Positions 1 through 64,000 of a stretch of 64,000 bases of DNA are shown here, in pieces (the stretch's first letter is position 1; every line of letters starts with the position of its first letter). Source of the stretch: Cetorhinus maximus (lineage: Eukaryota); contig NC_135903.1 in NCBI RefSeq assembly GCF_964194155.1, positions 5,022,001 through 5,086,000 of the forward strand, read 5' to 3'. Position numbers and translations under genes: made by a program. The notes beneath the pieces were generated by a model. The model did not search any database, had not been told where the DNA came from, and was given only the letters and a program-made list of their open reading frames with translations.

Positions 1-2744
1 AATGCAGCCTTTATGTCAATTGATTTGCACTCCTAGGAATAGGATGCCAGACTGGCTAAAAAAAAAAACCTTCAAGCTCGCTTTCCCCACAGCAGGCAAG
101 TCCACGCTGACATCCTGATCCCCTAGTCTCTCTTCAAAGCCTCTGGCTACTAATCTCGCTTTGGCCTTATGTGCCATCTGGGAGCACCTTTTCTGTACAG
201 ATCCGTCTGAGATAAAGCTGGCTGCCCTCCATCAGGTATTTCAGAATATACCCCAAATTCCTTCCAACTTTTTAACTCTTTCCATTTGGCTTCCTTTATC
301 TGCTTATTTTCCAATTTATTAGCAGCTGCTAGAGTCTCTCGGTCATAAGGACTTCTATTGAGATTCCTAGCTTGCTCTCTAGTCCTTGTTCTTATTAAGC
401 TACGGCCTCTACTCACATTCCTCTCCCTTTCTGGGCTACTGTATGATCTTTCTCCCATGCGAGTCGAACCCTGTTGCAAGTCCATGCTTTTTTTCCCTAG
501 GGTCACGACCACTTTCTGGTCCACTGTCAGAACTAATACTGCACTTTCTGGGTTTCCACATCTTTACCTCGGTTTGCCAATCGATAGGTCTTGTCTCCTG
601 TCCTTTATCCTGCACATTTAGCCAATGTTTGTATTTACCAGTGGCCTTTTCTGCTCTCCCTATGATGGTGGCATCCCTCCACACACTGGTATCTTCTGGC
701 ATGTATGTTACCTTTGTTCCTACTTTGGGTAGTTGCTCTTTTGGATGAATAGTATTATCTTATCCTGTACCTCAGTGTTACTTTGTTCATAGTCAGTCGG
801 CCCTGTATCTGCCATTGTCTGCTCCTCATAACTACCCAGTGTGTGTGCGCACGCCTGGTGCCTCTTCACATTCTATGTCCTATTCAGAACCTGTAAAAGG
901 TATAATCAGTACCAATTAACTGCGAAGAATGTACCCTAACACTTTGATTGCCGTGTTGCACAACTATCACTCTCCCATCACTCCCTATTACCTTGCCAGG
1001 TCCTTATATCTTCTTGTCTGAACTGTATTCCCAACGGTTTTGAGCGGGGCTGGAGGGCTCACCGAATTTTCTCTGAACCCTCAGCTTTAATGAAAGCTTT
1101 TCTGCCACTTGCAAAATGTTCAGATGAGCAGAAAAGGTGGAGCTAATGATAGTTCCTTCTGGAGCAGGGGGAAAGCATCCAATAACACAGAAGGCAACTT
1201 TGGATTTCTTCCGTACACCAACTGGTGTTGACTGTACCCCCCACCGCACCCCCCGCACCCCCACTCCCCCCCCCACCCACCGCCCCCAACCATTTGCAGG
1301 GAGTTCTTTGTGTGCACTGCCCATGCTAGCACCGTTTGCAATTTACAGTCTGGTTGATCAGCCAATATTTTATGTAACAGGTCGCCTATTACCGTATAGT
1401 TTCTTTCACAAAGTTCATTACTAAACAGGTTCTCAGCTGCAGTGAGCATAACTACGATGTTTAAATTTTCACACATTGAAATTCCTCATTGGCAAATTCC
1501 CCACCATTATCTGCGAGGAAGTTTGTTGGTGCACCTAATCCTGTTCCTACTCATTTCTCCATGACCTTATTGACAATGGTCCTTTTGTCTTTACTACGTA
1601 TTAGTGGATAAGCTAAATCTGGTTGCCATATCTATGGTGTCGTAAAAAAAAATACCCCTATCCTTGTCCCAAATGTTCAAGTCCATTGCCGGTGCATCGT
1701 TAAACTCCCTGGCTAATGGTCGCTCACAACAGGTGGTGTCTTGTGATATTTAAGGCAAATTTCACACTGAGCAGTGATTTGTTCAATAAGGTCATCATTT
1801 CCTTTATCAACCACTATCTCGAAGAAGAGTCTTCAGTTTCTGTGGCGCCAGATGTGCGAACTGTCTATGTAATTTCCAAATGGTCTTTTAGTCCACCAAA
1901 TTCATATTCTCAGCAGTTAACAAAACTTCATTAACTTTTTGATGAGAAATCTCTGGCTTCCTTAGTGGCAAGTAGTAATGGCCCAACTGAGTAAAGTGTA
2001 ACCCCCCATTTTTTTCCCCCAAATACGGCTGCTCTATCATTCTTCATATCTAGTGTTATCTGAGCCTCCTTCATCACAGACCGACTTAACAATAGTAGTA
2101 TCTTGCTAGAAACCACATGAGCACAGATAAAGATTGATCCCTGCTATCTTACAAGGGAGGACCGCCCATTTGGAGGATGTTAATGTATTGTCATCTCCAA
2201 ACCTGAAGCAGGTAAAGCTTTCATACTCCTTGACCTTCCACTAGTCTGCCTCAGAGAGACTCCAGATAGCAGTCAAGTCAGTCCATGCCACGCACCAGAG
2301 AAGTGCAACCACTGTCCAGAACTGAACAATAGAAGGAATCTACCATCAAGATACTCATCACTGGATTCAAACTCTCAGTGATCAATATAATTCCATCATG
2401 CAGTCACCATCTCCATTTTCAGTTTCAGATGAATCAGTCTCCTGGGTCACTTCAAGAAGATAATTCCTTTGCTGTGGGCCATTCATTGCATAATGATACT
2501 GGGAATCACACTGAAAACACTGATTAATCATTCCCCATGCATTTTTTGGGTTAAACACCTAGTCATCATCCCAGACATGACTTTTGTCCTGACTCTCAGA
2601 TCAGTTAGGGTTACAACCATTTTCAGACCTCTTGTCTTTAACCCCATCTTTGTATTGGAATCTTCATCTAATACTTGGTTGACCTCAAAATTCAGCCACA
2701 ATTGAATCCTCTATCTCTTGTTTCACAGCATAGTTGTTCACATT

Positions 2745-3085
2745 TGCTAAGAAAGTGACAGGGAACAATTCACCAAGGCTCCTTCGACAGCAGCTTTCAA
2801 CCCATGACCACTACCATCTAGAAGGACAAGGGCAGCAGATACATGGGAACACCACCACCTGGAAGCCCCCCTCCAAGCCACTCACCACCCTGACTTGGAA
2901 ATATATCACCGTTCCTTCACTGCCACTGGGTAAAAATCCTGGAACTCCCTCAGCATTGTGGGTGCACCTACATCACAGGGACTGCAGCGGTTCAAGAAGG
3001 CAGCATCACCACCACCTTCTCAAGGGCAACTAGGGATGGGCAATAAATGCTGGCCCAGCCAACAAAGCCCACATCCCCTAAAGAA
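2745..3085 (+). mobile_element. LINE-tail/SINE-type repeat inserted into the copia gag region
   Basis: Interrupts the copia sequence. The same motif (gggcaactagggatgggcaataaatgctggcc) recurs at ~20130, ~53230 and, reversed, at ~22590 and ~58420. Confidence 0.6.
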
Positions 3086-3744
3086 AAAACAACTTTCCCC
3101 AGAATTTTTTTCAGGGCAGCAGCCATTCGATCTAGCAGATATTCTTTCCTCCAGAATTGAACCCCTGTTAGTGCTAACAGACTATCAACATGGGAAATAC
3201 GAGCACAGTCCAGTAACTTAAATGCCAATACATATTCTGAAATTTCAAGTTCAAATCTCTGTGGTCTTCTGTACCATTTATCAAAATCCATGATGTATTC
3301 TTCCATGAACTGATCATCTGATTTCCTAAACCTATCAAAGATCCTCCAAGCTTCACACACTTCCATTAACTCATCCTTTTTGTAAAACTTATCCAAAAAT
3401 TGTAACAGAAGATTCAATCCCTCTTCGCAATCCAAGTCACCCACTTTCCATTCTGAAAATACCTTACTCCTTATTTTACTCTTGGCTGGTAATGATAACA
3501 CCAAAGCCATACCTTGCTCCTTCCAGGGTACGGCAGTAACCCAGGTCCACATTTCAACTTCAGCCTTCCATTGCTGATAAGGTTCAGAGTCAGAACAAAA
3601 ATTGGTGGATAGTCAAAGCTCACAATTTTGCACCATTCTTCTGCCATTCTATAACTTAAATGGTCAGCAGCAGTACACTTCTTTTCTCTGAGGATTGAGA
3701 CAAAAAGTTTAATATACAGCAATCATTCACCAAAGATTAAAGTT

Positions 3745-3759
3745 CATCCTCTGCTTCCA
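3745..3759 (-). promoter_or_regulatory. Primer-binding site, initiator tRNA-Met
   Basis: Minus strand reads TGGAAGCAGAGGATG, one mismatch to TGGTAGCAGAGGATG (complement of the tRNA-iMet 3' end), immediately after the LTR. Confidence 0.8.
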
Positions 3760-4003
3760 TGTTACTCACAATAAGAGGCTGTAATAGAAGAATTAGTCTA
3801 GGCTGGTCTTTTGGTTCAGGCTGGTTTATTTTTAAGACAACTCCTCAATACTACTGACTTCAAAGTAACTTCCACCCACAAAGTGTTCCAGCTGTATCTT
3901 TTTATTTTGTTTAGATGGGATAATCAATGCCCATCACCCATTTAACTAGCAATTGTCTTTAACAAGATGATTGCCATGCAGTGTGATTATTTATACCTTG
4001 ACA
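3760..4003 (-). repeat. 5' LTR of the copia element (~244 bp, TGTCA...TAACA)
   Basis: TG...CA termini with a short inverted repeat, directly adjacent to the PBS. The partner LTR is outside the window, so the distal boundary is inferred. Confidence 0.65.
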
Positions 4004-4098
4004 CTGGACACTGCTGTGAGCAATCTTGGAGAAATATTGTAGGGACATAAGGCCTGGTTTCTCTGGCAGGCAGAGGCTGTGTAGATAGAGAGTAAACT

Positions 4099-4336
<238 letters not shown>

Positions 4337-4639
4337 ATTCTTGCAAAGGAAACTGGAATGAGTGGCAGGATTGCTCCTCCAGTACACACTGGGAAATGGA
4401 GACGAAAGGATACGCTTTGTGCATTCGATACCTGATGTATAAATAAAACATTTAATTTTCTAACCGTTAAAAAAAAGGATTGTTTCTTTTTATTTTCTTT
4501 GAACATTTCTCTTTACCACATATAACAATATTGAAAATGGAGGGAGAAAGGCTGCTTGGCTGACAGTCAAGCACTTGAGTCTTTTTGCTTTCCAAGGCAG
4601 TGTGTCAGAAGGATATGGATGTGCTGGCCGACTAACGGC

Positions 4640-5390
4640 AAGTGTGTGGGGACTAATCATGAAACCTCCAGGAATTCATTTAATCACAGTTGGCAACCTT
4701 GGTGTAGAAGGACAGAGGGACCTTGGAGTGCATGTCCACAGGTCCCTAAAGATGACTTGAGAGGTAGATAAGGTGGTTGAGAAGGCACATGGGATACTTG
4801 CCTTTATTAACTGAGGCAGGCAGGTTATGCTGGAACTAAACACTTGTCTGTAGGCCACACTTGGAGTACATGCATGCAGTTGTGGTCATTGCACTATAGA
4901 AAAGATGTGATTGCATTAAAAGAGCATTTGCAGAATATTGCCTGGACTGGAGAATTTTAGTTATGTGAACAGATTAGATAGGCTAGGGTTGCATTTTTTT
5001 GGAACAGAGAGAAAGCTAAGGGGGTGGATTAATTGAACTGAATAAAATTATGAGGGGTCCATAAAGAGTGGATTGGAAGGACCTATTCTCTTTGGTTGAG
5101 AGGTCCATAGATTTAGGGTAAGAAGTACGAGATTTAGTGTGAATTCTAGGCAAAGTTTCTTCATCTATAGGGTGGTGAGGCTTTGGAACTCATTGGCTGA
5201 AAGGGTGGGAGAGTCACAAACCCTTATAACATTTATAAAGTACTTGGAGATGCACTTGAAGTGCCATGACCTATGAGGCTATGGACCAAGTGTGGCCAAG
5301 TGGGATGAAGCTACATGGCTCCTTGCTGGCCAGGACAGACATGATGGACCAAATGGCCTTCTTCGTGATGTAAATTCCTATGATTCTAAG
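4640..5390 (+). mobile_element. CR1-type LINE 3' fragment
   Basis: Degenerate RT C-terminus (RDLGVHVHRSLK...RPHLEY) followed by a CR1-like 3' tail. Confidence 0.75.
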
Positions 5391-6164
5391 TGATGAACCA
5401 AAGGAAGAGCAGTATTTCAGGAAAGCAAATTACACAGAAATCTGTTGAATGCATCATCAGATAAAGTGAAATATCAAAGTTGGCAGAGTTAAGAGGTTTG
5501 ATTAAATGTCAGAATGGCCAGAGTGAGCTGCAGCAGGCATTTGGGATAAGCCATTAGCAGGGATAGAGATATTTAGCATACATTTTCATGAATATAGTTC
5601 CCTCAAAATAAGAAAGTGAAACCCAAATGAACAGAGACAATGACCAAAAACACTCCACCAGACTTTTATCGATGGCACTATGTTTCAATCAATCACAGTT
5701 TATAATGTACCATTGTGTATCATGATGTTGCTATCAGGATCTTAGTAAACGGTGTGGAAAAATAAATCTGAAATCCTAGCCCTGTATTCATAGATTCATA
5801 GAATGGTTACAGCACAAAATGAGGCCATTCAGCCTGTCATGTCTGTGCTGACTTGCTGCAGGAGCGGCTCAGTCAGTCTCACTCCCCTGCCCTCATCCTG
5901 TTGCCCTGCAATTCTTTTCTCTTCAGGTGCTTATCCAATCCCCTTTTTTAAAGCCACAATTGAATCTGCCTCCACCACATTCTCAGGTAGCATATTCCAG
6001 ATTCTATCCGTTCCCTGTCTCCAAAGTTTGTCCTCACGTCGCTGATGGTTCCCGCTCATTCTGCAGCATGGTTCATGGTGTGCTGGCTAATCAGGGTAGA
6101 GTTTATGAAATGTGCAGCAATGCACTCTTCAATATTAAAACATCGTCAGCCATTTCTGTGATTG

Positions 6165-6821
6165 TTGGGAATCTTTACTTGGGCCATTGAGGTCGGTGAG
6201 CGGAGGGCACCCACGTAAAATGACGCGGGCTGACATTGAACGGAACTCCCGACCTCACCCCGCCTCATTTCAATTTTCAGGTCGGCAGGGGCTCAGTAGA
6301 ATCAGCTGTACGCCCGCCGACCTGTCAATGGCCAACTGAAGCTATTGACAAAGTAGTTAAAGTGATTAATGGACCTGCCCGTCCAACCTTAAGGTTGGTG
6401 GGCAGGCTGGGAGCCCTGATGGGCTTAAAAAAAAGCATGAAACCTCATCCACGGGCGGGATGAGGTTTCATGTAGGTTTTAAAATTTTTCACAAAAGTAT
6501 CAATGAAAGCGATGGACATGCCCCAACTCATGTGACAGTGTCACATGAGGGGACATGTCAGGGGAATTTATCTGTTCTGTTTTTAAAATTTTTTCACACA
6601 GGAGCTGATCTCCCTGAGGCAGCACTTAGCCTCAGTTCAGGGAATCCCACCCGCCCACACAGGGAGCACATAGCGCTTCCTTGCGTATGTCACGCTGGGT
6701 GGGCCTTTATTGGCCCACCCACATAAAATGGCAGCGCACCCCCAATTGGGGGTGCCGATCGGAGGCGCGCCTCCACGCGCCTGCTCCTAAACATCCCTCC
6801 CGACAGGGGAAAATTCTGCCC
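6165..6821 (-). mobile_element. Non-autonomous DNA transposon (PIF/Harbinger-like MITE)
   Basis: Inverted-orientation relative of 11272-11881. Ends in gggaaaattctgcc and shares the internal palindromes catgaaacctcatcc..ggatgaggtttcatg and catgtgacagtgtcacatg. Confidence 0.7.
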
Positions 6822-9330
6822 TCAGTGTAACTTCTGTCAGTTGTTGTATAAGGGGTGTGCCTACTTAATAATCTTACCTCCTACCTGACCGATGTGGTCT
6901 GACGGTGGCGAATTAAGTGCTCGTCATCACTTGGTTTCGAGTCTTTCAAACACTTTTTTGACTCTTGAAGAGTCAATGTTCATACTGCAGGATATCACAA
7001 ACATTGAAAATAGGACTTTAAATAAAGGAGTATTTGGTGATATCAGCCTTGAGGTTATAAAGCCTTTAGATTGTAGTTGGAAGAGGGGAGAAGGAATGCC
7101 ACCATTTTGAAGTAATGGGAAAGAATGAGCTTAGAGTAAGAGATGGTTGAAAAATTTTGATTTCAAGAGAGGTTTGTGGAAGAAGAGCATGAAGGGCAGC
7201 ACATTTGGAGCCTAGGAGGAACAAAAGAGAACTACCGCTACAGCTCAGTGTATATTTGTGAAAATGAAACTTAGAAAGCAAGGGCAGTCTCTGGAATTAT
7301 TTGGGGGAAGACCCAAATTTTTTAAGAAATGCTTTTGTTTGTTTTAAACACATGATGCAATGAAGTGCCAAATGCATCATTAGACCATGTGACCATGATG
7401 CTATTGTGATAAAATGGTACATTGCTTGATCAAATACTGTTCACCAAGGAGACATCGCCACTTGGATATACAGTTATTTTGCTTTCAGTGACTCAGTGCC
7501 GAAACCCCCTGTAAAAATCACACTTACAAAACTTCCCACTGGGATCACATTTTAATCACATTCCTCAGTGTGTTTAATTACACAGCAGAGTGAATTGTCC
7601 TGGAGTTGCAGGACATTATCTTTTTGATTGCTAGCTGCTATTTTGAAGTGATTCTATTTATAAAAAAGGGAGAGTATGTCATAGTTCAGCTTGATCCTAG
7701 TGACAGATGTGAAAGTATTTTCATAGAATACCTATTCTTTCTTTTCTCTTCCCTCACCTAGTGGCACATGTGGCAGACAAAGCATATGCTTATGTCTTTT
7801 TCCCAGGTTAGTTTGTTCATCGAATAGGTTGCCAGCCAACACCAGAGGCTATGGCTTGAAGGGCATCACTCAGCATCAAGTATGGCTGACCAGGAGACTC
7901 TCCCACTCTTACCACCTGCCATTGGAGTATTGAGAGGATTTACAGGTTGAAAATCAACCTGCTTGACTACATTATGAATACACCTTCCTTGGCCATCATG
8001 TCCTAGAGAGGGACTCGAACCTGGAGCTTCTGGTTCAGGGTCAGGGACACAACCCACTATGTCACAAGACCTCCCCAGAATAACTACAGATACCTGAATT
8101 TTGAAGATTGAGCAGTTCTTATAAAACAATAATTAAATGCTGAATTGGTTTAACGAGTTGTTAAAATTGGCACACATGAAGTTGATGCAAATACGTTAAC
8201 CAGTGCAATACAGAATCAAGACAACTTTAACTGCCCCACACTTTTATGTTGCTTCTGCATCTGTTGAAATTTGCAGACCACAACTCCGTAAAGAATGCTC
8301 AAATCCCATTTACTCTGGTTAAGCATGACATGCAACATATGAGGCAGAACTTCCTGCAACTCAACTTTAGCAAGACTGAAGCCATCCTCTTTGGATTTCA
8401 CCTTGCACTTTGCACCTTGACTCCTAAGCCCATTCCCTGCTCAATTATTCACTCAGGCTGAATCAAAGTTCCATTACACTGTATGTTTAGAAGGCGAGAT
8501 TGTTTAATGCACCTCTGAAACAGCATTCCTACCTCACTTCCCAATGTTGCCAAAACTCTCTTTCATGTCTTTTTAGACCTAGCATCCAACTGTGTTTTCC
8601 TAACTTTCAATCTTCAGAGTCCAACTTATCCAGAATTCCACCAACTGCAACTGACCTTCTCTTTCACCTATTAATTACATCCTCACTGAATTTATTTCAG
8701 AATCCTTGTCGCCTCGCTGTACTATATGTTCACAAGCTTCTGCAGCTCTTTGTCACCACTCGCATCTTCTGTACTTCAGATAGCACCGGTGTGACTTTTC
8801 CCTCAGCTCCCTCACTGATGGCAGAGCCTGAAGTCACTACAGTCCACATTCTCCAATTCCTTCTCAAATCTTCACCACACTTCCACCTTCAAAAACCTCC
8901 TTAAAACATATATCCTTGATCGTATCTTTCACCACCTCTCCCAAATTTTCACCCTCCAATCCGACCAAGTTTTTGTGAGACACCTTGATGCATTCTTCGC
9001 TGTGTTACTGAGGGTGTGCTGCATGGTCAGAGATGCCATCATTCAGATGAGAGATTGAACTGAGGCCCGGTATACCCTCTCGGTATCCCATAGCATTATT
9101 GGAAGAGCAGCAGGGGAGGTCTCCCCAGTGTCTTGGTGAATACATCACTTAAAAACAGATAATCTGGTCATTGTCTGAGTGCTTTTTGTGTCACCGTGCG
9201 GTGTATAAATTTGCTGCTGTGTTTCTAGCCATACAATAGTGAGTACACTTTAAAAATACTTAATTGGGGGTAAAATACTTTGGAACATTGAAATCATAAA
9301 AGGCACAATATAAATGCAGATCTTTATTCC

Positions 9331-9480
9331 AGCTCTGAAGAAGAGTCATATGGACTCGAAACGTTAACTCTGTTGAGCTCTGAAGAAGTTATATGGATTT
9401 GGAACGTTAACTCTGTTTCTCTCTCTCCACAGTTGCTGCCAGACCTGCTGAGTTTTTCCAGCATTTTCTGTTTTTATTTC
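9331..9480 (+). mobile_element. Penelope-derived short repeat with a tandem pair of minimal hammerhead ribozyme motifs
   Basis: agct-CTGAAGA-a-GAGTC-atatg-GACTC-GAAAC-GTT-aact (9331-9369), a degenerate second copy (9376-9412), then the same tail as the Penelope elements at 36.9 and 62.3 kb. Confidence 0.75.
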
Positions 9481-9873
9481 TAAATATGTCATATAAGTCT
9501 TGAAATCACTGTAAATTTCTGATGCACAAAAATGCCGCAGCTCATTCTTCTTACCCTCAATTCCCTTTTTATTGCCAGCTTCATTTCCCTTCACTGTTCA
9601 CTTCACAAGTTATTTTGCTGCGGATATGTCAGTGCTATAAGCTTTAACTTTGTAACTCAGATTGGTACCAGTCTGATTCTAGTTTTGATTGTCCACCAGT
9701 CAGTGGGCGATGAGTGAAAAAATAATCATCTTACTTATTCCTCACTTTACTAAGCATCTGTGCACCAGATGGTGATTCCCAGTCCTCTGGCAGTGTGTCA
9801 CTAGTTGCTGAATAATACCAATGATACCAAAGAAATAACTACAAGTAACATAAGGTTGTGAAAAATATAGAAA

Positions 9874-11977
9874 TTTATTTGGAAAATAGATAACCTTTAA
9901 AAACGGAGTTCACCCATGTTACAAAATATTTCAAATAAATAGCAATAAAATAATTATCCTCCAATATAAATTAATAAAAATAAATACCTTGAGATGTGTG
10001 CACTTATAGAGCAAATAAATGTCCTTTTCAACAACTTGAATATCACAATATTCCAAGATCTCCAACCTTCTTATTAATCTAAGGATTGATGCTGCTTTGG
10101 GTTGGAATAATGATGCCTTACTCTGTTAAACAGTTGTCGTCTTATCTGAATAATGGAGCATAGTCTGGCTTCAGGCTATGGGCCTGATTTTCCTTTGCTG
10201 TGCCACTCAAAATTGGAGTCAGAGAGACTAGTGGGGAGCTCATTTGCTTCCAATAAAAGCTCCAATAACCCTCTGAGCTTTGAGCTCAACTGAAGACCTG
10301 GTTTAAATTCCTCCTTGAGGCTTTGCTACCCTCCTAAATCCCCTCCGCCTGTTGAACTGCTGCAACAACAGTCTCACCGCAGCAGCGGGATTTCTTCCAG
10401 TGATCAGCCCTGACCCAGGAAGTTGGGTCAGGGTTACAGCAGAGTCAAAGCAGTGGGCGGAAGTCGTATCATGCAACAAGAAAGGAAGTCTAGGTCTGTT
10501 TGTCTTCCCTTCTGACTCCTCAAGTATCTATGAACAAAATCAAATGTCATGTAACTCAGCATAAAGTCAAAAGCAATTTGCTTTCTCTTTCCATTTTTGA
10601 CTGTTGTGTCAGACTTCCACTTGCGTCAGGAGTCATGCAAGTTTCCTTTGCAGGGGAACATTGGAGAATATTTGGATGGATTTTCGAGTTTGGAAACTGA
10701 ACAGGAATGAGAACCGAATTTCTTTTCAGTATCAGGTGCAATGGCAGTGCTCTTACCTCAGAGTCAGAAAGTTGTGGGTTCAAGCCCCATTTCAGGACTT
10801 AAGCACCACAAATCTAAGTTGACACTGACGGAGAGAAATCAAAATGGTCAGAAGAGCCTCATATTTGACTTTGAGGTTACCTCCAATTTTTGATACTCTA
10901 GTCTTTTGTAATCATCCTTCTTTAATTATAACTTGCAAACTAGCACTTCTGTTTCTCTCCTACAAGCTACCCTTCCCTTGCTTTAGTTTTTTCCCAATCC
11001 CACTCATCCCTTTGAGTTTCTTATTTTCCCATTCCCAGACCTGAATTTTTTTTTAAAGCACACACCTCAAGTTGTCCCTGAGAGATTCCCTACGACATAA
11101 ATATTTGTTGCATAATTTTCTCGTTATATAACTTAAAATTAGAGGAAATAAAATTACTTGTACTTTTAAATTATAAATAAACTTAGCATTTTTTTTAGCC
11201 AATACTGGTCAGAGAAAGTCCCCTTTCTGTCATAACTAATTTCAAAGTAAATACTCACACATGTTCTCTTGGGCAGAATTTTGCCCTCGGTTGGCAGGCG
11301 GGCCCCACCGGCTCGATGGCGGGCGGACAGCCGACCCCGGCCACCGAAATGGGGCCCGCCGCCATTTTGAGTGGGCGGGCCAATTAAGGCAAAAGAGCGC
11401 ACTGCTCCCTGAGACTAAGTGCTGTCTCAGGGAGATTAGTGACAGGTTAAAAAACTCTAAAAATAGAAAAATAAAAACATTATTAACATGTCCCCCTCAT
11501 GTGACAATGTCACGCGAGATGGGACATGTTAATAAGAAGCACTGAAACTTTATTATAGTTTTTAAACACAAACATGAAACCTCATCCCGCCAGTGGATGA
11601 GGTTTCATGTTTTATCAGGAGCCCGCTGGGGCTCCCGGCCTGCCCGCCAGCCTTAAGGTTGGACGGGCAGGTCTTTAGTTATCTTAATTAGCCTGTCAAT
11701 GGCCTCAATTTTTAGGAAGACAGGTGGACAGCGAAATCAGCTGATTTCGCTGTCCGCCCGTCTTCCTAAAAATTTAAATGGGTCAGGATGACGTCGGGGG
11801 TTCCTCCCGATGTCATCCCGAGTCATTTTCCCGTCGGCGAGCGGGCCCTGACTCCAAATCGCCGACGGGAAAATTTTGGCCTTGTCTTACATTAGCAATG
11901 GGTTTTACCGACTGTGATATGCACTGATGTGTGCGTGATGCGTGATATGTGAGATGCTCAACGGTCTTCAAAACATA
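9874..11977 (-). other. Probable 3' UTR of the CSF3-like gene with AU-rich elements and poly(A) signal
   Basis: Several ATTTA motifs on the minus strand (plus-strand taaat at ~9936, 9967, 9981, 10016, 11098, 11167, 11174) and AATAAA at 9874-9879. Extent is inferred. Confidence 0.45.
11272..11881 (+). mobile_element. PIF/Harbinger-like MITE just downstream of the cytokine stop codon
   Basis: Imperfect TIRs ggcagaattttgcc...ggaaaattttggcc flanked by a 3-bp TTG duplication, with internal palindromes. Confidence 0.75.
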
Positions 11978-12145
11978 TTACATTCTAGCTAAAACAAAAT
12001 TAAAAACGCGGGAAGTATTTTCCATTAACTTTTTCAGTTTTTTCAGTAAACACCGCACAGCCACTTGCTCCAGAAAGTCATTCCCAAAGTTCAGCTCTTG
12101 CAGATCAATTCTAGCTGGTGCTGGGGTGACATCTAAAAAATGCAT
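11978..12145 (-). CDS. CSF3: G-CSF-like cytokine, exon 5 (helix D, stop)
   Basis: Acceptor tatttctatgtaacag, phase 0. Encodes MHFLDVTPAPARIDLQELNFGNDFLEQVAVRCLLKKLKKLMENTSRVFNFVLARM*, paralleling G-CSF exon 5 (MEELG...F.S.FQ...RVLRHL). Confidence 0.85.
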   Translation of the reverse strand: MHFLDVTPAPARIDLQELNFGNDFLEQVAVRCLLKKLKKLMENTSRVFNFVLARM

Positions 12146-13558
12146 CTGTTACATAGAAATAATTCAGGTCAATTGTTATCATTTCTTACAGAATCGCAGT
12201 GTTCCCAGTCCCTGGCAGTCAAAAAAAATCATCTGCGCGTTCACTTTGAGTGTAATTTCAGACACTGAATAAAGATATTTCTGATTAAAAAAAAAAGCCA
12301 GGAACTTAAACTAACAACTGGAAGAACAGTCATATTCGATTTAAAACTTTAACTCTGTTTCTCTCACCACAGATGCTGAGTATTTCCAGCATTTTCTGTT
12401 TTTATTTCGGATTTCCAGCATCCGCAGTATTTTGCTTTTATTTTAGGAATTTAAAGCATATTATTTCAAATAAAGCTATGGTTTAAGGGCACGGGGCAGT
12501 CAATTTGCACAACATAAGAACAGCAATTTGATTGTGACCAGATAATCTGATTTTTGTGTCATTGGCTGAGAGACAAATATTGATCAGAACAATGGGGATA
12601 ACTCCTTAAGTGTCAGAAGTGGCTCAGTGGGTAGCACTCTCATCTCGTCAAAAGGTTGTGATTTCAAGCCCATCCTAGAGACTTGAACCCAAAAATCTAG
12701 GTGGATACTCCAGTTCAGTACTAGGGAACGTTGCATTTTGGAGGTGAAATATTTCGGATGGGACGTTAAACCAAGGCCCCAACTGCCCTCTCAGGTAAAA
12801 GATCCCATGGTACTATTTAGAACAAGAGCAAGTGGTTATCCCCAGAGTGGCCAATTTTTATCCCTTGAACTGAAATTAATTAAATAAACTCTGGCAAATA
12901 GGTACAGAAGAAATAGCAGCAGCAATCATGGCTGATCATTGGACTTAACTTTACTTTCCCTCCTCACCCCACTCTCCATATCCCTTGATTTCCTGAGACC
13001 CCAAAGATTTGTCTGTCTCAGCCTTAAATATACTCAATGAACAGAAGCATCAATCAACTTTGGAAATAGGAAATACGTAACCTCTCATCAGTGACTCATT
13101 TCATTTTAGGTGCTCACCATTTCCAACATTGAATGGCATAAAAAAAATATATAAAAACAATGCAATGTAATAGTCACAAGGGTACGTCATCACTGCCTTA
13201 AGACATATGATAGCTAAGACGTTACTAGTTTGAATCACCTGATTAGGAATCATGGGTGTTGTTGGTCAGTTTCCTATTGAACTTTGCAACAAGTTCATGA
13301 GTATTTTTATACAGATTATGCCAAATAGTATACGCAATAATATGTTCGTAGGTGGTAACACATCCCCAGCTTTTGATAATGCCAGTAAACCACATAACCT
13401 TTGTTCTTGCTGTTTATGACACAGTGTTTCAAAATGTTACTACATGCTGTCAAATGAGGTTTCGGCATATTAAGTGGCCTATGTAACAGCGGAAAAGTAA
13501 AGGTCTCTGCATGTCTGGATAACTTTGATTTTAGAAGGAAGCACAAAAATATACTCAC

Positions 13559-13711
13559 CAGTTCCTCGATGTTCAGTCTCAGATTGTTGAGATCCAAGGA
13601 CAGGTCTTGCACTTTCTGCAGTTTTTTCCCCAAACGGTTCCTCTCAATATGTGATGTTAGGTAACCGTGGTACTGTTGTAGCACAGTTGTCATGTTAAGC
13701 AGGCAAGTTTC
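13559..13711 (-). CDS. CSF3: G-CSF-like cytokine, exon 4 (helices B-C), 153 nt
   Basis: ttgctccag / GTGAGT, phase 0/0. Encodes ETCLLNMTTVLQQYHGYLTSHIERNRLGKKLQKVQDLSLDLNNLRLNIEEL: IL-6-like ETCL start and G-CSF-like LxLD(V/L)xx(F/L)xxxI end. Confidence 0.88.
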
Positions 13712-14089
13712 CTGGAGCAAAAGTTAACATACAGTCATTGATATTGCATGGAATTATTTTTCAACTCTTATATACTCATTAGATTACAGGATCCCTGACC
13801 TATGCATCTCGACCAACTTTACATCTTCTTGTTGGCAGTTTACAGATTACTAATTGAATTCATTATTTAAATTCCACCAGCTGCTGTGTTGGGATTTGAC
13901 ACTTTGTCCCCAGGATATTAGCCGGAGCCTCCAGATTACTAGCCCAGTGACATTACCACTACACCACCATCTGCCCTACATTATATCTAAATGTAAATAA
14001 ATAAATCTGCAATAAAATCTAGTATCATAATGATAACCATGAAACTACCGGATTACTGCTAAAATCTCATCTGGTTCACCGATGTCTTT

Positions 14090-14640
14090 AGAATATAAGG
14101 AGGTAGAAGTCATGCTGCAGCTATACAAAGCCCTGGTTAGACCACACCTGGCATATGTGAGCAATTCTGGCACCACTGGCCTTGGAGGAAGCACACTGTG
14201 GGTTTGCCAGAATGATACCTGGATGAGGTGAGATTGCACAAACCAGGTTCATAGTCCCTAAAATGTAAGAGGTGAGGGGTGATTTGTTTGAAGTTTTGAG
14301 ATATTAAAAGGGGACAGATAAGGTAGATAGGGAGACACTATTTGTGCTGGCTGGGGAATATAGGACCGAGGGGCCATAGTCTAAACTTAGAGCCAGACCT
14401 TTCAGAAGTGAAACTTCCACACACAAAGGGCGGTAGAAGTTTGAATCTCTCTTTCCAAAATGGTAATTGATGCTAGATCAATTGTTAAATATAAAACTGA
14501 GATTCACAGATTTTTTTTAACCAAAAGATATTTACCAATATGGAGCAAAGGCAGGTACATAGAATTAGGACACAGATCAGCCATGGTCTCATTGAATGGT
14601 GGAATAGGCTTGATGGGGCTTAAAAACCTACCTCTGTTCC
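14090..14640 (+). mobile_element. CR1 LINE 3' fragment in cytokine intron 3
   Basis: Relic of EYK..EVMLQLYKALVRPHL plus a CR1-type tail. Confidence 0.7.
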
Positions 14641-14984
14641 TACATTCAGGGGAGCAAGTCTGCTGTCCTTACTTGATTTGCCCTACATGTGACTCCAGAC
14701 CCACAGCAACGTAATTAACTCTGAAACCATTCAGCTGTATTCAAAAGAGCTAGGTCTTTTGCTGATCCTTAACTATAATAAGCTTTGCATCTGTTTTACT
14801 TGATACAATACACACATCTACTTTATTTGCAAAAACTGATGCATTTCCTCTAACATTGTTCATTGTGCTTTGGAAAGCAGTAGAATACAAATCTGATAAA
14901 ATATGCCCAACCAATTTATTGGTGTGTAATATTGATACCTTAATTCCTCCAAACCTACAAATATATCAACCCAATACTACTCAC

Positions 14985-15092
14985 CAACTGGAAGTCAGTC
15001 AGGGTACACCTGGTCATTTGAACTGACATTAGGTGTTGGGATTCTGCCAGCAAGCCCAGCTGATCTTCATACAGGTATGGATACTCCAATCT
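14985..15092 (-). CDS. CSF3: G-CSF-like cytokine, exon 3, 108 nt
   Basis: ttttctatcctgtcacag / GTGAGT, phase 0/0. Encodes RLEYPYLYEDQLGLLAESQHLMSVQMTRCTLTDFQL (36 aa), the same length as human G-CSF CATYKLCHPEELVLLGHSLGIPWAPLSSCPSQALQL and aligning without gaps. Confidence 0.88.
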
Positions 15093-17493
15093 CTGTGACA
15101 GGATAGAAAAGGCAAGTCAGCGACACAATCTACTACTATTCTCCTGTAGGGGCAAACCCATTTTCTTCGCTGGTTTTACATCCAGCAAATCACTGCTCTT
15201 GAATCTTGAAGTCCCTTTTGATGTAGACAGGTTGTTAATCCGACTCTCAGGAGAACCAACCGGGTGCAATTGGGGGAGGGGGAAGGTGGGTTGCCACTCT
15301 GCTCTCCTCAAATAGGAGTACACTGCAGCTCAGTATTCCGAGACCAGAGCTCATCTCCATTCACTGGAGCTGGCTGAAGTATGAATCACTCCCTATAAAA
15401 CTTTAACCCAATTCACCTAAACTTTTTGCACTGCAGTCATTCCATCTTTTCACACCTTAAGCTCATTCACTGTGACTTCTGTGAATGCCTGGTTTGTGAT
15501 TTGGATCCGTAGAATAATGGAATGGAGAGTATAGTTACTGCTGCTTCAGGGTTTATAATATTAAGCTGCCATCTCATTTGGAAGAAACATCACTGGCCTT
15601 TGATGGTTCTGTGGACAAATGCAACATGTGGGTGCAACTCAGCTTGGGAGACCACGATGGCTGCCGTTGGTTCTGCTGGTTTATAATGCAGTAGCGGAGC
15701 AGGACTGGGGTGCCACAATTGCCCTCCGTTTCCTGGGCTGTGGTGGGGGAGGGAAATCACCCTGAGTTATTTGCTTCTAACTGCTAACCAGCAGCCTGCT
15801 GCTGTGAGTGAACACTGACTGATGCCAGCTGGACTGTGATACTTCAAGAAGTTCTCACTCTCCAGTGACCACAAGGATGAGAGATGTACTGGTGGATGGC
15901 CAACACTCATGGACTACACCCCTACATGAGGGATTGCCTTAAGAAGATTCCTGACAATCTTGCTGCCACTATAATTACCATATTTAATACAGAGAAGCAG
16001 ATAGGCAGCCAACTGTGGTGTTTGTACAAAACATGCAATAAAGATGCCTGGCAGGTGATTTACAATGTAAATGGGACGTCTACACTGAAACTGGAGTACA
16101 CTATCTCCCAGTAACTTTAGTTTAGGAAGCGTTTTAAAAACAGTGGAGTTAGCAAATGGCATTAAGTCTGTTCTCTTGGAAAACTGCCTCTGTTTCGTAC
16201 TTTGACTCTCAGCCCCTCCAATTCCACAATATCTTATAGAAAGCTCATTGTGTGGAAACTTCAAACAATTTCCAAGCATGCACAGTTAAGTGAGAGGTGC
16301 CCTGTTTTGAGTGGGTCTCATGGAAACCGAAGGAAAGTGACTAAAAGCTTCCTTTATTTCCACAGTGGAAAGGCCACAAGCAGAAACTCCAAATCAAGTC
16401 CTTTTTTGACAATGTTTTCTCATTTTTGGGGGACAGTGCCTCTCATGCTCATTTGTTTGGGGCAATTTGACCATGAGGAGAATCACTGATGCTGCCCCTC
16501 AAGTGACAATTCCATTTCTTATTAGCTGTAGCTAGGTAACAAAACACGAGAAGGGGCCCTAAGTCATCATCTTCTGTTCTTAGCCAAACAGTGCTGAAGA
16601 CATCTGGAGCACCTTTACAATAGATCCCACTTTAGATCAACTAACTCAAGATTAACTTGATCCCTTACAACCGACAACAAAGGACTATAAGAGGTGGGAG
16701 CAGAGGTAGGCCATTCGGCCCATCGAGTCTGCTCTGTCATTCAATGAGATCATGGCTGATCTGATAACCCTCAGCTCCACTTTCCTGCCTGTTCCTCATT
16801 ACCCTTGATTCCCTGACTGATTAAAAATCTGTCTCAGCCTTTGAGGATACTTAAGGACCCAACCTCCCCAGCCCTTGGAGGTATAGAATTCCACAGATTG
16901 ACTACCCTTTGAGTGAAGAAATTCCTCCTCCTCTCTGTCTTAAACCACATCACCTTAACTTTGGCGACCTAACCATGGTGAAGTAACCCCGTTTCAAAAC
17001 AGAGGCACCCAACTAACTAACAGTTCACCTGCCTTTCCTCCACCGGTTTTTGGCCAGTTTAATAGTTAAACGTAACTGGACAGAACAACTTTTGCCGGAG
17101 AAGTAAATCTGCGCCTTGAGGTGGCTTCAGGAAAGAATCTGACCCCCTTTTTTCTGTTGCAGTTTAAGGCTGAATGCTATCATGTGGGATGAATATCCTC
17201 AGACCATGTTTAACTGTTAGGGGGTGCTTTTGAGGGGGGGTTAGCTGGGGTAAGTGGGTGCGCCCTGGGGGGGCGGCTGCTGCTCAGGACTTGCGCCCCA
17301 TTCCCTGGGTTGAAATTGACAAATCCTGTGCGCGGATGAAACAAGAAACACGGGGGAATCTCGGAAGTTGCTCTTTGCTCGTCCCCGTTCCAAAATCTAT
17401 TTTTTTTAATCTTTGCCACGTTCGTCGTTCATTCTATTCACGGGTCATTATTGATACCGCCGCAACGACCCGGTGGAGTCTGGCTTTACTCAC

Positions 17494-17669
17494 GTGCATT
17501 TCTAGCAGAGTTTGAATGGTATTCCAGATTTGAAAGACAAAATCCTTGTTTCTTTCCAGTCCGTCCCGGAACTCCGGCGGCGTCTGGTCACCTGAAATCT
17601 CCAAGGGCGAAGTTGGAGCAGCCCAGGAGAGGCTGCTTGCTTTCAGCACCGAGCAGAGCATCCAGAGAG
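17494..17669 (-). CDS. CSF3: G-CSF-like cytokine, exon 2 (signal peptide and helix A), 176 nt
   Basis: tcttccccatgcag / GTGAGT, phase 1/0. Encodes (A)LWMLCSVLKASSLSWAAPTSPLEISGDQTPPEFRDGLERNKDFVFQIWNTIQTLLEMH, with a signal-peptide-like N-terminus ending SWA-AP. Confidence 0.85.
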
Positions 17670-17750
17670 CTGCATGGGGAAGATTGAGGCTGTGGTTAAC
17701 AGACTAATGGGACTAAACAACGGGTCGAAAGCCCGGCGCTTGATTTCTAG

Positions 17751-17786
<36 letters not shown>

Positions 17787-18171
17787 CTCTGCAGATTTTT
17801 CTCTCTTTCTGCTTCCCTCCCTCACTGATCACCTCTCCTCTCTATTCCATGCCTCCTTTCCTCCGAATCGTTTGCCACCAGATGTCAGTCCTGGTGAAGA
17901 GTCATAGGGACTGTGTTCCTCTGCGCAGATGCTGTCAGACCTGCTGAGTTTCTCCAGCTATTTTTGGTTTGGATTTCCAGCATCCGCAGTTTTTTGCTTT
18001 TATCCTCTATTACTGTCCCCTGCACCCACCCCCCTTCGGGTCTCCACAAGCCAGGCCAATGAGGAAACAGGCGCTATAACTACTTTAAAAAAAAAGTTTT
18101 CTTTTTTTGGGAATAAATAAAGCCGATTGTTAAGAACCCGGTCCTTACAAGTCGCTAAAACACACACTTAC

Positions 18172-18187
18172 CGGTGACAGAATTCAT
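18172..18187 (-). CDS. CSF3: G-CSF-like cytokine, exon 1 coding part (MNSVT + 1 nt)
   Basis: ATG AAT TCT GTC ACC G / GTAAGT. Phase 1 matches exon 2. Total CDS 16+176+108+153+168 = 621 nt, i.e. 206 aa with no internal stop. Confidence 0.82.
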
Positions 18188-18289
18188 ATTGAGGAGATCT
18201 TCACTTGTCAGTGGCTGGTCTTCTCGAACTGTTTTCGGTGGGTAGATTAAGGTGGAAGTGTGGGAGGCTATTTCCAAGCTGATACACAT

Positions 18290-18445
18290 GCTGCATTTAT
18301 ATATTGCTGAGATTCATAACAATTATCTAGTCAGCTATTTCTCAATATCCAATATAAGGAAATGATACAAATAGAAAATTTAACTGGGAACTCCAGAAAA
18401 TAGGGAACAAAGATAATTAGATTCAATATATGAAAATTCCAAAGG
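18290..18445 (-). promoter_or_regulatory. Inducible-type cytokine promoter: TATA, C/EBP, ETS and NF-kB-like sites
   Basis: TATATAAA (18296-18303, minus strand) about 110 bp upstream of the ATG; ATTGAGAAAT C/EBP-like (~18337-18346); AGGAAA (~18357); GGGAACTCC (~18386-18394); GAAAATTCC (~18432-18440). Confidence 0.65.
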
Positions 18446-18619
18446 AGAGGGGACAATTCAAGGATTATCAGGGAGGAAAAAGCTAATTTCAAATAGATAA
18501 AAATGGAATTAGATAAAATTGGCAGGTTGAGTATTTGGAAAATAGAATGGTGTGCCAACATTAGGAAACTTTCAAGGCAATTGACGACAGGCACATTGGG
18601 TGGCTGGTTCGATCTCACC

Positions 18620-19050
18620 CCTTCTGTGTCGCAGTCTGAGACGTTCTAGGTTCAAGTTCCACTCCAGAGACTTCAGCTCTGAGAAGAATCATGGCTGAAG
18701 CCTCAGTGTAGCACTGAGGGAGATCTGCCACTGTCAGAGATGTCCTCATATGGATGAGACGTTAAACTGAGGCCCTGTCTGCCCTCTCAGGTGTACGTAA
18801 AAGATCCCGTGACACTATTTCGAGTTGTTCCCAGTGTCCTGCCCAACATTTATCCCTCAAACAACATCATAAAAATATGTATCTGCTGATTATCACATTG
18901 CTATTTGTGGGAGCTTGCTGTGTTCAAATTGGCTCCTGTGTTTCCTACATGACAACTGTGAATACACTTCAAAAAGTAAATCATGAGCTGGAAAGCACTT
19001 TGAGACATCTTGCAGTCATGAAAATCAACATATAAATGCAAGTCTTTCTT
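18620..19050 (+). mobile_element. tRNA-derived SINE (HE1-like)
   Basis: B-box-like ggttcaagttccactcc head and a shared body (ggatgagacgttaaac..gtaaaagatccc..tacacttcaaaa) that recurs at ~9000, ~12610, ~48720 and elsewhere. Confidence 0.65.
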
Positions 19051-20739
19051 CACTTTTCAGCCCTTAGGGTAACTAGACACACCAACACGTGGAGTAAAGT
19101 GGCTGGAATTCCTTGGATAATCAGAGAACTGGAAATTAAAACAAGACTTTAAAAAGATGAACATAGAAACTAGGAGCAGGAGTAGGCCATTCGGCCCTTC
19201 GAGCCTGCTCCGCCATTCATTATGATCATGGCTGATCATCCAACTCAATAGCCTGCTCCCGCTTTCTCCCCATACCCTGATGAACATGATGAAGAAAGGG
19301 ATAATAACACAAAATAAATCAAAAATAATATGGGAAATTGAATGAGAAAGTAAAGCAAATGAGAAAAGTTGAGGAGGTAGAAGGAGGTTTGTTTTTAAAG
19401 GGATACTGTAAATGTTTTTATGAACACAAGTAAAATAATAGTTTAAAGGCAGAGGTGAAGAAAGGAAATCTTGTGGTCAAGGGTTGATGGAGATACTAAA
19501 AAATGAGTTCTTTATGTCCGGTTTAGAAAAGTGTATCCAGATCCATCACCAAGAGAAGAAATAGGAGATCTTGTTCATGCAGTTAGTTGTTAAGGCGTGA
19601 AATGTCATCGCACAAACAGCAGTCGAAGTAGAACGCTGAAACATCAGTGAATTTAGAGGCTTTAAAGAAAAGGAAGTGTATAAATGTGAGAAAAAAATTG
19701 CAAAGGGAATTAAATTGTTAGATAGGCCTTTCAGAAGGTCAGCACAGGGGTGATGGGATGAATGAGCTAGGCTGTATGTATCTAGAGATGATCATGTGAT
19801 GCAGAGATGGTGGTGGTGGTGCGGTACAGTGATGTGTGATGAGCAAGCATATAGAAACTGAACCTCTCCACGTGGATGATATCACTGATGGGCAGCATTT
19901 AGTTGAAGAGGAGAAGGGGTTAAAGAATAGATCCTCAGGGGACTCTGAAAGAATTAGTATTCTTGTGAATCTGTCCTGATGAGTGCAAGATTAAAAGCTT
20001 TGACAGCATGTCTCTTTTTTCAGTTTTATTGTGAGGGTGTAGAGAGAAACCATTTTGGAGATGAACAATTTGTAAGGCAATGTGATTTATTCTTAACTGC
20101 CCTCTAAAATGGTCTAGCAAGCCACTCAGTTCAAGGGCAATTATGGATGGGCAACAAATGCTGGCCTTGCTCAGCAATGCTCATGTCCCATGAAAGAATA
20201 AAGAAAAAAACTTCTGAGGCTGAACAACAAACTGGGCAACAAAAAAATGTATCTGCTGATTATCACATTGCTATTTTGGGAGCTTGCTGTGTTAAAATTG
20301 GCTGCTGTGTTTCCTACATGACAACTGTGACTACACTTCAGAAAAGTACTTAATTACATGGAAAGCAATTTGAGATATCTTGCAGTTGTGAAAAGTGACA
20401 TATCTTTCTTCACTTTTCAGCCCTTAGGGTTGCCCACATGTGGAGTAAAGTGGGCGCAGGAGAAGCTGGAGTTCCTTGGATAAGCAGAGAACTGGAAATT
20501 AAAACAAAACTTAGAAGAAGGCCATTCTGCCCATCAAGTCTGTGATGGTTTTCTGCAAGTACGATTTAGCTAGTCTCACTCCTCTGCCCTTTCTCTGTAG
20601 CCCTGCACATTTTTCCTCCCAGATGCTTATCCAATTCCCTTTTGAAATCCACAATTGAATCTTTCTCCACCACAGTCTCAGACAGAGCTTTCCTGATCAT
20701 AGCCACTCACAGTGTAAAAAGGTTTATCCTCAGGGTGTG

Positions 20740-22260
20740 TTTGATCACATCAAATGCTATGGAGAGGTTTAAATGGATCGGTAAGATTATGTATTACAGT
20801 CAGCAAGGAAGCTATTAGCTAAAACTATCCTGATATTGTGGGAAGAACAGAATCCAAATTGAAAGGATTCAGTCATGTCACTTTGGTATAACTGGGTGTG
20901 GAACTCTGAGGGGGAACATGTAAGGATGTTGAGAAGGAAGCAGATATTAGAGAGCTGGAGTGGTAGTTGGACGACTTGGGTGGGTTGAAGGTGGATGTTT
21001 GAAGATAATTTTAAAAGGGAGAAGGAAGCTGCCTGAAGAAAGGAAACCAATGACAATCACCGCTAGTATGGGGCTTGGGAGAAAACGTTGAATAGTGAGG
21101 AGCTGGACAGGATGAGGATGAAGGGAACTGGAAATAGGTCTCAGAGAAGGCTAAGTTAAAGAGAGCATACAGGAAGTGGGTGTGAAACTGCAGAATATCG
21201 GGTCGGAGCTCGATTGATTGGGAGACAAAAAGAGAAGAAGGAACAGAGACAGTCTTAATCTTACAGTTTAAAACATCCATGTGGTCTTTGCATTTGGTGT
21301 TGGCTGTATAGGAACAAGAGGCGGGGAACAGAGATTTGAGAAGAAGATTGGCTACAGGGGGTCAGAGCTGGAATGGGATTCCTCCAGGCTGATCTGGGGG
21401 TTTTGAGTGCAGAGATAGAGACACAGTAATGCTTAGCAAATCTGGTAATTAATTACAAGATCAGATGCACCCATGTGTACAAAAGAATCTAACTCTTAGA
21501 CTTAAGAGCACAAAGATCAAGGCAATACCAGGGAAAGACAAAGATGAGAGATGGTGTGTGATTTAGTTGGTATCAAAGGCGGAAGCAAGGAAGCAATTAG
21601 GTAAATTCAATGTCTTGACAGATAAAGGCCCAAGAGAAGGGAGTTGAGAGGGTTCAAGAGTAAATTAGCGAGGGGGCAGGAGAGAGTTTTTTCTATGAGC
21701 TGATGATGAGTTGTGGGTGTTTAGAGGGCTATGGGGAGAAGAGACACAGAAATGATTAGTGATATCCTTGTTGGTGATCAAGGCCTTCGGAGTAGAGAAG
21801 AACTGAGAGATGACAAGATTGAGAGGATGGCCATTATTGTGGGTATGGATAGAGAGTTAATGTGAAGGGTGAGATTGAGAGAGGGAAGAAGAAGAATTGA
21901 AGAAGAGGGATCTAGGGGAGCTTAAGCTCAACCTAGAAGCCACCAAGGGTGAGGAGGTACTTATTAAAGAGCGTAAAGATGAAGAGAAAACAGAAGGTAA
22001 ATCAGCATGGAGCTTTGTAAGGCATTACCAAGAGGGATTTTAGAGGAGAAACAGGAAGGATGTTAGAGGGTAAAGTGCCAGAGACAGGAGGAAAGAGACC
22101 AAGTTTGGATTTGGGGCCAGGGATGAGAGTTACACCATCACTGCAGCAGTTTGGACGGTGCAAGCAATGGAATCTGTAACATCAGTGAGCAGGAAGGAAT
22201 CAAAATATTGGGAGCAGTCACCATGGGGAGGGGTAGAAAAAGGAAACCAAGGGGAAAAAT
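20740..22260 (-). mobile_element. Old L2-type LINE fragment
   Basis: Purine-rich plus strand with LINE-2-like relic motifs; no intact ORF. Confidence 0.4.
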
Positions 22261-24359
22261 AAAATGTGTTTAAAAAAAAATGTATGATGTTTGGAGCTAC
22301 ATAGCAGGAAATATTGACTTTCAATTAAACATTCCTTCCCAGTTTATTTGGCAAATTGAATTTGGGAAGCTCTTCTGAAACCCTTATTCTCAAATGGTTC
22401 CAATGCCCCTTATTTCTGATTTTCTTTTCACTGACCATGATGTTTTCAAAGACTCATTTTCTTGCTATCATTGCAGAAGTTAACAAATTGTAACACCTAT
22501 TTACAATTTACCCAGACAATACATGTTTCCTCAGCAATTATATTTTAAAATGCTAAACTGGTAAATTAGTTTTTTTTTATTTGCTGGCTAGGCCAGCATT
22601 TATTGCCCATCTCTTGTTGCCCTTGTTCAGAGGGCATTTAAGAGTCAACCACATTGCTGTGGGTCTGGAGTTACATGTAAACCAGACCAGGTAAGGATGG
22701 CAGATTTCCTTCCCTAAAGGACATTAGTGAACCAGATGGGTTTTTTATGACAATCAGTAATGGTTTTGTGGTCATCATCAGACTTTTAATTCCAGATTTT
22801 TTATTGAGTTTAAATTTTACCATCTGCCGTGGTGGGATTCAAACCCGGGTCCCCAGAGCATTACCCTGGGTCTCTGGAATACTAGTCCAGTGACAATACC
22901 GCTATGCCACCATATCTCCCTAACAGTATAGGCAACTATATATAAATTTGAGAGGTTTTTTGTGTACTTAATTGGGACATTTAATCCATTAGATGGAAGA
23001 AAAGCCGACAGTGCTCTATTTCAGAAATGGTAACTGCAATTGATTTTCTAAACATGTTATTACACATTAGTACATGTCAGTGTATGAAATACTGGAAACA
23101 TTTGTTCTGATGATGAAATTCACAATGGGATGGGATGAGATCCAAAAAGACATCACCAAGAACACAATTGTTTTTTTTTAAATATTGTGAATTGATGGTA
23201 TTTATTAACTTAGCTTATTACCTTAGTTTTTCCTTCCTCCTGCCAATAAGGGGTTGACTCTCACCAGATGCAGTTTCTATGAGTTTTGAGCTCTCAGCTA
23301 ACTCAACACAAACTACTGAGTGACCCCAGATTTGCTAAGCCTTTTTGGTCCATGTGTCTTAAATCCATGCTGGATACAATTGTTTAATGTTTATAGAGTG
23401 TTATGGAAGGTAACCTGTCCTCTGTGAGTCATGGTTTTGTACATTCAGAAATAAAGATGGTTGGCCTCGAAAGCTATTTTTGATGTTTTCATTGCCAGCT
23501 TGTTAAATTAAAGGGAAGTTAGAGGTGCCATAAGTGGAAGGATGTGGCTTAGATGTGATTCCCCAAATGCAGAGCCGTAAACACCATGGAAATATTTAGA
23601 GTAACTTTCGTGATCGGTAAGAATGACACGTATGGTAACCCAGATAATGATAGGTGGTCTAAGTGGGAACAGCTCAGAGGATCCCATGTTCCATTTCTGG
23701 CCTCTGCTGAGATAACTGATCTTAACTGTGTGCCCTTGAGCTAGGGAGGGCAAATATTGTGTCTGAATTGGTGTAGTGTGTGTGTGCGCACATGCGCGCA
23801 TAGGTGTGTGTGTGCGTAGTCTCAGCTTTGATTCATTTCCTGGTCAGATAGGTTATTTATGCTTGAGACTTACAGATGAAAACCGGTCACTTGGACATGG
23901 TACTGGAGGTGCGCTGAGGTGGGACCATTGCCCAGCTTCATTTGTTTGTCTCTGGGAGAGATGGTGTTTAATAGGTGGATATCCATTTACCGAATCAGGC
24001 AGCAAAAGGTATTCTGGGAATCACAGCTGTGTTATTGTTAAACTATAGTTCAGTACAAATATTAGTTTCCACTCTTCCCTTCTGTTTCCCCTCCCTATCC
24101 AGAAGCAAACCCCAACGACTGGGGGAAAACCCAGCTCTTAGGTACAGACTTCAATGAGCATCACCTACTCTCAATTCACTCTTAAGCTTGTACTGGTTTA
24201 CTCTTAAAGGGACCTGCATTTCTAACATTGTCAGAGGGAAAAAATGGATATTAATATTTGAAGCTGTGTTTATCTGTAACACTGACTTGCATCAAAATAG
24301 AACACATTTCTAACCAGCAAGCAAAACGAAATTTCATAGAACAGGATTGACCATTCAGC

Positions 24360-24760
24360 TTAAATAAAAACAGAAATACTCAGCAGGTCAGGCAGCATCT
24401 GTAAGAGAGAGAAAGTTAACATTTCAGGCTGATCACCTTTCACCAGAATTGGGACAAGTTAGTGATGTCACAGGTTTTACGCAAGTACAGAGGCAGGGAA
24501 AGGGAAGAGGAGAGGAAGAACAAAAGAGAAGGTCTGGAATGAGGTGGAAAACAGGAGAGATTAAATGATGAAAGGAATAATGGTGCAAGGCAAAAGAAGG
24601 GATGGTAATGGGACAGGAAAGAGACAAAAGATGAGTCTAGAGGAGGTGTAAATGGGAAAAGTAGAATTATCACCAATAGCTATTGTCAATTAAAAATGGA
24701 GAAAGAGTTTGTGATCTGAAATTGTCAAACACAATGAGTCCAGAAGGCTGTAAAGTGCCA
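24360..24760 (-). mobile_element. Old Penelope 3' fragment with degenerate hammerhead motif
   Basis: The minus strand carries the Penelope C-terminal relic (GTLQPSGL), a pyrimidine-rich UTR and CTGGTGA-aagg..cct-GAAATGTTAACT. Confidence 0.65.
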
Positions 24761-27700
24761 TTCAGCTCAAGTCTGTTCTGCCTTCCAATTAGATCATGGC
24801 TGTTCTGCATCTGAACTCCATTTATCTGATAACCCTTTATCATTGGCAAAAAGTCTCACTACATTTCTCTATTTCAGTATCAAAAATTAACGTTTTTGTA
24901 AAGAAATTGTGGAGGCAAACACAGCAAGCCAATTTGCATACAGCAATGCTGCACAAACGGCAAATAAAAGTCTTTTAATTGTGGTATTGGGTCAAGAATG
25001 AATGTTCACCAGGGCACCAGGCAAACTCCCTTTTCCTTGAACTGTGTTTGAAGTGCTTTAAACTATTTTGACATGATAAGCTGTCATATAAATGCAAGGA
25101 TCATTGTATTATTAACAATGGCAGAGGTTCTGAACTGGTAGTTTTGAAAAAAATGAGCATAAAGATTTAACTTGTTAGACCATTATCTCATGATTACTGA
25201 TACACGAGGAAAATAGGCAATTAAAAATGATAAAATCAATGTTCTCTGTATTTCTTTGGGGATTTACAATGATGCAGTAGAAAGTCGCAGTCACAACACC
25301 AAACTTCACTGCTTCTCCTTTTGTGATTTAGTCAACTGAAAAGGGGAAAAAAAATACAATCTTTCAGATGTGGGTGGGTGGGTTGTTTGAGAGCAATCAG
25401 AGTCTCTGATGACACAAACAATTGACCTTTCCATTTGCAACTTTGAAATTCTTTAGAAAGATTGGAGTTTTCGATTAAGATTGCCAGAATTTATTTTCTC
25501 TTTCATGCATGTCCACCATGGGTTGACTCAAAGGATGGGTTTGGGTTCATTAGGTACATGCAGTGGGCTCCTGGAGAGATACTTGGCACCAAGACAGTGC
25601 CTGTCATTGGCCAGGTGACAATTCCTGGTAGGGTGGCCACTGGTGGTCCTGAGGAATACCGTGTGCATCCCTTGTACAGCTGGGAAAAGAGTCTCGGCTG
25701 GAGAAGCCTCGGAGAAGGGAATTAGAAAATATACTGGATAATCGAAAAAGAATATACTAAATTAGCCAGTGACTTAAGACTATGACCAGAGATTTCTGTG
25801 CTACTGAATAAGCAAGTACGGAAGCAACTCTTGATCCACACGAGGGTAAAGTGGACAATGTAAACAGTGCTGTAGAAAAAATATTAATGAAGCACAAAAA
25901 ATGTTTGCCTATTCCCAGCATATTTTAAGGGCAGATCAAAGATGTAAATGAGAATTAATCATAAAATAAATTGTACTTAAAGTTTGTTTGTTTGGGAGTC
26001 AGGAAGAGACTCTCACTGCAAAATAAAAACACTGAAGAATAAGGCATCTGGTTGAAATTTGCACCAGACAGGAGACAGACCACCGGAAAACCGGACTGTC
26101 CAGTGTAAAACTGGACGGATGGCCAGTCTAATTCCTGGCGGTGCATTACCGGGAGAAGCAACTGGACATTTAAAGAAGAGTCCCAAAGATCGTCACTGGA
26201 CTACTAATCCAAAGACCCAGGCTAATGCTTTGGTGACATGGACTCAAATCCCATCATGGCATCTGGAATTTAAATTCAATTAATTAATTCAATCAGTTAA
26301 TAAAAATCTGAAAGCTAATCTCATCATTTTTTGCAAAAATCCATCTGGTTCATGGATGTCCTTTAGAGAAGGAAATCTGCCATCCTTACCTGGTCTGGCC
26401 TACATGTGACTCCCCTTGGGGGGAGATGGTGCTGCAGTGGTAATGTTACTGGTCTCAAAAAAGGTGCTGTATTTCTCCAAGAGGATCACTTACCATTGAT
26501 TCTCAAGGTCTACTCTCATCTTCCATATATTGAATGAGGAAGTGGTAGTAACACAGGTAGACACAAAATACAACCACCATGGATCTGTTGCATCTGACAG
26601 GGCAGGCAGGGCTTCAGTTTAATGCATATCTGAAGGATGGTACCTCCAACAGTGTAGCATTCCCTCAGTACTTCACTGGAAGTGTCAGCCTAGATTTTGT
26701 GCTCAAGCATCTGGAGTGGGGAAATTAAATTGGTGAAATACTTGGTGGAAAAATTGCAGGGTTTATGGGGAAAGAGTTGGGGAAGTGGGACTAATTGAAT
26801 AGCTCTTTCAAAGAGCTCGCACAATGGCCTCCTTCTGTGCTGTAAGCTTCTATGAATTTCTGTCTCAGGGTAAGAGGGCTGCAACAGAGCCATGGTGGGC
26901 AATAACACACATTGAGAAAATTGTCATCTCTGAGGCAGAATCAGAATTTTTTCTGGCTCACTTCCAGTGGTTGGTTGGCACGCAATAGGTCATGCACTAA
27001 GCATCTGGTCATTTGGCATTCCACCTGAAAAAGATACACATTGCAGCCCCGTGTAGCCACATTTAACTGGACAACGACACAGCAGGTAATGCGCAATAAC
27101 ATCACTGCCACTCCCCAACATCAATTTGCAAAGTTGTATAGATCCCAAGTGTACTTTTCCACACTCACTGTGAATGTAATGTATGCAAGTGCGTTTTAAT
27201 CAAATTATAATTGCGTTTAAGAGAATACAAAATATAATTCCCAATATCATACATTACATGTCTATAAAGCCCCTGTATCTGACTATTATGCCCAGGTGAT
27301 GTGGGTGGACCTCTAGGTTGTCCAGTTCCCCAGAAAACAGGTAATGAAGAGTTAATTGGTTCATTACTGTGCCAACCAAACAGATCTGGATCTATCTGGG
27401 GTGTGGTTTGTTTGGCTTTAGGGTTATATTAATAAAAACACAAGAACATAAAAAAAAAGAAGCATGTGCCAAACATTTGGCCCTTTGAGCCTGGTCCGCC
27501 ATTCAATAAGATCATGGCTGATCTTCTATATTTCAATTCCAACTTCCTGCACCATCCTCACATCTCTTGATTCCTTTAGTATCCAAAAATCTATTGTTCT
27601 CAATCTTGAACATGCTCAACGACTGGGCATCCACAGGTCTCTCGGGTAAAGAATTCCGAAGATTCCCAACTCTCTAAGTGAGGAAATTTCTCTTCATCTC

Positions 27701-30700
27701 AGTCCTAAATGGTGAACCCCTTATCCTAGGACTATGGTCCCTAGTTCTCAGTTCTCCAGCTAGGGGAAAGAGCCTCCTTTGTTTGTGCGACTGTACAAAA
27801 ATAAACTTTTTAAAAAATAAGCGATCTCAGGGCGAGTTAAGTTACTATAATCTCATTTAAAGATATACATTGGCTTCAAGCTTTCTTTTAAATGGAATTG
27901 AGGAACCTTGTGGTAAAAATGAAAGTCAGGCCACAGACATTCCCCTCCACTACAATAACAACATCAGGGAAAACTACAAATCTGGGGAATTACTGTTTCA
28001 CTTGTATCTGTACTCCTTGTGGTAGCATGGGATGTATATGCTGTTATAAGCCATGTTAGTCATGGTTAGTGGGTGACAGGCGGTCTTTCCAGATGTTATG
28101 CAATTGTGGCTTTCCTGAGGAAGGAATGCCCTGATGCAACCATCTGTTGAAAGCCCTGAAGCGAGTGAGATAACCACGGCACCTACTGGATGACGTGGGC
28201 AAGAGGCACGAACCATCTTTTCGGTCTATATGATGGGCGAGCTGTCAGTGCTCCTCATACTGGCTTTTCACCCATCGGGGAATATAGCGAAAGTAGGGGA
28301 TGGAGGGTAATTCAGTTGGGAATGAGGCCACTTAAAGGCAGCCTCTGTTTCTTAAAAGGGTGGGGTGGGTGAGGTGGCATGGGTGGGTGGTTGCACTTTG
28401 CCTGTGCTGTATAGTTGAAACTTCACAACTGAAGCCAATATGAGGGTCCATCAATTTTCAGACAAACGCCATAAAAATCATGAATGGTTTAGACAGAGTA
28501 AATGAGGAGAAACTGTTTTACTGGCTGATTGGCCGTTAACCAGAGGACACAAATTTAAGGCGTTTGACAGAAGAACCAGAGATATGATTAAAAAAAAGTT
28601 ATGTAAATTGTTAGGATTTGGAATACTCTGCTGATGAGTTGGAGGATACAGGTTCAAGAGTAACCTTCAAAAGGGAACCAGGTAAATTCTTGAAGGTGAG
28701 AAAGTTGCAGGGATATGGGAAAAGAGCGAGGGAGTGGGACTAACTGAACAGCTCTTCGAAAATCCACTGCAGAATCAATGGTCTGAATGGCATCCATCTG
28801 TGCTGTGGTATTCTATGATTCTATCAAGTCCTGGAAGTTAGCAGGAAGGAGGTCCTGTGCTAGCTTTTAAAACAGGTATCAAGACAAATAGCCTGGCAGC
28901 ATTGAGGAGAGGTGCCTGAGCAGGTGAATGCTCATAATATTAAAGCAAGAATGCAATGCCCAAAAGACACAATGACTTCACCAGAGGTGCTAAAGTAAGA
29001 CACTTACTCACATCTCTCTTAGGCTCAATCCTGCTTCGCTTATTGACTCAGCGCTCATGACCCATCCCTATGGTGCTGCCCCTCATTCTCTCCAAACATA
29101 ACAGAAATGTTCCCTGAACCTCCTTCTGCTGCCACTTGCATATTCTGCACCTTCCATTGTCCTCGGTTATTCCCCTTGCCTCCCCACACCTCTTTCAAGC
29201 AACATCCAAAATACACTCCCCTGACATCTTTATAATCCTTATACAGTTCAGACACTAACTCTCTAACTTCTTTTGATGTGTCTGTTGACTATTCCAAGGG
29301 ATGAGTAAACTGAGCTGAGTAAGAGAGTGTGGAACAGCAACCTGACTAAGAACACCAAACTGTGAGTCTACCAAGCCTGAATAGTCAGCACGCTCCTGTA
29401 CAGTTGTGAGACCTGGACAGCGTATGCTAGGCAGGAGAAAAGGCTGAGCAGTTTCCACCTTCGCTGTCTCAGGTGTATCTTCAGCATCTCTTTACAGGAC
29501 AAGGTCACCAGCTTAGAGGCCCAGGAATGTGCTAGTTCCATTGTCTTTCATTCATTCCAAACCATCACCTTACAAGACACTGCCACTGCCAAAGGATGTG
29601 ATAGACTGTTTGTGCTGGTGTTAAGTTGAGGGTTTTTTCTGTACAGTGGGAGGACTGGGTGTGATAGTAGAAGGCATGATTCAACCAAAGCATTCCTTAG
29701 TAAACTGCAGGAGTACACCTCCGGCACCAGGCAGGATTGGCAGCCACTAATCTTCCTTGCATCCATGGAGTCCTGCTGTTCTTCTTGATGTAAACTTGAG
29801 GTCACTCAAAACTCTGCTGCCTGTGTAACTCACAGCAAATCCTGTTCCTCTGTCACCCCTGGTCCTTGCTGACTTCCATCGGCCTCCTGTCAAGCAACAT
29901 CTTGATTTGAAAATTATCATCCTTGTTTACAAATCTCCCCACGGCCTTGCCCCCTGTAATCTCCTCCAACTCCACAACCCTCCAGGATATCTGCACTCCT
30001 CTAACTCTGGCCTCTTGTGCATTTCCAATTATAAGTCCTTCACCATGGGTTGCTGTGCCTTCAGGTGCCTAGGTCCTAAGCTCTGGAATTCCCTCCCTCT
30101 CCAATCACTACCTTGCTTTCCTCCTTTAAGGCATTTCTTAAAGCCTACCACTTTGGTCCAAGCTTTTGGTCATCTGACCTAAGATCTTCTTTTGTGGCTT
30201 GGTGTCATCCACTGTTTTATAATGCTCCTGTGAAGTGCCTTGGGAGCATTTCAATATGTTAATTAAAGGCACTATATAAATATAAGTTGTTGTTGGTGTT
30301 CCACCTCTACATCTTCATTCGCAGGTTCATTAAGGTTTGCCCACCTAGCAGAACCATATTAATGAGTCGACGACAGTGAATCTGAAACCTCTCTGATTCC
30401 TACATTACACTATGCCCCCAGACTGGTCTTAAGCAGTGGAGCCTCTCTTTCAGGAGGGTCTGCTCAGTCAGAGCCCGGGCAGAGGTGTGCCTATGATTGT
30501 GTCTTTGCATGGGGTTCCTGACAGGTGTCAAGGGCCACGTGTTCAGGCATACCCCTGGTGCCCAGGCATTCAAGCAGGATAAGACCATAAGACCATAAGA
30601 CATAGGAGCAGAAATTAGGCCAATCGGCCCATCGAGTCTGCTCCGCCATTCAATCATGGCTGATAAGTTTCTCAACCCCATTCTCCCGCCTTCTCCCCGT

Positions 30701-31232
30701 AACCTTTGATCCCCTTACCAATCAAGAACCTATCTATCTCGGTCTTAAATACACTCAATGACCTGGCCCCCACAGCCTTCTGTGGCAATGAATTTCATAG
30801 ATTCACCACTCTCTGGCTAAAGAAGTTTCTCCTCATCTCTGATGGGAGGGAGGGGCAGATTGAGGACTGGCACAGGATGAAATCATCATGAAAACCAAGC
30901 ACTAGCCTGCCTTAAGCAGCGTATATCCAGTGAGTGAAAGCTCTTCCCCTTCCTTTATGCTCCAAACTCTTGATATGGAGCGCTCAGGTATTGGAGGCCC
31001 AGTCATTAGTCATTAATGGCCTACGCCGAGGGGAAGAGTACAATCCTGATCAATCCCAGCTCCCTGTCTTCCTGCTTTACTACCTCCAGAGGGAAGGACA
31101 TGAAGTCATTTGATTTGGTAAAGAGTGCATCAGGCTTGGTGCAGACATACATCACAAATTCACTTATGTTGATAATGCCAATTTTGTAGCCTCGGGTGAC
31201 CTTGTTAAGGCAGAGAGCTGAATTTGACACAA

Positions 31233-31966
31233 GGGTGCGATGGCTTTGCTACCAACCCCCCCCCCCCCCCCCCCCCCCCCCACAAACCCCCCCAACCGCC
31301 CCAACGTAAATGTAGGGGGTGAGCCCACCTCCATGTTGCCGAATCACCTCACAGCCTTTTTACAGGCATCAGGGCCGTTAATTGACCAAAGGCTGGTTTT
31401 CCGCCACCATCGAAGAGGAAGTCCCTCCTCAGAGAACTGTCGGCCAATCAAGTGGCCAGCAACCCTCTTGTTCCAGCAGTGCCACCGGCAGAAGTGGTCA
31501 CTGCTGGGACTGCAGACAGTCCCATGGAGCCTGGACTTACAGGTAAGTCTCCAGGTGCCCGGCTGTCAGGCCTAGACAAGGGGGTGTGGGTATAGTTAGG
31601 GTAGAGGTGTGGGTGGAGGGGAAAATGGTGGGGTGGAAACCTTGGGGCGGTGGGGACAGGGTGCCCGAACTGGAGGCAAACCACCCCGGTTCTGGCCACG
31701 ATGCTGGCTTGGCACTGGCCTTCCTCGACGAGGGTAAAATCCTGGCAGCAGTGGGAAGAGGACCTTAAGTGGCCACTTAAGGGCCTCAGTTGGCCCACAG
31801 GTGAGTGAGATGCCCGATGTCTCTTCCACAGGTAAATTACCCATGGGACAGGCATAGGTGGGTAGGTGACAGGTACGGCATTGTGCCATGATGCCCAATT
31901 TTTCTACACCCCACACCCCGCCCTACCCCCGCCATCCCACTCCTGGTGGAGCATAAAATTCGAGCC
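31233..31966. mobile_element. Harbinger-like MITE lying between the exon-2 and exon-4 relics of the paralog
   Basis: GC-rich element ending gcataaaattcgagcc, with internal palindrome ccttaagtggccacttaagg, similar in style to the 6.2 and 11.3 kb MITEs. Confidence 0.5.
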
Positions 31967-34900
31967 ATAAAAATCCAATGACGCAGTCACCTCAAGAGCC
32001 ATAGCCAATGGAGTGTACGAATTGATGCTGGACCACAGCTCATGCTGCAACATCTGGCGTTGTTCTGCCATTGCCACCAGACACAGTGCTCCTGATCTGA
32101 CTGGAGGTACAGCTGCAGGCGTCTCCACTCACGCTTGCTGCTGCGGCTGGCCCTCCACCCATAACAGCAAACTGAGCAGCACATCCACACCATCAAAGGA
32201 AGTTTGTGCAGAAGCCTCAGGACAGAAATTGCACACCTCCCCCAGCACCCCCCCAACATCTCAAAAAAAAATACTTGCCACAAATTGTGCAGGCAGATTT
32301 GTTAAAAATTATTTCATCACATTTATTAACCATCCCTGCTTGCTCTTGAACTGAGGGCAGTTAAGAGTCAACCACATTGCTGTGGGCCTAGAGTTACATG
32401 TAGGGCAGACCAGGTAAGGGTGGCAGATTTCCTTCCCTAAATTAATGTACCAGCTGGTTTTTACAACAATCGATGATAGTTTCATGGCTTTATATTCCAA
32501 ATTCATTAATCGAATTTAAATTCCATCACCTGAGATTTGAACTCATGTCCCCAGAGTATTAGCCTGCCCACACACACACACTCACATTCACATTCCATGT
32601 GTGCTATAGGCTAGCTAACCCACTTGCCTTGGCTCCTCATAGTGAAACCCGCAATCATGAAGCCTCTGTGTTTTCCCTCTCCCTGTGGAGAGTAAACTCT
32701 CCCAAGATTCTCTGACTCACTTTCTCAAGATTTATTCTGCTTCTTAATTTTAATTTGATTTCCAAGGAATTTGGGCTTGAGCCCAGCCAAAAGCTGAATG
32801 AGATTTGAAAACAGTGAGTCAACATTTTTGGTGGAAACAAATGATAAAATAGTTATATAGCTCATGATTAATACCGAATACATCATAAAACTAGCTAAAA
32901 GATACAAGTCCAGTGTATAAAGGGAATCCCAAAAAGAATAAATAATTATTTGATGAATATACATGAAAAATGTATAAGATACAATGAGCAGAAAGTAGAG
33001 TCACAGGGGTGATTCTGCAATCTTGTGTTCTCAGCAATAACTTCAATTGTAAAAAGTGCAGGCTAAATATAAGTCTACAACATCGCAACACCAATTCTTC
33101 AACTCATTCCAGTTTTAGCTGTAATATTGTAAAAAAAAAATCATCATTAATGATATTCCTGAAATTCTGAGTTCATTTATCCAAACAGCTAAAAACTGTA
33201 AGGCAACTTCTTGCCCCCTTACCCTCCACCACCCTTCCTAGAACTTAGATAGAGTTTTACAACTTGATCCCTCAGCTATGACAAAAGGTTATGAGTAAAG
33301 TGTGAATTTATCTTTCCTGTTTACAGATGCAGACTGACCTGCTACGAACTTGCAGGGTATTCAGTCTTTTTTTTAAGATCAGTTTGCTCACCACAGACCA
33401 AAAATTGAAGCTGGTATTATTTCTGGCCTTGAAAAGCACACCAAAAATCTATCAGGTGTTGTGCAAATCATTTTTGAGATCTCTCTCAGGGTGCTCACAA
33501 AACTTACTCCCTCCCAACAACTTAACGCAGTATAACATACAAGCTAGATGATGATTTTTAAAGATTGTACGGTGGGTATTGATAAGAAAGGCCAGGGATA
33601 CCTTAGGAGTTTTGGGGGTTTCCAGTGAGGTTAATTATGGCTCCACTTACCCACCCTACTCTTTCTGTTCCGATACCGCAACCCACCCACTGAACACCCT
33701 GAGACAGTAAGGGTGATGACGTGATTGGCAGGGTGGCTATTAGCACGGATGAGGGAGTTTATGTGGAAGGTGGAGGTTGGCAAAGGGCAAGAAGACGAAA
33801 GGAAGAACTTCAGTAAAATTGAAACTATCATGTGGAAGGACAAGTAGTTTGGTGCAAAAACCACCAAGTTGGACAGGAGGGCGGAGATCTGATCAGAAGA
33901 TGTCTGGGAGATGCAGGGAAGAACTTAATGAAAAGATGGGGGTGGTGGTACTTGGTGTTCAAATGAAATGAAGCAGTTGGACAAAAGGCTGATTTACAAT
34001 CTTGATTCAAGAACCGCCTATAATGTTATTGCCCAACGGTGTTCTTGTGGCGCCGTGGGTGGAATCCCTATCCCTGAGCCAGAAGGTCTTTGAGTCCGAA
34101 CCCAGGCTTTGATGCCCAAGGAAAGTGTGTTTGTAACGTGGCCAAACTGGCTGAGCATCAACCTGCAAATCCTTCCGACACATGCCGATGGCAGGTGGTA
34201 ACAGCGGGAGAGATTCCTGGTCAGCCATGTGATGGAAAGGAAGTTGGAGCGTCTACCATCACTATCCATAGCTCCAGACTACAACGTGAATGTAAAAAGT
34301 GTATGTTGCCACAGCAACCCAGGCTCCCTGAGTGAACTGTAATGCACTACCACCATTACGCTATAGTCCAATGCTTGACACCTGTTTTATTCATTCATGG
34401 GAAAAGAGCATTGCTGACAAGGATTCTTAATTGCCTTTGAAAAAGTCTAGGCTGTAGTGTTTGTCAGTGGACTGTAACCCACACTGCCATCCAGGGTCCC
34501 CTGAAATTATAGGTTTCATGAGTACTTACAGCTGGCTCTGAGAGAGATATTAAAAACAAATTATGCAACATCACAAACATTTTTGATCTTCTTAAGACCA
34601 AAAAAATACCAGGTTCAATTTTAATCTGTGGGGAGAAGACTGATCTTAAACAAAGAGCGAGAATGCTGGAAACCCAGAGCAAGTCAGTCTACACTGGGAA
34701 AGAGTGTGGCCCTTCACCATGAGGAAGAGATCGAGCTGTAAAAGTCGGAGGAATCTCAGTAAAACCTGGAGCTTCAAACGTGAAGCTGCAATCAACAAAT
34801 CGATTCTATAGTCAGAAGCGTACAGCACAGGTCCGAGGAAGTCACGATCTGTCTGTATGGCTCTCTGATCAGAACATACCTCGAGTACTGTGTCCAGTTA

Positions 34901-35560
34901 TTGACACAGGGTGACAGCCAGCACCACTGGCAGTGCAGAGAGGAGCCACTCCAGCGCTGGAGGTCTCAGAGATGTGAAAATACTGGAGAAACCCGGTCTT
35001 TCCAGCCTTGAAAAGAAATATCTGAGACGTGATCTTATAGAGACGTGCACGATTATAAATAGTGTGGGAAAAAGAAAAATCTGGAGAATTACATTAAACT
35101 TTCAGAGTAAAACATCAGGTCATGGGTTTAAATTGGCCTATTTGGAATTACTATCAGGAGATCCTCTGTACAAAGACTGCTCAATAATTGAACTGACTCC
35201 TGGATAAAAGGTTATAGAAGAGAAAATCTTGGAATCATATATGGATTGGATGCTATTTTAAGTGGGCTTTTGTGGAAAACAACACAGAAGGAGCCCATTA
35301 TGCCTGTGTTGAACTTTAGGGCCATTCTGGATGGATGAGCTGGATGGATTCCTTCATATGTAATTATCTTGTGCTCATGGTTTATGGAAGGAGTGGGTTT
35401 GATATGCACAATGGTTTTTTTTCCTGTTCCTTGCTTTCTCAGACTCCAGCAGGATGGATGCTGTCAATTAACTGCAGCATTTTTCAGTTAATAGCACCAC
35501 CTACCGGCCAACTGAAGCAAGTAACAGAATAGGGGAAAATCAGGTTTTCTCTTCCCTTCC

Positions 35561-37020
35561 TTGACCTCTCTGTCTCAATTTCTGATGATAGACTGTCCAC
35601 CAACATCCATTACAAGCCTACAGACTCCCACAACTACCTCGACTATAGCTCCTCACACCCCGCTTCCTGTAAGGACTCCATCCCATTCTCTCAGTTCCTT
35701 TGCCTCCGTCGCATCTGTTCTGATGACGCTACCTTCAAAAACGGTTCCTCTGACATGTCCTCCTTCTTCCTTAACCGAGGTTTTCCACCCACGGTCGTTG
35801 ACAGGGCCCTCAACCGTGTCCGGCCCATCTCCCGCGCGTCCGCCCTCACGCCTTCTCCTCCCTCCCAGAAACATGATAGGGTCCCCCTTGTCCTCACTTA
35901 TCACCCCACCAGCCTCCGCATTCAAAGGATCATCCTCTGCCATTTCCGCCAACTCCAGCATGATGCCACCACCAAACACATCTTCCCTTCACCCCCCCTG
36001 GTGGCATTCCGTAGGGATTGTTCCCTCCGGGACACCCTGGTCCACTCCTCCATCACCCCCTACTCCTCAACCCCCACCTATGGCACCTCCCCATGCCCAC
36101 GCAGAAGATGCAACACCTGCCCCTTCACTTCCTCTCTCCTCACCGTCCAAGGACCCAAACACTCCTTTCAAGTGAAGCAGCATTTCACTTGCATTTCCCC
36201 TAACTTAGTCTACTGCATTCGTTGCTCCCAATGCGGTCTCCTCTACATTGGAGAGACCAAACGCAAACTGGGCGACCGCTTTGCAGAACACCTGCGGTCT
36301 GTCCGCAAGAAAGACCCAAACCTCCCTGTCGCTTGCCATTTTAACACTCCACCCTGTTCTCTTGCCCACATGTCTGTCCTTGGCTTGCTGCATTGTTCCA
36401 GTGAAGCCCAACGCAAACTGGAGGAACAGCACCTCATCTTCCGACTAGGCACTTTACAGCCTTCCAGGCTGAATATTGAATTCAACAACTTTAGATCTTA
36501 AACTCCCCCTCCCCCCATCCCCACCCCGTTTCCTCCCCTCCTCCCTTTTGTTTTTTTTTTCAATAATTTATATAGATTTTTCTTTTCCCACCTATTTCTA
36601 TTATTTTTAAATCTACAACTAATACCTTATCAATCTTTCCACCCCACCCCCACTAGAGCTGTACCTTGAGTATCCTGCCATCCATTCTTAATTAGCACTT
36701 TTCTTAGATAATATCACCACCTTCAACACCTCTTTGATCCTTTTGTCTGTGACATCTTTTGATTATCTGCTCCTATCACTGATTGCTTGTCCCTACAACC
36801 ACCCCACCCTCAACTTCTCTCCCCCCCCGCCCCCCCACCTTAAACCAGCTTATATTTCACCCCTCTTCTAACTATGCTTCAGTTCTGTTGAAGGGTCGTG
36901 TGGACCCGAAACGTCGACTCTTTTCTTCTCCGCCGATGCTGCCAGACCTGCTGAGTTTTTCCGGGTAATTCTGTTTTTGTTTTGGATTTCCAGCATCCGC
37001 AGTAGTTTTTTGTTTTTATC
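35561..37020 (+). mobile_element. 5'-truncated Penelope-like retroelement (RT C-terminus + GIY-YIG endonuclease + 3' UTR with hammerhead motif)
   Basis: ORF 35755-36501 contains VYCIRCSQCGLLYIGETKRKLGDRFAEH...GTLQPSRLN (GIY-YIG), preceded by the RT-thumb motif SIPFSQF..RRICS. Confidence 0.92.
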
Positions 37021-38200
37021 TCTATGAAAATCAGGTTTCTTTGGTTCAAATGTTTACCGGTCCCATTTTTCTTCCCTCTGACAGCCAATAAATGGCTGAT
37101 CTCTCAGTAGCTCTGAGCTTGTCTCTCGCCTGGTGTGGAACTGAGCCATTGAACCAAAAAGATTGAGTCAGCCAAGGGCAGTGATGGAGCTACAACAACT
37201 GACCTCAGTGTTCCTGACCTAGGGAGTGGAACAATCAGCAACAAGTCCCATTTCAATGACCCCTACTCAAGGACACTTGCTGGAAAGCTTGTGTACGTGG
37301 ACAACAGGCGAAGGCAGCTTCAGCTATGATGCTTTACACAGTTGAATATCTCATTGACACTCACTGTCTCTGTTCACAGATAAAGAATGGCCATTTGGAT
37401 GGACCTCTTCTGTAATAGCAGTGAACTCTGTATCCACCCGCCAAATTTCACCTGAAAGTTGTTACCTTTCCTTCTCAATTTTCTCTGTCGATTTTGCTTC
37501 CCTCACCTTGTCTCCTGAGGACTGGAGTGAGTGGGATGTCCTCTGGTATCCCACCTAAATCTTCCAGATTGTTGTCACACTTTCCAACATTATGACCTGG
37601 CTATATGGACCAAGTGCTGGAAATGGGATTAGGCTGAGGTGGGGGGGGGGTGCTTGTTTATCAGTCAGCACAGGCACGATGGACAGAGTGGCCTCCTTCT
37701 GCACCATAAGTTTTTCTACATTTTAAATATTTTCTAAATATCTGAAAAGGGGGGGTTGTTCCGGAATGTGGGGAGAGGGCAGGAGAGTGGCAGGACGAGT
37801 TGCTCCCTAGAAGAGCTAGCATGGACACGATGGGCTGAATGGCCTTCTTCTCTGCTATAACGATTCTACGATGTGCCAACATTTCCTCCAGCATAATAGC
37901 AGCAGAACTGAAGCCACCCTCCAGCTACACAGAAAGGTTCCACAAAGAGTAATGAGATAAATGACCAATTGATCTGTTTGAGTGCAGCTGGTTAAGAGGT
38001 GAATGTTGGCCACAACACTAGCAGAACTCCTTTGCTCTTTTTCAAAAAAACATCGGATTTTCTGTGTTAAACAACATCTTAACTGAAAGACAAAGTCTGG
38101 CAATGTAGCCCTCCCTTAGTACTGTGTTGAAGTGTCAGCTCAGCTACGTGCTGAAGTCCTTACCCTGAACACACAGCTCAGCAGCCAATTTGCACACCAC

Positions 38201-38968
38201 TGTTATGACCAATGCAATTGGTTAAGCTGAGTTATTTAAAAATCCCAAATGGAAACTTGAAATAACTGTCATAACCTATAATTTTAAGTGTTATGCTTGA
38301 GATGTGACTCTAAATTCAGGAATCAGACCACCAGTTTGAGGTTTTACATTAAACTAAATGAAACAATTTATTAATTTACACAGGTTAAAATATACACATG
38401 GCTACAAATTATTACTATCATAACTTTTAACAAATTCCCAAACTAATCTCCATTAAGGCAACAGCAACCCATGGACTTAGCCAAACACCAGGCAAAGCAT
38501 TTTCACCTTACAAATTCAAAATGAGGTTCTCTTCACTTTGGTTCCTGTGGAGGCAGTGTAGGCTTACAGCTGCCTTTTGATCTCACATTGCCTCTGCTCT
38601 GCACACCTGAAAACTACTGAAGTTATACCTACCACCCCCCATTGAATGTAAATTCTCATTGTATCACCAACATCTTTGAAGTCCACCTTTTAACAATTAA
38701 ACCCCTTTCACAGTACCAATTTTATTAGTAATATAAACATATTGCTTGGTAAGTGCTAGATAGACTTCAGTTTTCGTCCCATTTCTTGAACGCTCTATTC
38801 AATAAAATGCAAATACACTCTATCTCTCTTACATCTCAAAACTAGTACATAGCAAAGCACCCAGACTAGCTGGCTTTAATCCAATTAAGACACACCCACA
38901 GACTAAACCTCTATTTTAAAAGAAAAATATTTTCCAATAATATTATACACATTAATAGCTTCATGACA
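38201..38968 (-). repeat. 3' LTR of the Gmr1-like element
   Basis: TGTTATGA...TCATGACA termini; clear direct repeat of 43585-44341. Confidence 0.9.
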
Positions 38969-41900
38969 GTCACTAAGTCCTTCAAACGACAATGATATTT
39001 CAAAATGCTGTAATGCCAACACCAACCTCAAAGTCTTTTTTTCAATCATTGAATATCTTCTCTGTCATACATTCAGCTACCGTGAAAAATACCCTATCGG
39101 TTTTTCAATTCCAGTGTCGTCATCTTGTAACAGTTTGGCCCCAATGCCTATATCGCTTGCGTCAACGGCCAACTTGAATTACTTGGCATAATTGGGTACT
39201 ACCAACACTGGTGTTGTAGTTAATACAGTTTTCAAACTATTGAATTGCTTCTGACACTACAGTGTCCATTGAAACTTCTTGTTCTTTATTAATAGTTCAA
39301 TCAGTGGAGCAACCACATGGCTAAAATTTGGTACAAATTTCCAGTAAGACCCACTCATGCCCAGAAATCTCAAAACTTCTCATTTTGTTGTAGGCAGTGG
39401 GAAATCCATGATAGCTTTGACTTTCGCATCTCTTGGAGCCACCTTACCATGTCCAATGGTATGGCCTAGATACGTAACTTTTGCTTTTGCAAATTCACTT
39501 TTAGCCAAGTTCATCACGAAATTAGTTTCTTGTAGTCGAGTAAATAATTCTTCCAGGTGCTGTAAATGCTTTTCTCATGTCTGACTGAAAACAATTAGAT
39601 CATCAATATAAGTTGCTCAATTGCTTAGACCCGTAATTACTTTGTTTGTCAGTCTTTGATATGTTGCAGGTGCATTCTTCAAACCAAATGGCATGACTTT
39701 AAACTGATATAGTCCACTTGGCGTTACCAAAAGCTGATAACTCCTTTGCTCTCTCCGACAATGGTACCTGCCAATAGCCTTTTAGCAAGTCAATCTTTGT
39801 GATAAATTTCGATTGTCCCACTTTCTCAATGCAATCCTCCAACCATGGTATAGGATATGAATCTGTTTTTGTCACCGTATTCACCTTTCGATAGTCCACA
39901 CACATTCTTTGTGTTCCATCCGGTTTCGGTACCAGTACAATAGGCGACCTCCAGTTACTGCAACTAGACTTGACGTCATTTTGAAGCATAAAATCAAATT
40001 CTTTTTGCACTTGTGATAACTTTGCTGGATTTAATCTACACGGTTGTTGCCTTATTGAAGACAATATTCCTATACACACATAATGTAAAACTAAATGCGT
40101 CTTTCCCCACTTATTTCCGCAAATAAGTTTGTGTAATTGCAATAGCTTTTCCAAATCACTTTGACACTTGCTTGGAAGATTAACTCAATATTGCATTTAA
40201 ATTTTTTCAAGCATCCCCTCATTATCCAATTTGATTAGAGGAAAATCAGTTTCAGAGTCCTGCACTTCTGCCTTATCCTCATCATCCACCATCACTAATA
40301 CCTCTTTTTGTTCCTCTTCCCTGTCAAAGTACTTTAAGCATACTTACATGACACACCCTCTGCTTCTTTCTTCTATCTGGAGTATTTATTAAATAATTTA
40401 CTTTGCTCAATTTCTTTTCAATCCTGTAAGGCCCACTAACTCTTGCATTTAATGAATCACCTCGAACTGGTAACAAAACTAGTACTTTCTCTCCAGAAAC
40501 AAAACTGCAAATTTTTCCCTTCTTATCTGCTTTCACTTTCATCACTTGCTTTGATATCTTTAAATGTTCCCTAGTCAACTCACATGCTCTGTTCAATCTT
40601 TCCCTGAAATTTGATAAGTAATCCAGTTTCTGAATTTTGACCCACTCATTTCTCATGAATCAATTTCAGTGGTCCCCTTACCTCATGACCATAAACTAGT
40701 TCAGAAGGGCTAAAACCAGTCGATGCATTAGGAGCGCCTTTAATAGCAAATAACAAAAATGGAATTCCCATATCCCACTCCTGTGCATAATTCTGACAGT
40801 ATGCGGTTACCATAGTTTTTAAAGTTTGATGCCATCTTTCCAAATCTCTTTGTGACTCTGCATGATAAGCTATTGATTTAAACTGTTTTATCCCCAAACT
40901 GTTCATTACTTCCTTAAACAGCTGTGACATGAAATTTGACCCCTGATCTGATTGTATTTCTTTAGGTAAACCATATCATGTGAAAAATGAATTAACTCCT
41001 CCACAATCTTCTTAGTTGTAATATGTCTTAAATGTATCGCTTCAGGAAACCTGGTAGACACATCCATTATTGTCAATAAATACTGATTCCCGCTTTTAGT
41101 CTTAGGGAGGGGTCCTACACAATCAATCATGACCCTGGTAAAAGGTTCTTCAAATGCTGGTATTGGAATTAAAGGCACCGGCTTAATCACTGCTTGTGGT
41201 TTTCCTGTTACTTAACATATATGACAGGTTCTGCAGGATTTGACTATATCCCATGCAACCCTGGCCAGAAATAATACCTCTATCTTTTCCCATGTTTTCC
41301 TAATTCCTAAATGTCCCCCCATTGGAATTTCATGAACAATCCTCAGAATCTCATTTCTATACCCTAATGGGATAACAACCTGATGCACCTCCCTCCAGCT
41401 TTCATTTGTTGAGACATGATCCGACTGCCACTTTCTAATTAAATTATTCCCTTGAAGATAACATCATACTGTAATACATTTTGCTTTGGTTTCTGAATTA
41501 GCTTTCTGATATAACTGTTTTAATTGCAAATCATTTTTCTGTAACTCCACTAACCTCTTGAGTTAAACATTTTAACTGAACTGTCCTGCATTCCTTCCTC
41601 CTGAACGATTCTATCAAATACAATGCCAGCTAATTGGATTTTGGCACCTTCTTCTTGCCTTTGAACTGCCTGCTTATCTTGTTTATTTTGTTCTTCCCTA
41701 TGGGCATTATAACACGATCAAGAAACAATCCAGGATGTTCCTTCTGTAGCACTTCTGTTGAAAACACTTCTACAGGCTGTTCAACTACCTTAGGCATCAC
41801 CCACATTTGCGATCCAGCTATATCATTACCCAGAATAAATTGAACCCCTGCAATTGGCAATTTTTCCACCACTCCAACAATAACTTCACCTGTCTTCCAT

Positions 41901-43565
41901 TTGCCCTTTAAATTTACCTTCCACAATGGAATAGATTTAGCATCTCCATGAAGCCCACTTATTATGACCTTTTCCTGCAACACTCCCTTTGAACAACAAA
42001 TATCACTATCCCACAACATTAAGGATTGACTAGCCCGTGTCTCTTAAAATTTAACATCTTTACGTACTCCACCTTGTACACATGGAAAGACTTTCTCTTC
42101 ACACACAAAATCTTTAAACATTTCTACAACCTGCTCCCCAGAATTCTCTTGAGTTACCTGTGAACATATTCCCACTTCTTTACCTTTCACTGATTCTCCC
42201 TGTTTCACCTGTACTCAAACCATTGGTTTCTCTTGTGCCTGAACCTCAGAACCCACAGCACTTTTACTTCCAGAGCATTTCTGTTCCCCAAAAATTCCTA
42301 CAGATTTTTCCTGCAACCTCCAACACACTGACTTTGTGTGCCACACTTCATTACAATGAAAACACCTCAATTTTCAAATGTCACTTCTACCTTCAGCACC
42401 TTCCTTTTTATTCTGAGAAAAAACTTCCTGGGAGCTTCCAGCTACACTTTGTCTTCCCTGACTACCCACCTTCCTTTCACCTTCCCACTTTTTATCCTTG
42501 TCCAATTTGAAAGCGTGACAGGAAAAAGGTTTAGCTCTATGAACTAACTCATAATCATCAGCTATCTCTGCTGCTTGTCTTACAGAATCAACCCTCTGTT
42601 CCTCCACATGAGTTCTCACTACCAAAGGGATTGAATCTTTAAGTTTATCAAAAAGAATGACTTCCCTAAGAGCTGCATAGGTTGTCTCTCTATTTAACAC
42701 TCGTATCCACCGGTCAAAATTATTTTGTTTTACTCTTTCAAACTCAACATAAGTTTGCCCAGGCAGTTTTCTCATATTTCTAAATTTTTGCCTGTATGCT
42801 TCAGGAACCAACTCAAATGCACTTAACGTAGCTTTTGTCAGCACATCATAATTCACTGACATTTCTTCTGAAAGCAAAGCATATACCTCATGTGTCCTAC
42901 CTAACAGCTTAAACTGTAATAATAACCTCCAGTTTTCCTGTGGCCAGTTCATCTGTTTAGCTAGCTTCTCAAATGAAATAAAGAATGCTTCAATATATTT
43001 TTCCTCAAACCTTGGAAGAGCTTGTACAAATTTAAACATAGCTCCACTGGGTTCTACTTTAGAGGTAAATCCTTCCTCACCTACTGACATCTCTTTTCTA
43101 ACTGCCAACATTTTCAGTTGGATTCTCTCTCTTCTCTCTCTCTCTTCTCTCTCTCTTTCCTCCTTCTCCATCTTCACAATTTCTAGTTCCTTTGCTTCTA
43201 ATTCAAACTTCTTCATTTGCAACTGAAGTCTCACTACCTCCAGCTGTGACTCACTAGTCTCAGGTTTCACTTCCAACTGTAGATGCTGTGTTATACTTTT
43301 AACTACATCTGATTTCCAAGCCCCCTCAGGTAACCCCAATGTTAACTTATTTGCCAACTCCATTAACTTACTTTTGGTTATTTTCTCCAACCCAATTAGA
43401 ATTCTCTTTTCTACTCCCAGACAAGTCTCAGCAATTGCCAAAGCCATCTTGCATTCTCACCACTTCTAAAATATCTCACCAACTCCTGAATTCAAAGTGC
43501 CTCTCGTACTCATAAGCGTAAGATTCAACAATTCCTAACCAATCAAGGAATTAGAAATATAATTT

Positions 43566-43582
43566 ATCCCGGACGAGCCCCA
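43566..43582 (-). promoter_or_regulatory. Primer-binding site, tRNA-Pro
   Basis: Minus strand TGGGGCTCGTCCGGGAT, one G short of the canonical Pro PBS TGGGGGCTCGTCCGGGAT, 2 nt from the LTR. Confidence 0.9.
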
Positions 43583-43584
43583 AT

Positions 43585-44341
43585 TGTTATGACCGATGCA
43601 GTTGGTAAAGCTGAGTTATTTAAAAATCCCAGAGGGAAACTTGAAACAACTGTCATAACCTATAATTTTAAGTGTTATGCTTGAGATGTGACTCTAAATT
43701 CAGGAATCAGACCACCAGTTCTCGAGGTTTTATGTTAAACTAAATCAAACATTTTATTAATTTACACAGGTTAAAATATATATACACATGGCTACAAATT
43801 ACTACTATCATAACTTTTAATAAATTCCCAAACTAATCTCCATTAAGGCAACAGCAACCCATAGAATTAACCAAACCCTAGGCAAAGCATTTTCATCTTA
43901 CAAATTCAAAATGAGGTTCTTTTCACTTTGGTTCCTGTGAAGACAGTTGGAGCCTTTTGATCTTATATTGCCTCTGCTCTGCACACCTGAAAACTGCTGA
44001 AGTTATACCTACCGCCCCATTGAATGTAAATTCTCATTATATCACCAACCTCTTTGAAGTCCACCTTTTAACAATTAAACCCTTTTCACAGTTCCAATTT
44101 TTTTAGTAATATAAACATATTGCTTGGTTTGTGCTAGTTAGACTTCAGTTTTCACCCCACTTCTTGAATGCTCTATTCAAAAAATCCAAACTCTACCTCT
44201 CTATTTACATCTCAAAACGAGTACATATCAAAGCACCCAGACTAGCTGGCTTTAATCCAATTAAGACACACACACAAACTAAACCTATTTTAAAAGAAAA
44301 ATATTTTCCAAAATATTATACACATTAATAGTTTCATGACA
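43585..44341 (-). repeat. 5' LTR of the Gmr1-like element
   Basis: TGTTATGA...TCATGACA termini; adjacent to the PBS. Confidence 0.9.
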
Positions 44342-45294
44342 CTCACTAAGTCCTTCAAACAGCAATGATATAAATGAGCCCTGTAAATCTGCTTCAGCAG
44401 AGGATAGTTGGGATAGTGCTGGTTACTGAATGTATCCATTAAAGAAGTCTTCATGGTCTTCTGTAAATTAACACCGAGTCTTTATCAACTACTAACTATA
44501 TACAACTAGTACAGGCTGGAGTTATCTCCATCGTAGGCCTTAACAGGTCACTGGCCAACGCCACAATGACCCTAAGTCTAGGTCATGCGCTTGCTTACAA
44601 CACTGTGTGGGTGGTTCTGTACTCAGTCCCATAATACCCCTGTATATACCAGACCCTTCGACGACAAGCAGCACCATTCAGCCAAGCTGACAATTTAAAA
44701 ATGGTGCCCCTTTCAGCTTTTGTGTGTTGCAAATCAGACTTAACACATATAACTATTTGCATAGTTCCCCACCTCTTGATATTTGTTCTTCTTGCCCTGG
44801 TCTAATTCCACCCTAAAAGTTTTTATTCCTTCCCAGAATCAAATTTCGCTGCATTGACTCATCTTTCATGTTTCAACCTGGTGTTAGCAGGGCTGTTTCT
44901 TAGTGGAGAGGCACTTTGACCAAATCTATCCTGTCCTCTCCCAAACACTCTCAACAGTGGTTAGTCATTAGCTCAACAGTAAGGTTCCCAACTCTGGGTG
45001 ATTGTACTTCTGGAAGTTTCAACACTGTTCCTGCCTCAAAATGCTCTGCCCAATCAGCCTTTTTTTCCCCACCTCTGATTTTTAAAAATATGATAAATAA
45101 GCAAACATGTTCAATGAAAATAAAATGCACTTTTTAATGGCACTGATTTTTTCTCTCTCTCTCCGGGAACATGGTGCAGGAGGTTAATCTTTAATTGCTG
45201 GAGACTGCAGGGCAGACCTGGAGGGTTGGCAACAGGGACGCTGCGCACGATGATGCAGCATAGACCTCCAGTCCAGTGGGGGCCGCTGTAGCCA

Positions 45295-45500
45295 GCTGGT
45301 GATTGGGCTGCCGCACCTTTCATTCTGATTGGCCCCTCTCCCCCTCGCGCGGGGCAGGCGCGGGGTAGGCGCGGGGGCCCAGCGTTCGGCTCTCTGATTG
45401 GTCGGCTCTATGCTTCTCTCCGATTGGGGGGGGGGGGGCGTGGGAGGCGGTGACCAATCGGGTGCCGGTTTGCTGCGGGGTGCTGGTGAAAATGGCGGCG
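45295..45500 (+). promoter_or_regulatory. CpG-island promoter of MRPL10
   Basis: CpG-rich, five CCAAT/ATTGG boxes (~45301-45458), GC-rich boxes, and a YY1-like AAAATGGCGGC overlapping the ATG. Confidence 0.8.
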
Positions 45501-45528
45501 CTGTGCGGGCGGCTGCTGAGCTCCGGAG
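45492..45528 (+). CDS. MRPL10: Mitochondrial ribosomal protein L10 (uL10m), exon 1
   Basis: ATG...MAALCGRLLSSG G / GTGAGA, phase 1; transit-peptide-like. Confidence 0.85.
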
Positions 45529-46104
45529 GTGAGAGTGTGAAACAGAGAAAAGAAAAAGAAAACGGGCAGAACGTGAAAAGGAGAAGAGGCAGATTTAATG
45601 TTCAGCCTCTTTTTTTCAGCCCTGATGCGGTGTCCAGACCAAAGCGTTTAATATTTCTCCCTTTTAGGCGCATCTCCCTGTTGCCATTGGGAAGGGCGAT
45701 GAGCAAGCAAGACTTGCATTTCTATAGCACCTTTCACGACCTCAGGGCGCCTCAAAAGCTCCTCGCACCCAGTGAAGCGCTTTCAAAGCAGAGCCGCTGT
45801 TGTAACGTAGGAAACGCGGCAGCAGCCAGTTTGTGCACAGCAAGATCCCACAAGCAGCAATGTGATAAATGACCGGATAACCTGTTTTCTTCTTGTGATA
45901 AAGGCCGAAGCCGCAGCGAAACGTCAGCGGGTCTGGCAACTGAGTGGTCCTGCTAGGCTGTTTTAGAGGGAACTGAGTTAAAAGCAGAATACTGTGGATG
46001 CTGGAGATCTGAAATAAGAACAGAAAATGCTGGACAAACTCAGCAGGTCTGGCAGCCTCTGTGGAGAGAGAAGCCGAGCTAACGTTTCAAATCCGATATG
46101 GGTC

Positions 46105-46984
46105 TGTTAGGAAATAGAAATAGTTTGAGTACGTTATGTTGGCGTTTGTGGGTGTTAGGAATGAGGTTTAGCTTTAATGTTTAAGTTTGGTTTGTATTTC
46201 TGTATCCGTGTGTTAAGAAAGGTCAAATTGAGTTTTAGTTTCATTTTAAAAGGTGCCAGCTTTTAACGGGGGTGCAGGGAGGCAGGTCCCTCCCACAGAC
46301 AGAAGGACTAAAGAAATAGCAGCTTTGAGTTCAGTTTGAAGCCAGGACTCCACGGAGACTGGACATTGGGAGAGGGAACTGCAGAATGAGAGCAGATTTC
46401 CCACACACCCTGGAGGTGAACCCTTGCAGAAGGCATCTGAGAGAAAGCGTCAATTTGGGAGAAGATTCCAAAGCGAGTTCTTGGAGAGTGGAGATTGGAA
46501 ACCCTCGTGTGAAAGATGGAGTTCAGTGAGACTGGTTGGCTCATGGTGGGACAAGTGTCTGGGGGGAGGGGAGAGTGCGGTTGTTGATTAGAGATCCATA
46601 GCGTCTGGTTGAGGTGGCATCTGTCACTTGGTTTCAGAGTGTGGTGTGCCTGACCACAGGGTGCCTTTTGGTTTACATGGACTGTGTACTTACTGAGGAC
46701 ATTAGAGTATAACATATAGTATAGCAGTATAGCTTTTGAAACATGTGTTATCCTTACAAATCTGTATATATCTAAAGGTATACTTGTGGGTGAAGGAGTA
46801 TTGTAATATAGTTCATCTTTTCTTGTTTAATTAATGTTTTATTCTTTTCATTAGCTGACTCCAGTGACTCTGTTCAATGGCCACTCTCCACGTATCTAAA
46901 CAAATTAAACGTTATGATCTATCAAGCTGGGTTCCACTCTGTGATCAGGCTTGTCCAGGGGTAACCTTAGCTGGGATCATAACA
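46105..46984 (+). mobile_element. Solo LTR in MRPL10 intron 1, inserted into a Penelope-derived repeat
   Basis: TGTTAGGA...TCATAACA termini, about 880 bp, non-coding; interrupts the repeat at 45980-46104. TSD is not clean. Confidence 0.65.
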
Positions 46985-47109
46985 ACTCTTAGTTGAAATG
47001 GAGTTTTTGTGATGTTGATTGAGGGATAAATATTGGCCAGGCCACCAAGGATAACTGCCCTGCTCTTCTTCAATATAGTGCCATGGGATCTTTTACGTTC
47101 ACTTCACAG

Positions 47110-48255
47110 AAGCACAGAATTTTAACGGTACAGAAGGAGACCACTTGGCCCATCATGTCTGACGTGGCCCTCCAAATGAACATTATGACTTAGTGCTATT
47201 GTCCTGCCTTTTCCCCGTACCCCTGCACATTGCTTCTATTCAAATAATCATCTAATGCCCTCTTGAATGCCTTGATTGAACCTGCCTCCACCACACTTCC
47301 AGGCAATGCATTCCAGACCTGAACCATTCGTTGTGTGAAAAAGATTTTTCTCATGTCACATTTGCTTCTTTTGAAAATCACTTTAAATCTGTGCCTTCTC
47401 GTTCTTGATCCTTTTATGAGCTGGAACATCTTCTCCCTATCTACTCTGTTCAGGCCCCCTCGTGATTTTGAACATCTCTGTCAAATCTCCTCTTAGCTGC
47501 CTTCTCTCCAAGGAGAACAGTCCCAACCTCTCCAATCTATCTTCGTAACTGAAGTTTCTTATCCCTGGAACCATTCTTGTAAACCTCTTATGCACACTCT
47601 CCAATGTGTTCACAGCGTTCCCATAATGTGGCACCCAGAACTGTACACAATACTCCAGCTGAGGTCTAAAGAGTGTCTTATATAAATTCAGCATAACGTC
47701 CTTGCTCTTGTATTCTATGCCTCTATTAATAAAGTCCAGGATACTATATGCTTTATTAAATGCTCCCTCCACCTGTCCTGCCACCTTCAATGATCTATGC
47801 ACATATACACCCAAGTCTTTCTGCTCCTGCACCACCTTCAAAATTTCACCCCTTCATATTGTCTGTCCATGTTCTTCCTACCCAAATGCATCACCTCACA
47901 CTTCTCCGCATTGAACTTCTAACTTGTATATGTCCTTTTGAAGTTCTACACTGTACTCGCAGTTTACAACACTCCCAAGCTCTGTATCATATGCAAACTT
48001 TGAAATTCTCCCCTATACATCAAGATCTAGACCATTAATATATATCAGGAAAAGCAAGGGTCCCAACACTGACGCCTGGGGAACTCTACTACAAACCTTC
48101 CTCCAACCCGAAAAATATCCATTGACTATTACTCTCTGCTTCCTATTTTTCAGCCAGTTGTGCATCCACATTGCTACTGTCCCTTTCATTCCGTGAGCAA
48201 TAACTTTCCTCACAAGTCTATTGTGTGGCACTATATCAAATGCCTTTTGGAAGCC
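47110..48255 (-). mobile_element. CR1 LINE 3' fragment (RT)
   Basis: ORFs 48013-48291 (FQKAFDIVPH..VPQASVLGPLLFLIYIN), 47437-47841 (LYKTLFRPQLEYCVQFW) and 47196-47429. Confidence 0.9.
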
Positions 48256-49666
48256 CTCACTTGAGAAAACAGACTCAGATGAACCACCCACAGACTGTAC
48301 AGCACACCCTCAAAACTATGCTGGAGTGTCAGTCTAGATTTTTGTGCTCAAGTCTCTAAAGTGGGACTTGAACCCACAATCTTTTGACTCGGAGGCGACA
48401 GTGCTGGCAACTGAGCCGCGGCTGACATCAATGAGTAGGATAAACTGGGATGAGGAAGGCCATTCAGCCAAACCTAATTCACTCGGCCATCCTAGAAGAT
48501 CCTCCAGGGTCACCCCTCATGCAGTGGAACGGCTTCCAGGCTTTTCCCAGAGAACATAAGAAATAGCAGGAACAGGCCATTTGGCCCTTCAAGCTTCTTC
48601 TGACATTCAATGAATCTGATCTGCTACCCCAATCTCACCTTCCTGCGCTATCCTCATACTCCTTAGGGTTTCTTTAGTACCCAAAAATCAGGTTACACTT
48701 GATCCGTCTTTCTTAGGCAGTTGGCACTACTTCGAAGAAAAGCAGGGGAGTTAGCCCTGATTTTCTGGCCAATATTTAACTTCAGTCAATATCATGAAAA
48801 ACAGATTATCTGGTCATTATCTTTACTGTTTGTGGGAGCTTGCTGTGTGCAAATTGGCTGCTGTATTTCCTACATTGCAGCAGTGAACACACTTTAAAAG
48901 TGCCTCATTGGCTATAAAGTATCTTGAGACATCCTGTGGTTATGAATGATGCTATACAAATGCAAGCCTTTTTCTTGATGCACAGAATATGGTTGTATTA
49001 GTTCAGGGGGTTTCTCAGGCACTGTAACCTAACCAATCAAAAGATCCTCAGTTTTGCACTAATTGAAGGCAGGAAAGTGTGACAGTTATTCTTTCACAAA
49101 TGGCAATTGATGCTGGAAGTGTTAATTTTAAATCTGAGAATGATAGATTTTTGTTATCCAGAGATATTAAGCAATATAGGATTTTGAGTTTGAGTTATTA
49201 ATCCAGGTCTCTGGATTACTCATTTAGTAACATAACTACTATGCTACTATTTCCATAATTAAGACCTTTTCAAAATATTTTGGCCATTGTGTGTTCAACA
49301 CCTTATCCTTAAAAATAGTTCTGGGAGTTATCTTCTCTCTTTTCTGGTCTCTCCATTCTGCATTCTTCTGTGGCCAAGAACATGGCCAGTTGTTTATTCT
49401 TAGACCTGTGACAATGCTGTTCTGAAATAAGAATCAAGAGGACCAAAGAAATGACTTCTCTCTTAAGTTTCCTTCTTTCCCTATGAGGAATTTCTTGTTC
49501 TCAGCTTAAGACCAATCGCACGATTGGATGATGTGAGGTTAGCATCTCAGTGAGTGTGCGCTGCAGCGAGAAGAGCGAGAAGAAAATCTGTTTGAATTGC
49601 CGGCGCTTAACTTCCTAAGAGTCTGAGGTGTTGGCTAAACCCAAGTGTTTTTGTTTTTTTTTGAAG

Positions 49667-49836
49667 GATGGTTTCCGCCCCAGCAGATTGTGCGTCATGG
49701 ATCCAAGGCCGTGACTCGCCACCGCAAACCCATGCACTTCCTCCGTCAGAAGCTGCTGGCTGTCACACAATACATCCCCCCGAAGCCCGCCGTCCCAGAA
49801 CGATGCATCAATCCAAGGAAGCGGGAAGTCCAAGAG
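49667..49836 (+). CDS. MRPL10: MRPL10 exon 2 (170 nt)
   Basis: [56 protein letters not shown]; AG/GT boundaries, phase 1/0. Confidence 0.95.
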
Positions 49837-52373
49837 GTGAATGAGCGTTGCTTTGGGCTTTTGACATTTCTTCTCTGCACTGTGTGTAGCAGTGGAGGAA
49901 AGAGCCTGAATCAGTAAATATACTTTTTTTAATAGATGAAGGTTTATATGTGTGACGTGGACATTCTTGGCAGGGATCCACCAAGGGTTGTGCAGATTTG
50001 CACATGATTTCCCTTGATTCTTGACAAAGAGCAAATTGGGCTAAGAGAACATCGCTGTCATTGATATATCTCCTGTACTATTGCTCACAGATGCTGGGGC
50101 CCGAATACTTATGTTCCTTGGCAGCAAAACATATTCAATATAGAGAAGACAAGTTCCTTATGGAACTTTCATTCATACAAATACATTTTATAGACTAATA
50201 AAAAAATTGTAAGAAAATATGGTTTAAGGAAAGATCATTGGCCCAATAAATTCCTTTTGTTATGCTGGACATAATCTACACTCGCTCTTTTCAGTAAGAT
50301 TGCTAATCACAAGAACAACTTCCAAACAGATAAAATTATGAAACTTGCTACAAACTATAATTAAGTGAAAACCCCCAGATATTAATCTGAAATCTGATGT
50401 ATCGCAAGCTAAGATTCAGCACTGACCCACTGGATCCCATAGATAACCATTACATAGATTCAGCAGTGTAGAAACTAGTGGGGTCCATGTGCTAACGTGC
50501 CTAATCATAATAATCAATTCTGTTCCACAGTTTCTTCTATAAGATGGGGAGAGAGCCAGTTACCATAACTTTGTGAATAGCACATTATCATCCCACCACC
50601 CTCCCCCACCCCATCCACCCACGGTCCCAGTACAAAAAATAGGGGTGCACATTTACTACTTTTTATTTGTTAATGGGATGTGAGCGTCGCTGGCAAGGCC
50701 AGCATTTATTGCCCACCTTTAGTGGTGTTGGTGAAGTTGGTGCTGAGCAGCTTTGAACTGTGGCAGTCCATGTGATGTAGGTATACCCGCAGCACAGTTA
50801 GGGAGGGAGTTCCAGGATTTTAACCCAGCGACAGCAGAGGAGTGATGGAAGGAGGAGCTATGGAGTCCGCCTTAGCTCCGTGGTAGCATTTTGCCTCTGA
50901 GTCAGAAGGTCGTGGGTTCACTTCCATTCCAGATTTGAGCACATGACCTAGGCTGATAATTCAGTCCAGTGGGCTCTCGGGTGGCCATAGAGGAATGCAT
51001 GGGACGTCCTGAGGACAGGAAAAATGCTAACGATGGGTGGGCAGTCAGTGAATTTAAAGCAACAGAAACACAAGTATCAGTATAATAGATTAATGAGAGT
51101 CCGCGCAGGATTGGAATAAATCGCGTTCTGCATATTCTAGGAACCAACAACTTGTATTTATATAGCGCTTTTAACAACAATATGTCCCAAGGCACTTCCC
51201 AGGAGCATTATAAAACAAAATTTGACACCGAGCCACGTAAAGAGATATTACGGCCATTGACCAAAAGCTCGGTCAAAGAAGTAGATTTTAAGAAGTGTCA
51301 TATTAGAGAACAGAGAGGTTTAGGAAGAGAATTGCAGAGCTGAAGGCCCTAGCAGCTAAAGGCATGACCATCAGTGGTGGATCAGTTAATATCAGGAATG
51401 CTCAAGGGCCAGAATTAGAGGAGTGTAGATATCTTGGAGGGCCGCGAGGCTGGAAAAGATTGCGGAGATAAGGGGGATGGGTGAGGGCGAGGACAGATTT
51501 GAAAACAAAGTTGAGAAAAGTGCCTAATATTTGTTAGACTTTGAACTTGGGGCAATCTGAATTCCTTTGCCATTAGTCTTTTTCACGAGACCTGAAAAAT
51601 AAAAAATGTTTCCTTCCAAAGAGATTTGTTTGGGAATTTATTACTTTAGAATTGGTCAGAGAAAGAATAATGTGGGATATTGTGTTTGTTCAATTGCAGT
51701 ACTTGATTTCTACCACCAGAGGCCCTGTGTGAGCCACAAATGTAATGATCTCAAGTAGCAAAAACTATTAACAGTTTTGCTGATAACAGTCCATTTTCAT
51801 ATACAGCAAATGAAAACTTGATAAAATCCTAATTTATGGATGCAGCTGATAAATCATCTCTTCAATGTGGAGTTCAGTCATAGGGACCAGGAAGACTCCA
51901 AAATAAAGCTCTGGTGTAAGCTGAGTTAGCTACTCTGTGCTGGGGCAGCTGGCTAGGTGGTAGGAGTATGGTGACTGGCCTCATTGCCCTTGGAATAGGG
52001 GGAGGAAAGGCCAGCCAGGGTTCTCCTTACTGACCCCTACCCGGTAACTCTGATGGAAGAGGCACTACCGCAGATTTCGCAGGAGGAAAGGTTTGGACTT
52101 GGCTGTGACTCTGCCCATGGTCGAAAAGCCTGCCAGCAGTTGGTGCCTAGGAGGGTAACAGTTGGCCTGTTAGCCCTGTGAGTACTCCGTAATCTCTGCA
52201 GTTTCAAGAGGGCAGCATGTTGAGCTGCTTTATTTCTAGCGCTACATAAGACCCACTGCTGGGCGTTAACAAAAGCATCTGTTTTTTTTCCCGTGCGGGT
52301 AACAGCATTTCACTGTTTTCCTTAGTCAATGCAATGCTGTGTATAACAATGTTCGTGTAAATCTCTCCTTTAG

Positions 52374-52538
52374 CCATCTGGTTTAGAAAAGCTCCTGCGG
52401 CGCAATGTGGAAGTGACGTTCAGGGAGAATAAAATGATTGCCGTTTTCCAGAGCAACTCCATCACCTCCGATGAGCTGAGGCTTCTCCGGCATCGATTGT
52501 TGAAACACGACATTCGCATGAAATTCTTCCCTAACCAG
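52374..52538 (+). CDS. MRPL10: MRPL10 exon 3 (165 nt)
   Basis: PSGLEKLLRRNVEVTFRENKMIAVFQSNSITSDELRLLRHRLLKHDIRMKFFPNQ; phase 0/0. Confidence 0.95.
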
Positions 52539-54112
52539 GTTTTTCTTAACTTTGCATCCTATGCATCATTCTAGCTAACGCCCTTCATAGAATTGCAGCA
52601 GCTTGGTGAGCAGTGTTTGTTTCTTAACTGAGTTTCTCTTTTAAACCCCCTCCTGCCCCTGCCTTCTTCAGAAGGTGTCAACTCTCCTTGGAGGTTCCAC
52701 TTGGTGCCTGTCCATTATTTTGTCTCAGTGGATATTCTCCATACATGACCCTAACTAGGCTCACGTGTGCAGATGGCTGAAGACTTGGTTCTAATGCCAC
52801 TTACAGATGTAACCTCAGTTAGTGTGAAGAATAACATTTGGATCAGGTAAAGAGGATGTGGCACTGCACCCATGGGAAGATGGGGACAGACAACAAACCG
52901 AAAAGAAAATCAGTTCCCATTCCACATACTGGGTGTGGAAGCATAGTGGTTATGTTAGAGAGCTGGTAATCTAGCTGCCTGGGCTAAAGATCCAGAGACA
53001 TGAGTTCAAATCCCACTATGGCAAACGGGGGAATTTAAATTCGGTTAATTAAATAAAATAGAAAATAAATAAAACCAGCAATGGATTGTTGTAAAACCTC
53101 ATCTCGTTCGCCTTCCCTTAAGGAAGGAAATCTACCATCCTGGCCTGACCACCGTGTGACTCCAGACCCACAGCAATGTGGTTGACTCTTAATTGCCTTC
53201 TAAAAATGGCCAAGCCAGCCACTCAGTTCAAGGGCAATTAGGGATGGGCAGCAAACGCCGGCCTAGATAGCGATGCCCACGTTCCATGAAGGAATAAAAA
53301 AAAAAGATATTTGCTTTAGTTCGGATGGATTGGAGCATTCTTATTCACGTTTAGTGTACAGTGTCACAATGGATCAATCTGGTCCTATTTCGCACCTATC
53401 TACTGGGCTGTACAACCAATCCCAGTCATAATCCAGAGGCCCAGGCTAATGCTCTGGGGACATGGGTTCAAATCCCACCACAGCAGCTGGTGGAATTTAA
53501 ATTCAATGAATAAATCTGGAACATGAAGTTAGCCTCAATAATGGTGACCATGACAACTATCATTGATTGTTGTAAAAGCCCATCTGGTTCACTAATGTCC
53601 TTTAGGGAACGAAATCTGCCGTCCTCACCTGATCTGGCCCACATGTGACTCCGGACCCACAGCAATGCAGTTGACTTTTAACTACCCTCTGAAATGGCCG
53701 AGCAATCCACTCAGTTCAAGGGCAATTAAGGATAAGCAATACTTGCCAGTGACACCCAATTCCTATCAATTAATAAAAATAATTCCAAGTTTAAAGATGA
53801 AAAATCTTCCAGTTGACCCACAGTGGCATTGCTCACAGGGAATTGAGACCAAATCATGCACATGTCTCTGGAGTAGGACTTGAACCCATAACCTTGTGAT
53901 TTAGAGGCAAAAGTGTCACCACTGAGCCAAGGCTGACACAGACAACAGTAAAACTGGCCATGCGCCATATTGCTGTTTGTAGATATTGCCTGTTTAAATC
54001 AAGTCAGCGTGTGGTATTTTAATATTGTGAAGCACTGTATAAGTGCAGGTCTCAGTGATGGCACATTTCAAGTTCACATCTTGTAATGTCACTGATTATT
54101 TCTCTGTCTCAG

Positions 54113-54257
54113 GTCATGCGTTCATATCTAACAGACACCAAGTACAAGAACCTGTTGCCCTTGTTTATTGGTCACAATATCATTGTTGTGAGTAAGGAGC
54201 CCAAAGCTAAAGAGCTCCTGAAGATCGTGCGCAGTACAACTCAGATCACTTTACTGG
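54113..54257 (+). CDS. MRPL10: MRPL10 exon 4 (145 nt)
   Basis: VMRSYLTDTKYKNLLPLFIGHNIIVVSKEPKAKELLKIVRSTTQITLL G; phase 0/1. Confidence 0.95.
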
Positions 54258-55589
54258 GTAAGAGCAATAACAGAGCTACGTTCAAATTGGAACGATAGTT
54301 ATTTACAATTTCCAATTGCATCGGATTCTTAAACTTAATTTTACACATCTCGTTAGCTCGCACACTCTCTCTTACGGAACCATGAGCTTTGGTCTAACAA
54401 TTGCATTTTGTCACTAGACTGAAGATGACATGGTATTCAAGAAGGTCTGCATAAATTTCATGCTTACATTGTTATAATGTGAAAAGCTGTAGAAGACAGA
54501 TTACTGAATAGACCAGTGGATCCCAACAAAACCTGTCTAATTGTAGAGGATTTCAGCCCTTGTTTTAATATTCCTTAACATTGATTGCCACCCTTTGTGA
54601 CCAGAGGGTAAATGCATGACACAGTCACATATAGTCAAGGCATAAAATGCATTTAAACGTTTATTCTGATTTTATTGCTGGCCTACTGTTCACTATCTTC
54701 ATTGAACTTGTAAACAATGTTTCAGTGGGTGAGTCTATGGAACAGACTCCCTAGAGAGGAAACGGAAGTGGTTAGTATTGATTCATTGCAGATGTAAATT
54801 ATATAGATTTCATACTGCAAATAACATTTTTGGATACAGTGTGCGAGTTATTCGAGACGTGTTGTGTGATAAGAGTATCGTGCTTTGTACCTGTGGTTCT
54901 CGCAGTTCCCCACCACTGGGATTTTCATAGCAAGTTTTCTTCATCCATCATCCCTGTGCTCACTGAACTTTATTGACTCCTGGTTGGGCCATTTTTTAAT
55001 TTTGAAATTCTCTTCCTTGCCTTCAAATCTCTCCAAGGCTTCACCCTCAGCTCTGTAAAGTCTTCAAGCTCCAGAACCCTTCAGCATCTGTGTGCTGCTC
55101 CAATTCTGAACCCCTGTGCATCCCCAGTTTTAATCGTTCCATCACTGGCAGTTGTACCTTGAGCTGTCTATCTCCAAAGCTCTGGAATTCCCTTCCTATA
55201 CCTCTCCCACTCTCTACCTCTCTCTCCTCCTTTAAGGCGCTGCTTAAAATCTGCTTTTACCAAACCTTTGCTCACCTGTCTTAATTTCTCCTTATGTGGC
55301 TTGGTGTCAAGTTCCACTCAAGAACATAAGAAATAGGAGCAGAAATAGGCATTGAACCTGCTTAGACTCAGCTCCACTTTCCTAGCTTTTCTCCATAACC
55401 CTTGACTCCCCTAAAGTTCAAAAATATGTCTATCTCAGTCATGAATATATTAAATGATTTTTGTTTGATAATCTGTCCTGGGATGTTATACTATATTAAA
55501 GGCAGTATATAAATGCATGTTGTTATTTTTCTCCTATCATTTCTAAGTCTGTTGTTGACTAATGATAGAAATGGATTGTTGAATACTCC

Positions 55590-56110
55590 TGCTCCTGCCA
55601 GTGGATCTGCTGACCTGGGATGTCACATTCACCTGTCTTGAGCCATCCTCACACATCCACTATAGCTTGTCTGCAACCACTCTTTGATGTTGGTTATCCC
55701 ACCCCTAGGTTGACCCCTCTTTCTGCTGCCCTCCACTTTGCCCTCTAGAATGAATCTCTGTCGATTTTCAGCTCTGATCACGTGACCAAAATACTGACAC
55801 ACACTTTTCTGGATGTTACTTTTTAAGAGTTCTTTTCGCTTTTGCAATTTCAAACACCTCTTCATTTGTCTTATGGTCTGTACATGGAATTTTTAGCATA
55901 CGTCTTCGTGACCACATTTCAAAAGGCCTCTATTTTCTTCCACAGATCTTTATTTATTGTCCAGGTTTCTGAGGCACACAGGAAGGTGGATAGAATGTCA
56001 CATCTTGTTCTTGTTCTTGTCATCTTCATAAAATTATTTCTGACTATCTCTATCCTCCCTCTGACTTCAGTGTTGTATCCACCATCTTCTGTTAACAGCC
56101 CCATCAATGT
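55590..56110 (-). mobile_element. RTE-clade LINE 3' fragment
   Basis: ASETWTINKDLWKKIEAF...QYFGHVIRAENRQRFILEGKVEGSRKRGQPR, typical of the RTE C-terminus. Confidence 0.8.
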
Positions 56111-56186
56111 ATTTAATATACGACTGCCTGTATATAGAAGGTGCTAAAATTTGCCCCTGTTAATCGTGCTGTCTCTTCCTATGCAG

Positions 56187-56449
56187 GGGCTTGTATCGAA
56201 GATGTACTTTTCAGCAGACAGGGAGTGGTTGATTACTCCAGGCTCCCAGGAATGCAGATCATCCATGGCGAGCTTGTGGGCGGCCTGACTGTTATGACAT
56301 CTCAGACGTGCCAACTTCTACAGTCTGGCCCCATGCACCTTGCTGCCCTATTGGAGCAGTACTTGAAACAGCAGAGTGAAGCTGCCACTGGACTGAAAGA
56401 GACAGGGAACCTTGAGCAGGAGGGAATAGGGGGGAGTCAAGGATCTTAG
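56187..56449 (+). CDS. MRPL10: MRPL10 exon 5 (to stop)
   Basis: ACIEDVLFSRQGVVDYSRLPGMQIIHGELVGGLT...GSQGS*. Total CDS 780 nt = 259 aa. Confidence 0.93.
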
Positions 56450-58648
56450 GACTTTTGGGCATTATCTGGGTGACAAAGTACCTTTCTCTCTGTTTATTGG
56501 TTTAAATGGATTGAAGAAGAAATAAAACAGAGTGCTTGTCCATGCTTGGGGACACAAAGGATTGTTTAACTCTTCGAAAGTAACAGTTTTTGCAGTACAC
56601 ATCTCCCTCATTCCAAATGCATTACTTTTATCGCCTGTGCTGTTATTATTAAGATTGACCTTCTTCATGGATATAGATTAAAACAGTTCCCAGAATGTAT
56701 GAACAAAAGGCAAAGTTTGAATATTAGGAAATTATAATACAGTTAAAACTAAATACATGTTATTAGCTCCCATCTGCTTACGTTCATTTTTCAGGTATAA
56801 TTTGATCAGTGTTCCAGTCCCAATTCAAAGAGGACCAATTGTGGAACTTGGCTCCACAATTTACATTGACTGGCGCTGCCAGTGTTAATTTCCTCGGCTG
56901 TCCTGCTGTGGGATGAAAAGAAAAAGCGAAACACTGGGTACCTGAAACTGAAATTGTTGGAAATGCACAATCCAGCGTCTGTCCCAGAACGTGAATATTA
57001 TTGTTTTGAATTCTATAATGGAATACTTCTCTCTCTCTCTCTCTCTGGGGATTCCTGTGTATTTTCCAGCATTTTCTGTTTCATGTCCTATTTATGATCC
57101 TGTTGGTAATGGTGGGTGAGATGTTAGAACACAAGTTAAGCAAATGTACTGGGCCAGTTTGTTTCATCACATGTATTCTGAAATGACGCTGTTGAATTTT
57201 GCATAGCCCGATTGGAATAAAACACAAAAGCTAGAAAATATAACAATCTTCTAATACTGTTAAATGTGTTACAGACTATCACTGCAATCCATGATGGGCC
57301 TGGTTTGATTGACACTTTCAGAATTTTGGAAGTGGATTCTGTATGGTAATGCACAGGAGGTTTAAAATACTATATAAGGCAAGCAGCAGTGCTGTAAGAT
57401 AAAATGATTTCTATTATGCACATTAATACGGTGGACTCCTGTGTACATTTCAGTTTTACCAGTCAAAAAGTAGGACATAGTTTGATTCCTGCTCCATGTT
57501 GAGTTTGCTGATTTCAGCAGAGATGTTATAACTGAATTAAATTTCTGCACTTGCCCCTCCCCAGGCTAGAAGGAGAAAAATGGAGACACTGTTCCTGCTG
57601 GTGATTTTTGTATGTTAAGTCATGCTCGTTAAGTGCCTATGTATGGATGTCATGTAACAGTAGTAATCCACGACCTGCTGACTCTCTGTCTTGATGTACA
57701 CAGGAGAAATGGCCACTTGGCGGAACAGTGGTGCCATTAGCTGATGGTACAAGGTCAAGGGGACACAGGTTTAAAATTTAGTGCAAGAAATACAGGAGGG
57801 AATGTGAGGAAGAATTTTTTTCACTCAGAGTGGTAATGACCTGCACCTTGCTGCCTGTGAGAGTGGCGGAAGTGGAGATGATCAATAATTTCAAAAGGAA
57901 ATTTGATAGGTGCTTGAGTGAAATAAACTTGCAGGGCTACCAGGATAGAGTGAGAGAATGCGACTGACTGGATTACTCTACCTGTACTTGCTCAGATTTA
58001 GCTCTGGCATGAGATCTGAATTCTATACATGAACTGGAATTTGTGCCATCCATGTGAAATATGGAAACTTGAAGGTCTACCGGAAGGCAATCTGATTCAT
58101 CAAAAAAACTTGCTTTTCAGATGTAGAAAAATGCTCTTTAAAGAATATATTAAATTGTCGACTGATTCTAGTTGAATTATTGTTTTATTAAATGTTATGA
58201 TTTTTGCTGTGTTGACCTGTTTCTATATAATTATTTAACCTGTTAATAAACCTGATGAAATACTTTTAGCCTGTACAAGCTGATCATACCATGTTACCTT
58301 CTATTTTTTGGAAGGGATGGCTGAAGGTGGAGGGTGTCCCATGTATTCTCCAGTAATCAATATAGCATTATTACAGGTTAATTTTTTTTTTACATTTGTT
58401 TATGGGATGCAAGTGTGGCTGGCTAGGCCAGCATTTATTGCCCATTCCCTAACTGGCCTCAAGAGGATGGCGGTGAGCTGCCTTCTTGAACTGCTGCAGT
58501 CCATGTGTTGTATGAACACCCACAGTGCTGTTAGGAAGGAAGGGAGTTCCAGGATTTAGACCCAGTGACAGTGAAGGGACGGTGATATTGTTCCAAGTCA
58601 GGACGGTGTGTAACTTGCAGGGGAACTCGCAACAACCCAATGGGGGCT

Positions 58649-59749
58649 TGGAGTCTGGCTTTACTCACGTGCATTTCTAGCAGAGTTTGAATGGTATTCC
58701 AGATTTGAAAGACAAAATCCTTGTTTCTTTCCAGTCCGTCCCGGAACTCCGGCGGCGTCTGGTCACCTGAAATCTCCAAGGGCGAAGTTGGAGCAGCCCA
58801 GGAGAGGCTGCTTGCTTTCAGCACCGAGCAGAGCATCCAGAGAGCTGCATGGGGAAGATTGAGGCTGTGGTTAACAGACTAATGGGACTAAACAATGTGT
58901 CGAAAGCCCGGCGCTTGATTTCTAACCTTTTCTCTCTCTCTGTTTCTCTGCAGATTTTTCTCTCTTTCTGCTTCCCTCCCTCACTGATCACCTCTCCTCT
59001 ATTTCATGCCTCCTTTCCTCCGATCTGTTTGCCAACAGATGTATCCTCTATTGCGGTCACGTCTCCACAAGCCAGGCCAATGAAACAGGCGCTATAACTA
59101 CTTACAAAAAGTTTTCTTTTTTGGGAATAAATAAAACCGATTGTTAATAACCTGGTCCTTACAGGTCGCTAAAACACACACTTACCGGTGACAGAATTCA
59201 TATTGAGGAGATCTTCACTTGTCAGTGGCTGGTCTTCTCGAACTGTTTTCAGTGGGTAGATTAAGGTGGAAGTGTGGGAGGCTATTTCCAAGCTGATACA
59301 CATGCTGCATTTATATATTGCTGAGATTCATAACAATTATCTAGTCAGCTATTTCTCAATATCCAATATAAGGAAATGATACAAATAGAAAATTTAACTG
59401 GGAACTCCAGAAAATAGGGAACAAAGATAATTAGATTCAATATATGAAAATTCCAAAGGAGAGGGGACAATTCAAGGATTATCAGGGAGGAAAAAGCTCA
59501 TTTCAAGTAGATAAAAATGGAACTAGATAAAATTGGCAGGTTGAGTAATTGGAAAATAGAATGGTGTGCCAACATTAGGAAACTTTCAAGGCAATTGACG
59601 ACAGGCACATTGGGTGGCTGGTTCGATCTCACCCCTTCTGTGTCGCAGTCTGAGACGTTCTAGGTTCAAGTTCCACTCCAGAGACTTCAGCTCTGAGAAG
59701 AATCATGTCTGAAGCCTCAGTGTAGCACTGAGGGAGATCTGCCACTGTC
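58649..59749 (-). pseudogene. 5'-partial duplicate of the G-CSF-like gene: promoter, exon 1 (59186-59201), exon 2 (58669-58844)
   Basis: Direct repeat of 17474-18735. Exons, splice sites, TATA and kB-like sites are intact; no exons 3-5 found downstream. Confidence 0.93.
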
Positions 59750-61064
59750 CACAGACGCTGAGTACTTCCAGCATTTTCTGTTTTTATTTCAGATTTCCAG
59801 CACCCGCAGTATTTTGCTTTTTTTCCAATCAGTTTGACCTTTATTAATCCTTCAGGTTTCATCTTATATCTCATTAAAGAGGCAACACCCCCAATTGGAA
59901 CTGTAAGAGGGGCTTCATCGGAATTTGGATCCCCTGTAGGTTAGGGAGAACATGTGACTCGAATGAGCCTCCTGACACACACATGGCACTGGGGGAAGGA
60001 GAGGGACTGGAGTTTGGAGCTTTGACTCACCTGCAGGTGGCCAAGCTTTGAGATTCCCTCTTTTCATGGGAGAGATTTCCATCATTTCTGCTGTTAACCC
60101 CTAAGGAGAATCTGATCCTGTGGGATTTCCTTGGAGCCTGAAGCTGCAGCTGTGAATTGTAAGAGGGCGCCTGCATTCATTTGAAATATTAACTTTGTAT
60201 ATCTCATGACTGGCTGAGTATTTTCAGCATTTTCTTTTATTTAAGAAAGATTTCAGGTTTGCAACACCTGTAGTATTTTTCTTTTGCTTTAAACTTTACT
60301 GATGCTAACTGACTTATGTATTTCCAAAAATAGATGCTAGTATCCAGGATTGAATATGACTGAACTGGCGGCGATGCCAGGATTTATTTCAGTGCATGTT
60401 ATGGAGAGATATCAGTTAATGTGGATGTACAATTTTAATAAATCTTGCAAATTATAAATACGCTTCAAAAATTATTTACGAGAATGGCTCCAGGGATGGG
60501 GGTGGGGGGGGGGTCTTAGTTTCATGGATAGATTGGAGAAGCTGGGGTTGTTCTCCTCAAAGAGAAGGTTGAGAGGAGATTTGGCAGCAGAGTTCAGAAT
60601 CACGACGAGTACAGATGGAGAGAAACTGTTCTCGGTGGCAGGAGAGTCAAGAATCAGTGGACACTGATTTAAAGTGATTGGTAAATGAGACAAAGGTGAC
60701 CTTTCTAAGTGGTAAGTAGTTCCGATCTGGAATGCACTGCCTAAGAAGATGGCGATGGCAGATTCAATCGTGGCTTTTAAAAGGGAACTGAACGTCCCCT
60801 GAACAGATATGAGCTAAACTATTCTTACAAAGAGCTAGCATGGGTTCGATGGGCCAAATAGCCTGCGCTGTAACTATTCTGTGAATCTGTGAGTTTGAGG
60901 TTCATTGTTGCACTATTTATGGGAGCGGCTGTACTTCATTTGGCTGCAGACCAGAAAATGCACTTTATTATTTATCACACTGGCCTTTGATCAGTGTCGG
61001 CTGCTTTGATCTGTCAGTTTGATCAAAGCGTTTTCTATTCGCCATTGGCTCCAGCCAATGTGTC

Positions 61065-62350
61065 CGTCTTCATCCCATTCTCTCAGTTCCTTCGCCTCCG
61101 TCGCATCTGTTCTGATGACGCTACCTTCAAAAACAGCTCCTCTGACATGTCCTCCTTCTTCCTTAACCGAGGTTTTCCATCCACGGTCGTTGACAGGGCC
61201 CTCAACCGTGTCCGGCCCATATCCCGCGCATCCTCCCTCACGCCTTCTCCTCCTTCCCAGAAACATGATAGGGTCCCCCTTGTCCTCACTTATCACCCCA
61301 CCAGCCTCCGCATTCAAAGGATCATCCTCCGCCATTTCCGCCAACTCCAGCATGATGCCACCACCAAACACATCTTCCCTTCACCCCCCTTGACGGCATT
61401 CCGTAGGGATCGTTCCCTCCGGGACACCCTGGTCCACTCCTCCATCACCCCCTACTCCTCAACCCCCACTTATGGCACCTCCCCATGCCCACGCAGAAGA
61501 TGCAACACCTGCCCCTTCACTTCCTCTCTCCTCACCGTCCAAGGGCCCAAACACTCCTTTCAAGTGAAGCAGCATTTCACTTGCGTTTCCCCTAACTTAG
61601 TCTACTGCATTCGTTGCTCCCAATGCGGTCTCCTCTACATTGGAGAGACCAAACGCAAACTGGGCGACCGTTTTGCAGAACACCTGCGGTCTGTCCGCAA
61701 GAAAGACCCAAACCTCCCTGTCGCTTGCCATTTTAACACTCCACCCCGTTCTCTTGCCCACATGTCTGTCCTTGGCTTGCTGCATTGTTCCAGTGAAGCC
61801 CAACGCAAACTGGAGGAACAGCACCTCATCTTCCGACTAGGCACTTTACAGCCTTCTGGGCTGAATATTGAATTCAACAACTTTAGATCTTAAACTCCCC
61901 CTCCCCCCATCCCCACCCCGTTTCTTTTCCCCCCCACCCGCCTTTTTTTCTTTTTTAATAATTTATATAGATTCTTCTTTCCCCACCTATTTCCATTATT
62001 TTTAAATCTAAAACTAAAACCTTTAGTCTTTCCACCCCACCCCCACTAGAGCTGTACTTTGAATATCCTGTCTTCCATTCTTAATTAGCACTTTTCTCAG
62101 ACAAAGACCACCACCTTCAACACCTCTTTGACCCTTTTGTCTGTGACATCTTTTGATTATCTGCTCACACCACACCCTCAATGTGTCTCTTCCCCCCCAC
62201 CCACCTTAAACCAATTTATATTTCTCCCTTGTTGAAACTATGCTTCAGTTCTGCTGAAGGGCCATGAGGGCTCGAAACGTTGACTGATTTCTTCTCCGCC
62301 GATGCTGCCAGACTTGCTGAGTTTTTCCAGGTAATTCTGTTTTTATTTTG
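61065..62350 (+). mobile_element. Second 5'-truncated Penelope-like element
   Basis: The GIY-YIG part of ORF 60994-61893 is nearly identical to 35755-36501; the 3' UTRs are more diverged. Confidence 0.92.
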
Positions 62351-62399
62351 TCCGTCTTCTATTTGGCCTCTGCCCATTGGATGCATTGTGATGTTTCCA

Positions 62400-62735
62400 T
62401 TTACTATTGGCTGTGATCCATACGTACCGTTTTCCCATTGGCTGCAATATTGTAGAAAAGTTCCCCATTGGCTGAAATATTGTAACCGAGTTCGCCATTG
62501 GCTGCGACATAACCATCATTCCATTGGCTGCGACATTGTAACCGAGTTCGCCATTGGCTGCGACATAACCATCATTCCATTGGCTGAAATATTGTAACCG
62601 AGTTCGCCATTGGCTGCGACATAACCATCATTCCATTGGCTGCAACATTGTAACCGAGCTTTCCATTGGCTGCAACATTGTAGCCGAGTCCTCCATTGGC
62701 TGCGACATTGTAGCCCATTTCCCCATTGGCTGAGA
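62400..62735. repeat. Minisatellite of 12 ATTGGCTG (CCAAT-box) units, 26-31 bp period
   Basis: ATTGG starts at 62406, 62437, 62467, 62497, 62523, 62553, 62579, 62609, 62635, 62665, 62695 and 62725. Confidence 0.95.
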
Positions 62736-62930
62736 CTTTGTATCCTTCCCTGGATTTCCCTGGGCGGGGCTGAAGCTCTGATTGACAGGACGAGGTGAGG
62801 TCGAGGAGGAAAAACCTAAGGAGAGGGGAGGAGGCAGCGGACACGGAAGAGACAAGAGGCGAAAGGTGGTGATTGCGCCAAAAAGAGGAGGAGGAGGTAG
62901 CGGCCCCGAGTCGGGACTGTCGGAGGGGAC
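62736..62930 (+). promoter_or_regulatory. Probable core promoter / non-coding first exon of the next gene
   Basis: GC box GGGCGGGGC (62762-62770) follows the CCAAT array; CpG-rich, purine-rich leader-like sequence. Confidence 0.55.
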
Positions 62931-64000
62931 TGGCTGCAATTTGCATCTCCCGTGGGTTTGGAAGAAGCTGTGGCTGGAATTAGCCTCTTGACACACGCGG
63001 CACTGGGGAGAGGAGTTTGCAGCTTTGACCCACTTCCAAGTGGCCAAGCTTCCAGATTCCCTCTTTTCCAGGGAGAGATTTCCATTATTTCTGCTGCTCC
63101 CCTCCCCGGAGTACAATCGGATCCTGTGGGATTTCCCTGGAGCCTGAAGCAGCTGCTGTGAATTGTCTTCATTTGTAAAGAACATTTCATCAAACTGGGA
63201 GACATCTGACTCTGGGCTTCCACATCTCAGTTGCCCCGTTCCCAAGGTCAGAGAGCATTGCCAACTGTGCCGGGCTTGGTGAAGTTCAGGAATGCTGAGC
63301 CTCCGAGACTTGGAGAGGTGGCTCATTTCCTAACGCGAGTCTCAGGTTTGAATGCCAAGATGTGGAATTGGGAATGCTGTGTCTGGGACTCGGGCGAGGC
63401 TGGAGGAGTTAACAATGTTGTGCATACGCTGTTTATAGTTGTGAGACGTTGTAATTATGAGCTTTATATAGGATGATCTGTTAAGAACCCAGGAAACTGG
63501 GTCAAGGACTGGGATGTACTTGTGCCCACAGTTCCCTTGTCCATGTGTGGTTGAGTTAACATGCCAGGCTGTATTACAGCGGGATGGGGCTGAATGAATG
63601 GCTGGTGCTCCCATTCCCTTCTCTTATCTTTCCTCCTTCTCCATCTGCTTTCCCTCTCCCTCGGCCCCCTCCTCTTCCCCCTCCTCCCCCGTGTTCACTG
63701 CCCTGTTGGTGGGTTACAGATGATGCATGACTTGAGATTGCAAAGGCAAAGTTACTGCCTTTTGAATAATATACACCTTATGGACTGGTCCCAGATTCGA
63801 TCCCTGATCTGTGCTATGTTGGTTGATCTGAATTGGGGCCAACGATAGTGTTGCTACATTGAGCTGGAATGCCCTGGGAACAAAGAATGCTCAAGTTCCC
63901 CACTCGTGATCATTGCCTTGTGAACTGTACTGGGCATACATGGGCATCGGGTAAGGACTGGATTTCGCTTGGCTGTCATCTGTTTGATAGTTGGTTAGCT

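Follow-up and report, generated by a model that had tools for sequence, protein, structure and literature searches.

Several systems described in the literature resemble parts of the locus analysed here. According to the available part of PMC11956922, the NOTCH2NL genes are 5′ partial duplicates that kept the first exons of their parent and took a new terminal exon from non-exonic DNA; they are re-synchronised with the parent by interlocus gene conversion, and some members give no stable protein. In the SIGLEC11/SIGLEC16(P) pair, the 5′ parts of immune genes have been converted repeatedly, lineage by lineage, even from a non-functional allele (PMC5701461, in its available sections), and in the red and green opsins conversion between direct repeats tens of kb apart has been at work over tens of millions of years, though parts escape it locally (PMC3924837, also available in part). 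The locus reported here, a partial duplicate of a shark cytokine gene, retains the promoter and the first exons together with their introns, as expected of a duplication at the DNA level, and is spliced to a new last exon, as in NOTCH2NL. As judged on contigs, the duplication predates a species split, and the paralogs within a species are closer to each other than the orthologs between species. The differences are also clear. NOTCH2NL measures ∼70 kb and is a few million years old, whereas the shark copy measures 1.1 kb and is far older; its new exon lies antisense behind the stop codon of another gene, and it would encode a stub of less than one helix instead of a run of folded domains. SIGLEC11 and SIGLEC16(P) are both whole receptor genes with opposite signalling, whereas the shark partner is a two-exon fragment, and the opsins are complete genes in which selection shaped the peak of divergence, whereas the shark divergence peak sits on an intronic insert. 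A literature search, with subscription journals largely outside its scope, retrieved no paper describing the duplicate, its age or its conversion; a gene model is already present at NCBI as the uncharacterized LOC144667829.

The DNA analysed, hereafter the window, is a 64,000-nt stretch of Cetorhinus maximus contig NC_135903.1 (positions 5,022,001 to 5,086,000), and all coordinates refer to it. Self-comparison of the window showed that 58649-59749 (minus strand) matches 17474-18735 in direct orientation, 41.0-41.2 kb apart, in two blocks of 97.4% and 93.7% identity split by extra parent sequence. The only full-length matches in the genome were these two loci, and 38 of the 41 matches were fragments, 72-109 bases long, of the upstream-end repeat. 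Hence, the duplication of a cytokine promoter and exons 1-2 to a site ∼41 kb away, as proposed in a preliminary description of this DNA, is real. Ahead of its TATA box the copy has 432 nt; it further includes exon 1 (coding part MNSVT, 59186-59201), a 341-nt intron 1 (58845-59185), exon 2 (58669-58844, identical to that of the parent and coding for what remains of the predicted signal peptide and for 28 of the 31 helix A residues) and 20 nt of intron 2. Identity stops at that point, as had been described, and is followed for ∼22 nt, to 58627, by weak similarity with an 8-nt indel, so that a diverged remnant of the duplicate may extend to 58627. The TATA box (59317), the ATG (59201), the donors (59185 and 58668) and the acceptor (58845) are all intact. 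Copy and parent differ at 5 of 432 bases upstream of the TATA box, at 1 of 116 between the TATA box and the ATG, and at 0 of 192 coding bases; intron 1 differs by 16 substitutions and 7 indels. The 5′ UTR difference at 59251/18237, put forward earlier as a diagnostic SNP, is present and is usable in this species only. Intron 1 of the parent contains ∼136 nt of extra sequence (20 + 116 nt, within 17886-18039) that is missing from the copy and from the parent-flanked contigs of the relatives (X12 record 1 and X8 record 24). The 116-nt insert (17886-18001) is similar to the flanking repeat piece of the copy (59750-59824).

Word matches in the copied proximal promoter (59311-59454, minus strand) gave as candidate sites two kB-like words (59454 and 59408), a C/EBP-like word (59359) and the TATA box. 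In 1000 first-order Markov simulations the TATA word was above chance (P 0.027) and the other words were not (P 0.11-0.14); thus, the kB-like and C/EBP-like words noted before are there, but at a frequency expected by chance. The duplicate is bounded by high-copy repeats on the minus strand. The downstream one (58395-58626), detected by self-comparison and in contigs, we take to be a LINE tail; the upstream piece (59750-59824), which is included in the spliced RNA described below, is presumably a Penelope-type end.

The parent gene (11978-18735, minus strand) has exons at 18187-18172, 17669-17494, 15092-14985, 13711-13559 and 12145-11978, the third starting where it had been placed before. All splice sites are canonical, and the product has 206 aa. 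Exon 4 is 82% identical in shark relatives. MED24 lies on the plus strand of the same contig (C26:4.88-4.94 Mb), tail-to-tail with the parent (minus strand, 5.03-5.04 Mb) and ∼93 kb apart, which is the position described for CSF3 in the available text of PMC7717901. In that text the whale shark gene beside MED24 is called IL6-like, and CSF3 is scored absent in two cartilaginous fishes; IL-6 is linked to TOMM7 (PMC13081863, in part available), and the weak IL6-family matches of this genome were located on another contig (C3). Set beside the whale shark ‘IL6-like’ gene, the parent shows five exons with phases 1-0-0-0, a four-helix fold and the tail-to-tail arrangement with MED24; the available part of PMC7717901 mentions no partial duplicate. 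In a representative search (13 matches, 9 clusters examined), eight clusters were named G-CSF, MGF or CSF3 and one was uncharacterized. The structure model (mean pLDDT 73) folds as a bundle of four helices, in which residues 71-101 of the 240-aa NCBI model form helix A. The 13 best fold matches were G-CSF, a result that is partly circular because the alignment behind the model was G-CSF-rich. A first model (pLDDT 43.9) was too poor for use. Single-sequence PDB and Pfam searches put IL-6 first, against the G-CSF identity; Pfam PF00489 gave no match to the parent, which was found by PDB searches and by its relatives. In databases, relatives are named IL-6-like. From the position beside MED24, the nearest named relatives and the fold, the parent is most likely CSF3/G-CSF, which would be expected to signal through CSF3R and to drive granulopoiesis. 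The analysis also speaks for the parent as shark CSF3, a gene that the available part of PMC7717901 scored absent.

Between parent and copy lies MRPL10 (coding span 45492-56449), on the plus strand with its stop codon at 56447-56449, as the preliminary description had it, and with plus-strand AATAAA signals at 56521, 57216, 57922 and 58245. It codes for a core protein of the mitochondrial ribosome and is essential. Pfam PF00466 gave no match to it, and it was recognized by PDB searches and relatives. To the right of the copy there is an OSBP-family gene, which from its position in human synteny we take to be OSBPL7.

The identity to the parent, 97% over the upstream part, is what would be expected if the assembly were wrong here or if this genome alone had acquired the duplication very recently. 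Contig X1 record 5 (58516-59786), which is unspliced, bridges both junctions with 0 differences, so that the structure is not an assembly artefact; run X1 may be an RNA run (116.7 million letters, no parent-type contig, size near that of X19), and its uncovered bins at 57400-57633 and 58102-58335 were given no weight. The same junctions occur in two relatives, organisms B and C, which differ from this genome in the flanks at 38 of 570, 30 of 518 and 41 of 780 bases (5-7%). The data for the relatives are assembler contigs from 8 of the 24 listed runs; such contigs drop variants and may collapse or mix paralogs. In C the downstream junction is bridged by X10 record 12 (58582-58715) and X14 record 9 (58612-59024, continuing beyond the stretch), and the upstream junction by X14 record 13 (59619-59784). 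In B the upstream junction is bridged by 35 letters of X19 record 17; none of the contig pieces shown covers the downstream junction in B. An artefact or a private recent copy is therefore extremely improbable. Identical breakpoints in three species indicate one origin before the species split, and on this comparison of sequences the duplicate is old, not recent. Its origin would be a local duplication, or else a template switch, that preceded the separation of the three species. Since shark mutation rates are low (PMC10587355, in its available part), the age should amount to tens of millions of years or more. A date of 39-50 million generations per lineage, obtained with the epaulette shark rate, overshoots and was too long to be taken literally. 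Among four candidates, a small set, no short copy-type protein was found in other sharks.

An old duplicate that is nearly identical to its parent suggests concerted evolution. In exon 2 the paralogs of this genome differ at 0 of 176 bases, against 7 of 176 between species (Poisson P 0.0009), and over the upstream region plus exon 1 they differ at 6 of 564 where 20-26 differences are expected (P 3e-4 to 3e-6). Sorting of variant sites covered 40 of the 90 difference rows, 25 of them with X19 cover. Within these 25 listed sites, 18 sort by species, 4 are found in C only, 3 are private to the copy of this genome, and 0 sort by paralog; at the 18 sites the two local paralogs share one base, and the B copy (X19) together with the B parent-flanked contig (X8 record 24) carry another. 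The remaining 15 listed rows fall in intron 1: in 10 the local paralogs are alike, in 4 the relatives match the parent, and 1 is unclear. A row is present only if a run departs from this copy, which leads to an under-count of changes derived in the parent, and the sorting depends on contigs, in which the parent-flanked one may follow the path of the copy through assembly bubbles. By comparison with outgroups, D48 is derived here and I9 is derived in B and C, each on both paralog-type contigs, and this polarity implies homogenisation in more than one lineage. The identical tracts between copy and parent measure 247, 247, 159, 86 and 65 bases, which fits the mean conversion tract of 250 bp given in the available part of 10.1101/135152. 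Insertions stop conversion, and divergence then clusters nearby (PMC3924837, in part available); as this predicts, the divergence between copy and parent peaks in intron 1 around the ∼136-nt parent insert, which is likely to be a conversion barrier. Depth in X14, a weak measure, was 7.8-8.2 over the shared part and 4.5-4.9 in neighbouring short contigs, and would fit two collapsed copies.

From these comparisons, repeated gene conversion is the likely reason why the copy has stayed nearly identical to its parent. The re-copying would stem from ectopic repair between the direct repeats, in tracts of a few hundred bases that would renew the promoter and exon 2 and be blocked at the intron 1 insert. 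Conversion usually fades as duplicates diverge (10.1101/135152, in the part available), so that a long persistence needs a further step. A crossover between the direct repeats would delete MRPL10; such deletions would be purged, and the copy would thus persist without needing a function. As the copy is old and evolves in concert, its intact motifs can be explained without selection. The long persistence and the conserved acceptor region described below would also fit selection for a function.

Splicing of RNA from the copy was seen in X19 record 17, an 805-letter contig from a putative RNA run of organism B. Beginning in the upstream repeat flank, it crosses the promoter region, exon 1 and exon 2, skips exactly 58845-59185 (341 nt, CT..AC on the plus strand), thereby using the GT donor at 59185, and its last 30 letters match 56876-56905 at 28 of 30 positions. 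This region, in which the minus strand offers a strong acceptor, is single-copy. The strand follows from the splice sites: the RNA is sense to the cytokine and antisense to MRPL10; this splice evidence is one contig from one run whose RNA label is a guess. In Cetorhinus maximus the three isoforms (X1-X3) of LOC144667829 are reproduced exactly by acceptors at 56905, 56902 and 57099, and all three carry the copy allele; the full-length NCBI model LOC144667719, which corresponds to our parent model, carries the parent allele. We infer that there is transcript support behind the LOC144667829 models. Together, the contig and the models bear out the proposal that the copy is transcribed on the cytokine strand, with the inherited splice sites, toward the MRPL10 3′ end. 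The orphan donor of exon 2 would take the nearest strong acceptors, 1.6-1.8 kb away, and since conversion preserves the splice sites, any transcript that crosses the copy would be spliced.

The new terminal exon (56470-56905, minus strand; 436-650 nt behind the MRPL10 stop codon) has tandem acceptors at 56905/56902 and another at 57099, a stop codon at 56887-56885 and an AATAAA at 56498. With the minus-strand AATAAA, the RNA could terminate 44 nt before reaching the MRPL10 stop codon; the lower end of the exon is placed, provisionally, near 56470, where the RNA would end. If MRPL10 uses its first signal (56521), the overlap with its mRNA would be ∼70 nt only. Two ATTTA words are present in 415 nt of the new exon and five in the first 978 nt behind the parent stop, so there is no clear difference. 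X19 record 17 reaches 480 nt or more beyond the copied TATA box on its upstream side, so that some of the transcription, at least, begins elsewhere and would enter the copy from upstream of this box. Candidates for the start are the repeat flank, the OSBPL7-like duplicate at 59879-60160 and divergent firing from a CCAAT array at 62435-62742. TATA-initiated transcripts may be hidden under the longer ones, as contigs show no start sites.

The predicted products from the true ATG have 70, 69 and 67 aa in this genome and 67 aa in B, with spliced tails QDSRGN, DSRGN or DHK; the tail has 6 codons in one species and 3 in the other. The read-through product of 109 aa suggested in the preliminary description has an open frame, but the spliced RNAs carry these tails in its place. 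NCBI starts both the parent and the copy model at an in-frame ATG (18289/59303), which adds 34 residues. We do not take 59303 for the true start, since it follows the TATA box by 14 nt and two shark relatives begin at the methionine equivalent to that of MNSVT. At the listed sites the extension shows 6 changes in 34 residues, against 3 in 64 in the true coding part, and the upstream NCBI start is probably mis-set. In the structure model, the stub comprises the leader and 28 of 31 helix A residues, but helices B-D are missing from it, as are part of site II and the greater part of site III. As modelled, the RNA would encode a non-folding stub and not a working cytokine.

Taking these results together, we consider it probable that the 5′ end of G-CSF was partially duplicated long ago, and that the duplicate has been kept by conversion and is spliced antisense behind MRPL10 into an RNA for a non-folding stub, in a purely passive manner. 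This reading builds on the duplicate itself, the junctions common to three species, the species-wise sorting of variants and the spliced form in one relative, and the main biological effect of the copy would be to provide a second mutational target and a template for the G-CSF promoter and N-terminus. Conversion could instead have maintained, over tens of millions of years, a second G-CSF promoter that is under selection, such that whatever signal activates G-CSF also fires an antisense RNA into the MRPL10 3′ end, or a secreted helix A peptide. If true, this would link emergency granulopoiesis to mitochondrial translation or provide a built-in antagonist, with the arrangement locked by the essential intervening gene; we regard it as rather unlikely. 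Unlikely, too, is the idea that the copy is a selected regulatory unit, with a conversion-kept promoter that drives an inflammation-induced antisense RNA over the MRPL10 3′ end or serves as an enhancer for MRPL10, OSBPL7 or the parent. A spliced antisense exon in two species, a minus-strand AATAAA 44 nt from the MRPL10 stop, a promoter as homogeneous as exon 2 and the long retention all agree with it, but the observed RNA starts upstream of the TATA box, the kB and C/EBP words are at chance level and explained by conversion alone, and the mRNA overlap would be that of ∼70 nt estimated above.

Two further proposals are very improbable. According to the preliminary description, the copy could be a distal alternative 5′ end, with exon 2 (58669) spliced across MRPL10 to parent exon 3 (15092) to give an identical cytokine. 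The strand is the same, donor and acceptor are both phase 0, and the coding sequence is identical, but the minus strand of the intervening 43.6 kb holds 18 strong-looking acceptors and 35 AATAAA signals, the full-length model carries the parent allele, and the form was seen in none of the NCBI proteins of the cluster (0 of 4) nor in the single RNA contig (0 of 1). The 58669-to-15092 junction was thus not borne out: the RNA contig (1 of 1) and the NCBI copy isoforms (3 of 3) use 56905, 56902 or 57099, contigs being prone to drop rare forms. As to the stub, a secreted peptide of ∼45-48 residues, helix A plus a short tail, might bind the G-CSF receptor as an antagonist or modulator. The ATG and the hydrophobic leader are intact, as are 28 of the 31 residues in helix A, and with the stop codon in the last exon nonsense-mediated decay would be avoided. 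Residues K16 to K23 of human G-CSF are presumably in its N-terminal helix. Human site II has eight residues, five of which, K16 to K23, fall in this N-terminal region (PMC9449972, in its available part), which speaks for such a peptide. Set against it are the missing helices B-D, the missing rest of site II and most of site III, the eight upstream ATGs that the long transcript would carry (59830-59202 in this genome), the tail length that varies between species, and conversion, which preserves the frame whatever its use.

The fragment looks recent and is ancient, and illustrates that an intact promoter, splice sites and frame can persist without selection on the fragment, a trap for readings that take conservation as function. 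In addition, it allows long-term conversion over 41 kb to be measured in a vertebrate that evolves slowly; the repeats enclose an essential gene and have a barrier inside them. In practice, reads and primers in exons 1-2 cannot separate G-CSF RNA from that of the copy.

The surroundings of the copy are rich in repeats and duplicates. The putative OSBPL7 5′ region (62894-63166) also has a local duplicate, at 59879-60160 (plus strand), which at 77% identity has diverged more than that of the cytokine; the genome has two copies of this sequence. This duplicate, 130 nt away from the cytokine copy, contains kB-like words. The duplicate-rich spot near 59879 may be a mosaic of template switches. A single tandem duplication spanning the cytokine piece and the OSBPL7-like piece was rejected, as the order of the pieces does not fit. 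The stretch 62435-62742 is a tandem array of ∼11 units of 30 nt, each with a minus-strand CCAAT box, followed by a GC box, and is likely the OSBPL7 promoter. A GIY-YIG (Penelope-like) element is represented by two pieces, 92% identical, at 35676-36984 and 61068-62350; the latter, placed between the copy and the CCAAT array, has an open frame of 300 codons. An LTR retrotransposon sits between the cytokine and MRPL10 promoters, at 38201-44371; its terminal repeats are 90% identical, and its broken frames match SCAN, reverse transcriptase and integrase domains.
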